This document shows, one piece after another, positions 1 through 64,000 of a DNA stretch of 64,000 nt (positions are counted from its first letter, which is position 1; each line of letters opens with the position of its first letter). The notes beneath the pieces were generated by a model. It had not been told where the DNA came from. It searched no databases and saw nothing but the letters and a program-made list of their open reading frames with translations. The stretch lies in the IMG/VR virus record IMGVR_UViG_3300029718_000386. One strand, written 5' to 3'. The position numbers and the translations under genes were made by a program. Source of the DNA: a virus. Its lineage: Duplodnaviria; Heunggongvirae; Uroviricota; Caudoviricetes.

Positions 1-1041
1 TCTATTGAATGGGGCAGTAACAAGGCTATGCAGACCTTTTCCAGTAAGTAGCTTTGAGCCAGTCTCTAAACTCTTCATTACGCCAAGACTGCTCATCAGG
101 AAACTTCTGTTTTGGATCGGATTAACCTTAAACACGATTTGTGCCAATAGCTGATCTAACCGTTGAGCCATCTTGCTGATAGCAATAAGAGAAATCAGAG
201 ACAAGATTTTTGTACCAGCATCTGTTGACAAGTCGCCTGTAGAGCGTCCCCATGCAGAAAAGCAGTTGCTGAACGCAAGCAGACACAACTTATAACCAAC
301 AAGGTTGAATATGATGGTTAATACATTTGAAATCATCAAATTGAACCAGTTTTTGAAAATTTGGATGCTTTTTTCAGATACGATAGTCGCTGACGCAAGT
401 GGTGCGCTCAGCACCAATAAGTTGATCGTGAAATACCGTTCTGCATTTTCAGCAACCAGCTTGAATAAGTTGATTGTTGCCGCTATAACGCAGATCAAAA
501 ATAGAAGCACTCCGAACAAAGCTTCAATCGATTTAAATGTGCCGTTCGTAGAAATAACAAAATTAGAAAAAGAACCAAGAGTTCCATCTGTCAACTTATT
601 TAACAAGTCAGTTCCGCTTACTTTTGATAGCGGGAGTTGAAGATTAAGCACCTTGTTAAAGAAAGATTGAGCAAATGGAAAAATATAGTCTGTGATTGCG
701 GTTGCTAACCAGTAGTTACAAAAAATAGCAATAATGAACTTACCAACCAATGCATAAGGGTTCGGAATATCGTCATTTAATCTTCCGCTATACACGCGCA
801 ATAGGCCGAAAATTAAAAGCAAAATAGAAATAGATAAACCAGCCGTTGTAATGATAGTGTTGAGTTGATTCAGAAATGTTGCCCCGAACATAGACACAAA
901 CATATTGGTAGAAAAGTTAAATGGTTTCATAAAAAATTCGCCCATTGTGTTTAACAGTGAGAGAACAAGCTGCAGCAGACCAGACAACAATGCCCAGATT
1001 ACATCGCTAAGTATGCTTGTGATTAGACTACTTCCAACCAT
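1..1041 (-). CDS. Polytopic membrane protein, VirB6/TrbL-like conjugal-transfer candidate. Partial: it runs off the window start.
   Basis: Open minus-strand frame from an ATG at 1039-1041 (RBS GGAGGTG 7 nt upstream) to the window edge. The translation is very hydrophobic with many predicted TM segments. It is not in the ORF track because no stop falls inside the window. The family assignment is inference from topology and context only. Confidence 0.35.
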   Translation of the reverse strand, partial: MVGSSLITSILSDVIWALLSGLLQLVLSLLNTMGEFFMKPFNFSTNMFVSMFGATFLNQLNTIITTAGLSISILLLIFGLLRVYSGRLNDDIPNPYALVGKFIIAIFCNYWLATAITDYIFPFAQSFFNKVLNLQLPLSKVSGTDLLNKLTDGTLGSFSNFVISTNGTFKSIEALFGVLLFLICVIAATINLFKLVAENAERYFTINLLVLSAPLASATIVSEKSIQIFKNWFNLMISNVLTIIFNLVGYKLCLLAFSNCFSAWGRSTGDLSTDAGTKILSLISLIAISKMAQRLDQLLAQIVFKVNPIQNRSFLMSSLGVMKSLETGSKLLTGKGLHSLVTAPFNR

Positions 1042-1119
1042 TTGTGTATTCACCTCCGTTTCTAAAAAATAAGGGGCTTAAATGAATTAAGCCCCTTGAT
1101 GAATTAACTCTTTAATGGT

Positions 1120-1536
1120 TTAGAATAATTGAGCAAAACTCATAATGTCTGCTGCTTTAGCCGCACCGAAATCGTATTGCGTTCCGGAGAACAAGCTGAC
1201 ACCGTATGTCAGAATAGAACCAAGCAAGAAGAACACAACAAAGCATCCAACAGCACGTTTGGCCCAGCTAATTCCTTCATCTGCAGACTTTGAAGATTTA
1301 CCAATCATGATTGTCACGATTGAGATACCAAGCACCAGAACACAAAGTGGTGTAAACACTGTGTTAAGCAATGTACCAAGGCTCTTGATGACATTCAAAA
1401 TTGCATCGCTTAAGCCGGTAGCTGCAAACGCTTGAACTGCCATTGCACTTGTTACAGCAAAAGCAGCCATAGCGGAGATGCAATTGCTTAGCTTTTTGCT
1501 GTTTTTGTTTTGAAGCGTATTTTTTTTTGTCAACAT
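1120..1536 (-). CDS. Small membrane protein with a cleavable signal peptide and two hydrophobic helices, VirB2/TrbC pilin-like.
   Basis: 138 aa. N-terminal signal with AxA-like site (AVQAFAATG), then TM, a short K/S loop and a second TM. RBS GGGGGATTACG upstream. The architecture is typical of T4SS pilins. Confidence 0.35.
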   Translation of the reverse strand: MLTKKNTLQNKNSKKLSNCISAMAAFAVTSAMAVQAFAATGLSDAILNVIKSLGTLLNTVFTPLCVLVLGISIVTIMIGKSSKSADEGISWAKRAVGCFVVFFLLGSILTYGVSLFSGTQYDFGAAKAADIMSFAQLF

Positions 1537-1614
1537 AATACGTAATCCCCCTTTCGTAGTGTTTTGTAAGTATTTTGTTGATTATTATGAAGCGGATATA
1601 TTCCGCATCTTTGC

Positions 1615-2040
1615 TTATTTAGTTTTCCCATCTTTGAACAAGCCACTGCTGAATCCGCCAATACTCGGATCTTTGGCATTTGAATAGGTATAGGAGTGAT
1701 TTGGCACAGCCTGACCGACAAAATGAATGATAGCTCCGGATAAGTTGAAAATTACAAATACAGCAATAATTGTTGTTATAAATTTCAAAGCACCGGATAC
1801 GACCTTTTGATCTCGACTTACCATCACTTGAATAAGTGAGAAGCCTGTCGCAAGCACACATAGTGAATTAAACCAAGGAGAGATTTGGCCAATAATATTT
1901 TTTACTTCAGCCATACCTGCGGCTTGTGTTACTGATGGTGCTTTGGCAGCGTAAGCCATGCTCGGAAAACAAAGGAAAATTCCAAGGAATATCAGAGAAA
2001 AGATTGTTCCTAAGAGAATATTTTTCGATTTTTGTGTCAC
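1615..2040 (-). CDS. Second pilin-like small membrane protein, paralogous in architecture to 1120..1536.
   Basis: 141 aa with a GTG start. Signal peptide (SMAYAAKAP) followed by two TM helices. RBS GAAAGGGGTG. Confidence 0.35.
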   Translation of the reverse strand: MTQKSKNILLGTIFSLIFLGIFLCFPSMAYAAKAPSVTQAAGMAEVKNIIGQISPWFNSLCVLATGFSLIQVMVSRDQKVVSGALKFITTIIAVFVIFNLSGAIIHFVGQAVPNHSYTYSNAKDPSIGGFSSGLFKDGKTK

Positions 2041-2120
2041 AAATTCATCACCCCTTTCTAAGAAAAAAAGCGGGAAGGCACATCTGATAACTGTACCACT
2101 CCCGCCGTGTTGTTCGATTT

Positions 2121-2426
2121 TTCAATAAATTTGATCTGGAATGACCAGCACACAGACGGAGCCAAAGGCCCGGTCTGTGGTAAACCCACATCGTCAATGT
2201 TATGAATTGTTTGTTGTATACTGCACGTCTCCGACCCCATCAGAGATTTTTAACAACACACCGTAGTGCAAGGGGCTTGTGGAGCACCCCTTGGTACCTA
2301 TTTGGCAGCCGAGGCTGCCATTAAAACATAACGTAGCACTCGAAGTGCTTAGACTAATCAACTATGGACTTGCGATTACTCACAAGCCCAGACTGACTGT
2401 TTTACGGTCAGTCTGTGGTAATTGAC
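2121..2426 (-). ncRNA. Orphan copy of an approximately 306-nt structured RNA element (omega-RNA-like scaffold) with no adjacent iscB.
   Basis: About 95% identical to 25239..25544, which lies directly upstream of iscB. The differences include paired, compensatory changes in hairpins, for example ggacttgcg...cacaagccc versus gggcttgtg...tacaagcccc. The element ends exactly at the stop codon of the SpoVG-like gene. Confidence 0.4.
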
Positions 2427-2819
2427 TTACGCAGCCTGCGGAATCGAAGAGATGCGCTCATCTGTATCTTTTTGACAAGCAATCTTGTACGCTTGCATAA
2501 TACCCCGATTCAATTCTTTTGAAGCTTCAGGGCTATTTGGAAAAGCAACGCTTACAAATACGTCTTTACCATTACGCTTGCGCAGTCTCTTTGATGGATA
2601 TACAATCGTAATTCTACCAAATCGCTGAAGAATACAAATGTCATTGATTACAATGTGTCCATAAGTCACCTTCGCAAATGCCTTCAGCTCCTTCCCATTA
2701 AACAAACGAATGTCTACCTGATACGGAATGCACATATTACCATGTGAGTCTTTCTTGAGAAGGTCGCTTACATTGATCATCATTTCCGGTGAACTGTATT
2801 CGTTTTTGTGTTCCGGCAT
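2427..2819 (-). CDS. SpoVG-like protein.
   Basis: Resembles the SpoVG fold sequence: KAFAKVTYGHIVINDICILQ...ITIVYPSKR...VFVSVAFPNS. Likely start MPEHKNEY with RBS GAAAGGAGG 6 nt upstream. Confidence 0.45.
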   Translation of the reverse strand: MPEHKNEYSSPEMMINVSDLLKKDSHGNMCIPYQVDIRLFNGKELKAFAKVTYGHIVINDICILQRFGRITIVYPSKRLRKRNGKDVFVSVAFPNSPEASKELNRGIMQAYKIACQKDTDERISSIPQAA

Positions 2820-3004
2820 CGAAATCCTCCTTTCATCGTATTGGATTGTTTTAAGTGTCTCGTGTATTTTTGCTCTGTGAACACAAGACACAAAAAATAA
2901 AAAGAAGGAGAACGCATTTCGTGCCAGTTATGGCAGCAGCATTCTCCTTGTTAAAATAATTATAACACTTTTGTGAATTTCGGACAAATTTTACAAATGA
3001 ACAG

Positions 3005-3040
3005 AAAAAAAGGCGACAGATTTCTCTGTCGCCTTTTTAT
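3005..3040 (-). terminator. Rho-independent terminator (bidirectional hairpin) after the vWA gene.
   Basis: aaaaaaaGGCGACAGatttctCTGTCGCCtttttatt. Perfect 8-bp stem flanked by A and T runs. Confidence 0.55.
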
Positions 3041-5250
3041 TATAAAAGCTTTTTTATTTTTGCCAGCAAAATTCTCGCTATTTCTGTCGGCAGTTTTTGT
3101 AGATCTCGACCGTCTACAAGTTCTTTGCCATAAATGGCTTGCAGATTATAAAAATCGTCGCCAATAGCGATAGGAATAATTGCAATATGTGATTTTTTAC
3201 ATATTTTGTTCAAATATTCCATATCGTGGACCATTTGTGTATGGCCGTAACCGGTACCATTCGGACGGCCATCTGACAAGACAAACAAAAACTTTTGTGT
3301 TTCTGGCCTCTTAACTAGCTTAGAAATGCCAAAACGAAGTCCATAGCCATCATGATTACAAGCATTATGTGCTTTCATAGACACAAGTTTTGAAGCATTG
3401 ATGTTGTTCTTGACGTCATCCATCTTCAGATACTCGTTAATCATAACACTTCCGTACTCACAGTGACCGTAAACTCCAAATGGAATTTTCAGCTCTCTGC
3501 AAAACGCTTCCAGACACATTGCTGCTAGTCTTGCTGCTTTCTCACGATCTCCGTCCATACTGCCAGATTCATCAACCATGATTTCGACAGCACACAGCGG
3601 ACGTTTTGTCGGTGCAGTGATATCCATAAATACTCTCTCTGAACCGGACGCATACGCATTGACATCCAACATAATGCCCTCATCTTGTTCATAGTAGATA
3701 TTCCCTTTTCGACGTTCCTTGAGAACTTTAAGGACTTTTTTGGCCAATGTTTTCGCAATTGCCTTCTCTTTTGATGTGAAAATTGCATTATAAGCATTTA
3801 CATCAGTCTCAAAATCTCTGCGAATACTGTGTGACAGATTTGCTACTCTGCCATCTTTGATAAATCTACCGAATTCATGGTTTTCATATTGTCGATTTAG
3901 AGCTTCCAGGTTTTGCTCTGCAAAGATCTTATTCAAAACTGATTCAGAAGATTTGTTGGCTTCGTTTTCGGCTTTTGCAAAAATATCCTGCAGTGCTTTG
4001 CTGAAAGCAGGATCAATAGGCGCTTGTTTGCTTTTATCTGTTTCTTCATTCTGTTGGCTCTGGCCGTCTGCCTTCTGATTTTTATTTTCAGAACTTTTTT
4101 GTTGCTTGTTTTGGGAACCAACGGCATTTTTGCCGTTAGTATCATTTTCACCAGATTCATCATTTGGAGAGCCCGTAGAAGCGCTTTCAGTGCCGTTTTC
4201 TTTGTTTTGCGAGTCAGTGCTAGGCTGTTCAGTCTTACTGCCTTCTGCGTCATTCTGAGAGCCTTCGAAGCCACTCTGATTGTCCTTGCTTGAATTGTCA
4301 GAAGAAGATTGGCTTGACTGAGCACTCTGTCTCTGATTGGCTTGACCAACCATTGTAGAACGCGATTGTCCTTGCCCATCCTCTTGCTCATTCATCTCAC
4401 TCTGGTCATCAGAGATTGCATTGTCATCTGCAAATTGAGACAACATATTGAGTGCCTGCTGGATTTTATCAGCTTGCTCAAAGTATTCATAAAAATACTT
4501 CCACAAGATCTGCATAATTTTTCCAACAACGTAAAGACGATCCTCATAATTTGGCATCGACTCCACAGCAAACAAAGGCTGCGTATCCTTTAATTCCGGA
4601 TACAACTTCAGACTTTCATCCGCAAAGCAACCTCTTGCCTGGCAAAGAAGCAAATTAAGCAATGCATTGACATCTTTGCTTTGAGTAGCCTCAGCTGAAA
4701 TATGTTGCCGCAGACGTTCTGTCAAAGCATCAACATAGCAAGCAAATCCAGGGTACTTTTGTACAGCAAGATACTCAATTACCGGGTCCTCAACAATGTT
4801 TGCAATCTCAAAAAACAGCTTATCAAATAGCGTTTTGGAAATCCCGTAAGATTTCTTTACTTCATCGGCTTGCTGAAAGCCGTCAAAATATTCGTCATAT
4901 GGAAAAGCTGTTTTCTTTTGCAGCTCCGCAGCTCTAGCGAAATCTGTGTGCAGCCCATGGCCAAACACTTCGTGTGTCAGCTTGCCAAGAGCAAGCTTTT
5001 TGCGCTCTACAAAGTTCAGACCTTCATCCAACACAGAGTCCAAATTGATGTAACACTCTTTGTCGGAAATCCAGGCAACATCTCCGTCAGGAGCAAAGTC
5101 TGTACGAATCGGTACAGACTTGAAACCATAATAGTTCAAACTGGAATTGGCCAGCCCTTGTAGGACTGACCGAAAACCAGATGCCTTAACTATTTCCTTG
5201 AGAGAAGTGTTTTCTTTCACAAACTCTCGAAGTTGTTTTTTATCCATCAT
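3040..5250 (-). CDS. vWA-domain protein with an N-terminal HExxH metallopeptidase-like domain and a long acidic/Q/S-rich linker (DUF2201-like partner of MoxR ATPases).
   Basis: HEVFGHGLH motif near the N-terminus. MIDAS-type vWA motif VDESGSMDG and later LSDG near the C-terminus. About 200 aa of low-complexity D/E/Q/S/N linker. Confidence 0.6.
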   Translation of the reverse strand: MMDKKQLREFVKENTSLKEIVKASGFRSVLQGLANSSLNYYGFKSVPIRTDFAPDGDVAWISDKECYINLDSVLDEGLNFVERKKLALGKLTHEVFGHGLHTDFARAAELQKKTAFPYDEYFDGFQQADEVKKSYGISKTLFDKLFFEIANIVEDPVIEYLAVQKYPGFACYVDALTERLRQHISAEATQSKDVNALLNLLLCQARGCFADESLKLYPELKDTQPLFAVESMPNYEDRLYVVGKIMQILWKYFYEYFEQADKIQQALNMLSQFADDNAISDDQSEMNEQEDGQGQSRSTMVGQANQRQSAQSSQSSSDNSSKDNQSGFEGSQNDAEGSKTEQPSTDSQNKENGTESASTGSPNDESGENDTNGKNAVGSQNKQQKSSENKNQKADGQSQQNEETDKSKQAPIDPAFSKALQDIFAKAENEANKSSESVLNKIFAEQNLEALNRQYENHEFGRFIKDGRVANLSHSIRRDFETDVNAYNAIFTSKEKAIAKTLAKKVLKVLKERRKGNIYYEQDEGIMLDVNAYASGSERVFMDITAPTKRPLCAVEIMVDESGSMDGDREKAARLAAMCLEAFCRELKIPFGVYGHCEYGSVMINEYLKMDDVKNNINASKLVSMKAHNACNHDGYGLRFGISKLVKRPETQKFLFVLSDGRPNGTGYGHTQMVHDMEYLNKICKKSHIAIIPIAIGDDFYNLQAIYGKELVDGRDLQKLPTEIARILLAKIKKLL

Positions 5251-5256
5251 TTCTCC

Positions 5257-6796
5257 TTAATTGAGACCCAAAATAGAGTCAAGTTTATCGCTGATAATTT
5301 CAGCATAACCATCCTCCAAAGAGGTCTTATTTTCAATTGTCAGGGCAGCAGACTGTCGTAAAGTCCCACCATTGAACTGGTAGTCATTAATACAATCAAT
5401 TGCCCCACGAATATCCGCAATGCCCTGCGTAATGCTTTGATCGCGGATGATTTCCTGCAACTCGCCAATGGCATGAATGACCTTGGCCACATCTTCCCTA
5501 TCGCCCTGATATCCGGTAACAGACATCACACGGTCAATCTGTTCAGAAACTGTCGGTGCGTCAATTTTCTTGACATAAGCAACACGGGACAGCAGGGACA
5601 GGTTAAAGGGATTGCATCCTTCGTAATCCACATTCGTTGTAAAAATGAATGTGGTGTTCGGATGAATGGGTACCTGCGCACCATTCGGCAAGATCAAAGT
5701 GCGATTGGAGTCTAATACGCAATTCAAAAAGCCAAGCGTACCGGCGTTGATAATTAGAGAGGGCTCCTGGATTTCAATTATCCAGCCGTAACGACAAGCC
5801 AATACCAGTTCCGTTAAGGAATACTGAATCTCATCGTTATCGATGCCAGTCACATCAACATCCTTTTTCCAAAGGCTTTTAACTGCCCGCTGAAAGAACT
5901 TCACAAGTGCTCCGTTAGAAGCAATTTTGTTAGGCTTACCACGCAGATCACTTTCGTTTGTCATCGCAGAACAACAAATGAAAGTATACGGAATTCCGGT
6001 CATCTTGCTGAAATATTTACCCATTTCAGACTTACCAGTTCCGGCAGGTCCATAAAAGAAGAAAGCAGGTGCCTTCCCCATCTTTTGGATGCCATTATAC
6101 AGACGAGACACAAACAGTTTATCGTTGTTTGTAGGAACATAACCTTCGACAAGCTGATTGGAAGCAATACGCTCCTTCTCAAACTTGTTGTAGGAATTTT
6201 CCTGTCTGATAGTCCAGTCTCGTTCGTTAAACGCAGGTACTGAATTGACAGTCTGCTTCGCATCCATCGGCAACGCCTTTGCAGAGATACCGAGACCGTT
6301 CACCGCATGTGGGTACGGAACTCCGTTGGCACACAAAGTTACAAGAGGCGTTAAGTTGTTCAAAAACGCCGGCAAAACAGGTCCGCTTAACGAGAGTGGA
6401 CGCCAAGGAACCATTCTAGAATTGCTATCTTCAAGATTAACAATCCTTTGTTCAATTTTTTCCTTGTCGAGTACAGATGAAACTTCCGTCATACAAGACG
6501 CAATGACAATAAACATTGCATCAACTGCTGACTCGCCACTAATAGTCCGTCTATCAAAGTAAATTTCACCTTGATACCAGCAGCCAGTGACTACCCGAGA
6601 CTTATAGGCGTACTGCAGTTCGACGGCTACAGCGCCTTGGTTAGATTCGGCAATAATAACACTAAGTTTTTTATCGCTGATCAAATTGAAAAAGTAATTA
6701 ATCAATTTGGCAACATTGTTTGCCCCATCGATGTTATTAGGAACCTCATTTGCTGCAGTCAATGCCGTTCGATTCCATTTTGTTCTATTTGCCATA
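5257..6796 (-). CDS. AAA+ ATPase, MoxR-like (AAA_5-type).
   Basis: Walker A GPAGTGKSE and a Walker-B-like WIIEIQE. Probable start MANRTKW (ATG around 6796, RBS GGAGGA). The longer ORF in the track starts further upstream without an RBS. Sits immediately upstream of, and is likely co-transcribed with, the vWA gene. Confidence 0.6.
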
Positions 6797-6917
6797 ATAA
6801 ATTTCCTCCTTAATAAAAAAGAGCCATCAGTAAAGAACTGACGACTCTTTTTGTTTTTAATGTTTATTTTTTTTATAACTATAACTTCTGTGCAAAAGCG
6901 CAGAATATAATTAACAC

Positions 6918-6930
6918 CATAATTATAACA
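6918..6930 (-). promoter_or_regulatory. One instance of a recurrent extended -10 promoter motif (coding-strand GTGTTATAATTAT, i.e. TGnTATAAT).
   Basis: Plus-strand ATAATTATAACAC. Similar instances at about 2958, 7958, 17713, 22139, 29916, 38838, 39815, 39960, 50556, 54972 and 55466. Most lie 40-140 nt upstream of a minus-strand start. Confidence 0.45.
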
Positions 6931-6986
6931 CAAAACGAAATCAAAACAAAAAAAGAGACGCATAAGCGTCTCTTTTTTATTATAGT

Positions 6987-7397
6987 TTAGAAGGGCAGAT
7001 CGTCGTCCTCGTCCACCTCTTCACCCACATCTTCGGATGCAGGCTCAGGCTTAGCAGCGGGCTTGGAAGCGCCACCGCCGTTCTGTCCACCAAAGGCCGT
7101 CAGGCCATTGACCAGTACACGGAAGTTCCGGCGCTGATGACCTTCCTTATCCGTAAATTCACTGAAATCGGGAGTGCCGGTTACAGTAACGGACATGCCC
7201 TTCTTCAGCCAACCCAGAGCACCGCTCTGCATACAGTCGAAGAAGTTAGCTTTGTCCTTGTTATAAGGCTGGCAGGCAACCGTATAGGTCGCGAACTCCT
7301 TGCCGGACTTGCCGATACGAACCTCTGCGTCTGCCACAAGACGCCCTGTAATCATAATGTTGGCGAGATCTCTGCCTCGATTTTCTTTATTTGCCAT
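6987..7397 (-). CDS. ssb: Single-stranded DNA-binding protein.
   Basis: OB-fold-like core, Gly-rich linker and the acidic C-terminal tail DEDDDLPF characteristic of SSB. Start MANKENRG with RBS AAAGGAG. Confidence 0.8.
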   Translation of the reverse strand: MANKENRGRDLANIMITGRLVADAEVRIGKSGKEFATYTVACQPYNKDKANFFDCMQSGALGWLKKGMSVTVTGTPDFSEFTDKEGHQRRNFRVLVNGLTAFGGQNGGGASKPAAKPEPASEDVGEEVDEDDDLPF

Positions 7398-7427
7398 AAT
7401 AATTCTCCTTTCTGGCAATTCGATATA

Positions 7428-7874
7428 TTAAGAAACACCTAAATAATAATCCCTGTCATATTTCGGTGCAAACTCAAATTTTTTAAACTTTTCATTCAGT
7501 TTTTCAAATGAGTTAAAACGCACTTTGTTGTTTGGGAAATTTAAGGTGTATTCTTCCGTCAGGGGTAGATACAAGAACATGTATTTGTTTTTAATACCTT
7601 CGTTGTCCTTGTATTTAATACGTTGAACAATCTGATATGGATCTTCATATTCTACGACTTTTTCTTTTAGCTGTTTGTCACGATACGTCAGCACGATCTT
7701 TGCCAACACAACATCGTACTGCGATGGTGCATCTTTCAGCATAATGTCATCCTTATAGGACAAGACAACATACCGATCAAAGCCATCAGATAAACACTGA
7801 CAAACATAAGAATCGAGCAGAGGCCGATATCGCTCTCTCAATTCTTCGATTTTTTCGATTTTTCGTAATGCCAT
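7428..7874 (-). CDS. Hypothetical protein.
   Basis: ORF with RBS AGGAGAT before MALRKIEK. No recognisable motifs. Confidence 0.4.
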   Translation of the reverse strand: MALRKIEKIEELRERYRPLLDSYVCQCLSDGFDRYVVLSYKDDIMLKDAPSQYDVVLAKIVLTYRDKQLKEKVVEYEDPYQIVQRIKYKDNEGIKNKYMFLYLPLTEEYTLNFPNNKVRFNSFEKLNEKFKKFEFAPKYDRDYYLGVS

Positions 7875-7995
7875 TTTATCTCCTACAATAATATGAAAAG
7901 ACGGGCACCACAAGGATGACCGTCTTAAAAGCAATTTATTTTTTGTTATAACTTATAACGTCATAATTATAACACATTTTTGTAAACGAGACAAA

Positions 7996-8421
7996 TTATG
8001 CAACATTCAAGTGTTTATTGGGCAGGCTTTCCAGCCAATCAACAAAGTCCCTATCGTACACATACCGAACGTTGTCAAGCGTAAAAGCACCGGGTATAAC
8101 ATCCATAATTTTCTCGGCCTTAGGTCTCCCTACGCTGAAAATGTCCATAATATCCGCAACCGTGTACATTGCAGGGCGTATTTTAATGACTTTTGTGTCA
8201 ACGCCCTCCCCTAAGTGTGAATAGTACATTGCTTCACTTACCAGATAGCCATTTGTAAAGTAATCACTTGCCAGAATATAGCGACGGGAATTGATGTAAA
8301 AATAATCATATTTTTTCATTTTACAATAGGCTTGAGAATATGTGCAGCCTTCGATTCTTTGAATATCAACAGCACTGATCACATACATTTGGAATTTGCC
8401 ATCATTTCTTTTAATACGCAT
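7996..8421 (-). CDS. Hypothetical protein.
   Basis: 141-aa ORF with RBS AGGAGAG before MRIKRNDG. Confidence 0.4.
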   Translation of the reverse strand: MRIKRNDGKFQMYVISAVDIQRIEGCTYSQAYCKMKKYDYFYINSRRYILASDYFTNGYLVSEAMYYSHLGEGVDTKVIKIRPAMYTVADIMDIFSVGRPKAEKIMDVIPGAFTLDNVRYVYDRDFVDWLESLPNKHLNVA

Positions 8422-8488
8422 AACTTATCTCTCCTTGATTTTTTTGTAAAACAAAAGAAGCCTCAAATGAGACTTCTTTATTTAATTT

Positions 8489-8758
8489 TTAAGCGTCCTT
8501 TAGAAAACGCTTGGCTGTATCGCCAACCATCACTACGCAATTGATTTTACCAAACAAATCGCGAGAATTGCGAATGGACGAAATGTCCCCGTTATAGGCA
8601 AATCGTGCGCAGTCTAAAAGAATTTGATCGGTAATTCTGGCTTTATCAATAACAACAGGCAGATGCGTCTGTGTATGAAAATAGATAAATTTTCCATCGT
8701 CTTTATAAGACCTATTGATTCCGATCAGATAACTATCCAGCTTTAAGCTGTTTGTGAT
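8489..8758 (-). CDS. Small hypothetical protein.
   Basis: The C-terminal 89 codons of track ORF 8489..9031 start at MITNSLKL and overlap the end of the primase-like gene by about 25 nt. The longer version would overlap 8733..9782 out of frame. Confidence 0.3.
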   Translation of the reverse strand: MTNSLKLDSYLIGINRSYKDDGKFIYFHTQTHLPVVIDKARITDQILLDCARFAYNGDISSIRNSRDLFGKINCVVMVGDTAKRFLKDA

Positions 8759-9782
8759 CATTTGTTTCCCCCTTTTGTGCAACAACATACTTGAGCTCGT
8801 CGTTGATGTCTTTCCCGTGTTCGGCACGTACATCAACAATTTTTCCATTCCAATGCATATCACGCAACATCTTCTTTGTGTGCGTTCTTGCATTTTCTCC
8901 GGCCTTGTCATTATCCAAGGCAAGATAAATGGTTTCAATAGACGGGTCCTTTCCCAACCAATACTTGATGCACTTGTATTTTGAGCACCCGGTAAGCGCC
9001 AGGTAATTGAATTTGGCGAAATCATCACCATTCAGATCAAACAATGACATATATGCCATTGCGTCAATCACAGCTTCCGTAACAACCATTTTATTTGAAT
9101 GATTGTTAATGTAGAAGGCATGATCTACATCGCTGCCGGTCACACCGTAAGTAATACGCTCGTTCCAGTTGGTATCTCGAACACAGCCAAATACAGGAAC
9201 GCCGTCTTCATTGTAAGACACATATATGCACTTACCGGTAAGGTCCTGATACATATAATTGTTATCAATAAAGTAGTCGTAAACATGCGGTGTAATCTTT
9301 CGAAACCCTACCAGATATGCAAACAGCCGTTTATAACCGGTGTGCGGATCATCGCAAGGATGACGCAGAGGCAGTTTAAACTCTCTGCTAACATTACGCA
9401 ATGAACTTTGTCTTTTGGATTTTGCAGCAGCGGCAAATTCATTCCGATCTGGAATACCAGCCAAAAAGCGATTTCCGTAATCGATTAAGATCTTTACTGC
9501 CTGACTGAAATCCACATCTTCCGTATTCATGATAAAATCGATGATGCTTCCGTGTGGATTTCTACCCTTGCCTGAGTTACGCCAAAAGCAATTGGCTTGC
9601 AGGTCAATTACAAGGGACGACATATCATTCGAATCCGGAGCTGCAAACTCAATCTTTGGTGTTACATAAGAACGACCAACTTGCTTCCACTCCGTAATCC
9701 CGACCATATCCTCGGCGTATGTCTGGATAGACACATTCTGCTTGAGATATTCAATGTCTTCTTTGTTATCCTTGAACTGCAT
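8733..9782 (-). CDS. Toprim-domain primase-like protein (DUF3991 + Toprim architecture common in Firmicutes conjugative elements).
   Basis: Toprim motifs VTEAVIDAMAY (Glu) and YLALDNDKAGENA (DxD). RBS GAAAGGAGG before MQFKDNK. Confidence 0.6.
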   Translation of the reverse strand: MQFKDNKEDIEYLKQNVSIQTYAEDMVGITEWKQVGRSYVTPKIEFAAPDSNDMSSLVIDLQANCFWRNSGKGRNPHGSIIDFIMNTEDVDFSQAVKILIDYGNRFLAGIPDRNEFAAAAKSKRQSSLRNVSREFKLPLRHPCDDPHTGYKRLFAYLVGFRKITPHVYDYFIDNNYMYQDLTGKCIYVSYNEDGVPVFGCVRDTNWNERITYGVTGSDVDHAFYINNHSNKMVVTEAVIDAMAYMSLFDLNGDDFAKFNYLALTGCSKYKCIKYWLGKDPSIETIYLALDNDKAGENARTHTKKMLRDMHWNGKIVDVRAEHGKDINDELKYVVAQKGETNDHKQLKAG

Positions 9783-9820
9783 AAGCTCATTTCCTCCTTT
9801 CTTATTTTTCGAACGCTTTC

Positions 9821-10756
9821 TTAAATGGAGCGCATTCTCTTGATTGTGTCAAGAATAGTCGCTCGATCATCAGGCGTCGGATCGTCAAGATAACGACACA
9901 GCGTTGCAATCAGCTCATTCAGGGTCAAATCATCGCTGACCAAGTTGTTCTTGTAGTCTCTGCCTTTCATTTTCTTAACGAAAGTGATGAATCCAGGGTT
10001 GTCGATAACATCGATAACATTTTGCCCTCTAAACGAGCCGTAAGGGAAGTTTGCCATCAGACACTTCTCAAGGTGTTTTTCGTCATCAGACAAAATAACA
10101 TCCGTTGTGTCGGGCTCGCTTTCATCATCTTCTACCACAGGCGGGAACAGATGCTCCGGCTGCGCCTCATCGATTACAGGTACTTCTTGAACTTCCTCTT
10201 CTTTGAACTTGCCCGTTTTCTTCTTTCTCGAAGTTTTGGGCTTTACATCACCAGTTACATCAGAATCAGCTTTTACCGCATTCCGACGGTCAATGAGAGG
10301 CCCGTCAACGGGCTTTTCTCCCTCGTCAAACATCTGCTCTTCCCGAATGGAAAACCCTGCAGAACCCAAGCAGCGGGCCTTTGCAATGGTCTCACATCTT
10401 TCCAAAGCAGACGGGTCAGAGTCCTGGTAAGCACTTGCCTGCCCTGTCGCTACGGGGAACGTAATCTGATTTTCTGTTCCGGGGAACAATACCTCTGTCA
10501 AAGTGGCCTTCTGAATAATCATGTTGTTACTGAACTTTTGCAGCTCCGTTGTCAATGACATGACTTTCTTTGTCTCTTCTACATAGAGATTAAACCACAG
10601 CTGACGTGCCCAGGCAGGAAGATACTTTACCTTTTTGGTAATTTCCTGACCGAACTTGTCTGTCCCGATTTGGGTGCCGGTCTCGAGATAGTCAACCGGG
10701 TTAAAATCAGAGACTTTTCTTGTCAGCACCAATTGTTCCGTCTTCTTTTTTGCCAT
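9821..10756 (-). CDS. Hypothetical protein with an acidic C-terminal half.
   Basis: 311 aa with RBS AAGGAGA. Given the SSB, primase and helicase neighbours, a Rad52/Erf-like ssDNA-annealing role is possible, but the sequence does not establish it. Confidence 0.4.
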   Translation of the reverse strand: MAKKKTEQLVLTRKVSDFNPVDYLETGTQIGTDKFGQEITKKVKYLPAWARQLWFNLYVEETKKVMSLTTELQKFSNNMIIQKATLTEVLFPGTENQITFPVATGQASAYQDSDPSALERCETIAKARCLGSAGFSIREEQMFDEGEKPVDGPLIDRRNAVKADSDVTGDVKPKTSRKKKTGKFKEEEVQEVPVIDEAQPEHLFPPVVEDDESEPDTTDVILSDDEKHLEKCLMANFPYGSFRGQNVIDVIDNPGFITFVKKMKGRDYKNNLVSDDLTLNELIATLCRYLDDPTPDDRATILDTIKRMRSI

Positions 10757-10789
10757 ATTTGTTTCTCCTTACTAAAAAAATAAATCATA

Positions 10790-12395
10790 TACAAAGTGAA
10801 TTACCACGTCTGACAGTCGCACACGCCAGTCAGGCGTGGCTTATGTTTTAAGCGACATGCAGCATTCACAGCTGTTCTATCCGCAGAGCGGACTACATGT
10901 TAAAAATATTTGTTAAGATATCCGGTCTTTCAAAGTTCACTTGCGTAAACAAATCCGGCAGCGCTTTTCTGCCAATATTGGCAGCAGCGTTCAGATCTGC
11001 ATTGATAATGGAGTCGTCTTGGTTACAATAAAGCCCTCTTTTTATGCGCCTGCCGGAGAACTTCAATGCATCATATTCTTCTTCTGATTGCTCTCCATAC
11101 ACCGGAATGTCATCTTTGTACTTAAAAGATGCCTGCGATGTAAAAGACTCTTCTTGATAAAGAATATTGATGCCATACTGCACAGCACGATACGCAATGA
11201 ACTTTTTAAGCAGATCAAACGGAATACCAACAAAACTTTGGTTGTTCTTTTTATCCATTTTGCTTGACTGTTTCCAGCCTTTGGTAGATCCAAGAATAAT
11301 TGTGTCAACATGATGATCTAAAGCATACTTGATGATATAGTCTGCGTATTTATGCATTACATCACGCATGAAGTTGTTTCTGTTGACCCAATTCTTCTGG
11401 TAGAGATCTAACAAAACGCCTTGGTCCTTTGCACTTTGCATTTGAGCATTTAGTTTGTTGAACCATTGATTTTTGGATTTTACAATTCCGCCCTTGATTA
11501 ACAGACCTTTATGGCCAAAGTTATTCGATATAGCTGCGAGATTGTCAACACCAAAATCAATGGCAATACAACGCTCCGGTTTATCAAAAATAATTCGCTC
11601 GTTGTTGTCATCTTGTTCAATTGGCTCAAATGCATTTGGAATTTCAAAAACAAAAGAAATGTAAAACACGTTAAAGTACGGTTTAATTGTTACAAATTTC
11701 AAACGACCAACAGGCGTTGTAATTTGACAAACTTCTTTTGTTCTTGGAAACTTTACAAAACAGATGCTATCTTGTTCTTTGACAACACATTCTTGATTAG
11801 ACAAACTGGCCGTGCACATACCGCCAGGCTTCTTGTAACCCGGTAGGCGCGGCGCGCCTGTAAAGGCTTGCTTATTCTTTGCGTATGCTTTGCAGCTTTT
11901 GCAATAGCCTTTCATATCCTGTACGGCTTGCTTAATTGTCTGTTGTGCTGTATGCCTCGGTAAATGTTGTGCGAAATAATCCACATTGCTGTTGTCGTGC
12001 AATAGTTTGTTCAACATACCGTATGACAAAAACCACTTCTTTGCCGTGGGCATACGATACGACGGATTGCAGTCTGTAAAATCTTTTAATTCATTTAAGA
12101 TTTCTTGCTCATTTGAAGTGATTGATTGTGGTAAACATTCCAACTTCTGCAATCCGGTCATTGTCTGTCGCATACGAAACAAGACAGCATTGTAAAGATT
12201 ATTTGCTGCATGGCAAACATCAGAACAATATGCATACAACTGATGCGTGTCTTTGATTTCTACCCGTAGAGTTTTGTACATACTACACCTCCTTTCTTAA
12301 GACTTTCACTTATTAATACTGCATTCGCAGAAAAACTTAAAATGCGCATTCATCCACGTCTGAGTCGTTGTTCAGGCGTGGTGTTCTGCGCAAAA
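10790..12395 (-). mobile_element. IS200/IS605-family tnpB-only element (IS1341-like). No tnpA anywhere in the window.
   Basis: Near-identical imperfect-palindrome hairpins flank the gene. 12354..12381 is ccacgtctga-N8-tcaggcgtgg and 10804..10839 is ccacgtctga-N16-tcaggcgtgg. The same single T/G mismatch in both is typical of IS200/605 subterminal structures. Confidence 0.5.
10893..12281 (-). CDS. tnpB: TnpB-like protein (RuvC-like, IS605 OrfB family) with an apparently degenerate RuvC-II glutamate and a lost C-terminal zinc finger.
   Basis: RuvC-I IAIDFGVDNLAA (Asp present). RuvC-III INADLNAAANIGRKA (Asp present). The region expected to read ...IVIEDLNVKGM instead reads TIILGSTKGW, with no acidic residue. 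The canonical TSxxCxxCG...CxxCG is replaced by TSQASFKYKDD...RGLYCNQ. RBS GAAAGGAGG. Confidence 0.75.
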   Translation of the reverse strand: MYKTLRVEIKDTHQLYAYCSDVCHAANNLYNAVLFRMRQTMTGLQKLECLPQSITSNEQEILNELKDFTDCNPSYRMPTAKKWFLSYGMLNKLLHDNSNVDYFAQHLPRHTAQQTIKQAVQDMKGYCKSCKAYAKNKQAFTGAPRLPGYKKPGGMCTASLSNQECVVKEQDSICFVKFPRTKEVCQITTPVGRLKFVTIKPYFNVFYISFVFEIPNAFEPIEQDDNNERIIFDKPERCIAIDFGVDNLAAISNNFGHKGLLIKGGIVKSKNQWFNKLNAQMQSAKDQGVLLDLYQKNWVNRNNFMRDVMHKYADYIIKYALDHHVDTIILGSTKGWKQSSKMDKKNNQSFVGIPFDLLKKFIAYRAVQYGINILYQEESFTSQASFKYKDDIPVYGEQSEEEYDALKFSGRRIKRGLYCNQDDSIINADLNAAANIGRKALPDLFTQVNFERPDILTNIFNM

Positions 12396-12454
12396 TAAAA
12401 GAAACCGACCCTTCAAATGCAAAAAAATAACATAAGAAGAGTCGGTGACTCAAT

Positions 12455-12490
12455 TTCATATATAACTTTATATTTAAGTTATACCACAGC
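12455..12490 (-). promoter_or_regulatory. Sigma-70-like promoter facing the tnpB element.
   Basis: Minus strand reads TTGACA-taactattttgctgtgg-TATAAC (17-bp spacer). Confidence 0.35.
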
Positions 12491-12497
12491 AAAATAG

Positions 12498-13324
12498 TTA
12501 TGTCAAGCGCGCAATTTTGCGTTTAATATGCTTTTTTGTTTTGTTCACTTCACCAATCATAATTGGAGAAGAAACGATACAATTAGTATGCTTGCCAACG
12601 AACTTATTGCCGCCTACGAAGCAGTATTGACACATTCCCTTGCAAGTATTTGGCAAACCCATATCAAAAACATCAATGTTTGCATCCTTTGAAACACCAC
12701 AGTGACACAGAATACTGCGCATAAGCTTTACAACTGAATTTTTTGTGCCTTTCGCGTAAACTGTAATTTGATATTTTTGTGCTATTTCTTGCATTTTAGA
12801 AAGCATTTTTGTTTTTGCGCCCATATCAACAACAGCAGAATACAGGCAAGCATGTATCGGTTGCTCAAAAGGTTCAACAAATTCAACGATGCACGCCCTA
12901 ACCGCACCGGATAGCTTTTGACACAAACTATCGAATTTCTTGAGATGATATTTCTCGCTATATTCATTATTGATGATAATCGGAGAATACTTCCAGACGA
13001 CACGGTGCGGATATTTCTTACCCAGTAATACCAGATCTTCTAAAACTTGTTTCTTATTAAGCCCCGGTTCCACATCTGCCTTATATGGCGTCAACGTAAC
13101 CATCGCTACAGATTGATATCCAAGCCTATCCAGATACTCAAAATCTTCAAAGAGATTATGCGGATCTTTAGTTTGAAAAACAACCAATTCAAAATTTTTG
13201 GGACTCAATTCGTAGATATTGTTTAATTTCTCTGTTTCAACCGCAAAATAGCCATCGTCAAACCTTTTTTGCAACCAGCCGTTGTAAAAACGAACTAAAT
13301 CAGTATTGTTACTTACATTTAAAA
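12498..13324 (-). CDS. Hypothetical protein with a C-terminal CxxxCxxC motif.
   Basis: Start MILNVSNN (RBS GAGG). The upstream part of the track ORF contains a terminator hairpin and is unlikely to be coding. Motif CKGMCQYC near the C-terminus. Confidence 0.4.
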
Positions 13325-13339
13325 TCATAAACAACCTCA

Positions 13340-13372
13340 AAACGAACTGGGACAAAGACATTGCCCTGTCCC
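13340..13372 (-). terminator. Terminator for gene 13505..13903.
   Basis: CTGGGACAaagacattgcccTGTCCCAG hairpin, followed on the minus strand by TTCGTTTTGAGG. Confidence 0.4.
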
Positions 13373-13504
13373 AGGAAAACAGGAACGCATTCATAGATAA
13401 ATAGTGTGTAGACAGATAACTTATGGTTGCCACTTTAAGAACATAATCTCTTTCATAGCTGACAATCCCCGCTGTGGCAAAACGGTTCTTTATGAATGCC
13501 TCGG

Positions 13505-13903
13505 TTAATAAGCAACAGCCGAATATTGCTCATTGCCGACCTGATAGTGAACATACAATCGGTACTTCCCCGCAATATCAATAACGGGCTTTTTCTCGAT
13601 TGAAAGGCTCGTTCCAGTTCCAGTTGCGGTCCAGTCACGCTTTGTAACGTAAGTTGTACCCTCTTTCTTCTGCAAATACATATTAATTGTAATTTTGCAT
13701 TTCGATTTGGCGCTGACGCTTGCGAAACATGTGGCGGTAATGCCGGATTTATCTAACGACTCAGCGTGTGAGCTGATGTGTACAAAGCGCTGTTCAATGT
13801 CTGAATTATCAACAGCTCCAGATTCTCCGGCGTATGCCGTTAGATTTACCACGCTTGTTAACATAATGAACAATGCAACTAAAAAAGAAACGATTTTTTT
13901 CAC
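13505..13903 (-). CDS. Small secreted protein.
   Basis: 132 aa with an N-terminal signal peptide (MKKIVSFLVALFIMLTSVVNLTAYA). Confidence 0.4.
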   Translation of the reverse strand: MKKIVSFLVALFIMLTSVVNLTAYAGESGAVDNSDIEQRFVHISSHAESLDKSGITATCFASVSAKSKCKITINMYLQKKEGTTYVTKRDWTATGTGTSLSIEKKPVIDIAGKYRLYVHYQVGNEQYSAVAY

Positions 13904-13958
13904 TTCAAATCCTCCGTTTTCATATTATAATATCTGTTATTTTGTAATGATTGTGAAA

Positions 13959-14606
13959 TTATTGAACACCATCAGCAATCTTGCACATTATATTCTGATC
14001 TATATGAGCGCTAACTGTACCGGTAATAATGTAGATATAATCATTTTTATACTCTACAATTCGCATAGTTTGTGGTTGCGTTGTGCTTTCTAAAACAATA
14101 CGTGACCCTGTGTTCTCAATTTCTTTATATCCTTCTAAATCAATAGAAACATTTACTCTTTTACGGCATTTTTCCACCTGGAACCATTCATTGCTATCAT
14201 AAACATAATGTCTGCTGATCATTGACGATGTGTTTGTTTTATGGTTGCACACAAATCCATTAGGCACATATTCTATCTGAATTTCGCTAACGCTGTCGCC
14301 TTTTGTATCTGAACTGAAAATTAGAATGTTGGATAAGGTACTGCGTGTAATAAGATTTTTGCCTTCAGGAACGAACGCGATACAAGAAACAAATGCTCCT
14401 GCAATTAGGATGATGGCAATTGCAATAGCGACGATGCGTTTTGTAACAAAATGCTTTTTTACACTATTTGGCTTTGTTTGGTTGAAAATAGCCCTATGCA
14501 AATGTTCATATGTTCCATATGGAATTGGCTTTTCTGATTGTTGTTGGTGTTTAACTTCATCATATTGTGCGATGATTGCAGACTTCCGAACATCTTCATC
14601 TTTCAA
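13959..14606 (-). CDS. Putative anti-sigma factor: single-pass membrane protein with an extracytoplasmic C-terminal domain.
   Basis: Its start overlaps the sigma gene stop (ATGA), as expected for translational coupling. One TM segment (IVAIAIAIILIAGAFVSCIAFV) after a cytoplasmic N-terminal 50 aa. Confidence 0.4.
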   Translation of the reverse strand: MKDEDVRKSAIIAQYDEVKHQQQSEKPIPYGTYEHLHRAIFNQTKPNSVKKHFVTKRIVAIAIAIILIAGAFVSCIAFVPEGKNLITRSTLSNILIFSSDTKGDSVSEIQIEYVPNGFVCNHKTNTSSMISRHYVYDSNEWFQVEKCRKRVNVSIDLEGYKEIENTGSRIVLESTTQPQTMRIVEYKNDYIYIITGTVSAHIDQNIMCKIADGVQ

Positions 14607-15118
14607 TGTTTTAACTCCTCTCTCATATTCTTTTTTGCAATTTGTAATCTTTTGCGTACATAACTACTCTTCAGTCCATACATCGCTCCGATTTCTTTGC
14701 TTGTATAACCGTAAATGTAAGACAGATATACGAAAACGCGGTCTAATTCCGGTAAGCGCTTGATAATATCACTTAGTTCGCCACCGTTCTCGTTTGGCAT
14801 TTCCGCAATCTCTGCACATACATCCAGTGAGATATTTTGGCTACTTTGCCTACTTACTCGATGATAGTATGTAATTGCAAACCCGTTTGCAACAGTCGCT
14901 ACATAATTTTTGGTTGACTCCGACTCAACAGATTCCAGGGCGTCAATATGTTTGATAAGATACAGAAATATATCTTGCAGACAATCCTCGACATCTTCCC
15001 TGCCATTAATTCGTCGCGTAACCACCGAGTAGATCAGACGCATGTATTTGTTGTATAAAGCGTCGAACAATTGTTTGTTTGTGCTCTCCACTTTGTTTTT
15101 GTCCACTATATCACCCAA
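14603..15118 (-). CDS. ECF-type sigma-70 family RNA polymerase sigma factor.
   Basis: Region-2-like DCLQDIFLYLIKH and a region-4 HTH (GYTSKEIGAMYGLKSSYVRKRLQIAKKNM). TTG start. Confidence 0.7.
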   Translation of the reverse strand: MGDIVDKNKVESTNKQLFDALYNKYMRLIYSVVTRRINGREDVEDCLQDIFLYLIKHIDALESVESESTKNYVATVANGFAITYYHRVSRQSSQNISLDVCAEIAEMPNENGGELSDIIKRLPELDRVFVYLSYIYGYTSKEIGAMYGLKSSYVRKRLQIAKKNMREELKH

Positions 15119-15186
15119 CTATTAATACCCCAATTTTTAGAAAAAAGAAAAAAGTCAACATCCAAAATGGACGCTGACTTCTATTA

Positions 15187-17355
15187 TCATGCACAAAACT
15201 CTTTTCTTATTCTCTGCATTAGCAATCCATTCCTTTTGGATGTACGATTGTTTGCAATAGTTTTAGAAATTTGTTCAGGATCACCGACAAGATACATTTT
15301 CTTTCTCGCTCTTGTTACTGCAGTGTAAAACAAATTACGTCGTAGCATGCTTTGATTTTCCTGCGACACCGGCATAATCACAGTCTGAAATTCACTACCC
15401 TGTGATTTATGTACAGTAATACAATACGCAAGCCCAATTCCAAGATCGATGGCATCATCCACAGTGAAATGCTCCTCGCCCGTTTCAAAATCACACACCA
15501 AAGTGTTGTTGCGCGATTCCGTTACGATTCCAATATCTCCATTTCGAACCGTCTTTGTGTTCTTAGAACAAATCACTTTGTCTCCGCGCTTGAAGACAAA
15601 TCCGTTTGCTCGAAAGCAACCGGCAGAATTTCCGGGATTTAATTTGTCTTGAACGATCTTATTAAGCTGATTCGTGGCCAACTCTCCCTTAATGCGCATT
15701 GGGCAGATACACTGAACCTCTAAAAGGTTGCCTACCTTGCGAACTTCCATTTGGTAAATACCAGCGACCAGCTTGGCAATTTTTTCTGTCTCTGTCTCTT
15801 GAACAATGAAGAAGTCTTCACCGGTACTTAAATTCTGACGTCCGTGAAGAATGCGATCAGCATTCATTATAATATTAGAGTCTTTAGCCTGTCTGTAAAT
15901 GAATTTTAATTTCACAACGGGCACACAGTAGGACTCAATCATATCTGAAAGTACATTACCGGAGCCGACGCTTTCCAGCTGGTTTGGGTCTCCAATAAAG
16001 TACAGACGACAGGACGGTTTGAGCTTCTGCAGCAGTCTGTAAATAATGCTAATGTCACACATGGATGTTTCATCAATAAACACAGCGTCTGCATCTATTT
16101 TTTCATCATCCATATAAACATCGACCGCTTCAGTGTCCTCATCTTCAATTCCAAGGTGCAGCAGTGAGTGTAATGTTGAAGCCTCTCTTGATGTAGCTTC
16201 TGACATTCGTCTTGCCGCACGACCAGTAGGAGCTGCAAGAACAATCTTTGAGCGACCCAAATGTTCCAGTGTCTGAATTGTCGCGTTCAACACAGTTGTT
16301 TTACCTGTACCGGCAGAGCCCGTAATAATGGCTACTGGGTTATTCACCACGGTTTCAACGGCAAGCCTTTGGCTATCTGCCAGTTTGAACGCCGAATTGG
16401 AATCGAAAAGGTCGAGTTCAGCCTGGATTTTTTCCAGACTAATTTTCTTAAAATTGCTTACAAGTTTGCGATGCAGCTCTTCGGCAATGAACTTCTCACA
16501 ATCGTAATAAAAAGCATCGTAGATCCTCAATTCATCTTTGCCTTTTTCGGCCTTGATCTTATGCTTCTTATTAAGTAAGTTCATATATCCTTTTATACAT
16601 GCAGCGTCCACTAAGTAAGCATCGTCTACCACGCCATCATTGAGTGTCGCAATTGACTTTTCAAGCAGCACTTGCGCATTCACATAGGTGTGACCCCTTG
16701 AGAGCAGCTGTTGCAGCGTATACTCGACGCCATAAAACATTCTATCGTCAAGATTGAGCAACTCCGGTTTATCTGATTGCATCTGCAGCACAATCGAATT
16801 ACATACCCTAAAGGGTAAATTGATTCCGGCTGTATAAATGGCCGCAAACGGATTGGAAAAGAACTCACATTCGTCAAAAGCCGAAGCGATCTTGTGAATT
16901 TTGGCCTTTTTAATTACGCCAAAACCTGCCAGTCGTTTAATAAATGCACCTTTACCATCCGCTGTTTGTTGTTTGTTGGCTATCTCGACGATTTCTGCTG
17001 CGTGAGAAGCGGAGTATCTTTGCATTATCCCTAAATCAGAAAAAACGCCATAATCCGCCCCGTATTCAGCCAGGATTTTTAACGCTTTAATTTTTCCAAT
17101 TCCTGGAAATGTGCGCGCATAAGAGACGAACACATCGTCTTGTGCCAATCTCTCATACGTCCAAGACAACACATTGAAGCCCTTACGATCCTCTGTGTAT
17201 GACCCAATAGCGTTAATTGCTACACCCTGTGTATTTGGTAAATCACCGAATAGATACACGCGCTCTTTTAACTTAAGCGTTGTTCCGATAACCACATTTT
17301 TTCTTTTATTGATGTATTCAATCAAGAATGTGGCAGAAACTTCTTTAGACCCCAC
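15187..17355 (-). CDS. RecD-like / TraA-like SF1 DNA helicase (RecD2 family).
   Basis: Walker A GSAGTGKTT, second P-loop-like APTGRAARR, Walker B VFIDETSM, and a C-terminal CITVHKSQGSEF...YTAVTRAR motif. GTG start with RBS GAAAGGAGG. Confidence 0.75.
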   Translation of the reverse strand: MGSKEVSATFLIEYINKRKNVVIGTTLKLKERVYLFGDLPNTQGVAINAIGSYTEDRKGFNVLSWTYERLAQDDVFVSYARTFPGIGKIKALKILAEYGADYGVFSDLGIMQRYSASHAAEIVEIANKQQTADGKGAFIKRLAGFGVIKKAKIHKIASAFDECEFFSNPFAAIYTAGINLPFRVCNSIVLQMQSDKPELLNLDDRMFYGVEYTLQQLLSRGHTYVNAQVLLEKSIATLNDGVVDDAYLVDAACIKGYMNLLNKKHKIKAEKGKDELRIYDAFYYDCEKFIAEELHRKLVSNFKKISLEKIQAELDLFDSNSAFKLADSQRLAVETVVNNPVAIITGSAGTGKTTVLNATIQTLEHLGRSKIVLAAPTGRAARRMSEATSREASTLHSLLHLGIEDEDTEAVDVYMDDEKIDADAVFIDETSMCDISIIYRLLQKLKPSCRLYFIGDPNQLESVGSGNVLSDMIESYCVPVVKLKFIYRQAKDSNIIMNADRILHGRQNLSTGEDFFIVQETETEKIAKLVAGIYQMEVRKVGNLLEVQCICPMRIKGELATNQLNKIVQDKLNPGNSAGCFRANGFVFKRGDKVICSKNTKTVRNGDIGIVTESRNNTLVCDFETGEEHFTVDDAIDLGIGLAYCITVHKSQGSEFQTVIMPVSQENQSMLRRNLFYTAVTRARKKMYLVGDPEQISKTIANNRTSKRNGLLMQRIRKEFCA

Positions 17356-17393
17356 AGCAACCTCCTTTCTTTGATGTTAAAACAAAAAACAGA

Positions 17394-17615
17394 TTATGCC
17401 ATGAGTTCTCGGCTCATGCGCTCGACAATTTCCTGATACTGATAGTTATCAGCAATATTACAGTCGTGATTTTCCAGAAACTCATCTGCGACCTCTGCAG
17501 GGTCAATCTGATCCGCAACAGTATCGTCAGCATACTCCTCAATGGCGCGAGCTGCATCCTCTGTTGCGAAATTCTTGCGCACCTTATAGAAAATATCAAG
17601 TTCTTCGTTATTCAT
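17394..17615 (-). CDS. Small acidic hypothetical protein.
   Basis: 73 aa with RBS AGGAGGA. Confidence 0.3.
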   Translation of the reverse strand: MNNEELDIFYKVRKNFATEDAARAIEEYADDTVADQIDPAEVADEFLENHDCNIADNYQYQEIVERMSRELMA

Positions 17616-17737
17616 AAAAATTTCCTCCTAAAAAAAATTAAGTTTATACTTTAATGACAAAAAAGCAGCCATCCCATCAAAGAGATAACTGCAAAAAATA
17701 AGTATAACACTATAATTATATCACGATTTTACCAAAA

Positions 17738-17772
17738 GAAAAAACGGCGCAACAATGCGCGCCGTTTCAAGC
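17738..17772 (-). terminator. Terminator after gene 17772..18458.
   Basis: ACGGCGCaacaatGCGCGCCGT hairpin followed on the minus strand by TTTTTTCTTTTGG. Confidence 0.5.
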
Positions 17773-18458
17773 TATTTTTCGTCAAAGCAAGAGACATCAT
17801 GCAAATCCTGGATATATTGTTTTGCCTCAGGAGAAATCTGATCAACATCAACCGGGAGAACAGAAATTAACGATGCATTATTAAACACAACCGGACTGCT
17901 GTGACGAAAATGGAACATGGCGACACACGGCTGACCTTCGACGTATTTCATCGTGGCATCTCGCGTCTTTTTGCTTAATGACCGCCATTTAAAATCGTAA
18001 GCAAACTGCAAATCAATTTTGTCGTTTGCGTTTTCACTGTCATTTTCCGACACAGTTTTTGTAAGCAGCACGCACTCGTCTGGTACAGAGAGATTTGTGA
18101 TTTTGAATCGATAAATTCTGCTGTTTGTAATTCCGTATCCGATATGAGAGCGCTTAGAGCCTAAACAAATCATTTCCGCATAGGCAATCTCGCTCTTTTT
18201 CATCGCCAAATGCAATGTTGCAAACTGCCAGATGCAGTAAGCAACAGCAACGCCAAATAAGATCAAATAGTAATAGTTTTTGGTCGTTACCGAAATTACA
18301 ATCCCCGCAATAGTGAGCAGGAAGGCGCCACCCAAGTGCAACCAGCACCGCAATGCCAAACGTCCGTCAAAATCGTTTTTATTGTATTTCCCATGCAAGT
18401 TTTCAAACTGAGATTGGATCGATTGAGTCTCTGAGGCGTTTTCTTTTTTACTGTGCAT
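17772..18458 (-). CDS. Membrane protein (two TM helices).
   Basis: 228 aa with RBS AAGGGGGC. Hydrophobic segments GGAFLLTIAGIVISV and YYYLILFGVAVAYCIW. Confidence 0.35.
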   Translation of the reverse strand: MHSKKENASETQSIQSQFENLHGKYNKNDFDGRLALRCWLHLGGAFLLTIAGIVISVTTKNYYYLILFGVAVAYCIWQFATLHLAMKKSEIAYAEMICLGSKRSHIGYGITNSRIYRFKITNLSVPDECVLLTKTVSENDSENANDKIDLQFAYDFKWRSLSKKTRDATMKYVEGQPCVAMFHFRHSSPVVFNNASLISVLPVDVDQISPEAKQYIQDLHDVSCFDEK

Positions 18459-19302
18459 CTTGTGCCCCCTTACTCAACGGTGTAACACTCAACTCTCCGT
18501 TAATTCCTGTTTGATTGTAGATCAACCGATTGGTTGTAGAATATGCAACGGCATTCATATTGTCGTTTGTTCCGGTCAAATAGATAACGAATTGTTCCAA
18601 GATAGACTCGTCTTGTAAACTTACAGAACTTCTTACCGCGCTTGTTTCTGTTTCATTATCTTCTCCGTCTACATGATGATGCAGAATGTCGTCGATTTTT
18701 GCTGTGACTTTGCCGTTTTCATCATAAGAAGTCAGCGACTTCTTGTTCATTGTAAGTACAACTAAATTATTCGGATCAATAGCACCAGAATCCACAAAAA
18801 AGGCATCTGTGAATTCCTGCTTATCTTTGATATTCAGCGCTTTAAATGCGTTATTCACGCCAACTGCAATATCGTATTTTCCTGTGAACACATCTCGACA
18901 TCCGGTTGTGTAATATACTGTATAAGTATAAGTACCGTCTTTATTGATGTCAAATGTTGTTACGGTTAAAGCTTCGTTTGTGTATGAATACGTGTTGAAC
19001 TTATTGAGCGGCTTATGGTATTCTACCTTGATTTGACCGTAATCTGTATCACAATACATGCCATCGGATTTAATATAATAAAGATTGCCGTCCTTATCTT
19101 TTGTGGTGTATTCTTGACCAGGCTTTGCCGTCACCGTTGTATAAGTATCGTAGTCAATTTTGATGCTTTTATTATTGTTTGTCTTAATGAATAACGCTCC
19201 GAGGATCGCTACAATTAAAACACCAACGACAATGCCAATGATTACGACATTCTTATTGCCATTGTATTTGTTGCTTCGCTGTGATTGCTTGTCATTCGCC
19301 AT
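18448..19302 (-). CDS. N-terminally membrane-anchored extracellular protein.
   Basis: 284 aa with RBS AAGGGTGAGG. TM VVIIGIVVGVLIVAILGALFI. Overlaps the next gene by 11 nt. Confidence 0.35.
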   Translation of the reverse strand: MANDKQSQRSNKYNGNKNVVIIGIVVGVLIVAILGALFIKTNNNKSIKIDYDTYTTVTAKPGQEYTTKDKDGNLYYIKSDGMYCDTDYGQIKVEYHKPLNKFNTYSYTNEALTVTTFDINKDGTYTYTVYYTTGCRDVFTGKYDIAVGVNNAFKALNIKDKQEFTDAFFVDSGAIDPNNLVVLTMNKKSLTSYDENGKVTAKIDDILHHHVDGEDNETETSAVRSSVSLQDESILEQFVIYLTGTNDNMNAVAYSTTNRLIYNQTGINGELSVTPLSKGAQDAQ

Positions 19303-19320
19303 AAATACCTCACCCTTTGC

Positions 19321-19914
19321 TTAGAAAAACGAATTTTCAAATTTAACAGTAGCAATATCACCAAGATAGTGTACGGCGGACACAAAGTCTTGACTCTGAG
19401 ATTGCTTGAAGTAGATCAAGAAATAAAAAGCACTATCATCAGCATTTTGAATTTTACCATTATAATATTCTGTTCCGCCTTTGAAGTAATGCTCATTATA
19501 ATTACAACTGACTGCATACAAGTTGTTCGTGTTGATTTTCTTTGGGTTCAAACCCGCTTTCTTAATTGTATCTTCGCCAACCGCTTGTATTGCTTCTTGT
19601 CCGTGTTTAACAACATATTTACCCGTAAATTGATAGGTTGCGTCATTACCAACCAAAACATAGTCGCCTTGTTCTGTGAGAGACAAGATAAATCCATCAC
19701 CATTGTATTCACGATACAGTTTAGTTTGCTCAACCATTGGCTCACTTGAAGCATCCAACTGCCCAACCGATACTTGCTTGTCTGATTTCGACGATAAATG
19801 CGACTCACCGAATGATACAGCAAAAATCGCCAGAGAAACCAAAAGCACAATGATAACAACCGAAAGTGCCTTGCTTCCCTTTGATTTTTCTTCTGTAAAT
19901 TTTGTCTTTTTCAA
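19321..19914 (-). CDS. N-terminally membrane-anchored extracellular protein.
   Basis: 197 aa with a TTG start and RBS AAGGAG. TM ALSVVIIVLLVSLAIFAVSF. Confidence 0.35.
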   Translation of the reverse strand: MKKTKFTEEKSKGSKALSVVIIVLLVSLAIFAVSFGESHLSSKSDKQVSVGQLDASSEPMVEQTKLYREYNGDGFILSLTEQGDYVLVGNDATYQFTGKYVVKHGQEAIQAVGEDTIKKAGLNPKKINTNNLYAVSCNYNEHYFKGGTEYYNGKIQNADDSAFYFLIYFKQSQSQDFVSAVHYLGDIATVKFENSFF

Positions 19915-19916
19915 AA

Positions 19917-22060
19917 CTACTCCTTCTTTCTATATTTGGTAGGCGGGAAACTGGTCGTGTAATTGGGATACTTTCCGCTGTAATCTACATGAATGATAAT
20001 AGAATACTCTTTCCCTGTTTTAGATTTACACTTGTTGAGTTGGACCTCGCCTTTTTTTAACAACGACTTGGCGGTAGATGCTGTGATTTTACGCCCAAAC
20101 CTTGCAAAAAACTTATCCTCTTTGTAAATGTAAAACTCACAATCTTTATTTGAACATTGAAAAGACTTGTTGCGTTCGACTACATCATACCCACAACGAG
20201 GACATTTCCCAACAACTTTCGCATCATCCTGATTAACCGTAATTTGCACATTGGCAATACGCGAGAAAATCGCATCAAGTTCTTTTTTCATCTCACGCTT
20301 ATTTTCGTCGAGCGTGTATGTACGATTGCCAATCGCAACAATCGTTTTGTTCATCTCAATGTTTTTTTCTTTGTAAAGGTTAATGCCAAAGGCATCCAGT
20401 AGTTGAATGAGCGCCACGCCCTTTTCCTGGATAGAATAGCTTCTACCTTTTAGCGCAATATATCCATATTTTTGTGCGTTCTTGACTATCAACGCCGTTG
20501 TTGACTCGGTGCCAAGTGTAGCACCCTCTTTTAGGAGTTTGTAATACTCCTCGTCGTCTTCTTTGTTTAATGTTTTAATCTCATCCGCATACGGGTTCTT
20601 TAAGAAATCCAACAATGCAGGTGGCGTGATTTTTGGAGGCGGTGTGCTCTCTCGTTCGGCCACAGAGAAGGACATGTTTACCTTTTCACCGACAGAAAAT
20701 GCCGGTAGCGGGTCTTTAATACTTCTCGGTTCAAATTCCATAAAGCCTTTATCAAGTAATTCATTACCGACAACATGAAATTGATATTCCCCTGCTTTTA
20801 TATATAGATGCGTTTCTCTAATCTTCGCGTTGCGAGAGAAATTACTCAGGGTTCGATTAAAAATTAACGCATAAGCCTTTTGCTCGTCCTCGTCCATTGC
20901 ATCCAACTCTTCTTTTGTTGGAATTTGTTTGGTGATTGTCAGAGCGGTATGCCCCCCTACGCACTTGCTGTCATCAAAGACACTTTTCTTTTCGTGAAAT
21001 TGCAGGTCATAACCAGACGCAACGAGTTTAGCGATTATGAATTCCATCGCACGAATTTCTTTTGTGCTTAAGTATTCAACCGATGTTCTCGGATATGTTA
21101 AAAATCCACGCTCATACAGCTTCTGAATCGTTTGCAAACCTTGGTCAAGTGTGTACCCGTATTTCTTAAAGAAATCGCTCTGAAAGGACGACAGACAGTA
21201 TAGACGCTTTGGAGTTAAAGACTTCTCTTTTGTTTCTATCTTCTCAACAACTTTATCTGCAGCCGCCAGTTGTGTACATATTTTTTCAACAATTGTCTTC
21301 TGGTCCTCTGGCATAGAGATGGCTGGTTTTGATGTTGTAATCTTAACCTTCCAGTCACCTTTTTTAAGAAGCGCATCTATGCCATAACTTTTGGTTGATT
21401 TAAAGTTCTGGATGGCTAAATCTCTGTCATAAACACACTTTACAATTGGGACTAAAACACGTCCAGCCGGAAAATTCATTCCTGCTTTTTTAGTCAGAAA
21501 TCTTGAAACGTTAATTCCCCAAGCAAAGTCAAACTGTTGGCGAGCCATTGCTTGGTAGTACATACCAGTGTATTTCTTATCATCTTCCGCATTATAATAA
21601 GCTTCAGCGACCACATCTGGGACCATCGAATTGCACCAAAGTCTCTTTACGGGTTTGGCATATCCGAAATATGACAAAATTTCCCTGACAATCAATTCTC
21701 CCTCATTGTCCGGATCACCATAATGTATCACTTGCCCAATGTCTTTACGCTTTAATAGTTTCTCAATAATAGCGAATTGTGTTTTGCTCCAGTCATCATC
21801 GCTGACTGTTTGTTCAAACTGATCTGGCACATACGGCAAGCAATCATAATTTCGTGGACTTGCAGGCAAGCCTAGATATTCTTCAATGGTTTTGAGTCTT
21901 AAAATATGCCCACACGCATATGTTACAATCACATTGTCCGACTCAAAATAGCCAGCCTTACTCTTCGGCGGCTTGTATTTCTTTCCAGGCTCAACAAATT
22001 TAAAATTCTCTTTATAAAGACCTTTTACAAGCGCTTTGGCAGCTTTTGTCTTTTCAGCAA
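19917..22060 (-). CDS. topB: Type IA DNA topoisomerase (topoisomerase III-like).
   Basis: Toprim LVIAEK...DPDNEGE and active-site GFLTYPRTS. C-terminal Zn-ribbon-like CPRCG...CSNKDC. The conserved N-terminus (IKTLVIAEKTKAAKA) lies upstream of the first ATG/GTG/TTG, so the start is probably non-canonical. The 5' coordinate is approximate. Confidence 0.75.
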
Positions 22061-22165
22061 TTACTAATGTTTTGATACTAAAACCTCCTATACGGAAAAA
22101 GAGAGGACAAAAGTCCTCTCTTCCTAAATTAAATTACATTATAATTATGCCATACTTGCTTAAAA

Positions 22166-22741
22166 TTAAGAAATCGACATTTGGTAATAAGATCTGGTGC
22201 TCATTTCTTCCAATGAATATCCATCCATACCATCGGATACACCCATGAAGATGCGATTTTCAATGTTCTTTCCAGTCTCATCTTTAAGATTGGACAACTG
22301 CAAATAAACGACATGTGTCGTGTCTTTTGCCAACTGTGCGTCTACCATGGAATCCACTGCTTCTTTAACTGTTTTGATGTCGCTATAAGACAATCCATCT
22401 GTGGATTTGTTTTCTTTATACAACTTGGCAATGTCGTCACCCGTGTATACTGCATACACCCCTGTTACCTTATTTGTTGAATAGGTTGCGTCATCTGCAT
22501 ATGCAACTGAGCCATCATCGGAAAAAGTAAGATAAATGTCAGATCCTTCTGTGCCCTTTTGTGGCTTCATCACAAATGATTTGTTGCTAAGCAGGGTTTG
22601 CTGCTTTTCCGGTGTGCCATGCACACCTCCGGTCACGCCGTAATAAATACCGCCAGCTACAGATGCAAGGACGATTGCAAGGACTAAAATAATTGAAACG
22701 ATTTTCTTCTGATTTAATTTCAAAACAAACCTCCGGCTCAT
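22166..22741 (-). CDS. N-terminally membrane-anchored extracellular protein.
   Basis: 191 aa. TM IVSIILVLAIVLASVAGGIYY. Starts 9 nt downstream of the tRNA array. Confidence 0.35.
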   Translation of the reverse strand: MSRRFVLKLNQKKIVSIILVLAIVLASVAGGIYYGVTGGVHGTPEKQQTLLSNKSFVMKPQKGTEGSDIYLTFSDDGSVAYADDATYSTNKVTGVYAVYTGDDIAKLYKENKSTDGLSYSDIKTVKEAVDSMVDAQLAKDTTHVVYLQLSNLKDETGKNIENRIFMGVSDGMDGYSLEEMSTRSYYQMSIS

Positions 22742-22749
22742 GAAAAAAT

Positions 22750-22825
22750 TGGTGGAAGCAGAGGGACTCGAACCCTCGACCTTCTGCTTGCAAAGCAGAT
22801 GCTCTCCCAGTTGAGCTATGCCCCC
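22750..22825 (-). tRNA. tRNA-Ala (anticodon TGC).
   Basis: RC sequence GGGGGCATAGCTCAACTGGGAGAGC...CTTTGCAA...GGTTCGAGTCC...CCA. G3:U70 pair present. CCA encoded. Confidence 0.8.
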
Positions 22826-22845
22826 AAATGAGAATCTTACCGAAA

Positions 22846-22921
22846 TGGTGGGAATAGTAGGTCTCGAACCTACGACCTCCTGCTTGTAAGGTAGGCGCTC
22901 TCCCAGCTGAGCTATATTCCC
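22846..22921 (-). tRNA. tRNA-Val (anticodon TAC).
   Basis: Cloverleaf with anticodon loop CTTACAA. One A-C mismatch in the anticodon stem. T-loop TTCGAGA. Confidence 0.6.
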
Positions 22922-22924
22922 AAA

Positions 22925-23000
22925 TGGTGCTGGATCTCGGACTTGAACCGAACACCTCTGCGTTACGAAGGCAGCGCTCTACCAGATGAGCTAATCCAGC
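22925..23000 (-). tRNA. tRNA-Thr (anticodon CGT).
   Basis: GCTGGATTAGCTCATCTGGTAGAGC...TTCGTAA loop...GGTTCAAGTCC...CCA. Confidence 0.55.
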
Positions 23001-23008
23001 GAAATGAG

Positions 23009-23084
23009 TGGTGCCACAGGCTGGAGTCGAACCAGCGACGCTCGGTTCTTCAGACCGACGCTCTACCTGCGGAGCTACCGTGGC
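23009..23084 (-). tRNA. tRNA-Phe (anticodon GAA).
   Basis: Anticodon arm TCGGTCTGAAGAACCGA. T-arm GGTTCGACTCC. CCA encoded. Confidence 0.75.
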
Positions 23085-23087
23085 ATA

Positions 23088-23163
23088 TGGTGCGAAATGC
23101 AGGACTTGAACCTACAACCTACGGCTTATCGAGCCGTTGCTCTACCAGTTGAGCTAATTTCGC
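23088..23163 (-). tRNA. tRNA-Ile (anticodon GAT).
   Basis: Anticodon arm ACGGCTCGATAAGCCGT. D-arm AGCTCAACTGGTAGAGC. Confidence 0.75.
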
Positions 23164-23164
23164 A

Positions 23165-23240
23165 TGGTGATCGCAGTGGGATTCGAACCCACGATACAGG
23201 TTAGAAAGACCTGCGGCTTAGACCGCTTGCCGATGCGACC
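23165..23240 (-). tRNA. tRNA-Glu-like (anticodon TTC), atypical.
   Basis: Anticodon arm CAGGTCTTTCTAACCTG with U at position 37. Unusual D-arm. Confidence 0.45.
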
Positions 23241-23245
23241 GAAAA

Positions 23246-23322
23246 TGGTGAACGCACTGAGATTCGAACTCAGACTCTGCGGTTAGAGAGACCGCCATGT
23301 TAGCCTATTACACTATGCGTCC
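23246..23322 (-). tRNA. tRNA-Glu-like (anticodon CTC), atypical.
   Basis: Anticodon arm GCGGTCTCTCTAACCGC with U at position 37. Non-canonical D-arm without GG. Confidence 0.4.
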
Positions 23323-23325
23323 AAA

Positions 23326-23401
23326 TGGAGCAGGTGATCAGATTCGAACTGATGAATAATGGGTTTGCAGCCCACGCCGTTAGCCTCTTCGGCACACCCG
23401 C
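23326..23401 (-). tRNA. tRNA-Cys (anticodon GCA).
   Basis: Anticodon arm GTGGGCTGCAAACCCAT. D-arm GCCGAAGAGGCTAACGGC. Confidence 0.7.
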
Positions 23402-23408
23402 AAAAATA

Positions 23409-23484
23409 TGGCTCCCACGGCCAGACTTGAACTGACAACTTCCTGATTAACAGTCAGGCGCTCTACCGATTGAACTACGTGGGA
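23409..23484 (-). tRNA. tRNA-Asn (anticodon GTT).
   Basis: Anticodon arm CCTGACTGTTAATCAGG. T-loop TTCAAGT. Confidence 0.75.
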
Positions 23485-23488
23485 ATGT

Positions 23489-23566
23489 TGGCAGGGGCGG
23501 AGCGACTTGAACACTCGTGCCATGGTTTTGGAGACCAGGCGATTTCCTGTTATCTTTACGCCCCTG
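23489..23566 (-). tRNA. tRNA-Trp-like (anticodon CCA).
   Basis: Anticodon loop CTCCAAA on a 4-bp stem plus a mismatch. Acceptor pairing is somewhat irregular. Confidence 0.45.
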
Positions 23567-23572
23567 TATGTT

Positions 23573-23647
23573 TGGGTGGAATCCCGGGAGTCGAACCCGG
23601 ATTACTTGTACCACAAACAAGCGTGCTACCGTTACACCAGAAACCAC
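23573..23647 (-). tRNA. tRNA-His (anticodon GTG).
   Basis: Anticodon arm CTTGTTTGTGGTACAAG. Extra 5' G(-1) opposite C73. The acceptor stem carries two U-U mismatches. Confidence 0.6.
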
Positions 23648-23729
23648 ATTTTTAAAATACGTATGTTTTGATTTTGCAACTACAATGTAGAGCCGGGCTA
23701 AACATACAAAACAACTTCTACCCTTATGG

Positions 23730-23819
23730 TGGTCGGAGATGAGGGAATCGAACCCACTCGAATGCCTAAGCACACCAGTTTTACAGACTGGGGTATCTAC
23801 CTTAATACTTTAACCTCCG
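23730..23819 (-). tRNA. tRNA-Tyr (anticodon GTA), class II with a long variable arm.
   Basis: Anticodon arm CCAGTCTGTAAAACTGG. About 90 nt. Confidence 0.6.
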
Positions 23820-23842
23820 ATTTATTAAATTGTCGCAGAATA

Positions 23843-23869
23843 CCACGCCTGAACAACGGTTCAGACGTG
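23843..23869. repeat. IS200/605-like subterminal hairpin, approximately the reverse complement of the tnpB-element hairpins.
   Basis: ccacgcctgaa-caacg-gttcagacgtg, located 12 nt downstream of the iscB stop. Confidence 0.3.
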
Positions 23870-23880
23870 AATAAATACAA

Positions 23881-25224
23881 CTATGCCGCGTTGTAAATTG
23901 TTTTTGCGTATTTAAATGGTTGTAATTGCTTAACGCTTACAATTTTTTTGAATTCGTTATTTTTGATAGACACGTAAGTACCGCGGTTTTGTGTGCCAAC
24001 CACTTCAAATGTTCTGTTACGCCAAAGCACCGTATCATGTGGTTGGTACGGATATCGTTGTCTTCTGATAGATACTCTACCTTTGGAAATCTTTTGCTGT
24101 CTGTATGGATGCAAGTTCTCACCATTCAGGTTTTTGTTACGAGTTGTTCTACCGCTAAATAATTCTTTACCGGTAGCCTTTTGACCCGTCCTTGCATCCA
24201 CATATTTGGCATCGTGAAACTTTGCAAGACAACGATTATTTTTACGTTTCTCTTGCCAGAACACCGGTTCACACCGGTGCTTTGGCTGTTTGTCGCCGAC
24301 ACAATACGCATCGTTGTAATGCGTTTTGTCTAACTGCAAATCTATCCGTTTGGATTTTGTCAAATAGCCAAAAGTCTCTACAACCGGAATCGTGTATTCA
24401 TCACGCAGCTGAGTGATTAGCATTCGTCTGACCGTAGACATAAATGTCTCCGGTTTGAAAGACTTTTGCTTTGGTTGCAGACCATACAAAATCTGCCCCT
24501 TTTGATGATTACGTGACGTATGACACTTGCTACATAGCGTTAATGTATTTGCAGGCGTATTTGAATGATCGTTTTTCCAATATCCGATATGATGCATGCG
24601 AAGCACTGCACCATCTCGGAAAGCATTTTTACCACAGATCTGGCAAGTGTATCCGTCTCTGTAGAAAGTGTACTCACGCAAATTTCGGAAGTCGTACATT
24701 TCTCCCTTTTGATATTTCTCACCGGATATGCTTGGTTTCTTTAATGCTTGAATATCGAAATTTGCTGTTTCCACATAGATTTTTGTAATCGGAAGAAGGC
24801 ACATCAACTTTCGAATGACCTTTTTGTGGCTGTCCAGCTTATGCTGAATGCTGGGTGCCAACCATTGATCCGGTCTTCTGCGATTATCAAATCTTGGCTT
24901 GCGATATCTCAAACGATTGCGACGCGTGTGACGATATGCTCGCCGGTCGTCTAATCGTTTGGATTGGTTTTCTAAAAGCTTTAATTCACCGGAAAACAAT
25001 TCTTTGTTATCAGTACAAGCAGAAATGCCAATATGCTGATAACCAGCATCGATTTTCAGATCAATGTCTTGTGTATTGTTTTCCGTCTCATAAAGCAATT
25101 GGATTGTAAACGGATTGCCACTTACGACTTGAGCTTTATTGCTCTTCAGCAGTTTGCGTACATAGCCACATCTTTCTGTTGGCATCAGTGGCAGGCCGTT
25201 TACATCTAAGACATACACCATCAT
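23881..25224 (-). CDS. iscB: IscB (OMEGA RNA-guided nuclease; IS200/605-associated Cas9 ancestor) with an apparently intact catalytic complement.
   Basis: N-terminal PLMP domain (VLDVNGLPLMPTERC). RuvC-I IDAGYQHIGISA. Arg-rich bridge helix RRAYRHTRRNRLRYRKPRFDNRRRP. RuvC-II IYVETANFD. HNH CQICGK...HHIGYW...N...CSKCH. RuvC-III HYNDAYCVGD. RBS AAAGGAGCC 9 nt before the ATG. Confidence 0.8.
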   Translation of the reverse strand: MMVYVLDVNGLPLMPTERCGYVRKLLKSNKAQVVSGNPFTIQLLYETENNTQDIDLKIDAGYQHIGISACTDNKELFSGELKLLENQSKRLDDRRAYRHTRRNRLRYRKPRFDNRRRPDQWLAPSIQHKLDSHKKVIRKLMCLLPITKIYVETANFDIQALKKPSISGEKYQKGEMYDFRNLREYTFYRDGYTCQICGKNAFRDGAVLRMHHIGYWKNDHSNTPANTLTLCSKCHTSRNHQKGQILYGLQPKQKSFKPETFMSTVRRMLITQLRDEYTIPVVETFGYLTKSKRIDLQLDKTHYNDAYCVGDKQPKHRCEPVFWQEKRKNNRCLAKFHDAKYVDARTGQKATGKELFSGRTTRNKNLNGENLHPYRQQKISKGRVSIRRQRYPYQPHDTVLWRNRTFEVVGTQNRGTYVSIKNNEFKKIVSVKQLQPFKYAKTIYNAA

Positions 25225-25238
25225 AAGATATGGCTCCT

Positions 25239-25560
25239 TTCAATAAATTTGGTCTGGAATGACCAGCGCACAGACGGAGCCAAAGGCCCGGTCTGTGGTA
25301 AACCCACATCGTCAATGTTATGAATTGTTTGTTGTGTACTGCACGTCTTCGACCCCATCAAAGATTTTTAACAATACACCGTAGTGCAAGGGGCTTGTGG
25401 AGCACCCCTTGGTACCTATTTGGCAGCCGAAGCTGCCATTAAAACATAACGTAGCACTCGAAGTGCTTAGACTAATCAACTATGGGCTTGTGATTTCTTA
25501 CAAGCCCCAACTGACTGTTTCACGGTTAGTCTGGGGTAATTGACAGTCAGGACCGCTACC
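25239..25560 (-). ncRNA. Candidate omega-RNA of the IscB element: about 306 nt of scaffold (25239..25544) plus a putative guide segment (25545..25560).
   Basis: Conserved structured element immediately 5' of the iscB RBS and start, in the same orientation. A second copy at 2121..2426 shows covariation. Multiple hairpins are visible, for example GGGCTTGTgatttcttACAAGCCC and GGTGCTCCacaagCCCCTTGCACTACGG. Confidence 0.55.
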
Positions 25561-25584
25561 GTTACGGAATATCGACGCATATAC

Positions 25585-25672
25585 TGGTGCTGATAGTGGG
25601 AGTCGAACCCACACGGTGTTGCCACCATCGGGGCTTAAACCCGATGCGTGCTGCCAATTTCGCCATATCAGC
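25585..25672 (-). tRNA. tRNA-Leu (anticodon TAA), class II.
   Basis: Anticodon arm TCGGGTTTAAGCCCCGA. Long variable arm. T-arm GTGGGTTCGACTCCCAC. CCA encoded. Confidence 0.7.
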
Positions 25673-25738
25673 ACATATGAATAGCCACACCTGATAGCCA
25701 TGCACGCCATTCAGCGTGGCTTTTTGCGTTTATCATCA

Positions 25739-26233
25739 TTATTTGGTAATCCGATCCGCAATTGTACTGGCTACAAATGAATTTGGCTTGGTTTCAACAT
25801 TGTAGCCGCAAGAGCGGATCCAACTTACCAGCCCAGGAATAAGATCCTTTGTTTTTCCGTTAACCGAATTTCCAGCATCAATATGAATTGACAATGGACA
25901 TTCTGCAAACATCTCTCTATATATTGCCTTACCCTCAAACATGTCTACCAGTTCCCCGGCCAAAGTTAAGCTGGCAGCAGTTTCAGTTTGCAATTTGAGT
26001 TTTACATTTTGGATCAAGTTCTCACGAGAAATTTCATAAAAGAAGATACCTCCATGTCCATGGGCAATAACTGCAATAACAGATACCATTTTTGTATTAT
26101 TGAAATTTTGACTATCTGTGCCGACAATGATACTGATTTGATCTGTTTGTGCTTTATTACGCCGGTAATAAGCCAAGATAGCATCTGGAATTTCTGTAAG
26201 CTGTATTGAATTCCCTGAACCGGTACAAAACAT
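25739..26233 (-). CDS. RNase H-fold protein (YkuK/DUF458-like), embedded in the tRNA array.
   Basis: 164 aa. Motifs IVGTDSQ, HGHGGIFFYEI and HIDAGNS are consistent with a D/E/D RNase-H-like active-site arrangement. The assignment is tentative. Confidence 0.35.
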   Translation of the reverse strand: MFCTGSGNSIQLTEIPDAILAYYRRNKAQTDQISIIVGTDSQNFNNTKMVSVIAVIAHGHGGIFFYEISRENLIQNVKLKLQTETAASLTLAGELVDMFEGKAIYREMFAECPLSIHIDAGNSVNGKTKDLIPGLVSWIRSCGYNVETKPNSFVASTIADRITK

Positions 26234-26257
26234 TGGACATACCCTCCTTATAATTTT

Positions 26258-26343
26258 TGGCGGCGATGGAAGGATTCGAACCTTCGAGCCTTACGACTAA
26301 CGCGTTAGCAGTGCGCCGGTTTCAACCACTCACCCACATCGCC
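26258..26343 (-). tRNA. tRNA-Ser (anticodon GCT), class II.
   Basis: Anticodon loop CTGCTAA with an A-C at the stem base. Long variable arm. T-arm GGTTCGAATCC. Confidence 0.65.
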
Positions 26344-26347
26344 AAAA

Positions 26348-26423
26348 TGGTGCGCCGTTTGGGGTTCGAACCCAAGACCTCCAGATTAAGAGTCTGTTGC
26401 TCTACCGACTGAGCTAACGGCGC
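26348..26423 (-). tRNA. tRNA-Lys (anticodon CTT).
   Basis: GCGCCGTTAGCTCAGTCGGTAGAGC...CTCTTAA loop...GGGTTCGAACCCC. Confidence 0.65.
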
Positions 26424-26427
26424 ATAA

Positions 26428-26504
26428 TGGTCTGGACAACAGGATTCGAACCTGCGGTCTCCGGATCCCAAATCCGGCGCTTTACCAAACTAAGCTATAT
26501 CCAG
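26428..26504 (-). tRNA. tRNA-Pro (anticodon TGG).
   Basis: Anticodon arm CCGGATTTGGGATCCGG. Confidence 0.75.
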
Positions 26505-26591
26505 ATGACAAAATACATGCAGACAGATCAGATTTGCCGTGAAATATGTGCTCGACCACAGCAAGAATTCGATCTGATTTTGTCTGCATAT

Positions 26592-26666
26592 TGGCACCGC
26601 CTGCAGGATTTGAACCCGCATTACAAGGTCCGTAGCCCTGTGTTCTGTCCTTTGAACTAAAGCGGT
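26592..26666 (-). tRNA. tRNA-Arg (anticodon ACG).
   Basis: Anticodon arm CAGGGCTACGGACCTTG. D-arm GTTCAAAGGACAGAAC. Confidence 0.75.
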
Positions 26667-26671
26667 GTATA

Positions 26672-26747
26672 TGGTGCCCCTACGAAGATTTGAACTCCGA
26701 ATTGGGGATTAGAAGTCCCCTGTTTTATCCAGATTAGACTATGGGGG
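26672..26747 (-). tRNA. tRNA-Arg (anticodon TCT), acceptor stem irregular.
   Basis: Anticodon arm GGGGACTTCTAATCCCC. T-arm CGGAGTTCAAATCTTCG. The 5' and 3' acceptor strands pair imperfectly as read. Confidence 0.5.
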
Positions 26748-26751
26748 TATA

Positions 26752-26826
26752 TGGAAGCGATGCCGGGGATCGAACCCAGAATGCAAGAGTCAAAGTCTCG
26801 TGTTTTGCCGATTAGACTACATCGCC
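26752..26826 (-). tRNA. tRNA-Gln (anticodon TTG).
   Basis: Anticodon arm CGAGACTTTGACTCTTG. T-arm GGGTTCGATCCCC. Confidence 0.7.
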
Positions 26827-26945
26827 ATATAAGAGCAGGTTTTTCATTGACTGGGACACACACCCAAAATCGGGTGGAGGTGCGCAACGCTTCTCGTACT
26901 GCTATCTCGGCAATACCGAACGAGGCGAGTCCGGAACTCGCAAAT

Positions 26946-27031
26946 TGGCACTGGATAAGGGACTTGAACCCTTACGATCTAAATCAACGGATTTTGAATC
27001 CGTCGCGTCTGCCAAATTCCGCCAATCCAGT
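26946..27031 (-). tRNA. tRNA-Leu (anticodon CAA), class II.
   Basis: Anticodon arm ACGGATTCAAAATCCGT. D-region TGGCGGAATTTGGCAG. Confidence 0.75.
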
Positions 27032-27046
27032 ATTTACATGAAAAAG

Positions 27047-27133
27047 TGGCGGGGCGTCAGGGACTCGAACCCTGAAGGCTGTTACACCCAACGGTTTTCA
27101 AGACCGCACGACTACCAATTATCACAACGCCCC
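27047..27133 (-). tRNA. tRNA-Ser (anticodon TGA), class II.
   Basis: Anticodon arm GCGGTCTTGAAAACCGT. Long variable arm. Confidence 0.7.
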
Positions 27134-27227
27134 ACATATGCGGCAGACTGATATCGATCTGTTATAAGAACATTGGGAGAGGTGAATCACCCCTCTTATG
27201 CAGGAACTCCTAAGTTACCTTGTTACA

Positions 27228-27304
27228 TGGCGACTCCGACCAGGCTCGAACTGGCAACCTCCAGCGTGACAGGCTGGCGCTCTACTCTTTTGAACTACGG
27301 AGCC
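27228..27304 (-). tRNA. tRNA-Asp (anticodon GTC).
   Basis: Anticodon arm CCAGCCTGTCACGCTGG. T-arm CCAGTTCGAGCCTGG. Confidence 0.8.
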
Positions 27305-27307
27305 AAA

Positions 27308-27393
27308 TGGTGCTCGATAAGAGATTCGAACTCTTACATCTTTCGATACCAGATCCTAAATCTGGCGCGTCTGCCAAATTCCGCCAATCGAGC
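27308..27393 (-). tRNA. tRNA-Leu (anticodon TAG), class II.
   Basis: Anticodon arm CCAGATTTAGGATCTGG. D-region matches the Leu(CAA) gene. Confidence 0.75.
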
Positions 27394-27406
27394 AAATGAA
27401 TAATAA

Positions 27407-27482
27407 TGGTGCGCCGTCAGAGAATTGAACTCTGGACCTTTAGATTATGAGTCTACTGCTCTAACCACTAAGCTAACGGCAC
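27407..27482 (-). tRNA. tRNA-Met (anticodon CAT), elongator-like.
   Basis: Anticodon loop CTCATAA. D-arm AGCTTAGTGGTTAGAGC. Confidence 0.65.
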
Positions 27483-27495
27483 AAACAACACAAAA

Positions 27496-27571
27496 TGGTG
27501 CGCGCACGGGGACTCGAACCCCGGACCAATGGATTAAAAGCCCACTGCTCTACCAACTGAGCTATGCGCAC
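27496..27571 (-). tRNA. tRNA-Lys (anticodon TTT).
   Basis: Anticodon arm GTGGGCTTTTAATCCAT. D-arm AGCTCAGTTGGTAGAGC. Confidence 0.7.
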
Positions 27572-27687
27572 ATATTGGTTACATCTATTAATACCACAAA
27601 TTACAAAAAAACAAAAAATGACCGGCTCAACAACGAAAGTTTTGATCGCGTTGAAAACCGGCCAAGGTGCAATGAAAAAATCCAAAG

Positions 27688-27764
27688 TGGAGCAGATAAG
27701 GGGATTTGAACCCCCACCACCGGTTTGGAAGACCGGGATGCTGACCATTGAACACCATATCTGC
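27688..27764 (-). tRNA. tRNA-Gly (anticodon TCC).
   Basis: Anticodon arm CCGGTCTTCCAAACCGG. T-arm GGGGGTTCAAATCCCC. Confidence 0.8.
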
Positions 27765-27769
27765 ATAAG

Positions 27770-27845
27770 TGGTGCTGGATATCTGACTCGAACAGATTAC
27801 CTTCGGGTTACAAAGCCGATGTTCTACCAGGTGAACTAATCCAGC
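27770..27845 (-). tRNA. tRNA-Thr (anticodon TGT).
   Basis: Anticodon loop TTTGTAA with a C-C at the stem base. T-arm CTGTTCGAGTCAG. Confidence 0.65.
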
Positions 27846-27874
27846 ATTTAGGCGCCTATGAAGGCGCTTGGATT

Positions 27875-28192
27875 TTAGGGCAAAATACACTCCAAAAAGT
27901 GATGCAAATCAGGCATCGGAATGTATTCCCGCCGCACCTCAGCAATGTCCTTGCCGTCGCGATCATGCGGCAAGGCGTTATATTCTTTGACATAATTTTG
28001 CACAAGAGTATTGAGCAATTCTTGTTTCTTCTCTACCAGCTGCTTGCACTGGCGCAGAGACTCAACCGCAGAGACAATCTCATTTTCCTTTTCTCTGCGA
28101 ACGTTTTCTCTGTCCTGTAAAGCGTTCTCAGCTGTTTTTAGCTGCTCTTCAGTGTCATATAGTTCTTTAGTCAATTCTGAAAAATATTTCAT
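27875..28192 (-). CDS. Coiled-coil hypothetical protein.
   Basis: 105 aa, E/K/Q-rich heptad-like sequence. Confidence 0.4.
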   Translation of the reverse strand: MKYFSELTKELYDTEEQLKTAENALQDRENVRREKENEIVSAVESLRQCKQLVEKKQELLNTLVQNYVKEYNALPHDRDGKDIAEVRREYIPMPDLHHFLECILP

Positions 28193-28568
28193 ATTTGTAC
28201 CTCTCTTAAAAATAATTCAAACCTTTGAGTATTACGATAGCAGTTATCAGTAAAATGATAATCCTACTTAACCATAAAACCCACTGTCTACTCGAAACAC
28301 GCAGTGCATAAACGCACACAGATGTTGTTAGCGTAATGGCTATAAGCCAAATGAGACGATTAGTCTCCAAACCACATCGTGCACCACTTCAAGATGCCCT
28401 CAACGTCTGGATCTACATGCTCTTTATTCTTGCAGGCGTTAACGATTAAATCAAACGCCTTTGCCTTATCGGCTGGCTTCATTTCAGTCAATGTTTCAAA
28501 ATCTTTTTCAATCAATGTTTATTACCTCTTTTGACAAATATTGTTGCACATTTGCCCGTGCCAGGCTT

Positions 28569-28644
28569 TGGGCCCGGGAGTGGGATTCGAACCCACGACT
28601 GTTGGCGTATGAGGCCAACCTGCTAACCGCTGCATTATCCCGGT
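28569..28644 (-). tRNA. tRNA-Met (anticodon CAT), possibly initiator-like (unpaired 1:72).
   Basis: Anticodon arm TTGGCCTCATACGCCAA. T-arm GTGGGTTCGAATCCCAC. A1 opposite G72. Confidence 0.5.
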
Positions 28645-28668
28645 ATATAAGCCGCAGAAGCGGCTGTA

Positions 28669-29031
28669 TTAAAGTTTTCTATCCATATTGAGTTCTCTAT
28701 CGATCTCTTGCTTAATCGTTACCATACGAGACAGAGTGTCGTATCGTAATTTAACGGCACTGACAATTTTGTCGATAACATAAATTTTATCAATGGCGTC
28801 TTCCTTTCTTTGTTTGTCACCATCTCTTGCACAAAGACGCTTTTGAACAGTCGCAAGCGCGGACAGTTGCATCAAAAAGGAATATTGGTTTGTAGTCGTT
28901 GAGAGATAAGTCGCAACCAACGACAAATCGTCCGGACTTTCTACCCCGAAGGGAACGTCATACACAAAGTCTTTTTCAAGTTCTTCCAAAAGACGTTCAG
29001 GGGCCAATTCAAGATATTCTCTGCAGTTCAA
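28669..29031 (-). CDS. Hypothetical protein.
   Basis: 120-aa ORF, acidic N-terminus. Confidence 0.35.
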   Translation of the reverse strand: MNCREYLELAPERLLEELEKDFVYDVPFGVESPDDLSLVATYLSTTTNQYSFLMQLSALATVQKRLCARDGDKQRKEDAIDKIYVIDKIVSAVKLRYDTLSRMVTIKQEIDRELNMDRKL

Positions 29032-29073
29032 TTAACCACCTCACATCTATTAATACCACACATTTTAAAAATA

Positions 29074-29643
29074 CTAAAAAATTAAGGAAAAAAGACAGAA
29101 AAGAATAAGACTTAATGTACTAAAACGCACGACATGCCGGACTATCCAAAGCCACTGCACTTTTCCAATCCACCCGGCAATTGAATATGCGCCGCTACTC
29201 GTTCCCTTACGCGAATTGCAAACTCGACAAGCTGCAGCTAAATTCTTTTCGCAGTTGATGTTTTCAATCCCGGCCCTTTTAAGCAACCATTGTTTAAATT
29301 TACTGCTTTTTACAGGCGCAATGGGAACAATATGATCTACTGTTACTTGGGCTTTTGGCAAAAGACGTCCACAGTACGCACAGAAGTAATGTCCGTCTAT
29401 GCCTTTATTGCATGAAAAAAAGGTTCGTCTATAAGATGAACCTCTTGTGAATGCTTGATTAACTAAACTATATCGCAAATGATGGCGCTTACAGTATTTT
29501 TCAACCTGTCGCTCCATCGACTCATCAAGCCCGTCAATAGATGTACATCTTTTTTGTTCATTTAAGAAGGGCTTAAACTCGTGTAAATCATTTCTGACGT
29601 ATCTTTTCGTTGACCAGATGTCAACCACATAACTGTCTCCCAT
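29074..29643 (-). CDS. HNH endonuclease.
   Basis: CAYCGRLL...VTVDHIVPI...NLAAACRVCNSRKG. This is a C-x2-C...DH...N...C-x2-C-N HNH motif. Confidence 0.65.
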   Translation of the reverse strand: MGDSYVVDIWSTKRYVRNDLHEFKPFLNEQKRCTSIDGLDESMERQVEKYCKRHHLRYSLVNQAFTRGSSYRRTFFSCNKGIDGHYFCAYCGRLLPKAQVTVDHIVPIAPVKSSKFKQWLLKRAGIENINCEKNLAAACRVCNSRKGTSSGAYSIAGWIGKVQWLWIVRHVVRFSTLSLILFCLFSLIF

Positions 29644-29646
29644 AGA

Positions 29647-29877
29647 TTAACTCAAGAAAAACAAGCCCTGCATATATGCTGTCGTTTTCGTACCTGTAAC
29701 GGATGTAATAGAATCACGCAATGCACGAATGATCTCGTTAAGCCACTGCACGAACAGATCAATACCAACTTTACAGAAGTCGATAATATACTGCCACATA
29801 TCAGTTGCAGAAATGCCAATAATGAGACCTGCAAGCACCAAGACAATAATTGCAAAGAGCCATGGATGTTTTCCCAC
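29647..29877 (-). CDS. Small membrane protein.
   Basis: 76 aa with a GTG start and RBS AAAGGGGG. TM LFAIIVLVLAGLIIGI. A conserved -10 motif lies 40 nt upstream. Confidence 0.4.
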   Translation of the reverse strand: MGKHPWLFAIIVLVLAGLIIGISATDMWQYIIDFCKVGIDLFVQWLNEIIRALRDSITSVTGTKTTAYMQGLFFLS

Positions 29878-29947
29878 GAGACTGCCCCCTTTCGTTAAAT
29901 TTGTTACAAAATAATTATAACATACTCAACGAAATGAACAAAATTGA

Positions 29948-30217
29948 TTACGCTTCAGGCTCGTCTTTAAGCAACTCTTCCGCTACCTCTTCAGGCTTAA
30001 ACTTGTCTTCATCATCAGCTAAAAGTGAATTAAGCAAATTACAGAATTCGCCCACACTCACAGAAGAATCTTTATTCATTTGATACCTCTCCACATCGTC
30101 CTCTGTGATGACGTTTTTATTTAAAATTTCACTAACCTCAGCGTGCAAATTCTCACTGTTTGTCATGTCAAAGACTGCATCATCGAGTACCGGCACACCG
30201 GAATTGTTTTCTGCCAT
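29948..30217 (-). CDS. Small acidic hypothetical protein.
   Basis: Start MAENNSG (RBS AAAGG). Very acidic. Confidence 0.35.
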   Translation of the reverse strand: MAENNSGVPVLDDAVFDMTNSENLHAEVSEILNKNVITEDDVERYQMNKDSSVSVGEFCNLLNSLLADDEDKFKPEEVAEELLKDEPEA

Positions 30218-30311
30218 TATTACCAACCTTTACTATAGAATTCGGTCAAAAACCGTTATTAAAATTATACCATTTTTGCGTTTGCGAGTGAAGTTTTGTT
30301 CAATGTGAAAC

Positions 30312-31043
30312 TTACAGCTTCTTGAAGCCTGCCGTTACATCACAAAAAACCTTTCCAACGATCTTCTCCTTGACAACATAATGATTGGCCCAGTAGCGAG
30401 AATCCAAGCTGTTGTTTCGGTTATCGCCCATGCAGAAGTAGCAATCAGCCTTCACATAGTAGTCGTTGTCCTTCTTTTCACAATAGGTTTCCAGAAAACC
30501 AGGCTCTCCGCCGTCCAACATTTTGTCTGCATCATACTGCTTAACTGTCTCTACATTACCGACACAATAGATACCAATGTAGCACTGACCGCTAATCCAA
30601 TTTCCCTCTTTGTCTTTTTCACCATCAACAATCCGAACTTTATCCCCGGCTTTGGGTACATAGTAAGGACCACAAGTGCTGGAATGATCGTTTACAACAT
30701 AGGACTCTGTTTTTGCCTTTCCATTCACATATAGAGTCCCGTTAATTTCAGAAATCACTTCTCCGGGCATACCAACTACACGCTTGGTAAATTTTTTCTT
30801 TTCATTGTCCGGATAACGAAAAATGATAATATCATTGCGCTTTACATTTTTGTCGCCAGAATAGGCGATACGATTTGCAATCAGGCGATCACCGACCTTA
30901 ATAGTCGGATCCATCGATCCAGACGGAACGCTTACATTGGCCAGAAAACAGCCAAACAAAATAGCAGTCAATACAATCGTAGTGACAAACACACGAATAA
31001 CGGAACCATTTTCGTTAATTTTCTGAATGAATTTTTCTTTCAT
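30312..31043 (-). CDS. lepB: Signal peptidase I (S26 family).
   Basis: N-terminal TM. Motif SGSMDPTI (catalytic Ser box). GDNRNNSLDSRYW box. Confidence 0.75.
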   Translation of the reverse strand: MKEKFIQKINENGSVIRVFVTTIVLTAILFGCFLANVSVPSGSMDPTIKVGDRLIANRIAYSGDKNVKRNDIIIFRYPDNEKKKFTKRVVGMPGEVISEINGTLYVNGKAKTESYVVNDHSSTCGPYYVPKAGDKVRIVDGEKDKEGNWISGQCYIGIYCVGNVETVKQYDADKMLDGGEPGFLETYCEKKDNDYYVKADCYFCMGDNRNNSLDSRYWANHYVVKEKIVGKVFCDVTAGFKKL

Positions 31044-31177
31044 AGCCTTTTGTTAAATACTCGTTTGCGCTGTTTTTTGATTAGAAAATACAGCGAAAAA
31101 AGATATTTTTTAACCTCGATTCTTTAATGTTTTTTCTAATTATTAATACCTCAAAAACAAAAAAAGACAAAAAATCT

Positions 31178-31492
31178 TTAAGAAACATCAAAAAAAATAT
31201 ACTCATCTGGGTAGCAATAGCCATCTTCATACGCCTTTTGTTCTGCAAAGTCTTTAATTTCTTTTTTGGAATATTCAGCATATTTTTGCTCTTCTTTGAG
31301 CGCTTGTTCATATCTTACTGACTCGGTGTTATAGTTTTTAGATAGGCTAACCAGTTTTGGTAGTCCGGACGCAATGGAAACCAGCGCAAAAATCAAAGAA
31401 CACAACGCTCCAATCCACATAATCCGGATTGCATAGTCAAGCGGTGTCTTTTTCTTTGTCTGTGATAAATGTTGAATATTATTCTTTCTCAT
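31178..31492 (-). CDS. Small membrane protein.
   Basis: 104 aa with one TM (MWIGALCSLIFALVSIASGL). Confidence 0.35.
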   Translation of the reverse strand: MRKNNIQHLSQTKKKTPLDYAIRIMWIGALCSLIFALVSIASGLPKLVSLSKNYNTESVRYEQALKEEQKYAEYSKKEIKDFAEQKAYEDGYCYPDEYIFFDVS

Positions 31493-31535
31493 AGCATAAA
31501 AAAAGGAGCGCCAAAATGACGCTCCTCAACCCTTC

Positions 31536-32456
31536 TTACTTCTTAATCGTCTCCACAACACCTTCCGCTAAACCAGCCATACCCTGAATTTCGGAAGGAA
31601 TAATAATTTTTGTCGCCTGGCCATCTGCTACTTTTGCAAATGCTTCCAAGGCTTTAAGTTTCAGCACCGCATCGTTTGCATTTGCCTCGTTTAACAGACG
31701 AATTGCATCTGCGGATGCCTTTTGCACGGTCTCGATTGCAGCGGCCTCACCTTCAGCTTCTCTGATCTTTGCCTCTTTAACAGCCTCTGCATGAAGAATA
31801 GCGGACTGTTTGTCAGCCTCCGCCTCCAAAATCTTTGATTCTTTGTGTCCTTCTGCAACCAAAATCTTACTTTGTTTTTCGCCTTCTGCGCGAAGAATAG
31901 ACTCACGACGCTCACGTTCTGCCTTCATCTGCTTTTCCATCGCGTTTTGAATTTCTCTTGGTGGAATAATGTTCTTAAGCTCTACGCGGTTCACCTTGAT
32001 ACCCCAGGCATCAGTAGCCTCATCCAAAATAACTCTGATTTTAGCATTGATTGTGTCTCTGGATGTCAAGGTGTTATCCAGCTCTAACTCACCGATGATA
32101 TTTCTCAATGTCGTAGCTGACAGATTCTCAATAGCAACAATCGGATTTTCTACGCCGTAGGTGTACAGTTTCGGATCGGTGATTTGATAAAATACCACTG
32201 TGTCAATCTGAATGGTTACGTTATCCTTTGTGATGACAGCCTGTGGTTCAAAATCTACTACCTGCTCTTTCAAAGAGATTTTCTTAGCAACTCGTTCGAT
32301 AAACGGGATCTTAATATGCAACCCAGTCTGCCAGGTTGTACTGTACACACCCAGCCGTTCAATCACATAAGCAAACGACTGTGGGACAATTCGAATGTTT
32401 TTAGCAATAGCAATGGCAATTAACACCACCACAACAATAGTAATAGCAATTTTCAT
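31536..32456 (-). CDS. SPFH/band-7 (stomatin/prohibitin-like) membrane protein.
   Basis: N-terminal TM, then the SPFH core (IVPQSFAYVIERLGVY...). C-terminal coiled-coil A/E/K repeats. RBS AAGGAG. Confidence 0.7.
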   Translation of the reverse strand: MKIAITIVVVVLIAIAIAKNIRIVPQSFAYVIERLGVYSTTWQTGLHIKIPFIERVAKKISLKEQVVDFEPQAVITKDNVTIQIDTVVFYQITDPKLYTYGVENPIVAIENLSATTLRNIIGELELDNTLTSRDTINAKIRVILDEATDAWGIKVNRVELKNIIPPREIQNAMEKQMKAERERRESILRAEGEKQSKILVAEGHKESKILEAEADKQSAILHAEAVKEAKIREAEGEAAAIETVQKASADAIRLLNEANANDAVLKLKALEAFAKVADGQATKIIIPSEIQGMAGLAEGVVETIKK

Positions 32457-32462
32457 GTTTTT

Positions 32463-32906
32463 TTACTCCTTCTCAGTAATTTTAATGACAGCCTTAACGC
32501 CTTCTATCGATACGACCTCAATAGGCGTCCCGGCCTTAATGTATTTAACCTCCGGATCTTCCGGTTTCGCACTCCAGATCTCTCCCAAAACTTTAATTTG
32601 TCCTGTACCATCGTTTGCAACAATGTCTTTAGACACAATACCAGATTCTCCGATGATACGATTTGCGTTTAGGTTTTGCGTTCTTTTCTTAATGGATTTC
32701 GCTATTGGTGGATATATGAAAGCCAAACAAAGACCTGATACAGCCACAAACAAAATGATTTGTATCGATGACTGTACGCCACACCAACTGGCAATTAATG
32801 CTACAGCCGCTCCAACACAAAACCAAATGCTGATTAGCTGAACAGTGACAATTTCGATTAGCAACGAAAACATCAAAACGCAGAACCAAACCTTGTCCAA
32901 AACTTG
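32463..32906 (-). CDS. NfeD-family membrane protein (SPFH partner).
   Basis: TM helices followed by a C-terminal OB-like segment (GQIKVLGEIWSAKPED...GTPIEVVSIEGVKAVIKI). Immediately upstream of the SPFH gene. RBS TAGGAGTG before MQVLDK. Confidence 0.6.
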   Translation of the reverse strand, partial: QVLDKVWFCVLMFSLLIEIVTVQLISIWFCVGAAVALIASWCGVQSSIQIILFVAVSGLCLAFIYPPIAKSIKKRTQNLNANRIIGESGIVSKDIVANDGTGQIKVLGEIWSAKPEDPEVKYIKAGTPIEVVSIEGVKAVIKITEKE

Positions 32907-32996
32907 CATCACTCCTACAAAAAAATAAATCTCCCGCACGCATTGGTGCGATACTAAAAATATACCACACTTTTGCATACGAGAGAAATTTTTGGA

Positions 32997-34349
32997 TTAT
33001 TTGGTTTTTACACTCTTCGTTGAAGACCAAACGCTATAATAGTTTTTTCCTCCAGCCTTCTTGTACGATCTAACACGCACATAGTATTTTTTCTTTGCTG
33101 AAAGACCGGTTACTTTCCCGGAAACTGTTGAGCAACCACTGTATGTTTTTGTCTTTGCATCTTTGAAATCGCTGCGTAGTGCATACTGAAGTTGATAGCC
33201 CGTAACCTGCACTGCCTTCTTTGCCCATTTTGCTGTAAAGCCCTTACTTGCAGCGGTCACAGAACTTAAAGATGTTCCAATCGGATTAATGACAAATGTT
33301 GTTGATTTTGTACCGCTATATGGCGACTTAAATGTAACCTTGACTGTGTAAGTCCCAACATTCATTCTGCCCGACGGCATCGTTACTTTATAATATGAAG
33401 ATGATACGGTATTGCCGAAGTTGTCCTTAACCGATACAGATGGATTCTTTGTTTTGCCACTATAGCCGAATACCGTCTGGTTAAGTACAATTTTATCCGC
33501 ACGTGGCAGCACCTTAAATGTGCAGTTAATGTCGCTGGTTTTCTTAGTCGTTTTGTGATCGTTACCGGTATATTTCGCATATGGCCGCTTAAAGCTTACT
33601 GTTGCTAAATAGTTGCCAACTTTAGTTCTTCCCGCAGAATATTTTATCGTGTAGTAATTTGAACTCACGACTGCCCCTCGGTTGTCCTTAACAACGACTT
33701 TTGGCGTTTTTGCTTTTCCGTCATAAACATATTGTGTCGTTGAGCAATAGGCTTGTGCAATTTTACCGTAGCTCTTGACGTAATCACAGCCAGCCGCCGC
33801 ACAAGTCTCATTGATACTTCGTCCGTCAGAGGACTCATTGTACATAAAGACATGCTGATGAGCTGCAATGTTTAATGTGTGTTGAACAGTAGACGCCTTG
33901 GGTTCAACCTTGTAATCATACACAGAACTGATGCAGTAAACATAGTAGTTCTTGGCTGCCGAAAGTTCATAACTTAGATACGCAGCGCAGTTAGCACCAT
34001 TACTTGAGATATTGGAGCCAATCGCTTCTGAAGCAGGCTGTCCATTCTTTTCTTCAAAGATTACCAAGGACAAAGTTCTGTTCGTGTTTGTTGTTGAAAG
34101 GCGAAGACTGTACCACCCGGATTTAGCGGGTTTAAATTTAAACCACTTTTCCGAGTCCGTAAAGTAATTGCCCTTCCTGTCATTGCCACGGCACATAATA
34201 TAGCTGTATGTAGCCGGAGCCTTGATTTCGATTGCCGTGTCTGCAGCGTTCTCATGTGGAAAAATAACTCCGGCAAATGCCGGTGTTGTACTCAAAAGCA
34301 CACAAAGAACAGCGAACATTGCAACAATCGTCTGTACTTGTTTTCGCAT
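32997..34349 (-). CDS. Secreted surface protein with MBG-type repeats and a C-terminal FN3-like domain.
   Basis: Signal peptide (start MRKQVQTIVAMFAVL, RBS AAAGGGGGA). Repeats of the YxGKxKTPxVxVKDNxGxxVSSxYYxVxxxxGRxxVGxYxxxVxFK type. C-terminal KYYVRVRSYK...YSVWSS, which is paralogous to 58720..60540. Confidence 0.55.
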   Translation of the reverse strand: MRKQVQTIVAMFAVLCVLLSTTPAFAGVIFPHENAADTAIEIKAPATYSYIMCRGNDRKGNYFTDSEKWFKFKPAKSGWYSLRLSTTNTNRTLSLVIFEEKNGQPASEAIGSNISSNGANCAAYLSYELSAAKNYYVYCISSVYDYKVEPKASTVQHTLNIAAHQHVFMYNESSDGRSINETCAAAGCDYVKSYGKIAQAYCSTTQYVYDGKAKTPKVVVKDNRGAVVSSNYYTIKYSAGRTKVGNYLATVSFKRPYAKYTGNDHKTTKKTSDINCTFKVLPRADKIVLNQTVFGYSGKTKNPSVSVKDNFGNTVSSSYYKVTMPSGRMNVGTYTVKVTFKSPYSGTKSTTFVINPIGTSLSSVTAASKGFTAKWAKKAVQVTGYQLQYALRSDFKDAKTKTYSGCSTVSGKVTGLSAKKKYYVRVRSYKKAGGKNYYSVWSSTKSVKTK

Positions 34350-34363
34350 ATATGTATCCCCCT

Positions 34364-34978
34364 TTACCAAACGAAGTTTTGTTCGTGTGACCAAAACCCG
34401 ACTTGATTGTTTTGTGCTTGTTGTTTCATTATTTCGAAAGACAAGGCATATTTGACATTCGGCTCAATCTCCATTGTATTTGCGAACCCTTTTGCCAACA
34501 ACATTGCGTTGAACATATGACTGCTCAACTCGTTAAGTGATGTTGTGTTTGTCGAATTGTCGAGCCACACATAAGCAAGCGTCCTGCCGTATTTGTCTGT
34601 TCGTCCTGCATCATATTCCAGATACACCGTCTTTCCCAGCGTCAGTACGGATTTCGTATAAGCCGAAGCTTCTCTCCCCTCAGCACAATTTTGTGATTCA
34701 CTGTTGCTTACGGACTCCGGCGTGTTAACGCCAATGAGTCTAACCTTTTGCTCTTGGCCTGAAGTGTTACTGGTCACCAGTGTGTCTCCATCCACCACGC
34801 GCACAACTGTAGCTTTTTCTGTTTGTGCAGAATTCTGTGATGTTTGCTGTGAAACAGTCACGGTGACTGTAGTTGATTCCACAGGTTTGGCTTCGTGTAA
34901 ATTTCTACACGCAAGACCAATTCCAACAATTAAAGCCACACATAGCAAAAATGTCAATACTCTTTTCAAGATAACCAC
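34364..34978 (-). CDS. Secreted thermonuclease (staphylococcal nuclease-like).
   Basis: Signal/TM N-terminus. SNase motifs VVDGDTL, RLIGVNTPE and DKYGRTLAYV. Confidence 0.7.
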   Translation of the reverse strand: MVILKRVLTFLLCVALIVGIGLACRNLHEAKPVESTTVTVTVSQQTSQNSAQTEKATVVRVVDGDTLVTSNTSGQEQKVRLIGVNTPESVSNSESQNCAEGREASAYTKSVLTLGKTVYLEYDAGRTDKYGRTLAYVWLDNSTNTTSLNELSSHMFNAMLLAKGFANTMEIEPNVKYALSFEIMKQQAQNNQVGFWSHEQNFVW

Positions 34979-34993
34979 ATCCTTCCGATATAG

Positions 34994-35521
34994 TTATACC
35001 ATACTGAGCACCAGCGCGAAAAGAGTACCAATCGAAATAAACGGAACGAACGCCGCCATTTTTAGTTTTTCTTTCTTCCTGATTCGATAAATAAGCGCGT
35101 ACAGAAGATACGAAACGCAGGTTCCGATTAGCATGTATGGCAAATATGTAAACCCTGTCACTAAAGACACAGCAGCGAACACCCAAATATCAGCGCCACC
35201 GATTGCATTCTTGCCCTTAATTTTAATCATAGCCAAAGCCAGAACAAAGACAAAGACAATCAAACCCGTCAATCCGTGATTGATTAAATATTGCTTCCAC
35301 GGGATCTCTGCAGCGTGAACGGAACGCAAATACGTATTTTCAGCTAAAGCACATAATACCACATTCACGATTGCAAGTGGATACAAACATCCCGTCTGCC
35401 AATATTCAAGCTGATGCTTCTTGATGTCAACAACTGATAAATATGTCAGATATCCTAAAAGGCCGAGAGTCAGAATGAAATAAATCACTCCAACCGCGCC
35501 GGTATGAAACATGACTGTCAA
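34994..35521 (-). CDS. Prepilin peptidase (A24 family, TadV/CpaA-like, no methyltransferase domain).
   Basis: Catalytic Asp motifs LSVVDIKKHQL and IGGADIWVFAAV within a polytopic membrane protein. Likely TTG start with RBS AGGAGG. The track ORF is longer and overlaps the upstream gene. Confidence 0.55.
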   Translation of the reverse strand: MTVMFHTGAVGVIYFILTLGLLGYLTYLSVVDIKKHQLEYWQTGCLYPLAIVNVVLCALAENTYLRSVHAAEIPWKQYLINHGLTGLIVFVFVLALAMIKIKGKNAIGGADIWVFAAVSLVTGFTYLPYMLIGTCVSYLLYALIYRIRKKEKLKMAAFVPFISIGTLFALVLSMV

Positions 35522-35540
35522 AATTAAATTCCTCCTATTT

Positions 35541-36137
35541 TTAGTTTCCCTGGTCAGCATACCCGCCAGTGTTTCCAGATACATTATTGGAATCTTCTCC
35601 AACATTTTGTACAAATTCGTAACTGGAAGTAAAATCAATTTTTCCGGTTGAAATTTTTATTGGCTTGTCGGCCAATGCCAATTTAGTTGTGTATGAGATC
35701 TTTGCCGTTACAGTAAAGTCAACCTTAAAGCTATGGTCTGTTGCATCTTTGGTAACGGACTTGATGTTAATGTCATCAAGACTAATTGTGAACCCGTTGC
35801 CAACAAGCTGATTGTTCTCTTCATCCGTTTTAAAGTTCGGGTCCTTCTCGAGAAAATACAGATATTTGTTTTTAAGGGTTGTCCCCTGCTCTTCCAGCTT
35901 TGCCTCAAGATCGCCCTGATACGACCCGCTCTGGAAATCAGAGAGTGAGTCATATGTTTCTCTTTGCAGTGTTGTTTCTAACATTGTAAGAGAATGTTCA
36001 AATGCGCGCATCACAGTATAGTGCGTGTTAAGCATATATACAACTTGAATCATTGTAAATGCCACGAGAATGATCATAACGCAAATTGCGCTTCCGCCAA
36101 TAATGGATGCACGCTTGTTATTTAGAGTAGATTGCAT
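35541..36137 (-). CDS. TadE/pseudopilin-like protein.
   Basis: Short N-terminal leader, then TM (IIGGSAICVMIILVAFTMIQVV). Similar architecture to the next gene. RBS AAGGGGGC. Confidence 0.35.
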   Translation of the reverse strand: MQSTLNNKRASIIGGSAICVMIILVAFTMIQVVYMLNTHYTVMRAFEHSLTMLETTLQRETYDSLSDFQSGSYQGDLEAKLEEQGTTLKNKYLYFLEKDPNFKTDEENNQLVGNGFTISLDDINIKSVTKDATDHSFKVDFTVTAKISYTTKLALADKPIKISTGKIDFTSSYEFVQNVGEDSNNVSGNTGGYADQGN

Positions 36138-36149
36138 AATACAGCCCCC

Positions 36150-36644
36150 TTACTCCGACTTGAAGTAAACTTCACCAACGCCGGAAGAAGTGGCCGACAG
36201 CGTTGTTTTTACGGCCTTGCCGCCCACATGGAACAAGACCACTTGTGCTGAAGTGTGTACAGTAAATTCATCGCCCAGGTTTACACCATATTGCCCTGCT
36301 TTGGAGTCACTTGTTAGCAGCAAGTCATCATAATGATAATAACTTGTATTCTCAGACTCTGTGTGAAAGCGAATCTCCAGAGAACCCGTCTCAATCCGTT
36401 TTCCAAGCTGTTTTGCCGCAGTGTCATAAATTTCTTCGCTTTTTGCATTATCGATTTCGCCACACACCGACACAGTTCTGGCAATATTATTCGCCACGAT
36501 ATTCATGGTGTAAATGGAGAACACGTTGATAGTTAATTCAATTAGAATAACCACCAAGATAACTGCAATCGAGAAGAAGATTATAAAATCCGTTGATTGT
36601 GCAAAAGCCTTTTTCTCTTTTAGCTTCTGCTTGATTTGTGTCAA
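36150..36644 (-). CDS. TadE/pseudopilin-like protein.
   Basis: TTG start with RBS AGAGGTGG. Leader plus TM (FIIFFSIAVILVVILIELTINVF). Confidence 0.35.
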   Translation of the reverse strand: MTQIKQKLKEKKAFAQSTDFIIFFSIAVILVVILIELTINVFSIYTMNIVANNIARTVSVCGEIDNAKSEEIYDTAAKQLGKRIETGSLEIRFHTESENTSYYHYDDLLLTSDSKAGQYGVNLGDEFTVHTSAQVVLFHVGGKAVKTTLSATSSGVGEVYFKSE

Positions 36645-36663
36645 TATAGTAAACCACCTCTTT

Positions 36664-37374
36664 CTAAGCTACTTGCAAACAAATATTTGTATCGGCATTG
36701 TCTGTGTCGTAGTAATAATCTGTAAAGAAAGTTGGACTCTTTTTTTTGAATGCCTGAACAACCTTTTCAATACGCGTTCTCACTTGCTTTTCAGACAACC
36801 CATATTTTACGCCGACGGCTTTATCTGATTTCACTTTATCCGGATCTGAAAACTTATATAACAGCAGCTCCCCATCATCAATAGCAGCCACATCATGCAG
36901 CAAAGTCTTATTCATTATTTCCTGTTCTGTTTCGTTATGGTCTTTGCTCTTTCGACCCAGCGCATAGTTCTGAACGGGAACTGATTTTATCTCATCGCGT
37001 CGTTCTTTGGGAATGTTACCCGTCACTTTTAAAAATCCGGATTTTTTTTCATTCTTAAACGCGATATCCAGGGCTTTGTTTAAATAATTCAAAAACGGAC
37101 CATCCGGCTCACGATAATTGCTCACACATTTCTGTATTGTTACAAAATATAGAGAATTAAAATCATCCACCGAACAGTATGGCAAATATGCATTCTTCAT
37201 TGCTACTTGAATTTTGCTTTTCACTTTACACTGTCGATAACACACCGCAATCAACTCTTGTGAAGCTTTGCCAACTTCATGATCACGAGCGGCCATCGCC
37301 GTCACGTCATCGCTTTTTGCGACCACATATGCCTTTGTATTGACTACATTTGCCAAATTGTATCCGTTTACCAT
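36664..37374 (-). CDS. HTH-containing regulatory protein (sigma region-4-like C-terminus).
   Basis: C-terminal VGVKYGLSEKQVRTRIEKV resembles a sigma-70 region-4/LuxR-type HTH. RBS AAAGGTAGG. Confidence 0.3.
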   Translation of the reverse strand: MVNGYNLANVVNTKAYVVAKSDDVTAMAARDHEVGKASQELIAVCYRQCKVKSKIQVAMKNAYLPYCSVDDFNSLYFVTIQKCVSNYREPDGPFLNYLNKALDIAFKNEKKSGFLKVTGNIPKERRDEIKSVPVQNYALGRKSKDHNETEQEIMNKTLLHDVAAIDDGELLLYKFSDPDKVKSDKAVGVKYGLSEKQVRTRIEKVVQAFKKKSPTFFTDYYYDTDNADTNICLQVA

Positions 37375-37454
37375 AAAATTTTTACCTACCTTTGAAAAAA
37401 TAAAGGAGAACCGTACAGACGGCCCTCCTGATTGACTACTTGTGAATATTACTG

Positions 37455-37814
37455 CTACTTTGCGTAACGCCCAATAGCTTCCTGGGTTGGCTCCAAGGTA
37501 CCAACGATGTATTTCCTCATTGCCTCCTCAAAATAATGCTTAAAGACAACATATTGATTGGAGTCGCATTTCATTAATATACAGTACGTTCTTTTCGCAT
37601 AGTTTTTCTTTGTGACCTCTGAAATATCCAAAATATTGATATTTTTCAGCCTATTATCCTTCATCTTTGCGAACATAATCATTGGCTTTACATTTACTTC
37701 CTGATTATCCTTTAAGCAGTAATAAATCGTTAGATTATGTGGTTTTGTATCTTGAAGCGACTTCGGCAGTTGTTTACTCGGTCCCTTGCTTCTCATGGTG
37801 ATTTTTTGTTTCAA
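37455..37814 (-). CDS. Hypothetical protein.
   Basis: 119 aa. Its start overlaps the YidC-like gene stop by 4 nt. Confidence 0.35.
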   Translation of the reverse strand: MKQKITMRSKGPSKQLPKSLQDTKPHNLTIYYCLKDNQEVNVKPMIMFAKMKDNRLKNINILDISEVTKKNYAKRTYCILMKCDSNQYVVFKHYFEEAMRKYIVGTLEPTQEAIGRYAK

Positions 37815-38731
37815 GCTTTTTCCTCCTGTGTTTGTTTTTGCGCTTCGTTTGCACTATTTGTTGCATCCGCTTTGGCGCTCTTTGCTGCCTTTTTGGTCTT
37901 GATCAACTGTACGATTGTGTTAATCAGGTTCCATGTGTAAGTTACGATAAAATAGAAACTAATCACGATTGGCGTATTGAACACAATCGTTGCGGTCAAC
38001 GCCAAAAATGCCGTATTCAAAATTGGCTGCGTTAACATCATAGCCTTACCTGCCGGTTTGAGTTTCTTGAAGCTTAATCGCATTTTTTCAATGCTCTGCC
38101 ACAACCCAATAATGTATTGTAAAACATACAAAACCATAGCCAATGTGGGGATAGACATCAACTGAGGATTATCCTTTACCGGTGGCACCAAATAGGTTTT
38201 TAATGAGCCCAAAGAAAAAGAGTCTCTTAAATCATAAAGCTTTTGAATGTCCGCTTTAGACACTCCGCCCTTTTCAAAGTCCGACTCATACTTTTCCAGA
38301 TCCTTTAACACACGAATTTCCGTGTATGGTGTGGACTTCTCTTCTTTTTCCATATATATTTGTGTAATGGTAGTGGCCGTGTCCTTTTCAACCACATGAA
38401 AATTAGAAATGGGCTTAAATGTTGTAACCATTACTGCCACAATAGCAAAGTCAATAATGATTAATGCCACTTTGGATAGAAATGTTAAATATGGATTGTA
38501 ATTGGATTCCTTGTAGTATTCGTAAATTTTATCAGAGAGCACATCTCTGTCCCCGCCTGCTTCTTTTTGAAGCTGTGCGATTTTTTCGTCTCTAACAGCC
38601 TTTTCTTCACTTTGCTTTTTGCTGTATTTATTCAAGAATATACGAATGATTTTAGTCACCAAGCAAAGACCGATGATAAAAGCGGGATAACAAGTAATGG
38701 GAATACCCAAAAGCCGAACTGTGGCTAACAT
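37811..38731 (-). CDS. YidC/Oxa1-family membrane insertase-like protein.
   Basis: First TM LGIPITCYPAFIIGLCLVTKIIRIFLNKYSKKQ and a C-terminal ISFYFIVTYTWNLINTIVQ. Both resemble conserved YidC TM1 and C-terminal segments. EKMRLSFKKLKP is a KMQ-like motif. Confidence 0.45.
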   Translation of the reverse strand: MLATVRLLGIPITCYPAFIIGLCLVTKIIRIFLNKYSKKQSEEKAVRDEKIAQLQKEAGGDRDVLSDKIYEYYKESNYNPYLTFLSKVALIIIDFAIVAVMVTTFKPISNFHVVEKDTATTITQIYMEKEEKSTPYTEIRVLKDLEKYESDFEKGGVSKADIQKLYDLRDSFSLGSLKTYLVPPVKDNPQLMSIPTLAMVLYVLQYIIGLWQSIEKMRLSFKKLKPAGKAMMLTQPILNTAFLALTATIVFNTPIVISFYFIVTYTWNLINTIVQLIKTKKAAKSAKADATNSANEAQKQTQEEKA

Positions 38732-38932
38732 AAAAAACCTCCTGACAAAAGAAAAAAGGAATACTCGCGTACTCCTTTCAAAAAAATATTAAGTTAAATG
38801 AAAGCAGTCACTGACCGCCATTGTTGACCTATGGATAATTATAACACAAAAAGAAAAACTTGCCAAACCACGTTCATTTTAAGCAAAAATAAAACTTTTT
38901 AATTCCAAAGTTACTGAAAGGGAAAATTAATT

Positions 38933-39019
38933 ATGGGATTATTCAACAACAAAAATCCAAATGAAATTACATATGGATATGGTGAAAAGCGTTTTACCGA
39001 TGTAATTAAAAAGCAATAA
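38933..39019 (+). CDS. Candidate small ORF (28 aa).
   Basis: RBS AAGGGAAAAT before the ATG. Peptide MGLFNNKNPNEITYGYGEKRFTDVIKKQ. Followed by a terminator, GCATCCtttgcGGGTGC plus TTTTTTC. Confidence 0.25.
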   Translation: MGLFNNKNPNEITYGYGEKRFTDVIKKQ

Positions 39020-39197
39020 ATGCATCCTTTGCGGGTGCTTTTTTCTTTATTGCTAAAAAATATGTTATAATTAAATTAATAAGTTAATACAAACGAGGCA
39101 GTTATTCGTGTAGGCGGTATCTGCCTCTTTTTTGTTAATTCAAAAAAATATAAAGATAAATGCCCTCGTTATTGCGAGGCGGAAAGGAAACAAAACA

Positions 39198-39506
39198 ATG
39201 AAAGAAAAATTCATGAACGCACATATTAGCGGTTTAAAATGTGATAACCCTAACTGCAATTGGGCGGACCCTTCGATCCAACTGAACGAATACCCTGATT
39301 GGGTTGGAAGAGGATGTCCACTTTGCGGCGAAGTTGTTCTTACAAATGAGGCTTGGCAAACAGTACAAAAAATCATTTGTATTGAAAACGCTGTGAATAG
39401 ATTTTCAGGATTGTTAAAGCCTTCATCAAAAAATGGACAAGCTAAGGTCGGTGTAAGACTCACTCTTGATAAAAAAGGAAAAATTCATTTTAAAGGAGAA
39501 AAATAA
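39198..39506 (+). CDS. Small Cys-rich (zinc-ribbon-like) protein.
   Basis: RBS GGAAAGGAAA before ATG MKEKFMNA. CDNPNC...CPLCG. One of the few plus-strand genes. Terminator at about 39575-39610. Confidence 0.45.
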   Translation: MKEKFMNAHISGLKCDNPNCNWADPSIQLNEYPDWVGRGCPLCGEVVLTNEAWQTVQKIICIENAVNRFSGLLKPSSKNGQAKVGVRLTLDKKGKIHFKGEK

Positions 39507-40048
39507 AGACGGCAAGCCTTTGAAATATGAAGAATTTTGTAAAAACTTTATTTTAAATAAGAAAAAAGCACTCATATAGGGTGCTTCTTCTTCTTTTGCT
39601 AAAGATGACATTAATAAACAAGAATATTCAAAGTGGCGTGATTGTGATTAATTTTCAAAGTGGTCTGACAAAATTCTAATTTGTCAAAATTGGCATATTT
39701 CACACGAAAACAGGCATCGACTTATACGGCGACGATTAACGCCTAAATAGCAAAGTGGAGTATCTTGTTCTTCATTGGATCCAAACCGCCATTCTTGAGG
39801 CATCTCCGTCAATAATTATAACATAATTGCCAGTATCTCTTAAATATAGTTTTCAGCACAAAGAAAGCCGCCAATGCAGATGCAAAGGCGGCTTTTGTAT
39901 TGACAACACGGAATGTGTGTTCTAAAATGCCATTAACAAAGGAGCGTTTCTGTGTATGAATAATTATAACGGATTTGCTTTCCACGGCAAATTATAATAT
40001 ACCGCAAAACAAACTAAAAAAGACTGCCCTCTCGGACAGTCTTCTTTT

Positions 40049-40342
40049 CTATTTCAGCGTTACGCCTCGTAATTCGTGATCCGGATATTTAGCCGTATCT
40101 TCGGCGTAGTTATTTGCAGTATATTCTTCACTCCAACCGGACGTTTCCGGTTGAGTGGTTAAAGCGACATCAGTGTCAGATTTATGTGCAAACAAAATGC
40201 CCAAAATAACGGATACGATACAGATCACGATAATCACAACGACGATGATTTTATTTTTTCGTTTATCGCCTTGTGGCTGATCCACAACATCATCCGCGTC
40301 TGCGTCAATGATGCTGCGGTCTTTTTTCTCTTTTTGTTTCAT
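40049..40342 (-). CDS. Small membrane-anchored protein.
   Basis: Start MKQKEKKD just after the giant gene stop. TM IIVVVIIVICIVSVILGILF. A bidirectional terminator at 40015..40048 abuts the stop. Confidence 0.4.
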   Translation of the reverse strand: MKQKEKKDRSIIDADADDVVDQPQGDKRKNKIIVVVIIVICIVSVILGILFAHKSDTDVALTTQPETSGWSEEYTANNYAEDTAKYPDHELRGVTLK

Positions 40343-40385
40343 AATACCCTCCACAGGGGCGCATTCAGCGCCCCTGTCTTTGTTT

Positions 40386-43300
40386 TTACCACGGAGAAGT
40401 CTCACGTGTCTTGAAGTCGTCAAACAGGCTTCCGTTGATCTTTACGGCGTTTGAATCACCAACATAGCTTAACATACCACTTGGCGTCCAGCAATCAGCA
40501 ACACGAACCTGGATCTTATAGTCCGTATCGTTTGGATACCATACCGGGACATGGTGCAGTGAACGTGCGCTGCTGTCCTCATCCTCATATTCCATAAACT
40601 TAAACCAATATGGATTTTCGTTCGTGTTGGCACCAGTGGGACGCAATGATGCATAAGGTCCAAAATACTTTCTGTCAGTTGGAGCCGATTTGAGTCCATA
40701 CATCGCATACAACGCCGAGTATTTACCATTGATTGTCTGGTAATTGTACTCTGGATAATACGCCAATGCAGATTGCGCGTTTACGCAACTACCATCTGGT
40801 AAAGCAGGATCTGTCTTACGCTGTGGCGTTAAGTTCGCTGTTGCTCGACTCTCAAGACTGTAACCGCTCTTGGTTTCCCAGTAATTCTCGTCTCCATTGT
40901 TTTCGACTTTTTTGCTTGGGTTCTGAGCACTGCCTGCACCGGCAGATGCTAGCGGTTTTAACAGATTCTCTTGGAAGCCAAGTCTTGCTGTGTAAGTATG
41001 CAGTTTAAACACTCCATTTTCGCAGGTGTATTCCTGCCATGAAGTCGTGTTCGCATACGGCTTGTCATTTGTCGGATCTTTATAAGAATATCCATCTCCA
41101 CCGTTCAGGTTATAACCTTCATAATTTGTGGAGCTTGTATTATCAAGATCGTTAAGCTGCACAAGGTTTTTGTCTTGCCGCCCTGAGTCGCAATACACAA
41201 ACTGTCCATTCTCTTCGTCATTATAACGTAGCTGAACCCACGGTACGACACCATAGAACTTGTATCCCAATGATTCATAAGAGTCGTCAATTGAACTAAC
41301 AGCAGGCGTTCTAACAGTATAATAAATCAGATTGTTCTTTGCAGCCGGTACTACAGCGGTTCTGGCGGCGTACTGACAGTTGTATCGACCAATCAATTTC
41401 TTATCGTATTTGACTTCCACATTTTCAATGGCTTCATACTGCCACTCTCCTGTGTTTAAATTATACAATTTGGCATACAGACCACCGGTCGCATTCAAAG
41501 CATTTTGATCGGTGAAGTTTTCAGTGCTGTGGTTGTCTACGATAAAGGACGTTACAACATCCGTGCCATATGAATATTTTGCATTTGGATATTGGAATTT
41601 AACATCCACAGGCAAATACTTTTCATTGACATAACAACCAACGTTGTAAGTAGCACCTTTACTTCCGTCTGTCGGAACCCCACCAAACAAACCAATGTGC
41701 TTTTTATCTGAATCTTTATGTCCTGGTACTTCATAGCACAATTGATACTTTAAATTTGCTGTACCACTTGGCCCACACCCAAACCACATTGTTGATGGTT
41801 CCAAATAATACGCTGTCAGAGAATCTAAAAGCTCTTTCGGGAAGTAATAGCTAAATACAAATGGGAAATCTTCTTTGTTATAGTAAGAAGAAATCTTTGT
41901 GTTTGCTTGTACTCCGCTTGAAATAGCAAATCCCATGTTTTCAATTTGCTCTTCTGGACTCAATGCAAAGACCTCTCCAAACTGTGCTGCCCAAGAGTTT
42001 TCATCGATCGTATCGCGATTTGTTTCCGGTCCGTACAGCATTTTCGCAAACTCTAATTCCGTCATTGTGTCGGAGCTAACATTTTTCTCTTTTACCGCAC
42101 TGTCTGGGATTGCATACGGCAATAGATCCACCTGTCTCTTTAATGGGTCAATCGGATCCGTAGAGCCACCAGCTGTTTCATATGCTTCTTTTGACAGATA
42201 GGTGTTGACGACTATGCCAGCCGTACACTCGACGTCAAATGAGTGGTCTGCAGTAATATTTTCAAAGGTATAGCTACCACCACTCCAGTATTTATAAACG
42301 TCACTGATTGTTTTTTCAGTGTCGAGTCCTTTATCAATCACAATCTTACTTACCATAAATCCGTCATTAGGTGTAAACTCAATGTTTTTTGTTTCACCAT
42401 ACTTGATTTTGGTAATTGTATCTGTGATTGTGCCGTTTGTGATGCTTGTTGTAATAGTGTATGTTCTTGTACAAACAACATCAACTGTATGGTCAGCGCT
42501 CAAAGTTCCGGGAATTGAAACTTTACCGCTCTTGGTGTCACCCGTCCATACCAATTGTGCGCCTGTTAACTTTTCTCCAGAATTTAATTCCTTTCCATCA
42601 ATTTTAACAGAAGTGATCTGATAACCAGGATCCGGCGTAAATGTAACAACAGAGTCAGCACCCGCGATATTTTTGTAATTACCAGCACGTAATCCAGTCA
42701 CCGTTTTGGTAATTGTACCATTCTGAATACTGGTCTTTATCTGATAAGTTTTCAGATCCATTTCGGCTGTATAATGTTCTACGGTGTCATAACCAAGAGG
42801 CTTTGAGCCTTGGACATCACTCTTAAATGAAAAAATGTTGTTCGCAGTTGTTCCATTTGGTGTCACACGAGTTGATGTTCCAAACAAGCCAAACAGTCTA
42901 CGGTCATCATTTTCAAGTGCCTTATCCACAGAGGACAAAAGACGTACACTCATCTTGTATGGATGTGTGTTCTTTGGATAAGCCGGATTACTGCCATCAT
43001 TATCTTCAAGCTTATATCCGACATAAATGAAGTTTGACTTACCAAAATCCTTCGTGGCGGCGTCTAAAGAGCAGTTTGCGTTTAGAGTATAGATATAGCC
43101 ATCTGCATCCGTCAGAAGATCGTTACCCTCGTTCATAACAGTAGCATTACCATCTGGAGAAACATTATAGTCCTTAAGCACCGCTAACGGTGTTGCAATT
43201 TTGCTTGTGTACAAATTCAAATACTGAAGCGTATTATCCAAAGTTACACGAGCGGTTGCGTTTTGAGCGTCCTCTCGGCTTGTAACCTGAGCAGTTGCAA

Positions 43301-46300
43301 GATTATCTATATTTGTAACTTTCGTCTTCAGCTTATCTTCTTTAAACTCAACAGACGAAATACCAACAAACTCTGACGGAATTCCATCTGTAAATAGATT
43401 ACTACTCTTTACAAATGGATTAGCAACAACCGGGTTTGTCGATTGCAGACTGTTTTTAATACTGTATTTTGTAGCTAAATCTGTAGCGTAAATATCAATG
43501 GTAGCCTCAGAACACAACACTTTCAAGACAACATAACCATCTCTGTCTGCTGCTTGGTGACGAATAGCAAAGTCGCAAAGCATATTATATAATGCACCAG
43601 GTGTCGCTCCCTCTGCGCTGTCACCAAAATACAAGACTGACTTATTGGCATAATCGAATACGCTATCTCGGTACATCACTCCGGTCTTTGACTTACTATA
43701 CTGTGACTTAATCACCGAATACTTATTCTGTGTGCTGTCCATACCATCAGCGTCCCAGGCTCGTTCAGCATCGGCTGCGACAGGCTTGCCCGTCGGATAA
43801 TATTCCAGCATTACGCCATAGGCCATCATGTCATTCTCAAGAACACTTTGCAAAGAATTGATTTGATCTTCGTTTATGTGATCTTTCAATGCGATCGTGG
43901 AATTGCCGTTGCCCCGTAGCATAAATTGGTCAAATAATTTACTATACTCAACACCATCGTAACCGATAATCGGCAGGCCGTTAGATGTTGTAATAATACC
44001 ATTAAGTTGACTTGCCTGTGTCTGATCACCTTTGCCGATATTTAAGAGTACATCATTACCATTTGCAAAATTGAGTGCAGTAAAATCAGAAAGTGCGTTA
44101 TATCCGTCTATCGTACCCTCTGTATCAGCGGAGTATTCATAATCTGCAAGAGACTTTGAATCAACCTTAAATACTGTTGAAGACTCATCGGAAGTGAATT
44201 CATCACAAGACACAGAATAATACAAATCCTCTGGCGATTTGGTTGTAATTGAAACATAATACTTCTTGATTGGAGTAATATTTGAAATTGCTGCCAACGC
44301 ATCTGCCGCATTCGTCACCTTCTTCTCTGTGATCGGAGAATATGGGTTGTGACATTCGCCCCATCTGTTCGCATACTCCCTTGCTTTAGATGAAGAGAAT
44401 GCATAGTCTTGATAGTCAACGGTGATCGTGAAATTATCATTTGTGGCATCGTCGTGATATGTGTATGACTTATTGAAAGACGGATAAGTATTTGTGCTGA
44501 AGTTTTTAGCATCCGCCTCTTTTTGGGCATTTAATGTGCTTACTTTTTGGGACAGTTCGGCTAAAATTCCAATTTTATTTAGATCAAGAGTCGTGTATGG
44601 AACAAGCTCGTCCTTTTCATTCTTTGTGTACAAAGAATATACAATGTTGTCATTATCAAAAAATGAAACACCGCTTTCGTTATAGGACCGATCCACCGAA
44701 TCGAAAAAGGTTGTCACAGTTTTGCTGTCAGCGTTAGTCTGCTTTTTTAAATAATAATCAAGCTTAGCATACTTGCCTGTGTACTTAATTTCTTGCACAT
44801 TCTCCTTAAAAGACACCGATCCTGAACGAGTTGTCCACACCTTTTGCTTCTCGCCATTTTGATCTATAAAGAAGAACTCAAATTTATATGTTCCCGGTTC
44901 AGTTGGATAATAAGAATAATTCAAATAAGTTCCATCGTCTGAATAAAAATCAAAATCCTTAGAAGTATTGAGAACCTTATCCCTTTCGATGGATCGATAA
45001 ACGCCCAGAGAATCCATCTTATAAACGTTCATTGAGACATTCTCAACAGGATTGCCTTGTTTGTATTCTGGATTTAAGTTAGCTGATTTATCCAGTGTGT
45101 GCAGTCTCAGATCGATACGGTCTTTAGCATACAGGTCAACCTCTGTTAAATATGTTTTTCCAACTATAGATTTTTGCCCTGCCGTATTTGCGTTTTTAAA
45201 CTCTTCTAAAGATGAGACAACGCTCTTTTCCGAAACAGTCTCAAAAGCTTTTGGTGACGTCTTAAATGCCTCTTCATAAGCGTAATAGTTCAGATGGACT
45301 TCATTATAGTCCTTGATGTTCTTAGTTACATCAGACACAGTAAAGTCTTCAGGCATAATAAAGAACTTGTATGTGTCTGCGTCACCATAAAACATTATAG
45401 CCCCATTCTCGTCGGTTTTTAAGATCTGAAAATCGGGGTCACTTCGAGGCTCATTACATTCACTGCAGAAATCCGTATTATACGGATTTGTTTTATATGT
45501 CGGGATGTCAGACAACCACGCTCCACAATTCGCACACACGATGGCATCATAGGCGTTTTTTTCTTTGCATGACGGACAATCCTTGTAAGAACAGCCATAA
45601 CAAGTCCAAGTAAGATCATCTGCAGACTTAAGTCCTACTAATTCTTTATACTTGCTTTCAGACAAAACCATCACGCGCGCGCCAGCAACAGGCGTTCTGG
45701 AATTAAACGTTGCGTTATCATATACTTTGATCTGATTTAACTGATCTCCATAATATGCCTCGGCGTTATACACCAGGTGGTTGTTTGTATAACGCACACT
45801 GCCACCAGTTACCTCGTCATTGTAGTAATAGCGATCAGACTTGTTATCTTTAATGACAAAATAATAGTAATATCCAGAAGTCAAACTATTTGCAGGGAGT
45901 GACACAGTTACATAATTCGGATAAATGCTGTGTCCACAATTAGCCTTTCCGGCTGGATGTTTCGTTCCACACACAGAACATTGCCAGCCTGTTGCAATTG
46001 TTGAACTAATCAAAGAACCACCGGTGTGAACGTAGGCTGTATCATACTGATCCGCAGATCCGCCACCGCCACACAACGCAAGATTGGTCTTTGAATAGCC
46101 GATGCTTGGAGAACCAATATATGCCGTAGATGTATGTCTTCCGTTACTCACTCCTAGTCCACCAGAAAACCACTTATGACACTTAGAGCAACGAATCAGG
46201 GAAACAGAACCGCCAGTATATGGGCTATCCCCTTCATGCCCCTCACAAGCATACGGATACTCTTTAAATGCATTGACATTTGCTCGACTCTCACTCACAT

Positions 46301-49300
46301 TGGCCGTAATATCTTTAACTAATTCCACATCATACGTTGAACCCTGACAAGTCAGCGTAGAGTTAGAATGGCCACAGGCAGAGCACTTCCAAGTCTTGGA
46401 CGAAGCCGTTTGTTGCATATAGGTATTTGTGCATGTTTCTCCATCACATTCAACACCACTATTTGTAGATTCGCACTTTGAGCACTGCCAGGCATCAGGA
46501 ACAATCCAAAACTCGGGGACACCTCCCTGGTCGTCGATAGATTTACCGCAGTCTGGACAAATAGAAGTATTCTCTACGATACTACCACATGAGCACTTCC
46601 AAGCGTAGTTGTTTTGAGCCGTCAAATAATCAGAAAACTTTGAACCACACTTTTCATTGATGTTGTTAAACAATTCATCCGCATTTACCGGCAGTGAAGA
46701 AAGTGATTTTGATCGATACAAAAGCAGTTGAGAACCGGTTTTAAGCAGATTTAAAGCCTCAACAGCTTCATCTCCGCGAGCAAACAAATTGTACTCAATA
46801 CCGCCCTTACCATCGCCCTTAGGCATATAATACAGATACACATTCAGAGTGCCATGCATTTCATCAACAGTAAAATCAGGCTCCCCTGCTACTTCTTTAT
46901 GTTGATAGTTACCAAACACATCTATGTATCCATAAGCACCCACATAGTCGCATGTGCTTCCACCATATTCTACAGACTCTTTGAAATACGGAACATTTTC
47001 TGTAGTCGTTGTTGTATTGCCGTCAGCGTCCGTCTGTTCAACGGTATCTTCATAATAACCGCCTTTGAATGAAAACGCCTTTGCTGCATCCCAGTCTAGA
47101 ACCTTCGACGATACGATAGTGTTGTCCTCATAGATAGAAGAACTATCGTAATCAAAACTGTCTGTCAATGCCACATAGTTCAGAATGACTTTAGAATCAC
47201 TGACCGGAGCAAATGTAACATGGATGTCAGAAGCCTTTAAAGATGCAACATTCGTGTTGAAGGACATTTTATAGAACTGCTCACTGTTTTGTGGATAAAG
47301 TGTTCTGGAACCAACAGGGCTGCCGTCTTTGTTTACTGCACCATCATCTACAACAATGCTCACAATCTTAAAGCCGGTTGATTTTGGAATAGAAACCGTA
47401 ACCACCTTGCCCAATGAGTTATTGTCCGTTACATACATATCTGTTTCCACAGAATTTTCGTAGTCAGTTGAAGCTCCGGCCTGCCCGGAAGGCTTAATCG
47501 CTTTGCTGCTCCCCTCTTGAAGCGTCCAGTTATCTGATACGCCTACCCATTTGGAGATTTTCTTTTGAGCCTCATCTGCAGCTTCTTTTGCATCAGCCGC
47601 AGCTGCCACTGCCTGATCATCACTTGGATCAATTGTTACATCTTTATAATTGGACTCATAATAATTGATGGCATTTAGCAAATCATCAATTCCGGACAAA
47701 GAACCGGCTGCTGAAATATTGTTTTGCAGCTGCCACTGCGCATAATAGGTTACTTCACCTTCAGCAGGCGTCTTGATCGTTGTTACCTGATCTTTAGCAT
47801 AATCATAGTTATCTGCCGTAGCACCCCAGCCCTTGAATGTTCTGTTCAGATCTTCCAAATCGCCGTTCAGCCCGGCAATTGCAGCTGTGCCCGTACAATT
47901 ATGCCCATTTACTGAAGGCGCATTTATCGTCTGCCCAACGTTAGCAGTTGTTGAACTGATTGTTTCGCCGCACAGTGCACAAACAAAGTTTACCGTAGAC
48001 TGCAGCGTGAATGTGTACTTCGCATAATACACTGTCACTTTAGCACTTGGCATCGTAATGTCATTACCGACAGTCAATGAAGCATCATCCGACTTATCAT
48101 TCACCGTATAATCAGGATTTGTTCCCCAATAGCTGAATGTAATTTTATAATCACTCAGCGGATGACCTTTGTATTGCAAATTACTTAAATTACTGGAGTC
48201 GTTATGAGATTCGCCTGCAGGTACAGGACCCTGTGTAGAGCCTGGTGCACCACGCAGCAACGCAATTTCATTTTCATCGATAGAACACTTAAATAAAACT
48301 TTATTCTCGTTCGTCAGCTTGAGGGCGTACTTTGCATAATACTTTTGCGTGCTGCTTGGCACAGTTGTTTGAGAACCTGCCTTATGGTTGCTCAACACGC
48401 TCAAACTATCATTCAATGTACCGGTAGCCAGCTTAGCATTTGCGTTACTGTCTTGACCCCAGCCTTGGAATGTAATCGAATAATCTCCAACATCAATGGT
48501 CTTGCCATTGTATGTAATCTTTCCACCATTGACAGAGCACACATGTTTTGAACCAGTGGGGATAGTATACTTTTCTCCGGCGTAATGTTCTCTGTCATTT
48601 TTACTGGTTGAAGTATCATACAGTTGTGCTCCGCACAAACTGCAGTAATACACCGCTCTGCCTTTTGCATTCTCTTTCTTATCCAGACACATCCAGAATG
48701 TGGTATCGCCATAAATCTTTTTCTGACTTGGCACCGGATTAGTCATTTTTGAGCCATTCTTTGACGCGCTCCAATGTTTATAGCTGTAAGTGTATTTGTA
48801 GTTGTTGTGCTTTTGCGGATGCGTCTTTTCTTGATCGTTGAAGTAGCTTCCGGGAACTGTCTCACCGTGTGCCACTGTAATCGTCTTTAAGTTTGCTCCA
48901 TCGAGAGAACATTTTAAATAAGCCCTATGCGCCACGGTCTTTAGATTAAACAGCACACGCACGGTATTATAACGACCACCACAGATGTAGCCCTTAACAC
49001 CGGCAGTTTTATCTTTGCCCTGAAAATACGTTGCTTTGTTATAAATATCAGGTGCATTCATATGCCAAGCCAAATTGACAGACACATTGGACCGGCGGGA
49101 TGTATAGAAGGTCAGCTTGTTACCGCTCACTTCTACCTTCATAAACGGTTCTGCAGGTTTTGTTTTCAGCTTAGCGGAGCTTACTGGAACATAGCCATAG
49201 TAAGAAGTTGTGTTTTTTTCTTCATCGCCAAAGTACACACAGTAAAACTTGCCATTTCGTGTTTTACCCAACACAGAAGCGCCTCTGTACTGTGGACCTT

Positions 49301-50462
49301 TTTTACCTTTAGACGTAACCATTCTATTACGCATAGCGCTATCCACATTACAAATCACCTTAGACTGTGTAGTTGCTTGCGAATAGACTTTAACATCACC
49401 GGTAAACGTGGTGGTAAATACTGAGCCATTACTGTTTCTGATAGGAAGCACAATCTTATTTGGATCATACTTGCCATACTCAGTACCCAAAAACTTTTTG
49501 GAAACATAGTAAGTAGACTCATAACGCTTTTTGCTGTCATTCCAAGCCATCTGCGTATAATCATTACTACCCAAATCGCTGAAGTTACGCCATTGACTTC
49601 CACTCTTATATTGGAACTGCTGCCCATTCATCTGCATCTCAGCAGCTTCCAAAATCTCGTTATAGTAATCAGGACAATCTTTTACATTATTGAAATACTT
49701 ATTTTTTACAGTGTAATAGAAGTCATGCCAATAATAACGATAAGAAGCGTCAATGCTCTTGCTATAGGACCCCACGATATCCTGACTGCGCTCTTTATTC
49801 TTTGCATTGGCCTTATACGATTTAGAACGCACATCCGTCCACTTCGTATCGTTGCCGAAGCCAACGCGCTTGCCCTCATCCAGCTCCCACAGAATACACT
49901 GTGTAGCAATAAAATACAGTTGCTCACGGTAAAACTGATCGCCGGAGTTGGTGGTGAATTGTTTAAAGCCGTTGATGAGGACGTAATAAATTCTCCGCGC
50001 CCTCTTTTCTGGAATCTTAATACCGTCACTTTTTGCAGCATTGATGAAATCAGTAATCTTGTTTGGATCTACATTGATTGTCGTTACCGCACTGGCTCCG
50101 CTCTCATCACTGGTATAACCGTAAGATCTGGAAAGACGAAAAATCGGCACTTCATCTTTGCCAGCATTCTTTTCACTGCCGGACAAATCTGACGATACAT
50201 ACTTTCTCAGAAGATTGGTTGTACCGGCACCGGCTTTATTCCCGGCAATTTCTCTACTGTATTCCGGAATGCGAATTTTACCATTCTCATTCTTACCGTA
50301 GTTGTAGTTCCAGGCAACTTTGTATTTCTTACCATTGGAAATGGTAATCTGTCCGGATGCTACGTTGGCAAATGCCTGAATGGCTCCGACCGGAAATGTT
50401 GTAAAGAACATTAGCAATGCCAGAAACACAGACAAAATTCTTTTTGGAATAGATTTTTTCAT
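40386..50462 (-). CDS. Giant (3,358-aa) secreted surface protein. It has Listeria-Bacteroides-type repeat (Flg_new-like) domains, Ig-like beta-sandwich repeats and numerous CxxC...CxxC modules.
   Basis: RBS AAGGGGGAGG. Signal peptide MKKSIPKRILSVFLALLMFFTTFPVGAIQAFA. Repeated F(K/Q/S)GWG...YYAKW/YAQW signatures. There are at least 10 Cys clusters, for example CSLCGAQL, WQCSKCESTNSGVECDGETC, WKCSACGHSN, WTCYGCSYKDCPSCKEK and CANCGAW. No LPXTG was seen. Confidence 0.7.
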   Translation of the reverse strand: MKKSIPKRILSVFLALLMFFTTFPVGAIQAFANVASGQITISNGKKYKVAWNYNYGKNENGKIRIPEYSREIAGNKAGAGTTNLLRKYVSSDLSGSEKNAGKDEVPIFRLSRSYGYTSDESGASAVTTINVDPNKITDFINAAKSDGIKIPEKRARRIYYVLINGFKQFTTNSGDQFYREQLYFIATQCILWELDEGKRVGFGNDTKWTDVRSKSYKANAKNKERSQDIVGSYSKSIDASYRYYWHDFYYTVKNKYFNNVKDCPDYYNEILEAAEMQMNGQQFQYKSGSQWRNFSDLGSNDYTQMAWNDSKKRYESTYYVSKKFLGTEYGKYDPNKIVLPIRNSNGSVFTTTFTGDVKVYSQATTQSKVICNVDSAMRNRMVTSKGKKGPQYRGASVLGKTRNGKFYCVYFGDEEKNTTSYYGYVPVSSAKLKTKPAEPFMKVEVSGNKLTFYTSRRSNVSVNLAWHMNAPDIYNKATYFQGKDKTAGVKGYICGGRYNTVRVLFNLKTVAHRAYLKCSLDGANLKTITVAHGETVPGSYFNDQEKTHPQKHNNYKYTYSYKHWSASKNGSKMTNPVPSQKKIYGDTTFWMCLDKKENAKGRAVYYCSLCGAQLYDTSTSKNDREHYAGEKYTIPTGSKHVCSVNGGKITYNGKTIDVGDYSITFQGWGQDSNANAKLATGTLNDSLSVLSNHKAGSQTTVPSSTQKYYAKYALKLTNENKVLFKCSIDENEIALLRGAPGSTQGPVPAGESHNDSSNLSNLQYKGHPLSDYKITFSYWGTNPDYTVNDKSDDASLTVGNDITMPSAKVTVYYAKYTFTLQSTVNFVCALCGETISSTTANVGQTINAPSVNGHNCTGTAAIAGLNGDLEDLNRTFKGWGATADNYDYAKDQVTTIKTPAEGEVTYYAQWQLQNNISAAGSLSGIDDLLNAINYYESNYKDVTIDPSDDQAVAAAADAKEAADEAQKKISKWVGVSDNWTLQEGSSKAIKPSGQAGASTDYENSVETDMYVTDNNSLGKVVTVSIPKSTGFKIVSIVVDDGAVNKDGSPVGSRTLYPQNSEQFYKMSFNTNVASLKASDIHVTFAPVSDSKVILNYVALTDSFDYDSSSIYEDNTIVSSKVLDWDAAKAFSFKGGYYEDTVEQTDADGNTTTTTENVPYFKESVEYGGSTCDYVGAYGYIDVFGNYQHKEVAGEPDFTVDEMHGTLNVYLYYMPKGDGKGGIEYNLFARGDEAVEALNLLKTGSQLLLYRSKSLSSLPVNADELFNNINEKCGSKFSDYLTAQNNYAWKCSCGSIVENTSICPDCGKSIDDQGGVPEFWIVPDAWQCSKCESTNSGVECDGETCTNTYMQQTASSKTWKCSACGHSNSTLTCQGSTYDVELVKDITANVSESRANVNAFKEYPYACEGHEGDSPYTGGSVSLIRCSKCHKWFSGGLGVSNGRHTSTAYIGSPSIGYSKTNLALCGGGGSADQYDTAYVHTGGSLISSTIATGWQCSVCGTKHPAGKANCGHSIYPNYVTVSLPANSLTSGYYYYFVIKDNKSDRYYYNDEVTGGSVRYTNNHLVYNAEAYYGDQLNQIKVYDNATFNSRTPVAGARVMVLSESKYKELVGLKSADDLTWTCYGCSYKDCPSCKEKNAYDAIVCANCGAWLSDIPTYKTNPYNTDFCSECNEPRSDPDFQILKTDENGAIMFYGDADTYKFFIMPEDFTVSDVTKNIKDYNEVHLNYYAYEEAFKTSPKAFETVSEKSVVSSLEEFKNANTAGQKSIVGKTYLTEVDLYAKDRIDLRLHTLDKSANLNPEYKQGNPVENVSMNVYKMDSLGVYRSIERDKVLNTSKDFDFYSDDGTYLNYSYYPTEPGTYKFEFFFIDQNGEKQKVWTTRSGSVSFKENVQEIKYTGKYAKLDYYLKKQTNADSKTVTTFFDSVDRSYNESGVSFFDNDNIVYSLYTKNEKDELVPYTTLDLNKIGILAELSQKVSTLNAQKEADAKNFSTNTYPSFNKSYTYHDDATNDNFTITVDYQDYAFSSSKAREYANRWGECHNPYSPITEKKVTNAADALAAISNITPIKKYYVSITTKSPEDLYYSVSCDEFTSDESSTVFKVDSKSLADYEYSADTEGTIDGYNALSDFTALNFANGNDVLLNIGKGDQTQASQLNGIITTSNGLPIIGYDGVEYSKLFDQFMLRGNGNSTIALKDHINEDQINSLQSVLENDMMAYGVMLEYYPTGKPVAADAERAWDADGMDSTQNKYSVIKSQYSKSKTGVMYRDSVFDYANKSVLYFGDSAEGATPGALYNMLCDFAIRHQAADRDGYVVLKVLCSEATIDIYATDLATKYSIKNSLQSTNPVVANPFVKSSNLFTDGIPSEFVGISSVEFKEDKLKTKVTNIDNLATAQVTSREDAQNATARVTLDNTLQYLNLYTSKIATPLAVLKDYNVSPDGNATVMNEGNDLLTDADGYIYTLNANCSLDAATKDFGKSNFIYVGYKLEDNDGSNPAYPKNTHPYKMSVRLLSSVDKALENDDRRLFGLFGTSTRVTPNGTTANNIFSFKSDVQGSKPLGYDTVEHYTAEMDLKTYQIKTSIQNGTITKTVTGLRAGNYKNIAGADSVVTFTPDPGYQITSVKIDGKELNSGEKLTGAQLVWTGDTKSGKVSIPGTLSADHTVDVVCTRTYTITTSITNGTITDTITKIKYGETKNIEFTPNDGFMVSKIVIDKGLDTEKTISDVYKYWSGGSYTFENITADHSFDVECTAGIVVNTYLSKEAYETAGGSTDPIDPLKRQVDLLPYAIPDSAVKEKNVSSDTMTELEFAKMLYGPETNRDTIDENSWAAQFGEVFALSPEEQIENMGFAISSGVQANTKISSYYNKEDFPFVFSYYFPKELLDSLTAYYLEPSTMWFGCGPSGTANLKYQLCYEVPGHKDSDKKHIGLFGGVPTDGSKGATYNVGCYVNEKYLPVDVKFQYPNAKYSYGTDVVTSFIVDNHSTENFTDQNALNATGGLYAKLYNLNTGEWQYEAIENVEVKYDKKLIGRYNCQYAARTAVVPAAKNNLIYYTVRTPAVSSIDDSYESLGYKFYGVVPWVQLRYNDEENGQFVYCDSGRQDKNLVQLNDLDNTSSTNYEGYNLNGGDGYSYKDPTNDKPYANTTSWQEYTCENGVFKLHTYTARLGFQENLLKPLASAGAGSAQNPSKKVENNGDENYWETKSGYSLESRATANLTPQRKTDPALPDGSCVNAQSALAYYPEYNYQTINGKYSALYAMYGLKSAPTDRKYFGPYASLRPTGANTNENPYWFKFMEYEDEDSSARSLHHVPVWYPNDTDYKIQVRVADCWTPSGMLSYVGDSNAVKINGSLFDDFKTRETSPW

Positions 50463-50587
50463 TGGACCTCCCCCTTACGGATAAAAATAAATTGAATGTG
50501 AAAAAGAAAAAGGAACACCCCCTTGGTGCTCCTTTCAAAAAAATCATATATGTAAAATTATAACATACTCTCCACAAAAAGGAAAAC

Positions 50588-50620
50588 AGCGCAAGCATAA
50601 TGCTTGCGCTGCAAGTTACT
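50588..50620 (-). terminator. Terminator for gene 50902..51675.
   Basis: AGCGCAAGCAtaaTGCTTGCGCT perfect 10-bp stem, followed on the minus strand by GTTTTCCTTTTT. Confidence 0.5.
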
Positions 50621-50901
50621 TAAAACAGCGTTGATTCTACATATGCAACTCAGTGCTAATTAAGAAACACGCATTCAAACAATCCTAATACTTAATAAAA
50701 GCGCATCTCTGCAATGCACTTTTCAACCGCGGAAATTGATGCCGACCTTCTCTTTTCAAACATAAGCCGTTCTTTATACCCTTCTGTTGATAAGATATTT
50801 CTTTCACCTTTCCGAGGTGACAATTTGATTTTTTGATCAGTATATACTCTCTTTTTATTTACCATAATTACACCAGATACATTATAATTGTAAAGAAAAA
50901 A

Positions 50902-51675
50902 TCAGCTACTCTTTTTTTGCAAATGAATTGTCACGACATCACATAATCGAAACTCGGATTGCCCCACGTTTTCAATTATACCAAAGCCTAGAAATTCATT
51001 AAGCCATTTTTTAGTAATTTTCTTTGCCTTTTCTTCCATTGTTTCTTCACTGCCGTCATAAAGTTGTTTAATTTTTTCTACTGCTTCATCCATTGAGAAT
51101 GATGGCTGAGTACGGCTACGACCAATTATCCATCTTAACAGCTCATGACCATCTTTATCAAGATTTGTGCACACACAATTTTCATACAACATCAGTGCAA
51201 TACTCACAACAAAAGCCGCAATATTCAAGACTGTTCTTATATCATCATTTTGAGCGTCCTGTTGAGCAAGAGTTAACACAACAGCTCGTGAAAATGCAGA
51301 CAAACAAAACCAAACTACATTTTTATCGGTGTGAATCAAACCATCTCCAACAACATACGTTCTAGCATATAGAGATTCTCCTGTAGCTGGCTGAGAAACA
51401 GAAATCGCATCTTTTAGTGCAGATTTTATTACGTCTACATTAGCTTCTATTTGTTTCTTTTGTTTGTCATCACTTTTACTTTTATTCACTAAATCATTAT
51501 AGACAGACTCTATAAAATTCTGAATATCACAATCAGATGTATTATCGCACACCGGTGTATAGCCGCTAAATTGCATTTGCATAGCAATTCTTGAACTTTG
51601 CTCGCACCTAGCATTTTCACTTTGGATATTTCGTAATCTATTTTGGTAAATTTTACTTTTTTCTTCTTGCATCAT
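50902..51675 (-). CDS. Hypothetical protein.
   Basis: Start MMQEEK with RBS AATGGAGG. Confidence 0.4.
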   Translation of the reverse strand: MMQEEKSKIYQNRLRNIQSENARCEQSSRIAMQMQFSGYTPVCDNTSDCDIQNFIESVYNDLVNKSKSDDKQKKQIEANVDVIKSALKDAISVSQPATGESLYARTYVVGDGLIHTDKNVVWFCLSAFSRAVVLTLAQQDAQNDDIRTVLNIAAFVVSIALMLYENCVCTNLDKDGHELLRWIIGRSRTQPSFSMDEAVEKIKQLYDGSEETMEEKAKKITKKWLNEFLGFGIIENVGQSEFRLCDVVTIHLQKKSS

Positions 51676-51707
51676 AATGCCTCCATTAAGATAGATCAAG
51701 ATTGCAT

Positions 51708-51935
51708 TTATTGAAATTTGGGATAAATCACTGGCCTTGCAGCCGCCTTATCAGGACATACCGGAACACCGTTATCTTTGAATATAGCGTTCTTTTGACC
51801 AAGTAGTGCGAGATAGACATCTCGTTCTGCCTTGAAAGCTGTTGTATCGAGTAACATTACGCCACTAGACATCCCCTTGTTTCCTAAATACTCATCTGAA
51901 ATTTGGATAAGCCAAACCAACTTTGGCAATTCCAT
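51708..51935 (-). CDS. Small hypothetical protein.
   Basis: 75-aa ORF, 32 nt downstream of the C39-like gene. Confidence 0.25.
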   Translation of the reverse strand: MELPKLVWLIQISDEYLGNKGMSSGVMLLDTTAFKAERDVYLALLGQKNAIFKDNGVPVCPDKAAARPVIYPKFQ

Positions 51936-51967
51936 AGCAAGAACACAGTCGGCATACGGGTATGTAT

Positions 51968-53194
51968 CTAGGTTTTTCGTACAAATTCTTTATACGTGTT
52001 ACTAGAGACGATCACAATCGATATATCGATTATTTCACAGTCCTGGTTAAAGAATTCAATATTAGCATTTTCTTCGCGCAAATAACACAAGGCAAATTGT
52101 TTTGCAGACACATAATTCAGCTTCATTTTTGAATATAACGGAGCCACAAACCCACAGATTTTTCCATAAGAGTTGTTTTTATTTACGTTATTTAAAGCAG
52201 AAATGCTTAATTCACTGTATGCGAACTCTGAATCATCCAAAACAACCAATGTGTTCAACAGTGCTGATGTAAATGCACCCAAAACCGGCTTTCCGTCCAC
52301 AAATATTTCTTGACAAGGAAGGCACCATGGGGTATACTCCCGCATTAAACTGATTGTTTTCTCCGTTTTGTAACCAACACACAAGACAGCATGATTAAGT
52401 TCCCCATCATTAGTAAGAAGTATTACAGGAATTCTAGATTGGACGTAAGTAGACAATTCTTCAATCAAGTCGAAATAAGAATAGCAACCAGAAGCCATCC
52501 ACCTCAAAACAGGTAAATAGCCGGCACGTGTAAGCACTGCAGACATCTGTTTTCCACTTATTCCATCTGCTGCAGATAACGTGTTTTCAGGATCATCCAG
52601 GACTTCTGCGAATCGTGTAGCTGCATAATCATGAAATTTTGGGAAATAATTCAAGATTCCCCAAAGAGAATCGTGTCCACAACACAAACCATATGGAAGT
52701 TGTTTTATACATGGGAAAGCATCTAACGTTAGTTCATACCCCAAGTGATGAATTTTGCCCGGATACGATATCACAGAATATTTATCATTTAGTAAAACAG
52801 ACGGATCTATCGACACTCTTCCGAGCCTATAAGGCGAGTTTACTGGAAATAACGTGCAAAATCCAAGGAATTTATAATCATCGGGAAAAGAAAGTACTCC
52901 TATTGAAACTGATTCATGTTTTGAAAAGAACATAACACGGAGACAGCGCTTGTCAATATTGGCATATTTCATACCATGCTTATAAACACAACTCAAATAT
53001 TCGCGATCATAATATGGGTATTCCATAACAATCAGGTCTGTTTTATCCATTAACTTAACCTGTTTGCGCATCTGGCACATCACTTCATCAGTAAAAAACG
53101 AACGTATAATTTGGTCGTCGATTATCTCGTCGTCCTGCAAAAAGTCAAAGTTTGTTTCGCCGCTGACATCAATACTTATGGTTTTTATCATCAT
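51968..53194 (-). CDS. Papain-fold cysteine peptidase-like protein (C39-like).
   Basis: Cys motif LCCGHDSLWGILNYF and His motif NHAVLCVGYK, in the order and spacing typical of C39/papain-like peptidases. RBS AAGAGGAG. Confidence 0.4.
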   Translation of the reverse strand: MMIKTISIDVSGETNFDFLQDDEIIDDQIIRSFFTDEVMCQMRKQVKLMDKTDLIVMEYPYYDREYLSCVYKHGMKYANIDKRCLRVMFFSKHESVSIGVLSFPDDYKFLGFCTLFPVNSPYRLGRVSIDPSVLLNDKYSVISYPGKIHHLGYELTLDAFPCIKQLPYGLCCGHDSLWGILNYFPKFHDYAATRFAEVLDDPENTLSAADGISGKQMSAVLTRAGYLPVLRWMASGCYSYFDLIEELSTYVQSRIPVILLTNDGELNHAVLCVGYKTEKTISLMREYTPWCLPCQEIFVDGKPVLGAFTSALLNTLVVLDDSEFAYSELSISALNNVNKNNSYGKICGFVAPLYSKMKLNYVSAKQFALCYLREENANIEFFNQDCEIIDISIVIVSSNTYKEFVRKT

Positions 53195-53700
53195 TTTCTC
53201 CTCTTTACTACCGACCTTTTGCTACAATGCGCTTGCTCTAAAGAATCATGTAATTCTTTGTTCGGCAAGCCTGCAAAGCAGTGCCCATTTTTCACTTCTC
53301 AGTTTCACTAATAATATATGAGTAAATAGATTTTGTCAATATAAAAAACTAAAATTATTTGTATTTTTTATATTTTTGGCCTTCAAATATAAAATGATAC
53401 CATTAATTTTAAAATTCTATTGAAATCTCAGAGCATTTGATATATAATGTAATATCTATTAATGTGGGTTTGTTTGTGCATCGTACATAAAGACCAGATT
53501 AGAAATCAAGTCTTAGATGTACATACATCAATATTCATTAAGAAATGGGAGTTCCTAACGGAACTCCCATTTTCGCGTCATGTTCAGATAACAACAAAAT
53601 ATCGATTTAACAACTTCAGTGCCAATAACACTTGTTAAGCAGAGATTCCTATTAAATATCAAATAGCCCCATGAACGCACCTCCTCCAACAATAATTTGT

Positions 53701-53898
53701 TTAATAAAATCGAATATTGCGCGCGTAATCTGCTGAAATTGATCGCTTACGTTCCTCTTCGCTAATCTGATTAAGACGCTTAATATAATTCTTATCAGAA
53801 AGAATTGGGCCGGTACATCTCACCAAATGGCCGACATCAGGGTTAGGCACGCTCGGCCTTTTCTTTGAGTAGTTATCGTTCATTTTTTCACCTCTCAT
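53701..53898 (-). CDS. Small hypothetical protein.
   Basis: 65 aa. Overlaps the upstream gene stop. Followed by terminator GGGAGTTCCtaacGGAACTCCC at 53540..53575. Confidence 0.3.
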   Translation of the reverse strand: MRGEKMNDNYSKKRPSVPNPDVGHLVRCTGPILSDKNYIKRLNQISEEERKRSISADYARNIRFY

Positions 53899-54696
53899 AG
53901 CTATACCCCGTCATAACGAAAACATCGCCAAGTACATATACAGGTGTGCCATCGCTGGCAAGACGATTTTTTGTAATTATGCCTAATTGAACCAATGTGT
54001 CTATTTGGTCCTGCGTGAGCTGAAACATTTGATTACAAGATTCTACAGATCCCCACTCGGCGAACACATACTTCAGCTTTGCCAGATATTGCAAAAATTT
54101 GATTTGCTCATCGTCCACCACATCACTATACAGCACCTGGATTATGCTTGCAACGCAGTAATATCTATATATGTCCGCAAAATCTTGCCAATACAGTCTT
54201 ATTTCGCTCTTGACGTCTTGTTTACTAAAAAATATACTGCACAATTTCAGAATAATGCCGCTAAATTGATGTAAATCCAAAAACGCTAACATTGTGCGAT
54301 CGTCAAATGTATCCGGGCCTTGTCTGGAAATTCCACCTGCGATTGTTTTAGGGATTTTATTCTCAAATACGATAGAATCATATACAGCAGAGTAAAAAAT
54401 TCCATGATTTCGTTGGAATTTGATGAGTTCGTTCCACAATGATGTTATCTCTCCATCATTAAGAGTTTCAGTCTTCGATTTGTTACACTGCTCTCGAATT
54501 AGCCTGCAACATTCCTTTCCACTACCAAACGCAGCGTATTGGTCATCTTCGTTTGGCCACTTCAACTGACGGAGCAAACTATCTTTCAGCATCCCTATAC
54601 TTGATTGGCCATTTCCAATATAAAAGCCTTTCATTGACTGAGCGTCTTGAAATGCTTGTGCATCAATTCTATCAATAGTATCATACCAACTCATAT
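53888..54696 (-). CDS. Hypothetical protein.
   Basis: Likely start MSWYDTIDR (GGAGGT 13 nt upstream). The track ORF extends further 5' without an RBS. Confidence 0.35.
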
Positions 54697-55504
54697 TATT
54701 ATTCGCGACCTCCATTTTGTATTTATTCTTCAAAATATTAATACCACACAAGCAAAAAAATAAAAAGGAACCCGTCCAAGGTCCCTTTTTATTTGAAAAA
54801 AGTTCTAATGCCCTTTTCACTCCGGAGAAAGACTTCTGTGTACTAAGTGATGCTTTTTAAAACCATTCTCTTGTTGTTCTGCGCCAAGTTGTGACAATCG
54901 ATAAATAAAAAGGGAGTCGAATTGCTCCAACCCCCTCAGGTATGAGTCCGCAAACGCATACCCCTATTAATATAATTATACACCAAACAGAAAATAAAGA
55001 CAAGGCTCATTGAAACAAAAGTGCAAAAAAACAGTGAAAGCGCCAACAACGACGCCATCACTGGCTATTACTCCGCATATCCTATCCGGAGTTTCTTTGT
55101 CATGAGTTACGATGCTGCCCATCAGCCACGAGTGCCATTTCTGACACTCAACATGATGAAGAACTTTTACCGACTTCTTCTTGTCTACAACTTTAGATGC
55201 TCAAACATCGCAGAAATCACTTCCTGCACTTTTAATATTGCATTTTTTGTCAACTACATATAATTTTTTAGCACCGTTGTGCTCTCCAGCTGTTAAAACT
55301 GCAGCCTATTCTGTTTCAATTCTGCAAAAGCAATAAAAAAGTCACACCGGGTTGCGTATGAATAATCAGAGGCGTGGTGGGGTCTGTTGACATTATTATA
55401 CAGATTTTCGATATTACCGTCAAAGTCGTTTTAAATCATTTTTTTGCGAATCAGAGCCACTTACTAAAATTATAACATAGTTTTTTTACGTCTCTATGAA
55501 TAAA

Positions 55505-55540
55505 AACGGCCCTCCTTTTGGAAGGCCGAAGAGTTTTTGA
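55505..55540 (-). terminator. Terminator after the TIR-like gene.
   Basis: aaaaaCGGCCCTCCttttGGAAGGCCGaagagttttt. Confidence 0.5.
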
Positions 55541-55555
55541 CTGATAACAACTGCA

Positions 55556-55951
55556 CTATTTTACATTCTCATTAATCCAAGACTCCAGAGAATCTTTACG
55601 ACAAGCAATTACCTGAATGCCAAATTCACTTATATATGAACTATTGCTATCGGTAATTCGGATGGCAACTATCGGTTTATGATTATCAACGGCAAACTTA
55701 ATTTCATCTATTGACATTCCATTGTTGTTCGCAGGTCTGTTGGAGCAAACAACCACATCAGCACGTTTGATCCGCCGTTGAATCTGCGGGTCAACATTGT
55801 ATCTCTTGTCAATGAAATCAAGCGGAGCGGTCTCCGGAACTGACTTATCAGATATTTCGTATTTTGTTCTGTCAAGCAATTCATAAATTTTCGCGTAGTC
55901 TTCATAGCTCCATCTGTGTGGAATGAATACTTTAATTTTGTTTTGTTGAAT
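55556..55951 (-). CDS. TIR-like (DUF1863-like) small protein.
   Basis: Start MVIQQNKIKVFIPHRW with RBS AAGAGGAG. Pattern KVFIPHRWSYEDY...RADVVVCSNRPA...IDEIKFAVDNHKPIVAIR resembles TIR-like/STIR folds. The assignment is tentative. Confidence 0.35.
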   Translation of the reverse strand: MQQNKIKVFIPHRWSYEDYAKIYELLDRTKYEISDKSVPETAPLDFIDKRYNVDPQIQRRIKRADVVVCSNRPANNNGMSIDEIKFAVDNHKPIVAIRITDSNSSYISEFGIQVIACRKDSLESWINENVK

Positions 55952-55974
55952 TACCATTATATACATCTCCTCTT

Positions 55975-56943
55975 TTAAATAATATTTTTCTTGGCGAGCA
56001 TCCAATAATGCTGTCCAAGCGCCGTAAGCTTACAGGATTTACGGTAAATTGCAGCGTAATACATATGCTTTTCGCCGACTGGAACCACTAAATTCAATTT
56101 AACATAATGTTGCAAAACAGCAAAAATTGATTCATGTTCTTTATTGACTTCTTTTGTGTCGGCTTCATGTTTATCTGGTTCATATGTTGGATCCAGTTTA
56201 AACTCAGCACTAGGCTCGTCAAAAAGCTCGGTAATGCGTCGAAGATCTTCGATAGAAATCGGAGGGTTGTTTTTTCTCAAAGAAACAAAGTTCTTAATGT
56301 TTGCTTTAAATACTGGGCGCTGCTCCCACGGACCAAGTGATCTATCTATGTAGGCGTATAGACTACCAGGAGACACATCACCAAGCAAATTCATCGCGCC
56401 ACCCATCAATGCTTCAACTAACAACGAAGTGAAAACCCCTGAGCCGTTATTCTCAGACGCAACATCATGAGCCTCACACGCAGCTAATACTACCGTGCCG
56501 TCATCTATTACAGAGCGATTGGGTGTTGCTACACAACTTGCTATCGATCCACTGCAACAACTATCTAAAATAATGATCTTATTTTGTGCTTTAGAATCAG
56601 CAGCAAGCTTCATCACATCATTTAACGGGAACCCATCACCAACGTCTCTCACTTCACTTGTACATAAATATTCACCAACCGAATCAAAGGATCCATGCCC
56701 AGCAAAGTAGAACAACGCCACCTCTGTTTCACTTTTAAATAACTCTTCAACAGCCGCTTTAAGCTGTGATCTAGAGATACGCGAGTCTTTACTGGTGGCA
56801 CACATTTTTTTCACTCCAAAATTAATTGTGCCATCTGCGTTTCTTTCCAATACTGTTCCAACAGCATTCGCATCGTTTACACAACCGCTAAGATTTGGAA
56901 CGTGTTCATAGTTATCAATTCCGACGCACAGTGCTTTTCTCAT
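55975..56943 (-). CDS. Caspase-like (peptidase C14 / metacaspase-type) protein.
   Basis: ALCVGIDNYEHVPNLSGCVNDA. His box YFAGHGS. Cys box IILDSCCSG. RBS AAAGGAAC. The TIR-like gene immediately downstream has a separate RBS and follows after a 24-nt gap. The track ORF version of that gene would overlap this one by 31 nt. Confidence 0.65.
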   Translation of the reverse strand: MRKALCVGIDNYEHVPNLSGCVNDANAVGTVLERNADGTINFGVKKMCATSKDSRISRSQLKAAVEELFKSETEVALFYFAGHGSFDSVGEYLCTSEVRDVGDGFPLNDVMKLAADSKAQNKIIILDSCCSGSIASCVATPNRSVIDDGTVVLAACEAHDVASENNGSGVFTSLLVEALMGGAMNLLGDVSPGSLYAYIDRSLGPWEQRPVFKANIKNFVSLRKNNPPISIEDLRRITELFDEPSAEFKLDPTYEPDKHEADTKEVNKEHESIFAVLQHYVKLNLVVPVGEKHMYYAAIYRKSCKLTALGQHYWMLAKKNII

Positions 56944-57379
56944 AATTTGTTCCTTTCTTTAAAATTCAATTTAACGTTCTACAGCAACCTCTCTCATAAC
57001 ATACATTACACAGCATTTATCCGTTTAGTGATTTAAAGTCTTGATAAATCGCATTATAAATCACATGTTTTTGTTTTGCCATCAAATGAACACTGTGTAA
57101 ATTCGCGATACTTGTGCATAAGTTATCACCATCCTTCCTAAATGTTTGTATTTGTAACACATTTCACTTACAGCATACAATCAATGACAATATTTGTCAA
57201 TGACTTATTGTAAAAATTATACATTTTATATACAATTTATATACAATGTTATCGTTAAATCAACATAGTGAGGCTCGCACCAAATCAACATATACTAACA
57301 ACTCTTACATAATGATTTAAAGCAAACAAAAAAGACCCACCAAAGGTGGGCCTATCAAAATAATTAAGGATCAAAAAAA

Positions 57380-57802
57380 TTAGTCGCATACTAGACACAA
57401 ATCGGAATAACCACCACGGTCGATCCAGCAATAAGAAATTCTGGTTCTACCATAATCAGTAACCATGAGATCCATCAAGCTTTCGTGATCTTCAGCGTAT
57501 TCAAACCATGAATTTTTAAAGTCTTTGTAATAATAATTCGACTTAGGATTACTGCTAAGAGTTCTAAACGAATGATTCTTTACAGCAACATCATATTCAT
57601 GTGTTCCGGCATCGATCTTACGTACAGTTACAGTCTTTTTGTAACCGTATTTCTTTGCTACTTCATTTGTGGGTTTAAGCACATTATCAACAACCCACTG
57701 CTTTTGAGCAGCCGTCAGGCTCTCTGAAGTGTCTTCCAGGACCTTCACCATCTGAATATCCGTCCAAGCTGAATATGACGATAGGTAGCCCTTTGATATC
57801 AT
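57380..57802 (-). CDS. Hypothetical protein.
   Basis: 140 aa. Terminator GACCCACCaaaGGTGGGCC at about 57335..57360. Confidence 0.35.
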   Translation of the reverse strand: MISKGYLSSYSAWTDIQMVKVLEDTSESLTAAQKQWVVDNVLKPTNEVAKKYGYKKTVTVRKIDAGTHEYDVAVKNHSFRTLSSNPKSNYYYKDFKNSWFEYAEDHESLMDLMVTDYGRTRISYCWIDRGGYSDLCLVCD

Positions 57803-58719
57803 CTCCAGGCTTTCCCCCGCCCCACACCGTGCGTGCGACTTTCACCGCACACGGCGTTCCATCAAACATTTAATTCAAGTGAAACAAGATTTATGTTTTA
57901 TATTTTTTTTGATAAAATGAATCTGTTTGACTTAGGGCCGTCCCTCCACGGTTTATTATCACCGCTTCATTGGTACCATGCCCCTACTCAGATATACCCC
58001 AAACCGTCTTTCTTCAAGTTTTGGCAACTTGTTTCCCCAACGGTTCCTGAACATCCCCATTGCAGTGGGTTCACATTTCAGTGGATACCTTTCTATACGT
58101 TCCGTTGTTATTATCTTTGCATATAGACTTAGGTCTACTCTATGAGCCAGTCAATCATTCAAAAGAACGGTCATATTTGGCTGACCGAGGATTGTCACTG
58201 TGTACATCGCTACCCATCCTCGATTGACGCTGCGTAGCAGCTCCTGCATTTCTACAGGCGGAAATATTGGCCCGTACATTCGAGTATTCGTCAGTGCGCT
58301 CAGCGCACATTCTAACCATATCTATTTTATAGACGCCCGCACTATCCTCTGCAGCCCAACGGGCCTTTCGTGCACATTTCTTGTGCGACGGCAAACTTCA
58401 TGCGACTTTTGCTGGCTTATAACCATTTGTTTCTGCAAGAACAAATCGCTATCAGCAGTATTAGCGGTCGGTTTCGAAGGACCATAACCTTCTCATTCCC
58501 GGACTCACAACAACAGTTGGGTTGATTTTTAATGGTATATTTCAAGCTTATACACAAAAAAGAAGAACAAAATCAGCACATTGCAAACAACATACAATGC
58601 TGCAATATAAGTTGCGACATTGTACATATCGCCAGTTGATTATTGTACTATCTGTGTAAAAAGAATAAAGCCCTTGAAAAATCGAATAACAAAAGCCAAC
58701 TATCGGCAACATTAAAAAA

Positions 58720-60540
58720 TCAATCCCCTGCATTTTCATCACAATTGTGACTTATAGCAGAACGTTTCACACATACGCGTTTTCCATTCCGTGTTTTATA
58801 AGAACGAACACGAGCAGTATATTCTTTACCACCCTTTAAAGAACTTGCTATAGCGGACAAATTAGATGTTGTAACAATACCAGCGGCAGAATCGTTTTTA
58901 TAATTGTATGAATAGTAATGCGAAGCATACAGATTCATCGAATAAATAACGCCATCCTTTTGCTCTTTGGTGCCAGTATATCCATCTTCACGACTATATT
59001 GCAACTGATACCCAGAAGCACCAGCAACTTTGTTCCAAGACCCCTTCAACTTTTTATACTTAGGCGCGGACAGTTTGAAACCAGTAGGAGCGGCAGCAGG
59101 CGTTACCTTCTTTGTAGTCACAGCCTTTACTGCGGACCAGTTAGAATAATAAGTCATCTTTTTCTTGCCAACTTTTACGGTCTTGTAAGTCCGAACACGT
59201 ACATAGTACTTCTTAGCACCGGAAAGGTTCTTTACAGTAGTAGAATAAGTCTTGGCCTTAGTCTTGGTATTCTTCTTGGTGATAGTCTTAGCACCCTTGA
59301 AGTTGGAAGCTGTGCTATACTGAACCTGGTAGCCGGTTACACCGCTGTTTCTATTGTAGTTGGCAGTAAATGCATACTCACCAGACTTAACAGAATTCAA
59401 CTTGACAGCCGGAACGCCCTTGGTCTTTACGGACTTAGCCTGGCACCAACCGGAATACAGATTAACCTTCTTGCCACCCTGCTTTACCGTACTGTACACT
59501 CTGGCTCGTACATAATAGGTCTTGTAATTACCAAGCTTAGAAAAAGACTTCTTGACATTCTTGTTGCCCTTAACAGTTACAGTCTTTACATTTTTCTTAA
59601 ATGCTTTATCTGTACTGTACTGGATCTGATAGCCGGTTGTCTTTTTCGTCTGCTTCTTCCATGTTACACCGAAGCCCTGCATAGAAGCGGAGACTTTCTT
59701 AATGGCCGTACCCTTCGGAACAATTGTAAAAGACTTGGAGATAGAACCGGAGTAATTGCCCTTGAAAGTAACCTTGGCGGTATACTTACCAATGTTCTTT
59801 GCATTCGGAACAGATACCGTGTAATCTCTACCGTTCTTCAACACCTTGCCCTTAGAATTCTTGACAGTAACAGACGGCTTTTGAGTCTTGCCGTTGTACA
59901 CAAAAGAGGTCTTAGAAAGGGCTACAGAGTACTTAGAAGCAGAAGCCTTTTTAATGTCGAACTCTTTGCCATAAGAACCCAGATAATTCCCCTGAAAACG
60001 AATAGTGACCTGACCCTTGCCAACATTGAGATTGTCGGAATAGGACACAGTATAATCTTTACCGTTTACAAGATAGGAACCAAGATCGGCGGAATACACT
60101 GTCACCTTCGGTTTGATCGCGCTTCCGGTATAAGCATAGGACAAATAATTACTGTGTGCTTTCCCGTCAAAGCGGACATCACTGACTGCAAATCCATCAG
60201 CCTTATTTACCGTATATGCCTTTTCGATCTCTCCAGCATAATCACCAGTAAACTGGATCTCAAGACTGTATTGACCAGCATTGGTAGCAGCTTCAGGATA
60301 TACAACCGTAAAATCCTTATCCTTTTGAAGTTCCGTCTTCGTTTCACCATCAACATACGCAACTTTTACATCAGGACAATGTGTTTTGCCATTGTAGATC
60401 TCTCGACCATTCGGGAAGTCTACTACAGTGTTTTGTTCGTTCAATTGTGTCGGTTCACTTGCATATGCAACCACAGATGATGTAATAATCATCAGCAGCG
60501 CAAGAAAAAGTGAACCGAAACGTGTTAAATGCTTTTTCAT
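58720..60540 (-). CDS. Secreted surface protein with MBG-type repeats and three FN3-like domains.
   Basis: Signal peptide MKKHLTRFGSLFLALLMIITSSVVAYA. YNGKxxxPxVxV...GKDYTVSYSDNLNVGKGQVTIRFQGNYLGS repeats. KTYYVRARVYS / KKYYVRVRTYK / KEYTARVRSYK FN3-like ends. RBS GAAAGGATG. Confidence 0.6.
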   Translation of the reverse strand: MKKHLTRFGSLFLALLMIITSSVVAYASEPTQLNEQNTVVDFPNGREIYNGKTHCPDVKVAYVDGETKTELQKDKDFTVVYPEAATNAGQYSLEIQFTGDYAGEIEKAYTVNKADGFAVSDVRFDGKAHSNYLSYAYTGSAIKPKVTVYSADLGSYLVNGKDYTVSYSDNLNVGKGQVTIRFQGNYLGSYGKEFDIKKASASKYSVALSKTSFVYNGKTQKPSVTVKNSKGKVLKNGRDYTVSVPNAKNIGKYTAKVTFKGNYSGSISKSFTIVPKGTAIKKVSASMQGFGVTWKKQTKKTTGYQIQYSTDKAFKKNVKTVTVKGNKNVKKSFSKLGNYKTYYVRARVYSTVKQGGKKVNLYSGWCQAKSVKTKGVPAVKLNSVKSGEYAFTANYNRNSGVTGYQVQYSTASNFKGAKTITKKNTKTKAKTYSTTVKNLSGAKKYYVRVRTYKTVKVGKKKMTYYSNWSAVKAVTTKKVTPAAAPTGFKLSAPKYKKLKGSWNKVAGASGYQLQYSREDGYTGTKEQKDGVIYSMNLYASHYYSYNYKNDSAAGIVTTSNLSAIASSLKGGKEYTARVRSYKTRNGKRVCVKRSAISHNCDENAGD

Positions 60541-60892
60541 TAAATTTTCATCCTTTCATAATTAATTTGAGATTTATTATAAACAACAAAGAGCCCACAC
60601 GTACACTTAAAACAAATGTATCATGTAGACTCTTTGATATTTAACAGAAATACAATTTATATAGAAGAACTATATATTAGAATTGTATCCTACATTAAAC
60701 ATTATGTCAAGGATATTTAGTTATAATGTATTTATCACCTCCAAAATCTTCTTAAAATAAAAAAAACGCCCGAAAAGGACAGTTAATTGCTAAATTATCA
60801 CATTTCTCTTTTCTTTCCGTTTTATAATAATACAATGTAAAACGAATGTCAAGAAAAAATCAGAAAAATGCGCAAAAAATCTAGGCTTTTAT

Positions 60893-60930
60893 AAAAACAA
60901 AGGCCACCGAAAAATCGGTGGCTTTTTTGT
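60893..60930. terminator. Strong bidirectional terminator.
   Basis: aaaaacaaaGGCCACCGAaaaaTCGGTGGCttttttgtg. Confidence 0.55.
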
Positions 60931-61156
60931 GTTATGCGACCATCCACGATATTTAATCCAAAATGACCGACACAAATGAGTATTTTGCTGCCTAACGACA
61001 TAGCCGGATCCGGTTCATACTCAACCGCTTGCTGACCTAGCCACACACAATTTCCAGCTAACTGTGGTGGATCACAGGCAACAGATGATTAACATCTTGT
61101 TATTATTATATCACGCATACACGAAAATGTAAAGGTATTTTTGAAAAAATAATATT

Positions 61157-62422
61157 TTAATTTAACTCTGTGTTTTCTGTCATTCTCATATAAATTGACC
61201 TATTACACAAATGGAGAAGCTCTGGATTGATGTTAATCAAAGAAATTGTTTTATTGAACTCTTCTATACCCAACTTTTCAACTATCTTTGCTATCATTTC
61301 GTCCATGAATGATGAACTGGCAATTACTATTTCATCAAAGTCAATCACGATAGGAAATTTTGTTCGTTTCATAATGTTCAGTATGTCATTTCGAATAGCT
61401 CTCCCTGATTGCCTCGTTCCAAAATCTTTCGTATTGTCAATCACTTTATAGATAATAGTGTCTAGCGCGTCTGACATCATGTTTTCAATTCGAATATCAC
61501 AATCATCGAAATCGCCAATAGTACTAAGCGCTTTTGTAATATCCGTTTTTCTGGTAAGTTCTATTTGGAAATCAACAATTGTACCACAATGTCCATCTCC
61601 CAACACTTGAACGGAACTTCCACTGTCCCACTCATTATCCTTGAACCGAAGATAAGAACGACCGGTAGAAATTGAGAACCAACCGCCATTAGCTTGAACT
61701 ATCTGAGACAATCCATACAAGCCATTTCCCTGACCTTTGCCATCACCCACACCTTCACGTATAGCCAAGTTAATTGCTTCAACTTCATTTTCTGGGTGTA
61801 AGCCGCCATCAAGAAGAGACTGATAAATGCCAATTCCACAATCATACACGCATATTGCGAGTCGTTTTCTGCTTTTGTGGTATTGGGCCATAACATACCC
61901 TCTTTTGCTATGACTGTGGATCAGTACATTATCCATAATCTCGTATATACACCAAAGTAGCCCTTTCAGCACACCGTCCTCGCACTCCACCGTCCGGCTA
62001 ATGCAATCAACAAAAGCCTGATTAATCGCAGCCGCTTGTTGACTAACATCACCATCAGCTTCATAAACGAATATTTTATTCAAAATCGATCTAGACGATG
62101 CGATCTCTTCCGGTGGCAAATTCAGTGGATTCTGAAATTCACAAAACTTCAAATAGCTATTATTTAGTATAACCACTTTTACATCAATGCCATAAATACC
62201 TGGATACTCCTGTATGATGGCACTGATTGGAACACAAGCATCTGGGAAAATATGTTCACGAGCACATAAGCACACAACCGTTATATTTTCTTCATCAATT
62301 TTTTTACAATAATTTCTTGCCATCTTCATACAGCGTATAAAATCATTAACACAACATGGATTATCCATTTTATGTATGATGACATGAGTCCCAGAAACAG
62401 ACACGTTGTTGAAATCACTCAT
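61157..62422 (-). CDS. GHKL-type ATPase (histidine-kinase-like ATP-binding domain) with a C-terminal DUF4325/STAS-like segment.
   Basis: N-box LWCIYEIMDNVLIHS. G1 VYDCGIGIYQSL. G2 GDGKGQGNGLYGL. C-terminal FPIVIDFDEIVIASSSFMDEMIAKIVEKLG. Likely start MSDFNNVSV (RBS AAGAGGAGAG). Confidence 0.5.
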   Translation of the reverse strand: MSDFNNVSVSGTHVIIHKMDNPCCVNDFIRCMKMARNYCKKIDEENITVVCLCAREHIFPDACVPISAIIQEYPGIYGIDVKVVILNNSYLKFCEFQNPLNLPPEEIASSRSILNKIFVYEADGDVSQQAAAINQAFVDCISRTVECEDGVLKGLLWCIYEIMDNVLIHSHSKRGYVMAQYHKSRKRLAICVYDCGIGIYQSLLDGGLHPENEVEAINLAIREGVGDGKGQGNGLYGLSQIVQANGGWFSISTGRSYLRFKDNEWDSGSSVQVLGDGHCGTIVDFQIELTRKTDITKALSTIGDFDDCDIRIENMMSDALDTIIYKVIDNTKDFGTRQSGRAIRNDILNIMKRTKFPIVIDFDEIVIASSSFMDEMIAKIVEKLGIEEFNKTISLININPELLHLCNRSIYMRMTENTELN

Positions 62423-62519
62423 ATTTTTCACACATCTCTCCTCTTTTACACTAAACATCACTTTAAGAATAGACTATATTTCAACAAATGTCAAGCGCAA
62501 CTTTTATTCAGATGTTTTC

Positions 62520-62954
62520 TTATATTTCAAGCTCACCATAGTACAAGGCCATGGAATCTTTGCTAACGATGTTAGGAGATTTAACACCAATTGGCATACA
62601 ACGCCAAGCGAGTCTCCAAGGATCCTCCATAACAGCTAACTGACTTAGCCACCGCGCATCCTTATCACCATAAAAATCCAACACTCTATCAATGGAGTCC
62701 TTTTGATTATCAGACAAGTAGCTTTCATTGCCGCGTTCATCAGAAGCGGATACAACAAACCTTCTTTCGTTTCTGTGAAACAGTTCAGGACACACCGGAC
62801 CGCTGGCCCAAGCCTCGAAATCCTCGTCAAATAGAGGAGCATCATCCCATACCAAAGACCAGGCCTGTGCATAATAACATAGTTTTTGTAGTTTCATGCA
62901 GGACATATCACCACACTTTTGCAGGATGTATGCCGCCACATCGAATACGCTCAA
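62520..62954 (-). CDS. Panacea-domain (DUF4065, SocA-like) protein.
   Basis: VFDVAAYILQKCGDMSCMKLQKLCYYAQAWSLVW matches the DUF4065 N-terminal signature. Probable TTG start with RBS AAGGTGG. Confidence 0.55.
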   Translation of the reverse strand: MSVFDVAAYILQKCGDMSCMKLQKLCYYAQAWSLVWDDAPLFDEDFEAWASGPVCPELFHRNERRFVVSASDERGNESYLSDNQKDSIDRVLDFYGDKDARWLSQLAVMEDPWRLAWRCMPIGVKSPNIVSKDSMALYYGELEI

Positions 62955-63067
62955 CTTCAATCGCCACCTTATATTCTCATGCTTATTAATACTACAATTC
63001 CAGAAAAAGAGAAAAACCAACACACAAAAAAACCACCGAATTCTCGGTGGTTTCTGTATATTCTCTG

Positions 63068-63514
63068 TTATTTCTCTTCTGTCTCTAAATTGACAACCAT
63101 CTTCTGCAACACAGATATTAGCGCATCTTTTTCTCCTGCGTCGATTCCGACAAGAAGCGTATTAGAGAAATTATTTGTAGCTTTGACAGCAGCCTTGGCA
63201 ACATTGTTTGCCTTTTCAGTCAGCGCAACGCAAACTGCGCGCCGGTCCACTACATTGCGTTCCACGCTCACCAAGCCTTTTACTCTTAGGCTTTCTACAT
63301 TGCGGCTGATCATACCCTTCGAATAGTGAACACTCTCACTAATGTGCTTAACCGACAAAGGCTTTCCTTGCTGCATTAAGCAAGACAGGATATCCAACTC
63401 GCAAGTTGTGACACCATACTCTGCAGCAACCTGTTTTGTTGCGTCCGAATACGCATTCATAATTAAGCTTGCTGCAGCGAATAATTCGCCATTGTATTTT
63501 TTAGCCATAATACA
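63068..63514 (-). CDS. MarR-family transcriptional regulator.
   Basis: Winged-helix segment LDILSCLMQQGKPLSVKHISESVHYSKGMISRNVESLRVKGLVSVERNVVDRRAV. Confidence 0.7.
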   Translation of the reverse strand, partial: CIMAKKYNGELFAAASLIMNAYSDATKQVAAEYGVTTCELDILSCLMQQGKPLSVKHISESVHYSKGMISRNVESLRVKGLVSVERNVVDRRAVCVALTEKANNVAKAAVKATNNFSNTLLVGIDAGEKDALISVLQKMVVNLETEEK

Positions 63515-63634
63515 AGTCCTTTCTGATGTATCACGCTCTCCTCGTCCAACATCATAAAACACAATAATAAATTTGTCAATGAAAAATATGCGGCAAAGAA
63601 AAAAAGACCGACGAAAAGTCGGTCTTAAATAATG

Positions 63635-63877
63635 TTAGGTCTGTGCTTTGTCAAAGCGATCTTTGGCACTCTTAAGAATGCCTCCGCCATCTTCGCTTTC
63701 GCCATCCCCCATTGACTTCATAATAATCGCAACGACGGCAAAAGCAATCACAGCCGCCACGAATAGAATGAGCACCAATTCGGTGGTTTGTACGATAGCG
63801 GTTTTATTCAGTACAGCAGCCTTCAGATTGGCGTATTTACGCAAATAATACTCTTTCAAGGTTACACCTCCAGACAA
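63635..63877 (-). CDS. Small membrane protein.
   Basis: 80 aa. TM LVLILFVAAVIAFAVVAIIM. Confidence 0.35.
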   Translation of the reverse strand: MSGGVTLKEYYLRKYANLKAAVLNKTAIVQTTELVLILFVAAVIAFAVVAIIMKSMGDGESEDGGGILKSAKDRFDKAQT

Positions 63878-63942
63878 AAGAAAATAGCCATCAGGACGAA
63901 TCCCAACGGCTATTTTAAAATTATAATGGAGTGAATGCTCGA

Positions 63943-64000
63943 TTAAGCCTTAGCCAGATCGGCGTCAGCCTTACCCTGAACCTTGTCCATCACACCACCG
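63943..64000 (-). CDS. C-terminal end of a CsbD-like small protein (partial, runs off the window).
   Basis: The reverse-strand translation ends ...GGVMDKVQGKADADLAKA*, resembling CsbD-family KxKGxxGD repeats. Confidence 0.3.
   Translation of the reverse strand, partial: GGVMDKVQGKADADLAKA

Follow-up and report, generated by a model that had tools for sequence, protein, structure and literature searches.

The locus considered here raises the question of why an omega-RNA-like element should stand directly behind a SpoVG-like gene with no nuclease gene next to it, 23 kb from the single iscB gene of the same DNA. It lies in a 64,000-nt stretch recorded as DNA of a virus of the Caudoviricetes (IMG/VR record IMGVR_UViG_3300029718_000386), which is called the window below; the orphan element is called copy A and its iscB-linked counterpart copy B. 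A sequence-only reading of the window had proposed that copy A is a stand-alone omega-RNA that borrows the single IscB in trans, what is left of an IscB element after loss of its ORF, or a structured RNA family that IscB has co-opted. Our analysis supports the second proposal: with a probability of about 0.85, copy A is the surviving 5′ part of a second, independent ISC/IscB insertion whose nuclease gene was lost by deletion.

A repeat finder detected a two-copy direct repeat in the window (2120-2419 versus 25238-25537, 95% identical), and full alignment of copy A (2120-2426) with copy B (25238-25544) extended it to 307 nt with 16 substitutions and no indels, or 94.8% identity. The RNA strand is the minus strand in both copies, as expected from the earlier description of a second copy of ~306 nt, ~95% identical and in the same orientation. 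On that strand identity begins with the letters GTCAATTACC (window positions 2426 and 25544) and ends with ...AAATTTATTGAAA (2120 and 25238). Both copies match the HEARO family of Rfam over the entire model (positions 1-211 of 211; copy B at 25298-25544), with scores (Table 1) that compare with a gathering score of 83 bits. HEARO is the RNA that is now called the IscB omega-RNA. Copy A is an ordinary full-length member of this family, which disposes of the proposal that IscB had co-opted a separate structured RNA; a new RNA class was likewise rejected on the strength of the full RF02033 match. The predicted fold of copy A is strong overall (z = -5.3), and its 3′ tail folds at -23.5 kcal/mol (z = -3.6).

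Table 1. Coordinates in the window of the features discussed in the text, with the evidence for each
Feature	Position	Strand	Evidence
ORF141, signal-peptide membrane protein	1615..2040	-	paralogue of VirB2/TrbC-like ORF138
Terminator-like hairpin GGCGGGAG...CUUCCCGC with U7 run	2063..2106	-	sequence, fold
Omega-RNA repeat 3′ tail, copy A: 12-bp hairpin and small stem-loop, last letters TTGAAA	2120..2179	-	alignment, fold
Omega-RNA (HEARO) scaffold, copy A	2180..2426	-	Rfam RF02033, 119.3 bits
Guide position of orphan omega-RNA A, TCCGCAGGCTGCGTAA	2427..2442	-	directly 5′ of HEARO model start
SpoVG-like gene, 130 aa	2427..2819	-	Pfam PF04026 SpoVG, 2.5e-8
Sigma-70-like promoter TTGTCC, 17-nt spacer, TG-TATAAT	2959..2987	-	consensus scan only
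TnpB-only IS605-type element, 462-aa TnpB	10796..12395	-	inverted repeat, sequences, empty sites
IscB element 3′ terminus, 12-bp hairpin CACGTCTGAACC/GGTTCAGGCGTG, last letters ..TTAATAAAT	23820..23880	-	similarity limit, fold
iscB gene, 447 aa	23881..25224	-	Pfam RRXRR 7e-60 and HNH
Omega-RNA copy B, 5′ end of complete IscB element	25238..25544	-	HEARO 131.1 bits and element comparison
tRNA-Tyr(GTA) 5′ half, cut in anticodon loop by IscB element	25545..25578	-	intact tRNA of IscB-less strains

Copy B is followed by GGAG and then by the ATG of iscB. The encoded protein matches OgeuIscB and other IscB chains in the PDB (E 1e-43), its homologues are annotated 'RNA-guided endonuclease IscB', its IDAG, VETANF, HH...N...H and HYNDAY motifs align with the RuvC and HNH catalytic motifs of OgeuIscB, and this IscB, 23 kb from copy A, looks catalytically competent. 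Relatives occur at three unrelated sites in other large elements (L030 and L032, 82-83% identical; L074, 96%), and the DNA similarity of these loci to the window extends from exactly 25544, where the scaffold has its first base, as far as 23820, 61 nt past the iscB stop codon, at a 3′ terminus with a fold z of -5.1. The element delimited in this way comprises 1,725 bp (omega-RNA, iscB and the 61-nt 3′ end) and by its organization is an ISC-type, non-autonomous IS200/IS605 element. It has no transposase gene of its own, and Pfam Y1_Tnp had no match among the ~20 window ORFs scanned. The element type occupies four different sites with identical ends; at the window's site it is absent from seven loci, where the site is empty, and IscB is present on 24 of 24 contigs read with the window's exact helicase allele. 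Across the collection, IscB was found in 83 blocks and the exact RNaseH-like neighbour protein in 506. Five insertion sites are compatible with the motif G|TAA(A/C) at the iscB-distal end, a position in which the motif would serve as a TAM located 3′ of the target.

The two termini of a TnpB-only element in the window resemble the ends of the IscB element read in antisense: the hairpin upstream is the reverse complement of the one at the IscB 3′ end, and the sequence at the downstream end, GGTAATTCAC, is similar to GTCAATTACC in reverse complement. The TnpB-only element too is missing from some relatives, where two loci show an empty site (L052 and L053, around 10900-10950), and that the IscB and TnpB insertions are both polymorphic indicates recent activity. 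Termini shared in antisense orientation are known from ISC/IS605B pairs (Kapitonov et al. 2016, PMC4810608). The copy B element resembles the ISC transposons described there in this respect, its partner being the TnpB-only element on the same replicon, as well as in its length of 1.7 kb, its content of iscB only, its subterminal hairpins, the lack of a target duplication and its insertion beside a short 3′-end motif (compatible G|TAAA, five sites); copy A differs from them in comprising only the 5′ 18% of the element. The L074 locus is a 141-kb contig (ERZ28574261 scaffold_48) with a full-length sister element at 5681-7420, at an unrelated site. Nearby (13244-13344) it holds a second TnpB gene and a Y1_Tnp (TnpA) gene, the latter 6 kb from the element and a candidate source of transposase for the IscB element family.

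The site of the complete element is itself of interest, and we regard the interruption of a tRNA-Tyr gene by an IscB element as a more unusual observation than copy A. In IscB-less strains an intact tRNA-Tyr(GTA) directly follows tRNA-Leu(TAA) (L036, L038-L042 and L044, around 5655-5741). In the window only a 34-nt 5′ half of this tRNA remains, of which the last 16 nt occupy copy B's guide position; the original 3′ half has disappeared, and a different, complete tRNA-Tyr(GTA), called by ARAGORN and below the Rfam tRNA threshold, stands after the IscB element (23730-23819, minus). Because the end of the 5′ half coincides with the guide position, the copy B guide would match the intact tRNA-Tyr (then TAAAT) of IscB-less siblings, and the replacement tRNA-Tyr of the carrier lacks this target. 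The window's 27 tRNA genes form two minus-strand arrays (22750-23819 and 25585-28644) with encoded CCA ends; they cover 19 of 20 amino acids, with no tRNA-Trp called, and are unusual cargo for a conjugative-type element.

We take the replicon to be either an unbinned segment of a genome or a large extrachromosomal element of conjugative type. Exact proteins of the region occur on 0.2-1.1 Mb contigs in many human-gut assemblies, and precomputed Pfam matches of the neighbouring genes include a Toprim_2/DUF3991 primase-like protein, SSB, a PIF1/UvrD-like helicase, a topoisomerase and a sigma-70 factor, together with PrgI, a TraC/TraG-like ATPase, an M23 peptidase, and prepilin and signal peptidases; a YidC-like protein and a caspase-like peptidase are also encoded in the window. 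No phage structural genes were present among the ~20 window ORFs scanned. Searches of INPHARED phages with the window and copy A (megablast/blastn) returned nothing beyond a weak and partial HEARO-like match in a Parabacteroides phage, and no close relatives were found in the phage collection or in GTDB genomes; the sole match in a topoisomerase search was 57% identical, in a Candidatus Gastranaerophilaceae MAG. A 22-mer of the omega-RNA found nothing in IMG/VR and a 20-mer nothing in GTDB genomes, and in metagenome contigs the 20-mer matched three stretches, namely two copy-A variants and one chance match.

Several other features of the region were observed in passing. Group II intron domains are recognized by Rfam on the minus strand (D1-D4 at 58326-58521, D5/6 at 57775-57859); the only ORF of at least 120 aa between the pieces is one of 140 aa (57380-57802), there is no obvious reverse-transcriptase gene there, and a flanking 606-aa ORF has fibronectin type III (fn3) repeats. 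A 3,358-aa ORF (40386-50462, minus) shows a weak double zinc ribbon match as its sole Pfam trace. One locus (L029:1718-2222, ERZ28566427 scaffold_358) lacks the pair of AAA_5 and CobT-like VWA genes (window 3040-6963) in the interval between the SSB and SpoVG-like genes. In another (L006:17472-20214, ERZ827365 NODE_18), GGDEF, FUR and ZnuA genes replace PrgI and the TraC/TraG-like gene downstream of the M23 peptidase gene; the difference in this block means either that the conjugation module varies or that the contig brings together separate contexts.

The surroundings of copy A are those of an insertion at the end of a gene. Its first base (2426) lies one base past the TAA of the SpoVG-like ORF (2428-2430), so that the 5′ boundary proposed at this stop codon is correct to about one base, and copy A is effectively the 3′ UTR of the SpoVG-like gene. 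The guide position consists of the final 13 nt of the ORF and its TAA and abuts the start of the HEARO model, in agreement with the suggestion that the guide would read the 3′ end of that gene. It is identical in 26 of 26 loci with the SpoVG-like gene, the exact protein product of which is present in 104 blocks of the collection; its only other match in the window is a near-palindromic self-match, and the eight matches of the 16-mer in IMG/VR all lie in unrelated contexts and are attributed to chance. The promoter-like site (Table 1) is located upstream of the SpoVG-like gene, past the terminator of the preceding gene (3007-3038), and no terminator separates the SpoVG-like gene from copy A. 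On its other side, copy A was said to run straight into the RBS of the next gene. In fact a 79-nt spacer with the terminator-like hairpin and U7 run intervenes before AGAAAGGGG (RBS) and the GTG of ORF141 at 2040; a simple terminator scan missed the hairpin because its loop is long. ORF141 has no Pfam match, and the description of this gene as pilin-like is reasonable given its paralogy to ORF138 (E 2e-9), which is itself weakly TrbC/VirB2-like (E 0.005, below the cut-off). Where iscB usually follows an omega-RNA directly, as it does at copy B, copy A is followed by the terminator-like hairpin and the pilin-like ORF. By alignment, no iscB sequence lies 3′ of copy A in the window, as had been noted, although one related strain does keep a remnant of the iscB 3′ end there.

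That strain provides the intermediate that identifies the origin of copy A. The window's copy A comprises no more than the initial 307 nt of the 1,725-bp element and ends at the base directly before the iscB RBS, the breakpoint being 2120/2119, where GGAG would come next. In L016 (ERZ28619225 scaffold_238, 3701-3800), an allele known from a single metagenomic contig, a 93-nt stretch comes after copy A; it shares 85% identity with window 23913-23821 and consists of the last ten codons of iscB (~30 nt), its stop codon and the hairpin-bearing 3′ terminus. The sequence then continues as AATTAAGAAATCGAACAAC..., the same flank as that after copy A in the window. Because this flank follows the 3′ terminus of the element in L016, the hairpin region at 2063..2106 represents the terminator region native to the SpoVG-like gene, and the remnant and flank together indicate that a full element once lay between the SpoVG-like stop codon and this terminator. 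These observations bear out the proposal that copy A is the remnant of an IscB element without its ORF. L016 retains two termini with hairpins, and its orphan is in effect an ORF-less mini element of ~400 bp (omega-RNA and both ends) that TnpA could in principle move. A mini element with both ends (PATE) was rejected for the window, where the 3′ terminus is absent and nothing resembling it follows copy A.

Further copies occur both with and without iscB, among them the 22 loci that span the copy A site and the IscB-linked L030, L032 and L074, and comparison with these distinguishes a second insertion from a duplication. The remnant in L016 is identical to L074 at 81 of 90 positions and to copy B at 76 of 90, and the omega-RNA of copy A is 97.7% identical to that of L074 and 94.8% identical to that of copy B. 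Since both the remnant and the omega-RNA are nearer to L074, copies A and B are separate insertions of two related circulating elements; duplication within the replicon was rejected as the source of the copies on the same grounds. Polarized by the outgroups L030, L032 and L074, the 16 differences between the copies arose mostly in B, with about five on the A lineage (positions 11, 37, 114, 277 and 293). L016 keeps the ancestral bases at 277 and 293 and therefore fits as the older allele.

We propose that an IscB element inserted directly after the SpoVG-like stop codon, upstream of the gene's terminator, that an internal deletion then took out iscB, leaving ~30 nt of the gene and the 3′ terminus as in the L016 allele, and that the window allele subsequently lost the 3′ terminus and the adjacent TAAA-type motif as well; this order of the two deletions is the one that we infer. 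Because the 3′ terminus and the motif are gone, copy A of the window is no longer movable by a TnpA transposase. Homologues of the SpoVG-like protein were near-identical ones only, and no distant relative with an empty site was found among them. Two observations speak against a simple relic: the deletion alleles are nested, with 5′ breakpoints that agree to 1-2 nt and coincide exactly with the omega-RNA end, and most stem substitutions keep pairing.

Whether copy A has been under selection was examined in its variation. It is complete in all 22 loci that span the site (307 nt, no indel), and four more contigs (L020-L023) break inside the repeat. The orphan variants tested score 117.8-121.4 bits with HEARO, and the IscB-linked copies 127.9-137.1 bits (roughly 7-19 bits higher). 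Nucleotide diversity of copy A is 0.014, compared with 0.017 both at third codon positions of the SpoVG-like gene and in the upstream intergenic region, and 0.05-0.09 at third codon positions of the two downstream genes. The sequence-only reading had counted about 15 differences between the copies, close to the 16 found, and saw in several of them paired changes that preserve hairpins. This second part was overstated, as the change at 184/196 (C:G versus U:A) is the sole true compensatory double change, and the outgroups place it in copy B. Five other differences are one-sided G:U wobble changes, those at 11 and 37 jointly shift a bulge, and the others are unpaired or pair-breaking. Polymorphisms in stems are mostly G:U-compatible transitions, with one variant (L026) breaking a pair. 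In a shallow alignment of 14 distinct copies (98% mean identity, 99.1% of cells paired), 1 of 103 pairs had changed on both sides, a value reached by 97 of 500 shuffles; selection on RNA structure, which the paired changes had been taken to indicate, is thus unsupported statistically. Neither diversity nor covariation reveals constraint beyond the neutral proxies, and the intactness of copy A needs no selection, because it diverges by only ~2% from a live full-length relative. Constraint on copy A is neither shown nor excluded by these data.

A functional alternative must nevertheless be weighed, in which copy A works as a guide RNA in trans. To judge from the sequence, its RNA would probably arise by read-through transcription from the SpoVG-like promoter up to the native terminator, and it would have the end of the SpoVG-like gene as its 5′ flank, like the flank-derived guides of native loci. 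In carriers of the complete IscB element 23 kb away, such an RNA could load onto IscB in trans and would direct it to TCCGCAGGCTGCGTAA(G) if then followed by TAAA, which is the uninterrupted SpoVG site, with a predicted target form of TCCGCAGGCTGCGTAAG then TAAAA. If copy A were maintained for this function, IscB would cut siblings or sister copies that lack the SpoVG-site insertion, and cutting would either force repair from the insertion-bearing copy (drive or retention) or eliminate competitors. The indel-free scaffold in 22 copies, the pairing kept in most stem polymorphisms, deletion alleles that both stop precisely at the omega-RNA 3′ end, a transcription-unit context made up of consensus matches (promoter-like site, hairpin and U7) and an intact IscB with a 95% identical scaffold are all consistent with maintenance. 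There is precedent as well, in that stand-alone omega-RNAs working with IscB in trans are on record (PMC9581776) and plasmid gene drive by TnpB is reported (PMC11870625). However, an insertion-free SpoVG allele was not found: in 26 of 26 loci with the guide next to the SpoVG-like gene, the scaffold follows the guide. Since the target is seen in no strain, the RNA of copy A most likely has nothing to cut today. Furthermore, copy A persists in L053 together with the 3′ part of an uninterrupted tRNA-Tyr, a part that is present in 7 of 7 IscB-less loci and absent from 17 of 17 IscB-containing loci; L053 therefore most likely lacks IscB at site B, although the states of copy A and site B in one locus are linked only indirectly, via this strain. 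Set beside diversity at the level of neutral proxies, covariation that is not significant and a divergence from a circulating full-length element so small that intactness needs no selection, these findings make a maintained trans omega-RNA an unlikely but serious candidate, and current guide activity of copy A is doubtful to a similar degree.

It is quite unlikely that the two copies matter mainly as recombining 307-bp direct repeats, through gene conversion and occasional deletion or excision of the 23 kb between them. One contig (ERZ28634221 scaffold_27) does carry a copy B with G, C, G and T at 170, 184, 196 and 209, the bases of the copy A on that contig, among which T209 is A-specific. 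This hybrid, which is the part of the earlier suggestion of repeat-mediated recombination that found some support, comes from a single contig and may be an assembly chimera of a 95% repeat, inside which several contigs (L020-L023) in fact break. The suggested excision fared less well: tRNA-Leu or the half tRNA-Tyr was joined to ORF141 in none of the loci examined, and neither loss of the 23 kb nor an excision junction was seen in them. A deletion of this interval would probably be lost, because it holds primase-like, helicase, topoisomerase and SSB genes.

Very unlikely, in our estimation, is that both omega-RNAs and the single IscB form a competition or drive system of a giant conjugative gut replicon. 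Under such a scheme, guide B would match the intact tRNA-Tyr of the commoner IscB-less siblings, the IscB-bearing version carrying a replacement tRNA-Tyr without the target, and guide A would mark the junction of the SpoVG-like and pilin-like genes. After conjugation into a cell with a sibling, IscB would cut that sibling at one or both sites, which would convert or destroy it, and copy A would be retained because it provides another cut site and spares the replicon the burden of another nuclease gene. Finally, the idea that the omega-RNA fold was taken over, independently of IscB, as a 3′ UTR or insulator of the SpoVG-like gene, stabilizing its mRNA or separating it from the pilin-like genes, is barely credible: copy A does lie exactly between stop codon and terminator, is fixed in every strain with the SpoVG-like gene, persists in a probable IscB-less strain and folds strongly, but any insertion there would share its position, loss of the ends needed for excision explains fixation equally well, and nothing specific supports the idea.

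The decay of an IscB insertion, which remains the preferred reading, makes copy A a stand-alone omega-RNA, a known kind of object, rather than a new class of RNA. Such omega-RNAs without an ORF were reportedly described for OMEGA/IscB systems by Altae-Tran et al. in 2021 (as cited in PMC9581776). Copy A resembles these in its full HEARO scaffold, its flank-derived guide position, the lack of an adjacent iscB and the presence, at another place on the replicon, of an IscB whose scaffold is almost identical. It differs in that its origin can be traced to deletion, since an intermediate allele survives, and in that it has lost the 3′ terminus of the element and is immobile; its trans activity is putative. 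The protein-less IS200/IS605 derivatives termed PATEs, the described ones being related to ISGst1 and ISGst5 of Geobacillus, likewise encode omega-RNAs and need a nuclease in trans (Meers et al., 10.1101/2023.03.14.532601). The L016 allele is like them, being ~400 bp of omega-RNA and 3′ terminus with no ORF that would need both nuclease and transposase in trans, whereas copy A of the window has no 3′ terminus and hence is not a PATE. With solo ends and fossil IS fragments, copy A shares the retention of one end, the loss of the coding gene and fixation in its lineage, but the end retained is a complete guide-RNA gene inside a host transcription unit.

As it stands, copy A is an ordinary decay product of a known element and opens no new question. 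The locus does display the birth of a stand-alone omega-RNA as a series, from the full element (L074-type) through the omega-RNA with the 3′ end (L016) to the omega-RNA alone (window), with the three stages found in one population of a large human-gut replicon that also carries polymorphic IscB and TnpB insertions. Should IscB prove to load copy A in trans, this would exemplify in nature a single nuclease that also serves an immobile second guide RNA, and such loading, if true, would be a small step towards the CRISPR-like arrangement of separate guide genes and a nuclease.

What the first reader, a model, noticed from the sequence alone, without database searches (positions are those of the whole stretch)
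23881..25560. Intact IscB (OMEGA) RNA-guided nuclease with its candidate omega-RNA, inserted inside a tRNA super-array
Seen in the sequence: a 447-aa ORF carries every IscB hallmark.

- **PLMP domain:** GLPLMP.
- **RuvC-I:** DAGY.
- **Bridge helix:** Arg-rich, RRAYRHTRRNRLRYRKPRFDNRRRP.
- **RuvC-II:** VETANFD.
- **HNH:** CQICGK...HHIGYW...CSKCH.
- **RuvC-III:** HYNDAY.

All catalytic residues appear intact. Immediately 5' of its RBS, in the same orientation, lies an approximately 306-nt hairpin-rich element (25239..25544). Established knowledge of IS200/605 OMEGA systems places the omega-RNA scaffold there. The roughly 16 nt just beyond the scaffold (25545..25560, RNA sense GGUAGCGGUCCUGACU) would then be the guide.

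The element sits between tRNA-Tyr and tRNA-Leu(TAA) within a 28-gene tRNA array. That is an unusual cargo context. An intact ancestral Cas9-like nuclease could be a mobile accessory function rather than a decaying IS.
Basis: partly seen in the sequence, partly recalled or inferred. Interest (0 to 1): 0.8.

Follow-up and report, generated by a model that had tools for sequence, protein, structure and literature searches.

The report
IscB transposon splitting a tRNA-Tyr gene
This is an intact but ordinary IscB/omega-RNA mobile element (an ancestor-of-Cas9 RNA-guided nuclease); it landed in the anticodon loop of a tRNA-Tyr gene of a giant human-gut genetic element, so its guide RNA is a piece of that tRNA and matches the uninterrupted gene still carried by sister genomes.

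Summary

- **Protein:** ORF 23881..25224 (-) is a full IscB. It matches Pfam RRXRR and HNH, aligns to OgeuIscB structures at E about 1e-43, and keeps catalytic residues D59, E152, H212, H302 and D305.
- **RNA:** The upstream element is a full-length Rfam HEARO (omega RNA) match, 131 bits against a threshold of 83.
- **Element ends:** Independent insertions elsewhere define a 1725-bp IS200/605-type element, 25544..23820. No TnpA is in the window.

New findings:

1. IS-free sister genomes exist. They show the element sits between U33 and the GTA anticodon of a tRNA-Tyr gene. The 16-nt guide is the D-arm and anticodon-stem of that gene, and in empty genomes the target is followed by GTAAAT.
2. 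The old 3' half is gone. A divergent, complete tRNA-Tyr directly abuts the element.
3. A second, ORF-less omega RNA (2120..2426) has its own guide. Its target is followed by TAAAA in IS-free genomes.
4. A TnpB element in the window shares both transposon ends.

Best reading: a selfish, non-autonomous OMEGA element whose nuclease cuts IS-free alleles (homing/retention). This is a new member of a known kind, with an unusually clear natural filled/empty record. Cleavage itself is inferred, not shown.

The parts
23820..25544 (-). Whole non-autonomous IS200/605-type (ISC) element, 1725 bp: omega RNA, IscB gene, far end
   Evidence: Homology to independent insertions in unrelated contexts (L009, L011, L013) begins at 25544 and ends at 23820/23822. 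The flanks differ at every site. The element is absent from sister genomes L017, L019-L023 and L025.
25545..25560 (-). Guide segment of omega RNA-A, GGUAGCGGUCCUGACU
   Evidence: It lies immediately 5' of HEARO model position 1 and of the transposon boundary. It is identical to the D-arm/anticodon-stem of the intact tRNA-Tyr in IS-free genomes, where it is followed by GTAAAT. It occurs once in the window.
25545..25578 (-). Relic 5' half (to U33) of the original tRNA-Tyr gene, split by the insertion
   Evidence: It aligns 33/34 (one 1-nt indel) with positions 1-35 of the tRNA-Tyr of empty-site genomes. The matching 3' half is absent from the window.
25238..25544 (-). Omega RNA-A scaffold (Rfam HEARO 25298..25544, plus a conserved 60-nt 3' extension with two hairpins)
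   Evidence: Searches give 131 bits, full length. It is 95% identical to copy B over exactly this span. A seven-sequence alignment predicts 91 pairs, 4 with compensatory changes, 2 of them in the 3' extension hairpin.
23881..25224 (-). iscB gene, 447 aa, with catalytic D59, E152, H212, H302, D305 and Zn-cysteines 194/197/231/234
   Evidence: dN/dS is 0.07-0.19 against independently inserted copies.
23820..23880 (-). Far (left) transposon end: hairpin CACGTCTGAAC-CGTT-GTTCAGGCGTG (23869..23844) and terminus ...TAATAAAT
   Evidence: It is conserved in all IscB copies. The same hairpin sits next to a Y1 TnpA in L011 and upstream of the window's TnpB at 12355..12390.
23730..23819 (-). Replacement tRNA-Tyr(GUA)', complete and divergent, starting at the first base after the element
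   Evidence: ARAGORN calls it. It shows about 25 mismatches per 100 nt to the old tRNA-Tyr while the flanks show 0-3. It is found only in filled loci. It matches the guide at only 6 of 16 positions (read from the sequences).
25585..25672 (-). tRNA-Leu(UAA)' directly upstream. It probably supplies read-through transcription, and it is itself a swapped allele.
   Evidence: It is 65/88 identical to the sister-genome allele but 86/88 identical to an allele in unrelated IMG/VR phage contigs. No promoter-like site lies between it and omega RNA-A.
2120..2426 (-). Orphan omega RNA-B: scaffold only, with no IscB ORF and no far end
   Evidence: HEARO 119 bits, full length. No IscB ORF lies downstream. 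It is absent from L039 and L040 and present in L037 and L038.
2427..2442 (-). Guide segment of omega RNA-B, UCCGCAGGCUGCGUAA (the last codons and stop of the SpoVG-like gene)
   Evidence: In IS-free genomes this sequence is followed by TAAAAATT.
10796..12398 (-). Companion non-autonomous TnpB element (ORF 10893..12281) sharing both end types with the IscB element
   Evidence: Pfam OrfB_IS605 plus the TNB domain. The left-end hairpin is at 12355..12390. The right end reads ...GGTAATTCAC| against ...GGTAATTGAC| for the IscB element. An autonomous TnpA+TnpB version exists in L011.

Best explanation
A non-autonomous IS200/IS605-family (ISC-type) element encoding IscB and its omega RNA transposed into the anticodon loop of a tRNA-Tyr gene, next to a TTTAC/GTAAA motif. 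That gene lies in the 27-gene tRNA array of a giant (about 0.6 Mb or more) uncultivated human-gut replicon.

**Shown:**
- The element's identity and its exact ends.
- Its insertion polymorphism in the population.
- The guide equals the 5' half of the split tRNA-Tyr.
- The uninterrupted target, plus an A/T-rich adjacent motif, persists in IS-free sister genomes.
- The same holds for a second, ORF-less omega RNA copy.

**Inferred from characterised relatives:**
- The omega RNA is made by read-through from the tRNA array. There is no promoter in the 40-nt gap, and the orientation is the same as the upstream genes.
- It binds IscB and directs double-strand cleavage of IS-free alleles: intact tRNA-Tyr followed by GTAAAT.
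- The IS-bearing allele is spared, because there the target is followed by the scaffold (GTCAAT) instead of the motif.
- Repair from an IS-bearing copy then restores or spreads the element (restorative or non-restorative homing).

Transposition proper needs a TnpA supplied in trans. None is in the window, but relatives carry one next to a TnpB element with the same ends. Omega RNA-B can no longer transpose, because it lost IscB and the far end by deletion. It could still use IscB in trans as a second guide. The divergent tRNA-Tyr' abutting the element restores a tRNA-Tyr gene and is not matched by the guide.
For: **Identity**
- Family and structure matches.
- Catalytic residues intact.
- Purifying selection, dN/dS 0.07-0.19.
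- The omega RNA is far more conserved than synonymous sites and has compensatory pairs.

**Ends and mobility**
- Independent insertions define both ends at base resolution.
- Copies 93-96% identical in protein sit at several other sites.
- One relative is frameshifted.

**Polymorphism**
- 7 of the 10 places shown for the neighbouring RNaseH-like gene lack the element.
- The exact IscB is on 40 contigs against 249 for that neighbour.

**Targets in empty sites**
- Empty-site sequences show the split tRNA-Tyr and target+GTAAAT.
- Site B shows target+TAAAAA.
- Element termini end TAAAT| or TAAAA|.

**Shared ends and TnpA**
- Both ends are shared with the TnpB element, and a TnpA sits in relatives.
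- No TnpA in the window.

**Transcription**
- Same orientation as upstream genes and no intervening promoter.

**Literature**
- The HEARO/omega region is bounded by the right end; there is an orientation bias; TnpA and the nuclease share an AT-rich TAM; only about 1.5% of iscB genes have a tnpA nearby; donor-joint cleavage promotes retention (Meers et al., doi 10.1101/2023.03.14.532601).
- Non-restorative homing and plasmid gene drive: PMC13565253, which cites Mears et al., PMC11870625.
Against: - No expression or cleavage data exist for this element. The TAM is inferred from two empty sites and the element termini, and the register disagrees by 1 nt between sites A and B.
- All IS-A-bearing contigs seen are one near-clonal lineage, 99.95% identical. 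Spread by homing, as opposed to descent, is therefore not demonstrated.
- The present filled allele is not a simple insertion. The old 3' half of tRNA-Tyr is missing and a foreign tRNA-Tyr' sits there, so TnpA excision today would not recreate the ancestral target.
- The IscB C-terminal TAM-interacting region (residues 311-447) did not align to OgeuIscB.
- TnpA was not found in the 64 kb. The rest of the genome could not be inspected.
Confidence: 0.8

Rival explanations
1. Competition weapon, or a natural 'cleave-and-rescue' drive. The IscB/omega pair is retained mainly because it destroys the tRNA-Tyr gene, and through omega RNA-B a second locus, of co-resident rival genomes. The linked, guide-mismatched tRNA-Tyr' acts as the rescue copy. 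Spread and exclusion come from killing or converting rivals rather than from transposon maintenance.
For: - The guide matches a conserved tRNA-Tyr core that is also present, with GTAAA next to it, in four unrelated IMG/VR phage contigs and in some bacterial tRNA-Tyr genes.
- tRNA-Tyr' abuts the element and matches the guide at only 6 of 16 positions.
- Divergence spikes are confined to the two tRNA genes flanking the element.
- One IscB is paired with two guides.
- T4 SegB is a protein-only precedent in a phage tRNA cluster (PMC13565253).
Against: - The element keeps both transposon ends and behaves like an ordinary IS at other sites.
- tRNA-Tyr' can be explained simply as compensation for insertional inactivation.
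- There is no evidence that phage-borne tRNA-Tyr is essential, that rivals co-reside, or that cleavage occurs.
- No gut species representative in GTDB carries the exact target.
Confidence: 0.2
2. Inactive relic. The element is a recently immobilised IS whose nuclease and RNA no longer do anything, and its intactness only reflects a young age.
For: - There is no TnpA in the window.
- The filled lineage is near-clonal.
- A frameshifted relative (L013) and an ORF-less copy (omega RNA-B) show that decay happens in this family.
Against: - dN/dS is 0.07 with dS about 1.5 between copies at different sites.
- All catalytic and Zn residues are intact.
- The omega RNA is more conserved than the ORF's synonymous sites and has compensatory pairs.
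- Orphan omega RNA-B still scores 119 bits and is kept in lineages about 2% diverged.
Confidence: 0.07
3. Composite element carrying tRNA-Tyr' as cargo. The mobile unit in this lineage extends past 23820 and includes the tRNA-Tyr' gene, so the element brings its own replacement tRNA wherever it lands.
For: - tRNA-Tyr' starts at the very first base after the canonical terminus and is found only in filled loci.
- In a sister subgroup, the far end has demonstrably extended by 37 nt to a second TAAAA site and captured flanking sequence.
Against: - No other copy of the IscB element has tRNA-Tyr' next to it.
- Homology to the sister genomes resumes immediately after the tRNA 3' end.
- No second far-end hairpin lies downstream of tRNA-Tyr'.
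Confidence: 0.08

Closest known systems
IscB-omega RNA (OMEGA / HEARO) elements of the IS200/IS605 (ISC) family, e.g. OgeuIscB and GstIscB
   Same: - Same domain order: PLMP, RuvC-I, Arg-rich bridge helix, RuvC-II, HNH, RuvC-III.
- Intact catalytic residues.
[quoted passage not shown]
- A/T-rich adjacent motif shared with the transposon target site.
- No adjacent tnpA, and the same orientation as the upstream gene.

Sources.
   Different: - The flank, and so the guide, is the 5' half of a tRNA gene.
- The element is embedded in a tRNA array of a giant gut replicon and is apparently transcribed with it.
- The C-terminal TAM-interacting region is too divergent to align to OgeuIscB.
- The inferred motif, (N)TAAAW, only partly overlaps OgeuIscB's NWRRNA (PMC12660989).
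Multi-family IS605 sets mobilised by one TnpA (ISGst1-5 of Geobacillus stearothermophilus, Meers et al. 2023)
   Same: IscB- and TnpB-encoding elements share left- and right-end sequences, with TnpA encoded elsewhere (paper read).
   Different: - Here the set lives on a giant phage- or plasmid-like genome rather than a bacterial chromosome.
- Natural empty sites are available for two insertions.
- The ORF-less derivative (omega RNA-B) is not a PATE with both ends. It is an omega RNA that lost the far end.
Phage T4 SegB, a free-standing homing endonuclease in the T4 tRNA gene cluster
   Same: A nuclease gene sits inside a tRNA cluster whose predicted target is a tRNA gene of related genomes lacking it, with possible co-conversion of neighbouring tRNA alleles (concept from PMC13565253; local divergence spikes).
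   Different: SegB recognises DNA through protein contacts and is not a transposon. Here recognition is by a 16-nt RNA guide and the element has transposon ends. Marker exclusion is not demonstrated here.
TnpB-driven IS605 gene drive in plasmid populations (Mears et al. 2025, PMC11870625)
   Same: A guide-directed cut of the IS-free copy of a multicopy or co-resident replicon, with repair from the IS-bearing copy and no need for TnpA (as summarised in PMC13565253).
   Different: That system uses TnpB, was tested experimentally, and runs on small plasmids. This one uses IscB, is natural, and is inferred only from sequence polymorphism.

Membership tests
IscB (OMEGA RNA-guided nuclease) | N-terminal PLMP/RRXRR region with RuvC-I, and an Arg-rich bridge helix | tested here: met
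   Pfam PF14239 covers 1-174/174 at E 7e-60. Residues 2-111 align to solved IscB chains.
IscB (OMEGA RNA-guided nuclease) | Split RuvC with catalytic Asp/Glu/His-Asp, and an HNH domain inserted between RuvC-II and RuvC-III | tested here: met
   D59, E152, H212, H302 and D305 sit at the positions that I equate, by numbering recalled from memory, with OgeuIscB D61/E193/H247/H340/D343. Cysteines 194/197/231/234 are present. Pfam HNH at 7.7e-07.
IscB (OMEGA RNA-guided nuclease) | C-terminal TAM-interacting domain | tested here: inconclusive
   Residues 311-447 did not align to OgeuIscB by phmmer. They are covered by the full-length phage family phrog_119, 2-442, and are conserved among relatives. 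No structure was predicted.
IscB (OMEGA RNA-guided nuclease) | RNA-guided, TAM-dependent double-strand DNA cleavage | not testable with these tools
   Needs biochemistry. Only the guide, target and adjacent motif could be matched in silico.
HEARO / omega RNA (Rfam RF02033) | Covariance-model score above the curated threshold over the full model, upstream of and co-oriented with iscB | tested here: met
   131.1 bits against 83, model positions 1-211, at 25298..25544 (-), 73 nt upstream of the start codon. The orphan copy scores 119.3 bits.
HEARO / omega RNA (Rfam RF02033) | Structure supported by compensatory substitutions | tested here: met
   Of 91 predicted pairs in 7 sequences, 4 have double-sided changes and few are broken. 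The support is weak in amount because the sequences are close.
IS200/IS605 (ISC) transposon | Defined ends with a subterminal hairpin, no inverted terminal repeats, and no target-site duplication | tested here: met
   Both ends were mapped from independent insertions. The far-end hairpin is at 23869..23844. Comparing filled and empty sites shows no duplicated bases.
IS200/IS605 (ISC) transposon | Insertion next to a short specific target motif that flanks the left end | tested here: met
   All termini read ...TAAAT| or ...TAAAA|. The empty sites read GTAAAT and TAAAAA. The register is uncertain by 1 nt.
IS200/IS605 (ISC) transposon | Y1 (HUH) TnpA transposase, in cis or in trans | tested here: inconclusive
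   None is in the 64-kb window (tblastn). A Y1_Tnp gene sits next to a TnpB element with the same ends in relatives L011 and L054.
Homing (restorative or non-restorative) by an OMEGA nuclease | Presence/absence polymorphism with the guide matching the empty allele next to a TAM, and the self allele lacking the TAM | tested here: met
   Site A. Site B. At filled sites the guide is followed by GTCAAT.
Homing (restorative or non-restorative) by an OMEGA nuclease | Biased inheritance or spread onto different backbones, with co-conversion tracts | tested here: inconclusive
   All filled site-A loci belong to one lineage. Divergence spikes flank the element, but the segment between them is native. 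Lookups for other backgrounds found other insertion sites instead.
CRISPR-Cas9 (type II) | CRISPR array and a REC lobe | tested here: not met
   No closely spaced direct repeats or tandem arrays were found in the window. The protein is 447 aa, and its matches to Cas9-like chains are limited to the RuvC/HNH core.

The most novel reading that the evidence does not exclude
This may be a natural RNA-guided 'cleave-and-rescue' module. One IscB is armed with two omega RNAs. Omega RNA-A has a guide that matches a conserved tRNA-Tyr core found in sister genomes and in unrelated phages. Orphan omega RNA-B acts in trans. Together they would cut rival genomes in the same cell, while a tightly linked, guide-mismatched tRNA-Tyr' preserves the function for the carrier. 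Under this reading, the flanking tRNA allele swaps are scars of such nuclease-driven conversion, and the one-nuclease/several-guides layout is a step toward CRISPR-like trans guiding.
Probability: 0.2. Interest if true: 0.75.

Novelty: new member of a known kind. Interest (0 to 1): 0.45.

Why it matters
IscB/omega RNA biology is well established, so the element itself is ordinary. Viral or prophage contexts are also already reported: about 16% of HEARO-encoding fragments in PMC9755519, and a 49%-identical homologue in Clostridium phage c-st.

The value here is as a clean natural record:
- two insertions with their empty alleles still circulating in human-gut metagenomes;
- base-resolution ends;
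- a guide/target/adjacent-motif match for each insertion;
- a companion TnpB element with the same ends;
- an orphan omega RNA that can only persist through a nuclease acting in trans.

The insertion into a tRNA anticodon loop means the captured guide is a conserved tRNA core with potential reach beyond sister genomes. The adjacent replacement tRNA suggests how a genome, or the element, copes with the damage. If cleavage is confirmed, this locus would make natural non-restorative homing by IscB directly testable. It would also supply a compact IscB with a candidate (N)TAAAW motif.

Tried and rejected
- **Organism or replicon identity: unresolved.**
  - megablast of the array region against deposited phages gave only a 43-nt chance hit.
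  - IMG/VR had only about 40%-identical IscB relatives.
  - A GTDB scan with the target pattern returned only Lysobacteraceae tRNA-Tyr genes.
  - No public source names any of six window proteins.
  - Pfam and PHROG scans gave housekeeping-like and conjugation-like hits but no capsid or terminase.
  - The topoisomerase has phage relatives at 29% identity or less.
- **Empty site of omega RNA-B.** Two exact-protein lookups failed because of start-codon choice. Two more returned only filled sites. An exact DNA pattern found nothing. A protein-based scan finally worked.
- **Origin of tRNA-Tyr'.** No match in IMG/VR or in any unfilled locus.
- **Intermediate allele** (the IS with the old tRNA 3' half retained) or a second backbone for the site-A insertion. 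Lookups of IscB variants P0001, P0130 and P0124 found other insertion sites instead.
- **Far-end hairpin at the orphan copy.** Absent, so it is not a PATE-like mini-element.
- **tRNA-Tyr' as a defective tRNA.** Rejected as unproven. It scores 38.8 bits as sub-threshold tRNA-Sec-like, but the intact old tRNA-Tyr itself scores only 33 bits.
- **CRISPR association.** Rejected.
- **Exact TAM register.** Neither a 'TTAY' nor a 'TTTA' target-site model fits both empty sites without a 1-nt shift, so this is left open.
- **Script problems.** Two scripts used a wrong anchor string and one timed out. They were redone.
Full report
**1.

- **Protein family.** It matches Pfam RRXRR over the whole profile (E 7e-60) and HNH. 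It matches the full-length phage family phrog_119 (E 1.6e-92). It matches solved IscB structures including OgeuIscB (7xht, 7utn) at E about 1e-43.
- **Catalytic residues.** From that alignment, D59, E152, H212, H302 and D305 and the four Zn-cysteines are in place. Equating them with OgeuIscB D61/E193/H247/H340/D343 rests on residue numbers recalled from memory.
- **Omega RNA.** Upstream on the same strand, Rfam HEARO (RF02033, the curated family for the IscB omega RNA) matches end to end at 25298..25544, with 131 bits against a threshold of 83.
- **No CRISPR array.** No CRISPR-like repeats exist in the window.

**2. Element boundaries**

- **A second copy.** A second HEARO copy lies at 2180..2426. 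The two copies are 95% identical over exactly 25238..25544 versus 2120..2426. Identity starts sharply at GTCAATTACC and stops just before the IscB ribosome-binding site.
- **Relatives at other sites.** Close IscB relatives (96%, 83% and 82% protein identity) sit in unrelated gene neighbourhoods on other large metagenomic contigs. Each has a full HEARO match.
- **The mobile unit.** blastn against them gives homology from 25544 to 23820/23822 and nothing beyond. The mobile unit is therefore 1725 bp.
- **Guide-side flanks.** They differ at every site, as expected if the guide is simply the flank.
- **Far end.** It carries a conserved hairpin (23869..23844) and ends ...TAATAAAT.
- **Far end in a sister subgroup.** In L011, L050, L052 and L054 the shared sequence runs about 37 nt further, through an outward-facing AAGGAGG-N8-TTG start, and ends ...GATAAAA.

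**3. Family context**

- **Companion TnpB.** The window also encodes a 462-aa TnpB (10893..12281; Pfam OrfB_IS605 plus TNB). Its element (12398..10796) has the same far-end hairpin in the opposite orientation relative to the nuclease gene. Its right-end terminus is ...GGTAATTCAC|, against ...GGTAATTGAC| for the IscB element.
- **TnpA in relatives.** In relative L011 the same TnpB element carries a Y1 TnpA. L054 shows the same pairing.
- **No TnpA here.** No TnpA is encoded in the window.
- **Match to the literature.** This is the arrangement Meers et al. described for Geobacillus. Several TnpB/IscB families share ends and are mobilised by one TnpA in trans. The HEARO region is bounded by the right end. 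Only about 1.5% of iscB genes have a tnpA nearby (doi 10.1101/2023.03.14.532601).

**4. Empty sites: the main new result**

- **Population frequency.** The RNaseH-like gene just upstream of tRNA-Leu (25739..26233) occurs on many more contigs than IscB, 249 against 40 by exact sequence. Of the ten distinct places shown for it, seven lack IscB. These IS-free genomes have the same 27-tRNA array.
- **Empty allele.** There, tRNA-Leu(UAA) and tRNA-Tyr are 6 nt apart, and tRNA-Tyr reads GCGTCGATATTCCGTAAACGGTAGCGGTCCTGACT|GTAAATCAGG....
- **Filled allele.** In the window, the 34 nt before the omega RNA (25578..25545) are that same 5' half up to U33. The element follows at the bar.
- **What the guide is.** In IS-free genomes its target is followed by GTAAAT, the anticodon plus three bases.
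- **Direction of change.** The empty state cannot derive from the present filled allele by excision, because the old 3' half is absent from the window. The empty allele is therefore ancestral.

**5. The orphan omega RNA tells the same story**

- **Position.** Copy B starts at the base after the stop codon of a SpoVG-like gene, whose real start is 2819. No IscB ORF follows it.
- **Empty alleles.** Two metagenomic relatives (L039, L040) lack it and read ...ATTCCGCAGGCTGCGTAA|TAAAAATTAAGAAATCAAAC. Filled genomes read ...GCGTAA|GTCAATT...ATTGAAA|AATCGAAC.
- **Interpretation.** The guide-B target is followed by TAAAA in empty genomes. The filled allele is best read as an insertion followed by a deletion. 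That deletion removed the IscB ORF, the far end and 12 nt of flank. The deletion junction lies just after ATTGAAA, which copy A also has right before its RBS.
- **Consequence.** Copy B lacks the far-end hairpin, so it cannot transpose. It still scores 119 bits as HEARO and is kept in lineages about 2% diverged.

**6. Adjacent motif**

- **Evidence.** The empty sites read GTAAAT and TAAAAA. The element termini read TAAAT| or TAAAA|.
- **Inference.** Together they indicate an A/T-rich motif, roughly (N)TAAAW, 3' of the target. This is the reverse complement of a TTTA(Y)-like transposon target site.
- **Caveat.** The register differs by 1 nt between sites A and B, and I could not resolve it.
- **Self-protection.** At filled sites the guide is followed by GTCAAT, so the self allele lacks the motif.
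- **Comparison.** OgeuIscB uses NWRRNA (PMC12660989). The C-terminal region of this protein is too divergent to transfer that motif.

**7. Functional constraint**

- **Protein.** dN/dS between copies at different sites is 0.19 (dS 0.11) and 0.07 (dS 1.55).
- **RNA.** The omega RNA is far more conserved than those synonymous sites. It shows 4 compensatory pairs, two of them in a 3' hairpin (about 25296..25268) beyond the Rfam model. Meers et al. also noted that the Rfam model lacks downstream structure.
- **Decay.** One relative (L013) is frameshifted, so decay does occur in the family.

**8. Expression (inferred)**

- **Omega RNA-A.** All 27 tRNA genes, both omega RNAs and iscB are on the minus strand. 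Only 40 nt separate tRNA-Leu from omega RNA-A, and no promoter-like site is there.
- **Omega RNA-B.** It lies between the SpoVG-like ORF, which has a promoter-like site at 2987..2959, and a hairpin followed by a T-run read from the sequence. The terminator scan did not list that hairpin.
- **Fit with the literature.** This fits the reported bias of IscB elements to share the orientation of the upstream gene.

**9. What remains odd**

- **Local divergence.** Filled and empty genomes differ by 0-3 mismatches per 100 nt around the site. The figure rises to about 24-25 per 100 exactly over tRNA-Leu and over the tRNA-Tyr downstream of the element.
- **tRNA-Tyr'.** The downstream tRNA-Tyr' (23819..23730) is complete and starts at the first base after the element. 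It is followed by the conserved flank, occurs only in filled loci, and matches the guide at 6 of 16 positions.
- **tRNA-Leu'.** It is 86/88 identical to an allele in unrelated IMG/VR phage contigs but only 65/88 identical to the sister allele.
- **Native segment between them.** The 40 nt between the two swapped genes are native. The region is therefore a mosaic of at least two or three events, not one conversion tract.
- **Reach of the guide.** The exact guide target plus GTAAA also occurs in tRNA-Tyr genes of four unrelated viral contigs and of some Lysobacteraceae. The captured guide is thus a conserved tRNA core.
- **Status.** These facts allow, but do not prove, a competition or 'cleave-and-rescue' reading.

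**10. Host replicon**

- **Distribution.** The window is 99.95% identical to contigs from several human-gut metagenomes. Contig lengths cluster at 600-625 kb and reach 1.1 Mb.
- **Gene content.** Genes seen here and on linked loci include RecA, NAD-ligase, beta-clamp, NrdD, FtsH, YidC-like, signal and prepilin peptidases, a topoisomerase, a primase, a sigma factor and a 3358-aa ORF. Most ORFs have no family match. No capsid, terminase, ribosomal or aminoacyl-tRNA synthetase genes turned up in what I could inspect.
- **Conclusion.** I cannot say whether it is a megaphage, a megaplasmid or something else.

**11. Verdict**

- **Classification.** The element is a regular member of the IscB/HEARO-IS200/605 family, and viral contexts for IscB are already known (PMC9755519). 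I therefore rate it a new member of a known kind.
- **Interest.** It is moderate. It comes from the naturally preserved empty alleles, the tRNA-derived guide, the replacement tRNA and the orphan trans-guide.
- **Limit.** Cleavage and homing are inferred from characterised relatives, not shown here.

Noticed in passing
window 2120..2442 (-): A second, ORF-less HEARO/omega RNA with its own guide sits directly after the stop codon of a SpoVG-like gene. It is absent from related genomes L039 and L040 and appears to be an insertion that later lost IscB and the far end by deletion.
   Followed up: yes
window 10796..12398 (-): A non-autonomous TnpB (462 aa) IS element shares the left-end hairpin and an almost identical right-end terminus with the IscB element. 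An autonomous TnpA+TnpB version exists in relatives L011 and L054.
   Followed up: yes
window 25585..25672 (-); L043 3833..3920, L044 1336..1423: The tRNA-Leu(UAA) next to the insertion is a swapped allele. It is 86/88 identical to one in unrelated IMG/VR phage contigs but only 65/88 identical to the allele of otherwise 97-99% identical sister genomes.
   Followed up: partly
L050 11404..11440, L052 11404..11440, L054 1478..1514, L011 9404..9440: In a sister subgroup of the IscB element, the far end extends about 37 nt and carries AAGGAGG-N8-TTG AAG GAT AAA A. Gene callers use this as the start of four unrelated downstream genes, so the element seems to supply a translation start for the gene it lands in front of.
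   Followed up: partly
window 57775..58521 (-): Rfam finds group II intron domains (D1-D4 at 58326..58521, D5/6 at 57775..57859) with no reverse-transcriptase ORF between them. This looks like an ORF-less group II intron downstream of a fibronectin-III-domain gene.
   Followed up: no
window 29074..29643 (-): A free-standing HNH endonuclease ORF (189 aa, several PHROG HNH families) lies at the upstream edge of the tRNA array. It may be another homing-type nuclease next to the tRNA genes.
   Followed up: no
window 40386..50462 (-): A giant 3358-aa ORF has no significant Pfam or PHROG family match (only a sub-threshold double zinc ribbon hit). It is conserved at 90% identity or more on many contigs.
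   Followed up: no
window 55975..56943 and 61157..62461 (-): A caspase-like Peptidase_C14 protein and a histidine-kinase-like ATPase with a DUF4325/STAS-like domain may be defence or abortive-infection genes.
   Followed up: no
L013 8001..9350: The IscB copy in this Hadza-gut contig is frameshifted (365 aa called) while its omega RNA still scores 135 bits. This is an example of ORF decay with the RNA retained.
   Followed up: partly
window 23730..23819 (-): The replacement tRNA-Tyr' has unusual features: a C1-G72 first pair and four nucleotides between the acceptor and D stems, on my reading of the ARAGORN call. Its best Rfam match is a sub-threshold tRNA-Sec-like hit (38.8 bits). Whether it is charged with tyrosine is unknown.
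   Followed up: partly

Follow-up and report, generated by a model that had tools for sequence, protein, structure and literature searches.

The window (the whole stretch of DNA analysed, 64,000 nucleotides) carries on its minus strand an operon of two genes, a caspase-like protease gene followed by a short TIR gene, and the features of the operon and its flanks are collected in Table 1. The spacer between the caspase stop codon and the TIR start codon was found to be 17 nt long (AAGAGGAGATGTATATA) and not 24 nt, as a preliminary description of this DNA had it. The mechanical ORF of the small gene, with a TTG start, spans 55556-56005, which gives the 31-nt overlap with the caspase gene stated in that description. 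Judged from the sequence, translation almost certainly begins at the ATG of position 55957, which yields a protein of 133 aa, because the RBS AAGAGGAG lies 9 nt ahead of it, the starts of the homologues coincide with it and the gene calls in metagenome contigs are of 133 aa. This site is also the RBS of its own that had been ascribed to the downstream gene.

The operon ends, as proposed earlier, in a terminator-like signal of its own, with a hairpin of 9 pairs (7 of them G-C) and a T-tract at 55528-55507, 28 nt past the TIR stop codon. The upstream boundary is set by the terminator-like hairpin of the preceding gene, 27 nt past the stop (57380) of a 123/140-aa ORF. The best promoter-like site of the caspase gene agrees with the consensus at 10/12 positions, is a candidate by consensus only and implies a 5' leader of ~230 nt. 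The 227-nt leader folded no better than its shuffles (z = 0.38) and an Rfam scan of it returned no match at E <= 1 except noise, and on these grounds a structured leader or riboswitch was rejected.

Table 1. Positions of genes, domains and signals at the caspase-TIR operon
Feature	Position	Strand	Remarks
Terminator-like hairpin of the preceding gene, upstream operon boundary	57333..57353	-	9-pair stem, 6 G-C, then TTTTTGTTTG
Inverted repeat TGACAAtatTTGTCA	57185..57199	.	TGACAA-tat-TTGTCA, 6+3+6; overlaps the -35 hexamer
Best promoter-like site, caspase gene	57172..57200	-	-35 TTGACA, 17-nt spacer, -10 TATGCT; consensus match
Second promoter candidate upstream of the caspase gene	57082..57053	-	
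RBS GAAAGGAA of the caspase gene	56950..56957	-	7 nt ahead of ATG; read from sequence
Caspase-like protease gene, thsE-type	55975-56943	-	322 aa + stop; catalytic dyad His83/Cys129
Protease domain (caspase/metacaspase fold), residues 1-204	56332..56943	-	Pfam match spans residues 2-203
C-terminal domain, residues 205-322, putative N7-cADPR sensor	55978..56331	-	similarity to EcCaspase
RBS AAGAGGAG of the TIR gene	55967..55974	-	within the intergenic spacer
TIR gene, thsB-type, short	55556-55957	-	133 aa + stop; predicted catalytic Glu85
Terminator-like hairpin (intrinsic), operon end	55507..55528	-	CGGCCTTCCAAAAGGAGGGCCG then TTTTTATTCA

A palindrome in the promoter region had been placed at 57183..57197 and taken for a possible operator. 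Its actual coordinates are 57185-57199, and it extends to 57181-57203 as a 10+3+10 repeat with one mismatch. The repeat occurs once in the window, and as 39/100 shuffled windows held at least one match to it (up to 1 mismatch), it is not beyond chance. Its occurrence was limited to near-identical contigs (L043-L049, L051), and none of the 40 distant loci compared had it. With no conservation among these loci and a statistically ordinary sequence, the repeat was rejected as an operator and such a role is speculative.

Features of the protease and the small TIR protein

The upstream gene bears the full caspase signature described earlier, namely the motifs LCVGIDNY, GCVNDA, YFAGHGS (with His83) and IILDSCCSG (with Cys129/Cys130). 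Pfam Peptidase_C14 (PF00656) covered residues 2-203 (E 4.4e-17) and left a C-terminal extension of ~119 aa, close to the 120 aa estimated before, and the PADLOC 'caspase' model matched the protease at 6.2e-17. The protein also matched phrog_18397 over its full length (5.6e-81). With EcCaspase, the validated type IV Thoeris protease of E. coli 328, it shares 41% identity end to end (322 vs 321 aa, E 1e-79), and the identity is 41% in the protease domain and 44% in the C-terminal domain. H83 and C129 were invariant across 34 aligned caspase homologues and C130 was variable; the catalytic Cys129 has the same position number as C129 of PsCaspase, the protease of Pseudomonas sp. 1-7.

A profile search of the PDB with the caspase found only eukaryotic metacaspases (metacaspase-4 and metacaspase-1), and Foldseek with the protease model retrieved the MALT1 paracaspase and metacaspases. 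Metacaspases and paracaspases are arginine/lysine-specific relatives. The AlphaFold caspase model is of low confidence (pLDDT 57), which puts the S1 pocket and the ligand pocket beyond structural statement, so that the model was set aside for pocket analysis and its Foldseek result was taken as supportive only. Single-sequence PDB searches for solved structures of type IV Thoeris proteins gave nothing relevant.

The C-terminal domain (residues 205-322) matched no family in a Pfam scan and is present in 598 clusters at 50% identity. Among the best 150 of the 598 cluster representatives the domain lay mostly at ~residues 205-325 of proteins of 310-340 aa, and many of the remaining representatives among these 150 were shorter fragments. 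Peptidase_C14 was detected in four of the five longer proteins that were scanned with Pfam, and a natural TIR-TPR-caspase-CTD fusion protein (P0413) was also found. That this domain senses N7-cADPR is a hypothesis of Rousset et al. (10.1101/2024.10.24.620036).

The small protein had been read as TIR-like, and the KVFIPHRWSYEDY and IDEIKFAVDNHKPIVAIR motifs are both present in it. Pfam ThsB_TIR (PF08937) scored 21.3 bits against a cut-off of 21.2 (E 3.7e-4) and the PADLOC ThsB model matched at 1e-3. The similarity to EcTIR amounted to 28% identity over 93 aa by BLASTP (E 9e-8) and to a probability of 96.6% by hhalign (E 5.7e-10). The AF2 model of the TIR (pLDDT 76) consists of alternating beta-alpha units, and Foldseek placed the B. 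cereus TIR 8fz9 first among its matches, with folds of the DNPH1 / nucleoside 2-deoxyribosyltransferase kind, the latter named earlier as one to look for, coming next. A profile search of the PDB with the TIR found nothing.

Direct similarity to PsTIR was rejected, as BLASTP found none and hhalign gave a probability of 0.7%, and the link to the validated systems therefore runs through EcTIR and EcCaspase. E85 was invariant across 35 aligned TIR homologues and aligns with E84 of EcTIR and E79 of PsTIR, and in the three-way alignment with the window TIR, PsTIR and EcTIR were not alignable to each other. The protein is a bare domain of 133 aa devoid of any sensor or oligomerisation extension, and an invariant loop specific to its clade, CSNRPANN-GM (residues 71-81), has the counterpart ILAGVYASYSK in EcTIR. 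On sequence grounds, the small protein is related to EcTIR but divergent from it, and it belongs to a Clostridia-centred clade.

Relation to type IV Thoeris and other immune systems

Type IV Thoeris is represented by the pairs of E. coli 328 (EcTIR + EcCaspase) and of Pseudomonas sp. 1-7 (PsTIR + PsCaspase) (Rousset et al., 10.1101/2024.10.24.620036, Science 2025), and its effector has been renamed ThsE (10.64898/2025.12.03.692087). The pairing of a caspase with a TIR is not unexplored, as it had already been described and mechanistically dissected, and the published survey recorded 27 Firmicutes systems (10.1101/2024.10.24.620036). The EcTIR+EcCaspase operon protects against phage T6, and both homologous operons confer phage-specific protection that needs both active sites, with PsTIR E79Q and PsCaspase C129A each abolishing the defence (10.1101/2024.10.24.620036). 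The TIR alone makes a diffusible small molecule during infection, which turns on proteolysis by the caspase, and the metabolites derived from EcTIR and PsTIR both activate PsCaspase (10.1101/2024.10.24.620036).

We took the EcTIR+EcCaspase reference sequences from Table S2 of Rousset et al. and located them in E. coli strain 165. The detection rule of these authors calls a TIR by a ThsB or TIR_2 (PF13676) HMM at an i-Evalue <=0.1 within one gene of a caspase, and the window TIR falls within it (E 3.7e-4, 17 nt from the caspase). The operon has a Peptidase_C14 effector with a His/Cys dyad, the C-terminal domain, an adjoining TIR and the catalytic glutamate, all features of type IV membership. 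It shares with type IV Thoeris the full-length caspase homology, the aligned catalytic Cys and Glu and the occurrence of homologous pairs in mobile and defence contexts. It differs in gene order, which is caspase then TIR in the window and TIR then caspase in the cloned examples, although both orders occur in Table S1 and in the loci compared here. Its TIR sets it apart too, sharing only 28% identity with EcTIR and failing to align with PsTIR, and this TIR stands alone, while a second TIR gene is present in many Table S1 entries. The Table S1 entry of C. chromiireducens has a TIR with 64% identity (P0213) and a caspase with 44% identity, separated by three genes; as P0213 is not the immediate neighbour of the caspase, the entry was rejected as a direct bridge. 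Taken as a whole, the operon is very probably an intact copy of type IV Thoeris in which a signal from the TIR would act on the caspase.

In a reversed arrangement, the caspase-like protein would be the sensor or activator, with the TIR itself or a protein of phage or host as, for example, its substrate, and the TIR would kill by depleting NAD+. Precedents exist for both halves, as TIR proteins that act as NADase effectors occur in bacteria, SpbK being an example (PMC12847820), and some caspase-like/CHAT proteases work as activators upstream in systems linked to CRISPR or gasdermin (10.1101/2024.10.24.620036). However, the homologous TIR by itself yields the diffusible molecule that activates the caspase, the window caspase retains the full-length architecture of the effector and the window TIR is devoid of an extension for sensing or oligomerisation, and we regard this reversal as very improbable.

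The type IV reading was also compared with three other systems. Type I Thoeris (ThsB TIR + ThsA SIR2-SLOG) likewise relies on a ThsB-type TIR, whose NAD-derived cyclic nucleotide, made upon infection, activates a separate effector, and its Pfam ThsB_TIR and PADLOC ThsB models match the small protein of the window. However, its effector is a SIR2 NADase and not a cysteine protease as in the window, and its signal is 3'cADPR as against N7-cADPR in the system homologous to the window. Neither Pfam nor PADLOC detected SIR2, SLOG, Macro, SIR2-SLOG (ThsA) or Macro-transmembrane (ThsC) domains in the operon or the scanned neighbour ORFs, and membership of type I/II Thoeris was rejected for want of ThsA or ThsC effector domains. 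The caspases of type III CRISPR-Cas (SAVED-CHAT/PCaspase) and of gasdermin systems are also caspase-fold executioners or activators in bacterial immunity, and PCaspase, too, is promiscuous and may be directed at arginine (10.1101/2024.10.24.620036). These differ in being activated by cyclic oligoadenylates via SAVED-CHAT proteolysis, or in cleaving gasdermin, and no CRISPR, SAVED, CHAT or gasdermin genes were found near the operon (CHAT scored 13 bits, below the cut-off). The EACC1-associated caspase (NCBIfam NF047832) was the best NCBIfam match of the protease domain (residues 3-203 and this domain only), but its score of 98.2 bits falls short of the curated cut-off (140), so that membership was rejected; Pfam and NCBIfam scans of the neighbours found no EACC1 partner.

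Gene pairing and genomic context

Of 40 related loci, spread over many genera, 39 have a short TIR gene adjoining the caspase. In 34 of the 40 the gene immediately downstream of the caspase homologue encodes a homologue of the small protein that is detectable by tblastn, and five more have other adjoining genes recognised by Pfam ThsB_TIR. The adjoining TIR genes lie on either side of the caspase and represent at least three TIR clades, and the pairing of caspase and TIR genes is far beyond chance.

Caspases 63-70% identical to that of the window are paired with window-type or EcTIR-type TIRs interchangeably (L021 and L026 vs the others), which argues for one shared signal. This bears on the alternative that the same TIR-to-caspase logic holds but that the Clostridial TIR clade makes another NAD-derived signal, for example a cADPR isomer, with the C-terminal domain tuned to match. 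The 28% identity to EcTIR and the borderline Pfam score, the invariant CSNRPANN-GM loop in place of ILAGVYASYSK and the variety of signals among Thoeris types (3'cADPR, 2'cADPR, cADPR, His-ADPR) would suit such a change. Yet PsTIR and EcTIR both activate PsCaspase while being mutually unalignable, so that divergence of the TIR is no predictor of a changed signal, and of the two halves of the caspase it is the C-terminal domain that is better conserved (44%). A different signal of this kind thus has a slender chance of being right. As the TIR is divergent, the identity of its product rests mainly on the conserved caspase C-terminal domain, itself a hypothetical ligand binder.

Homologous pairs were found as cargo of conjugative elements beside ParE/RelB-type modules (L053-L056) and, in L057-L059, in the company of Schlafen-like and HD-dGTPase-like genes with serine recombinases adjacent, and the E. 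coli homologue lies inside a lambdoid prophage. The settings of the homologues are thus conjugative elements, defence islands and prophages. Within the species of the window, the genes next to the operon are only weakly defence-like. The neighbouring ORFs of 140 aa (57380-57802), 310 aa (53888-54820) and 408 aa (51968-53194) gave no TIR, defence or Pfam signal and, being unconserved beside the pair in other genera, were rejected as components of the system. A gene with a SocA/Panacea antitoxin domain lies near the operon in the window. The reading of the pair as a co-transcribed anti-phage or abortive-infection module gained support from the full-length caspase homology, the TIR-likeness of the small protein and the contexts of the homologues.

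If its role lay outside defence, the pair might be an addiction module of a mobile element, akin to toxin-antitoxin systems, or a module for developmental cell death, and would be unresponsive to phage. The ParE/RelB-type modules adjoining homologues on conjugative elements, the antitoxin-domain gene near the window operon and the slight toxicity of the E. coli 328 operon on induction (10.1101/2024.10.24.620036) would agree with it. Nevertheless, we hold it to be exceedingly improbable, given that two homologous operons protect phage-specifically through both active sites and that the gene content and conserved catalytic residues of the window agree with those operons. Split or truncated caspase alleles moreover occur in natural populations (L051, P0248), which is unexpected for an addictive module.

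The exact caspase protein was present in 134 assembly blocks, and its homologues number in the thousands. The window holds an array of 27 tRNAs, and its nucleotide comparison with phage and plasmid collections gave a group II intron domain V/VI as the sole match. An origin from a huge phage or megaplasmid, considered from the tRNA array and from contigs of 534-550 kb with the exact caspase, was rejected on this result and because the same proteins are present on contigs of 0.9-1.1 Mb. The operon is chromosomal and belongs to an uncultured Firmicute of the gut.

Proposed mechanism and significance

By analogy with the two characterised systems (E. coli 328, Pseudomonas sp. 1-7), from which the signal identity, arginine specificity, abortive outcome and trigger would be carried over, the following sequence of events is proposed as the most likely one for the type IV Thoeris reading. 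Both genes would be transcribed as one message that starts at a promoter within the upstream spacer of 390 nt and ends at the 55507-55528 terminator, and the protease would be inactive in the uninfected cell. Phage infection would be sensed by the short TIR protein, whose Glu85 is predicted from the homology with EcTIR to convert NAD+ to the cyclic nucleotide N7-cADPR. The signal would bind the putative sensor of the caspase-like protein (residues 205-322), which is probably a dimer, and would thereby activate the His83/Cys129 dyad. The active protease would then cut many cellular proteins after arginine, such as EF-Tu and ribosomal proteins, so that growth would halt and the infection would abort ahead of progeny release.

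There is a small chance that the Clostridia-centred TIR clade senses a different trigger, or makes a different NAD-derived signal for a co-evolved caspase C-terminal domain; if true, the widespread gut-Firmicute version would be a functional subtype of type IV Thoeris. Bacterial TIR-to-caspase signalling was described and dissected in 2024-2025, so that the operon brings conceptually nothing new and is a further member of the already described type IV Thoeris and not a new system. What it adds, of modest value, is that a version very common among gut Clostridia has a wide distribution. As the TIR clade is barely detected by standard models, annotation pipelines may under-call this version. The closely related caspases that are paired with TIRs of different clades signify useful material for studies of TIR-effector compatibility.

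The caspase-TIR pair and its likeness to type IV Thoeris

The two-gene arrangement of the preliminary description was confirmed with small corrections of coordinates, and its reading as a TIR and caspase anti-phage module is supported, as the pair agrees with type IV Thoeris in every feature that can be tested from sequence. The caspase-TIR system is not new, as type IV Thoeris has already been described as an operon of a short TIR and a caspase-like gene (Rousset et al., 10.1101/2024.10.24.620036). Upon infection its TIR produces N7-cADPR, activating the caspase-like protease, which then cuts many proteins after arginine, and the phenotype is abortive infection (10.1101/2024.10.24.620036). 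Defence is lost with PsTIR E79Q and likewise with PsCaspase C129A, and binding of the signal by the caspase C-terminal domain was proposed by the same authors (10.1101/2024.10.24.620036). The effector has been renamed ThsE in a later preprint (10.64898/2025.12.03.692087).

The caspase signature claimed for the upstream gene was seen in full as LCVGIDNY, GCVNDA, YFAGHGS (His83) and IILDSCCSG (Cys129/130). The Pfam domain Peptidase_C14 covered residues 2-203 (E 4.4e-17), past which the expected C-terminal extension of ~119 residues remains, for which the Pfam scan returned no family match. Among 34 caspase homologues His83 and Cys129 were invariant and Cys130 was variable. The protease profile matched metacaspases in the PDB, and Foldseek matched the structure model to MALT1 paracaspase and metacaspases; as the model was poor (pLDDT 57), the Foldseek matches are taken as supportive only. 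The C-terminal domain as sole query retrieved 598 clusters at 50% identity, and in most of the best 150 of these it lay at about residues 205-325 of proteins of 310-340 aa.

The 31-nt overlap of the TIR gene with the caspase gene holds for the mechanical ORF with a TTG start. The ATG at 55957 is a much better start, since it lies 9 nt past AAGAGGAG and homologues start at the equivalent position, which makes the spacer 17 nt instead of the 24 nt first reported. The resulting 133-aa protein was also given by independent gene calls on metagenome contigs. It barely reached Pfam ThsB_TIR (21.3 bits against a gathering score of 21.2, E 3.7e-4) and matched ThsB of PADLOC (1e-3). The TIR-type fold proposed for it was borne out by an AlphaFold model built with 35 homologues (pLDDT 76, alternating strands and helices), whose best PDB match was the Bacillus cereus TIR protein 8fz9, followed by DNPH1 and the nucleoside 2-deoxyribosyltransferases that had been suggested as related folds. 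Glu85 in the motif SIDEIKF was invariant (35/35 homologues) and aligned with Glu84 of EcTIR and Glu79 of PsTIR.

The coding sequence of EcTIR, from the validated E. coli system, was taken from Table S2 of Rousset et al. and was present, 100% identical, in 14 complete E. coli genomes. In E. coli strain 165 the gene after it encodes a 321-aa "caspase family protein", and the pair is part of a lambdoid prophage, where it is flanked by the holin and antiterminator Q genes. EcCaspase and the window caspase were 41% identical from residue 1 to 319 (E 1e-79), with 41% identity in the protease domain and 44% in the C-terminal domain. EcTIR and the window TIR were 28% identical over 93 residues (E 9e-8; profile probability 96.6%). 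PsTIR, from Pseudomonas sp. 1-7, had no detectable similarity to the window TIR; PsTIR and EcTIR are very unlike each other too, though both activate PsCaspase (10.1101/2024.10.24.620036). The window pair satisfies the detection rule of Rousset et al. and would be picked up by it. By homology it is predicted to respond to phage infection, to signal through N7-cADPR, to cut after arginine and to act by abortive infection.

Operon boundaries and regulatory sequence

Terminator-like hairpins lie on both sides of the pair, one of them being the terminator claimed for it, and thus the pair is a self-contained unit with an upstream spacer of 390 nt. The best promoter-like site overlaps the inverted repeat TGACAAtatTTGTCA, which is present as described, at 57185-57199 and not at 57183-57197. 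The repeat was statistically ordinary, as 39 of 100 shuffles also matched at ≤1 mismatch, and it was absent from the 40 distant loci, being confined to near-identical contigs from the window's own species. The putative 227-nt leader had no unusual structure (z = 0.38) and no Rfam match. The gap between the preceding gene and the caspase gene is 14 nt in conjugative-element versions, and therefore the long upstream spacer is not a family feature.

Features of the window with their coordinates
Feature	Coordinates	Strand	Remarks
Caspase-like protease gene	55975-56943	-	322 aa; upstream member of pair
TIR gene, mechanical ORF	55556-56005	-	TTG start
Terminator-like hairpin, end of preceding gene	57353-57333	-	
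Terminator-like hairpin, end of caspase-TIR pair	55528-55507	-	
Best promoter-like site (candidate)	57200-57195 (-35), 57177-57172 (-10)	-	TTGACA, TATGCT
ORF-less group II intron	57775-58521, probably to about 58560	-	Rfam group-II-D1D4-5 113.8 bits; Intron_gpII domain V/VI 62.2 bits
HATPase_c + DUF4325 (STAS-like), SocA/Panacea antitoxin-domain, MarR-family regulator gene row	61157-63562	-	
3358-aa ORF	40386-50462	-	Sole matches: weak zinc-ribbon, precomputed DUF8195
tRNA arrays, tight	22750-28644	-	27 genes, nearly all amino acids
RRXRR + HNH protein, 447 aa	23881-25224	-	Adjoins HEARO RNA
HEARO RNA	25298-25544	-	131 bits
Second HEARO RNA	2180-2426	-	119 bits; no full-length IscB ORF adjoining
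TnpB-type protein	10893-12281	-	OrfB_IS605 + Cas12f1-like TNB
DUF1848 protein	12498-13433	-	PADLOC RTasDUF1848 (DRT-associated model); adjoins TnpB-type gene
Mobile-element-like replication/maintenance genes	3040-6963, 8733-9782, 15187-17355, 19917-21932	-	AAA_5 ATPase + VWA/CobT-like pair, Toprim/DUF3991 primase-like, RecD-like helicase, type IA topoisomerase

Genomic surroundings in the window and its species

Judged by their matches, the neighbours of the operon are only weakly defence-like: the HATPase_c-DUF4325 protein matched the N-terminal part of the PADLOC DrmA model (4.5e-24), and the adjacent ORFs of unknown function had no matches in Pfam or PADLOC. The exact window caspase occurred in 134 assembly blocks of its own species, on contigs of ≤0.9 Mb. 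There the upstream flank is constant, with a Tad-pilus-like cluster, MarR, SocA/Panacea, HATPase_c-DUF4325 and an fn3 surface protein; past the window end, related contigs carry the Tad/Flp-pilus-like cluster with RcpC/SAF, AAA_31 and T2SSE. The segment starting just 3' of the TIR gene is strain-variable, since the 3358-aa gene is absent from two same-species contigs (L046 and L048), the latter carrying a Thg1-like gene and others instead. The caspase gene of one metagenome was broken into two ORFs, 51 and 276 aa long (contig L051, 4240-5209), and the 276-aa form (cluster member P0248) was on 3 contigs; therefore, inactivated effector alleles circulate in the population.

The group II intron lies just upstream of the operon, flanked by the gene of the 606-aa fn3 surface protein and a 123/140-aa ORF (57380-57802). 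Within 40000-64000, its domain V/VI alone had nucleotide matches in plasmid and phage collections. Many proteins of 123 and 140 aa, the lengths of this ORF, fall in the same 90%-identity cluster as the fn3 protein, yet BLASTP found no similarity between the ORF and the representative of the cluster; these entries may stem from a clustering artefact, or from gene models that read through the intron or are spliced across it. The 447-aa RRXRR and HNH protein is taken to be IscB-like, with the adjoining HEARO presumably its guide (omega) RNA, and the two are inserted within the tRNA array. No rRNA was detected in the window. The replication and maintenance genes suggest that much of the window may be an integrated element.

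Conservation and probable exchange of TIR partners

We identified 1112 TIR homologues and at least 7148 caspase homologues. Among the PHROG families, which are built from prophage proteins, phrog_18397 matched the caspase over its full length (5.6e-81) and phrog_6988 matched the TIR (9e-8). A further homologue was found on a human-gut phage contig, and also in Salmonella. Some homologous pairs were carried as cargo by conjugative elements that also had genes for a relaxase, a T4SS coupling protein, a serine recombinase and TnpV (loci L053-L056), and others adjoined Schlafen/AlbA_2-HATPase and HD-dGTPase-like genes by serine recombinases (L057-L059). In a defence island of Clostridium chromiireducens the pair occurs with a second TIR, an STM3845 and reverse-transcriptase pair and Abi_2. 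There (L060/L061, MZGT01000125.1) the caspase and a 157-aa TIR are followed by the STM3845 pair and next by an orphan 127-aa TIR with 64% identity to that of the window, past which lie Abi_2 and an AAA_15/SMC-like ATPase. The window-type TIR of this island is three genes from the caspase.

Scanning a single genome for each species gave 40 loci with caspases 47-70% identical to that of the window, from Lachnospiraceae, Oscillospiraceae, Peptostreptococcaceae, Dehalobacter, Mitsuokella, Treponema, Helicobacter, Geobacter, Tenacibaculum and candidate phyla. A homologue of the window TIR (tblastn) begins 10-140 nt past the caspase stop in 34 of the 40 loci (555 nt in one). Five others (L012, L035, L036, L038 and L040) had abutting short ThsB_TIR ORFs, EcTIR-like or PsTIR-like, upstream or downstream, and the remaining locus, L037, is truncated. 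Immediately 3' of the pair on a contig from an uncultured Ruminococcus (L010, 3843-4557) there is another caspase homologue, which is more divergent (40-50% identity) and suggests type IV Thoeris systems in tandem.

The metagenomic protein P0413 (836 aa) is a natural single-chain fusion of TIR_2, TPR repeats, Peptidase_C14 and the type IV Thoeris C-terminal domain. Its domain composition independently supports a functional link of TIR and caspase, and it could unite the whole system, sensor included, in one protein.

As window-type, EcTIR-like and PsTIR-like neighbours were all found, the TIR partners of closely related caspases come from three clades or more. A different product or a different trigger for the divergent TIR clade centred on Clostridia is improbable; the variety of TIRs beside related caspases fits one shared signal with frequent exchange of the TIR.
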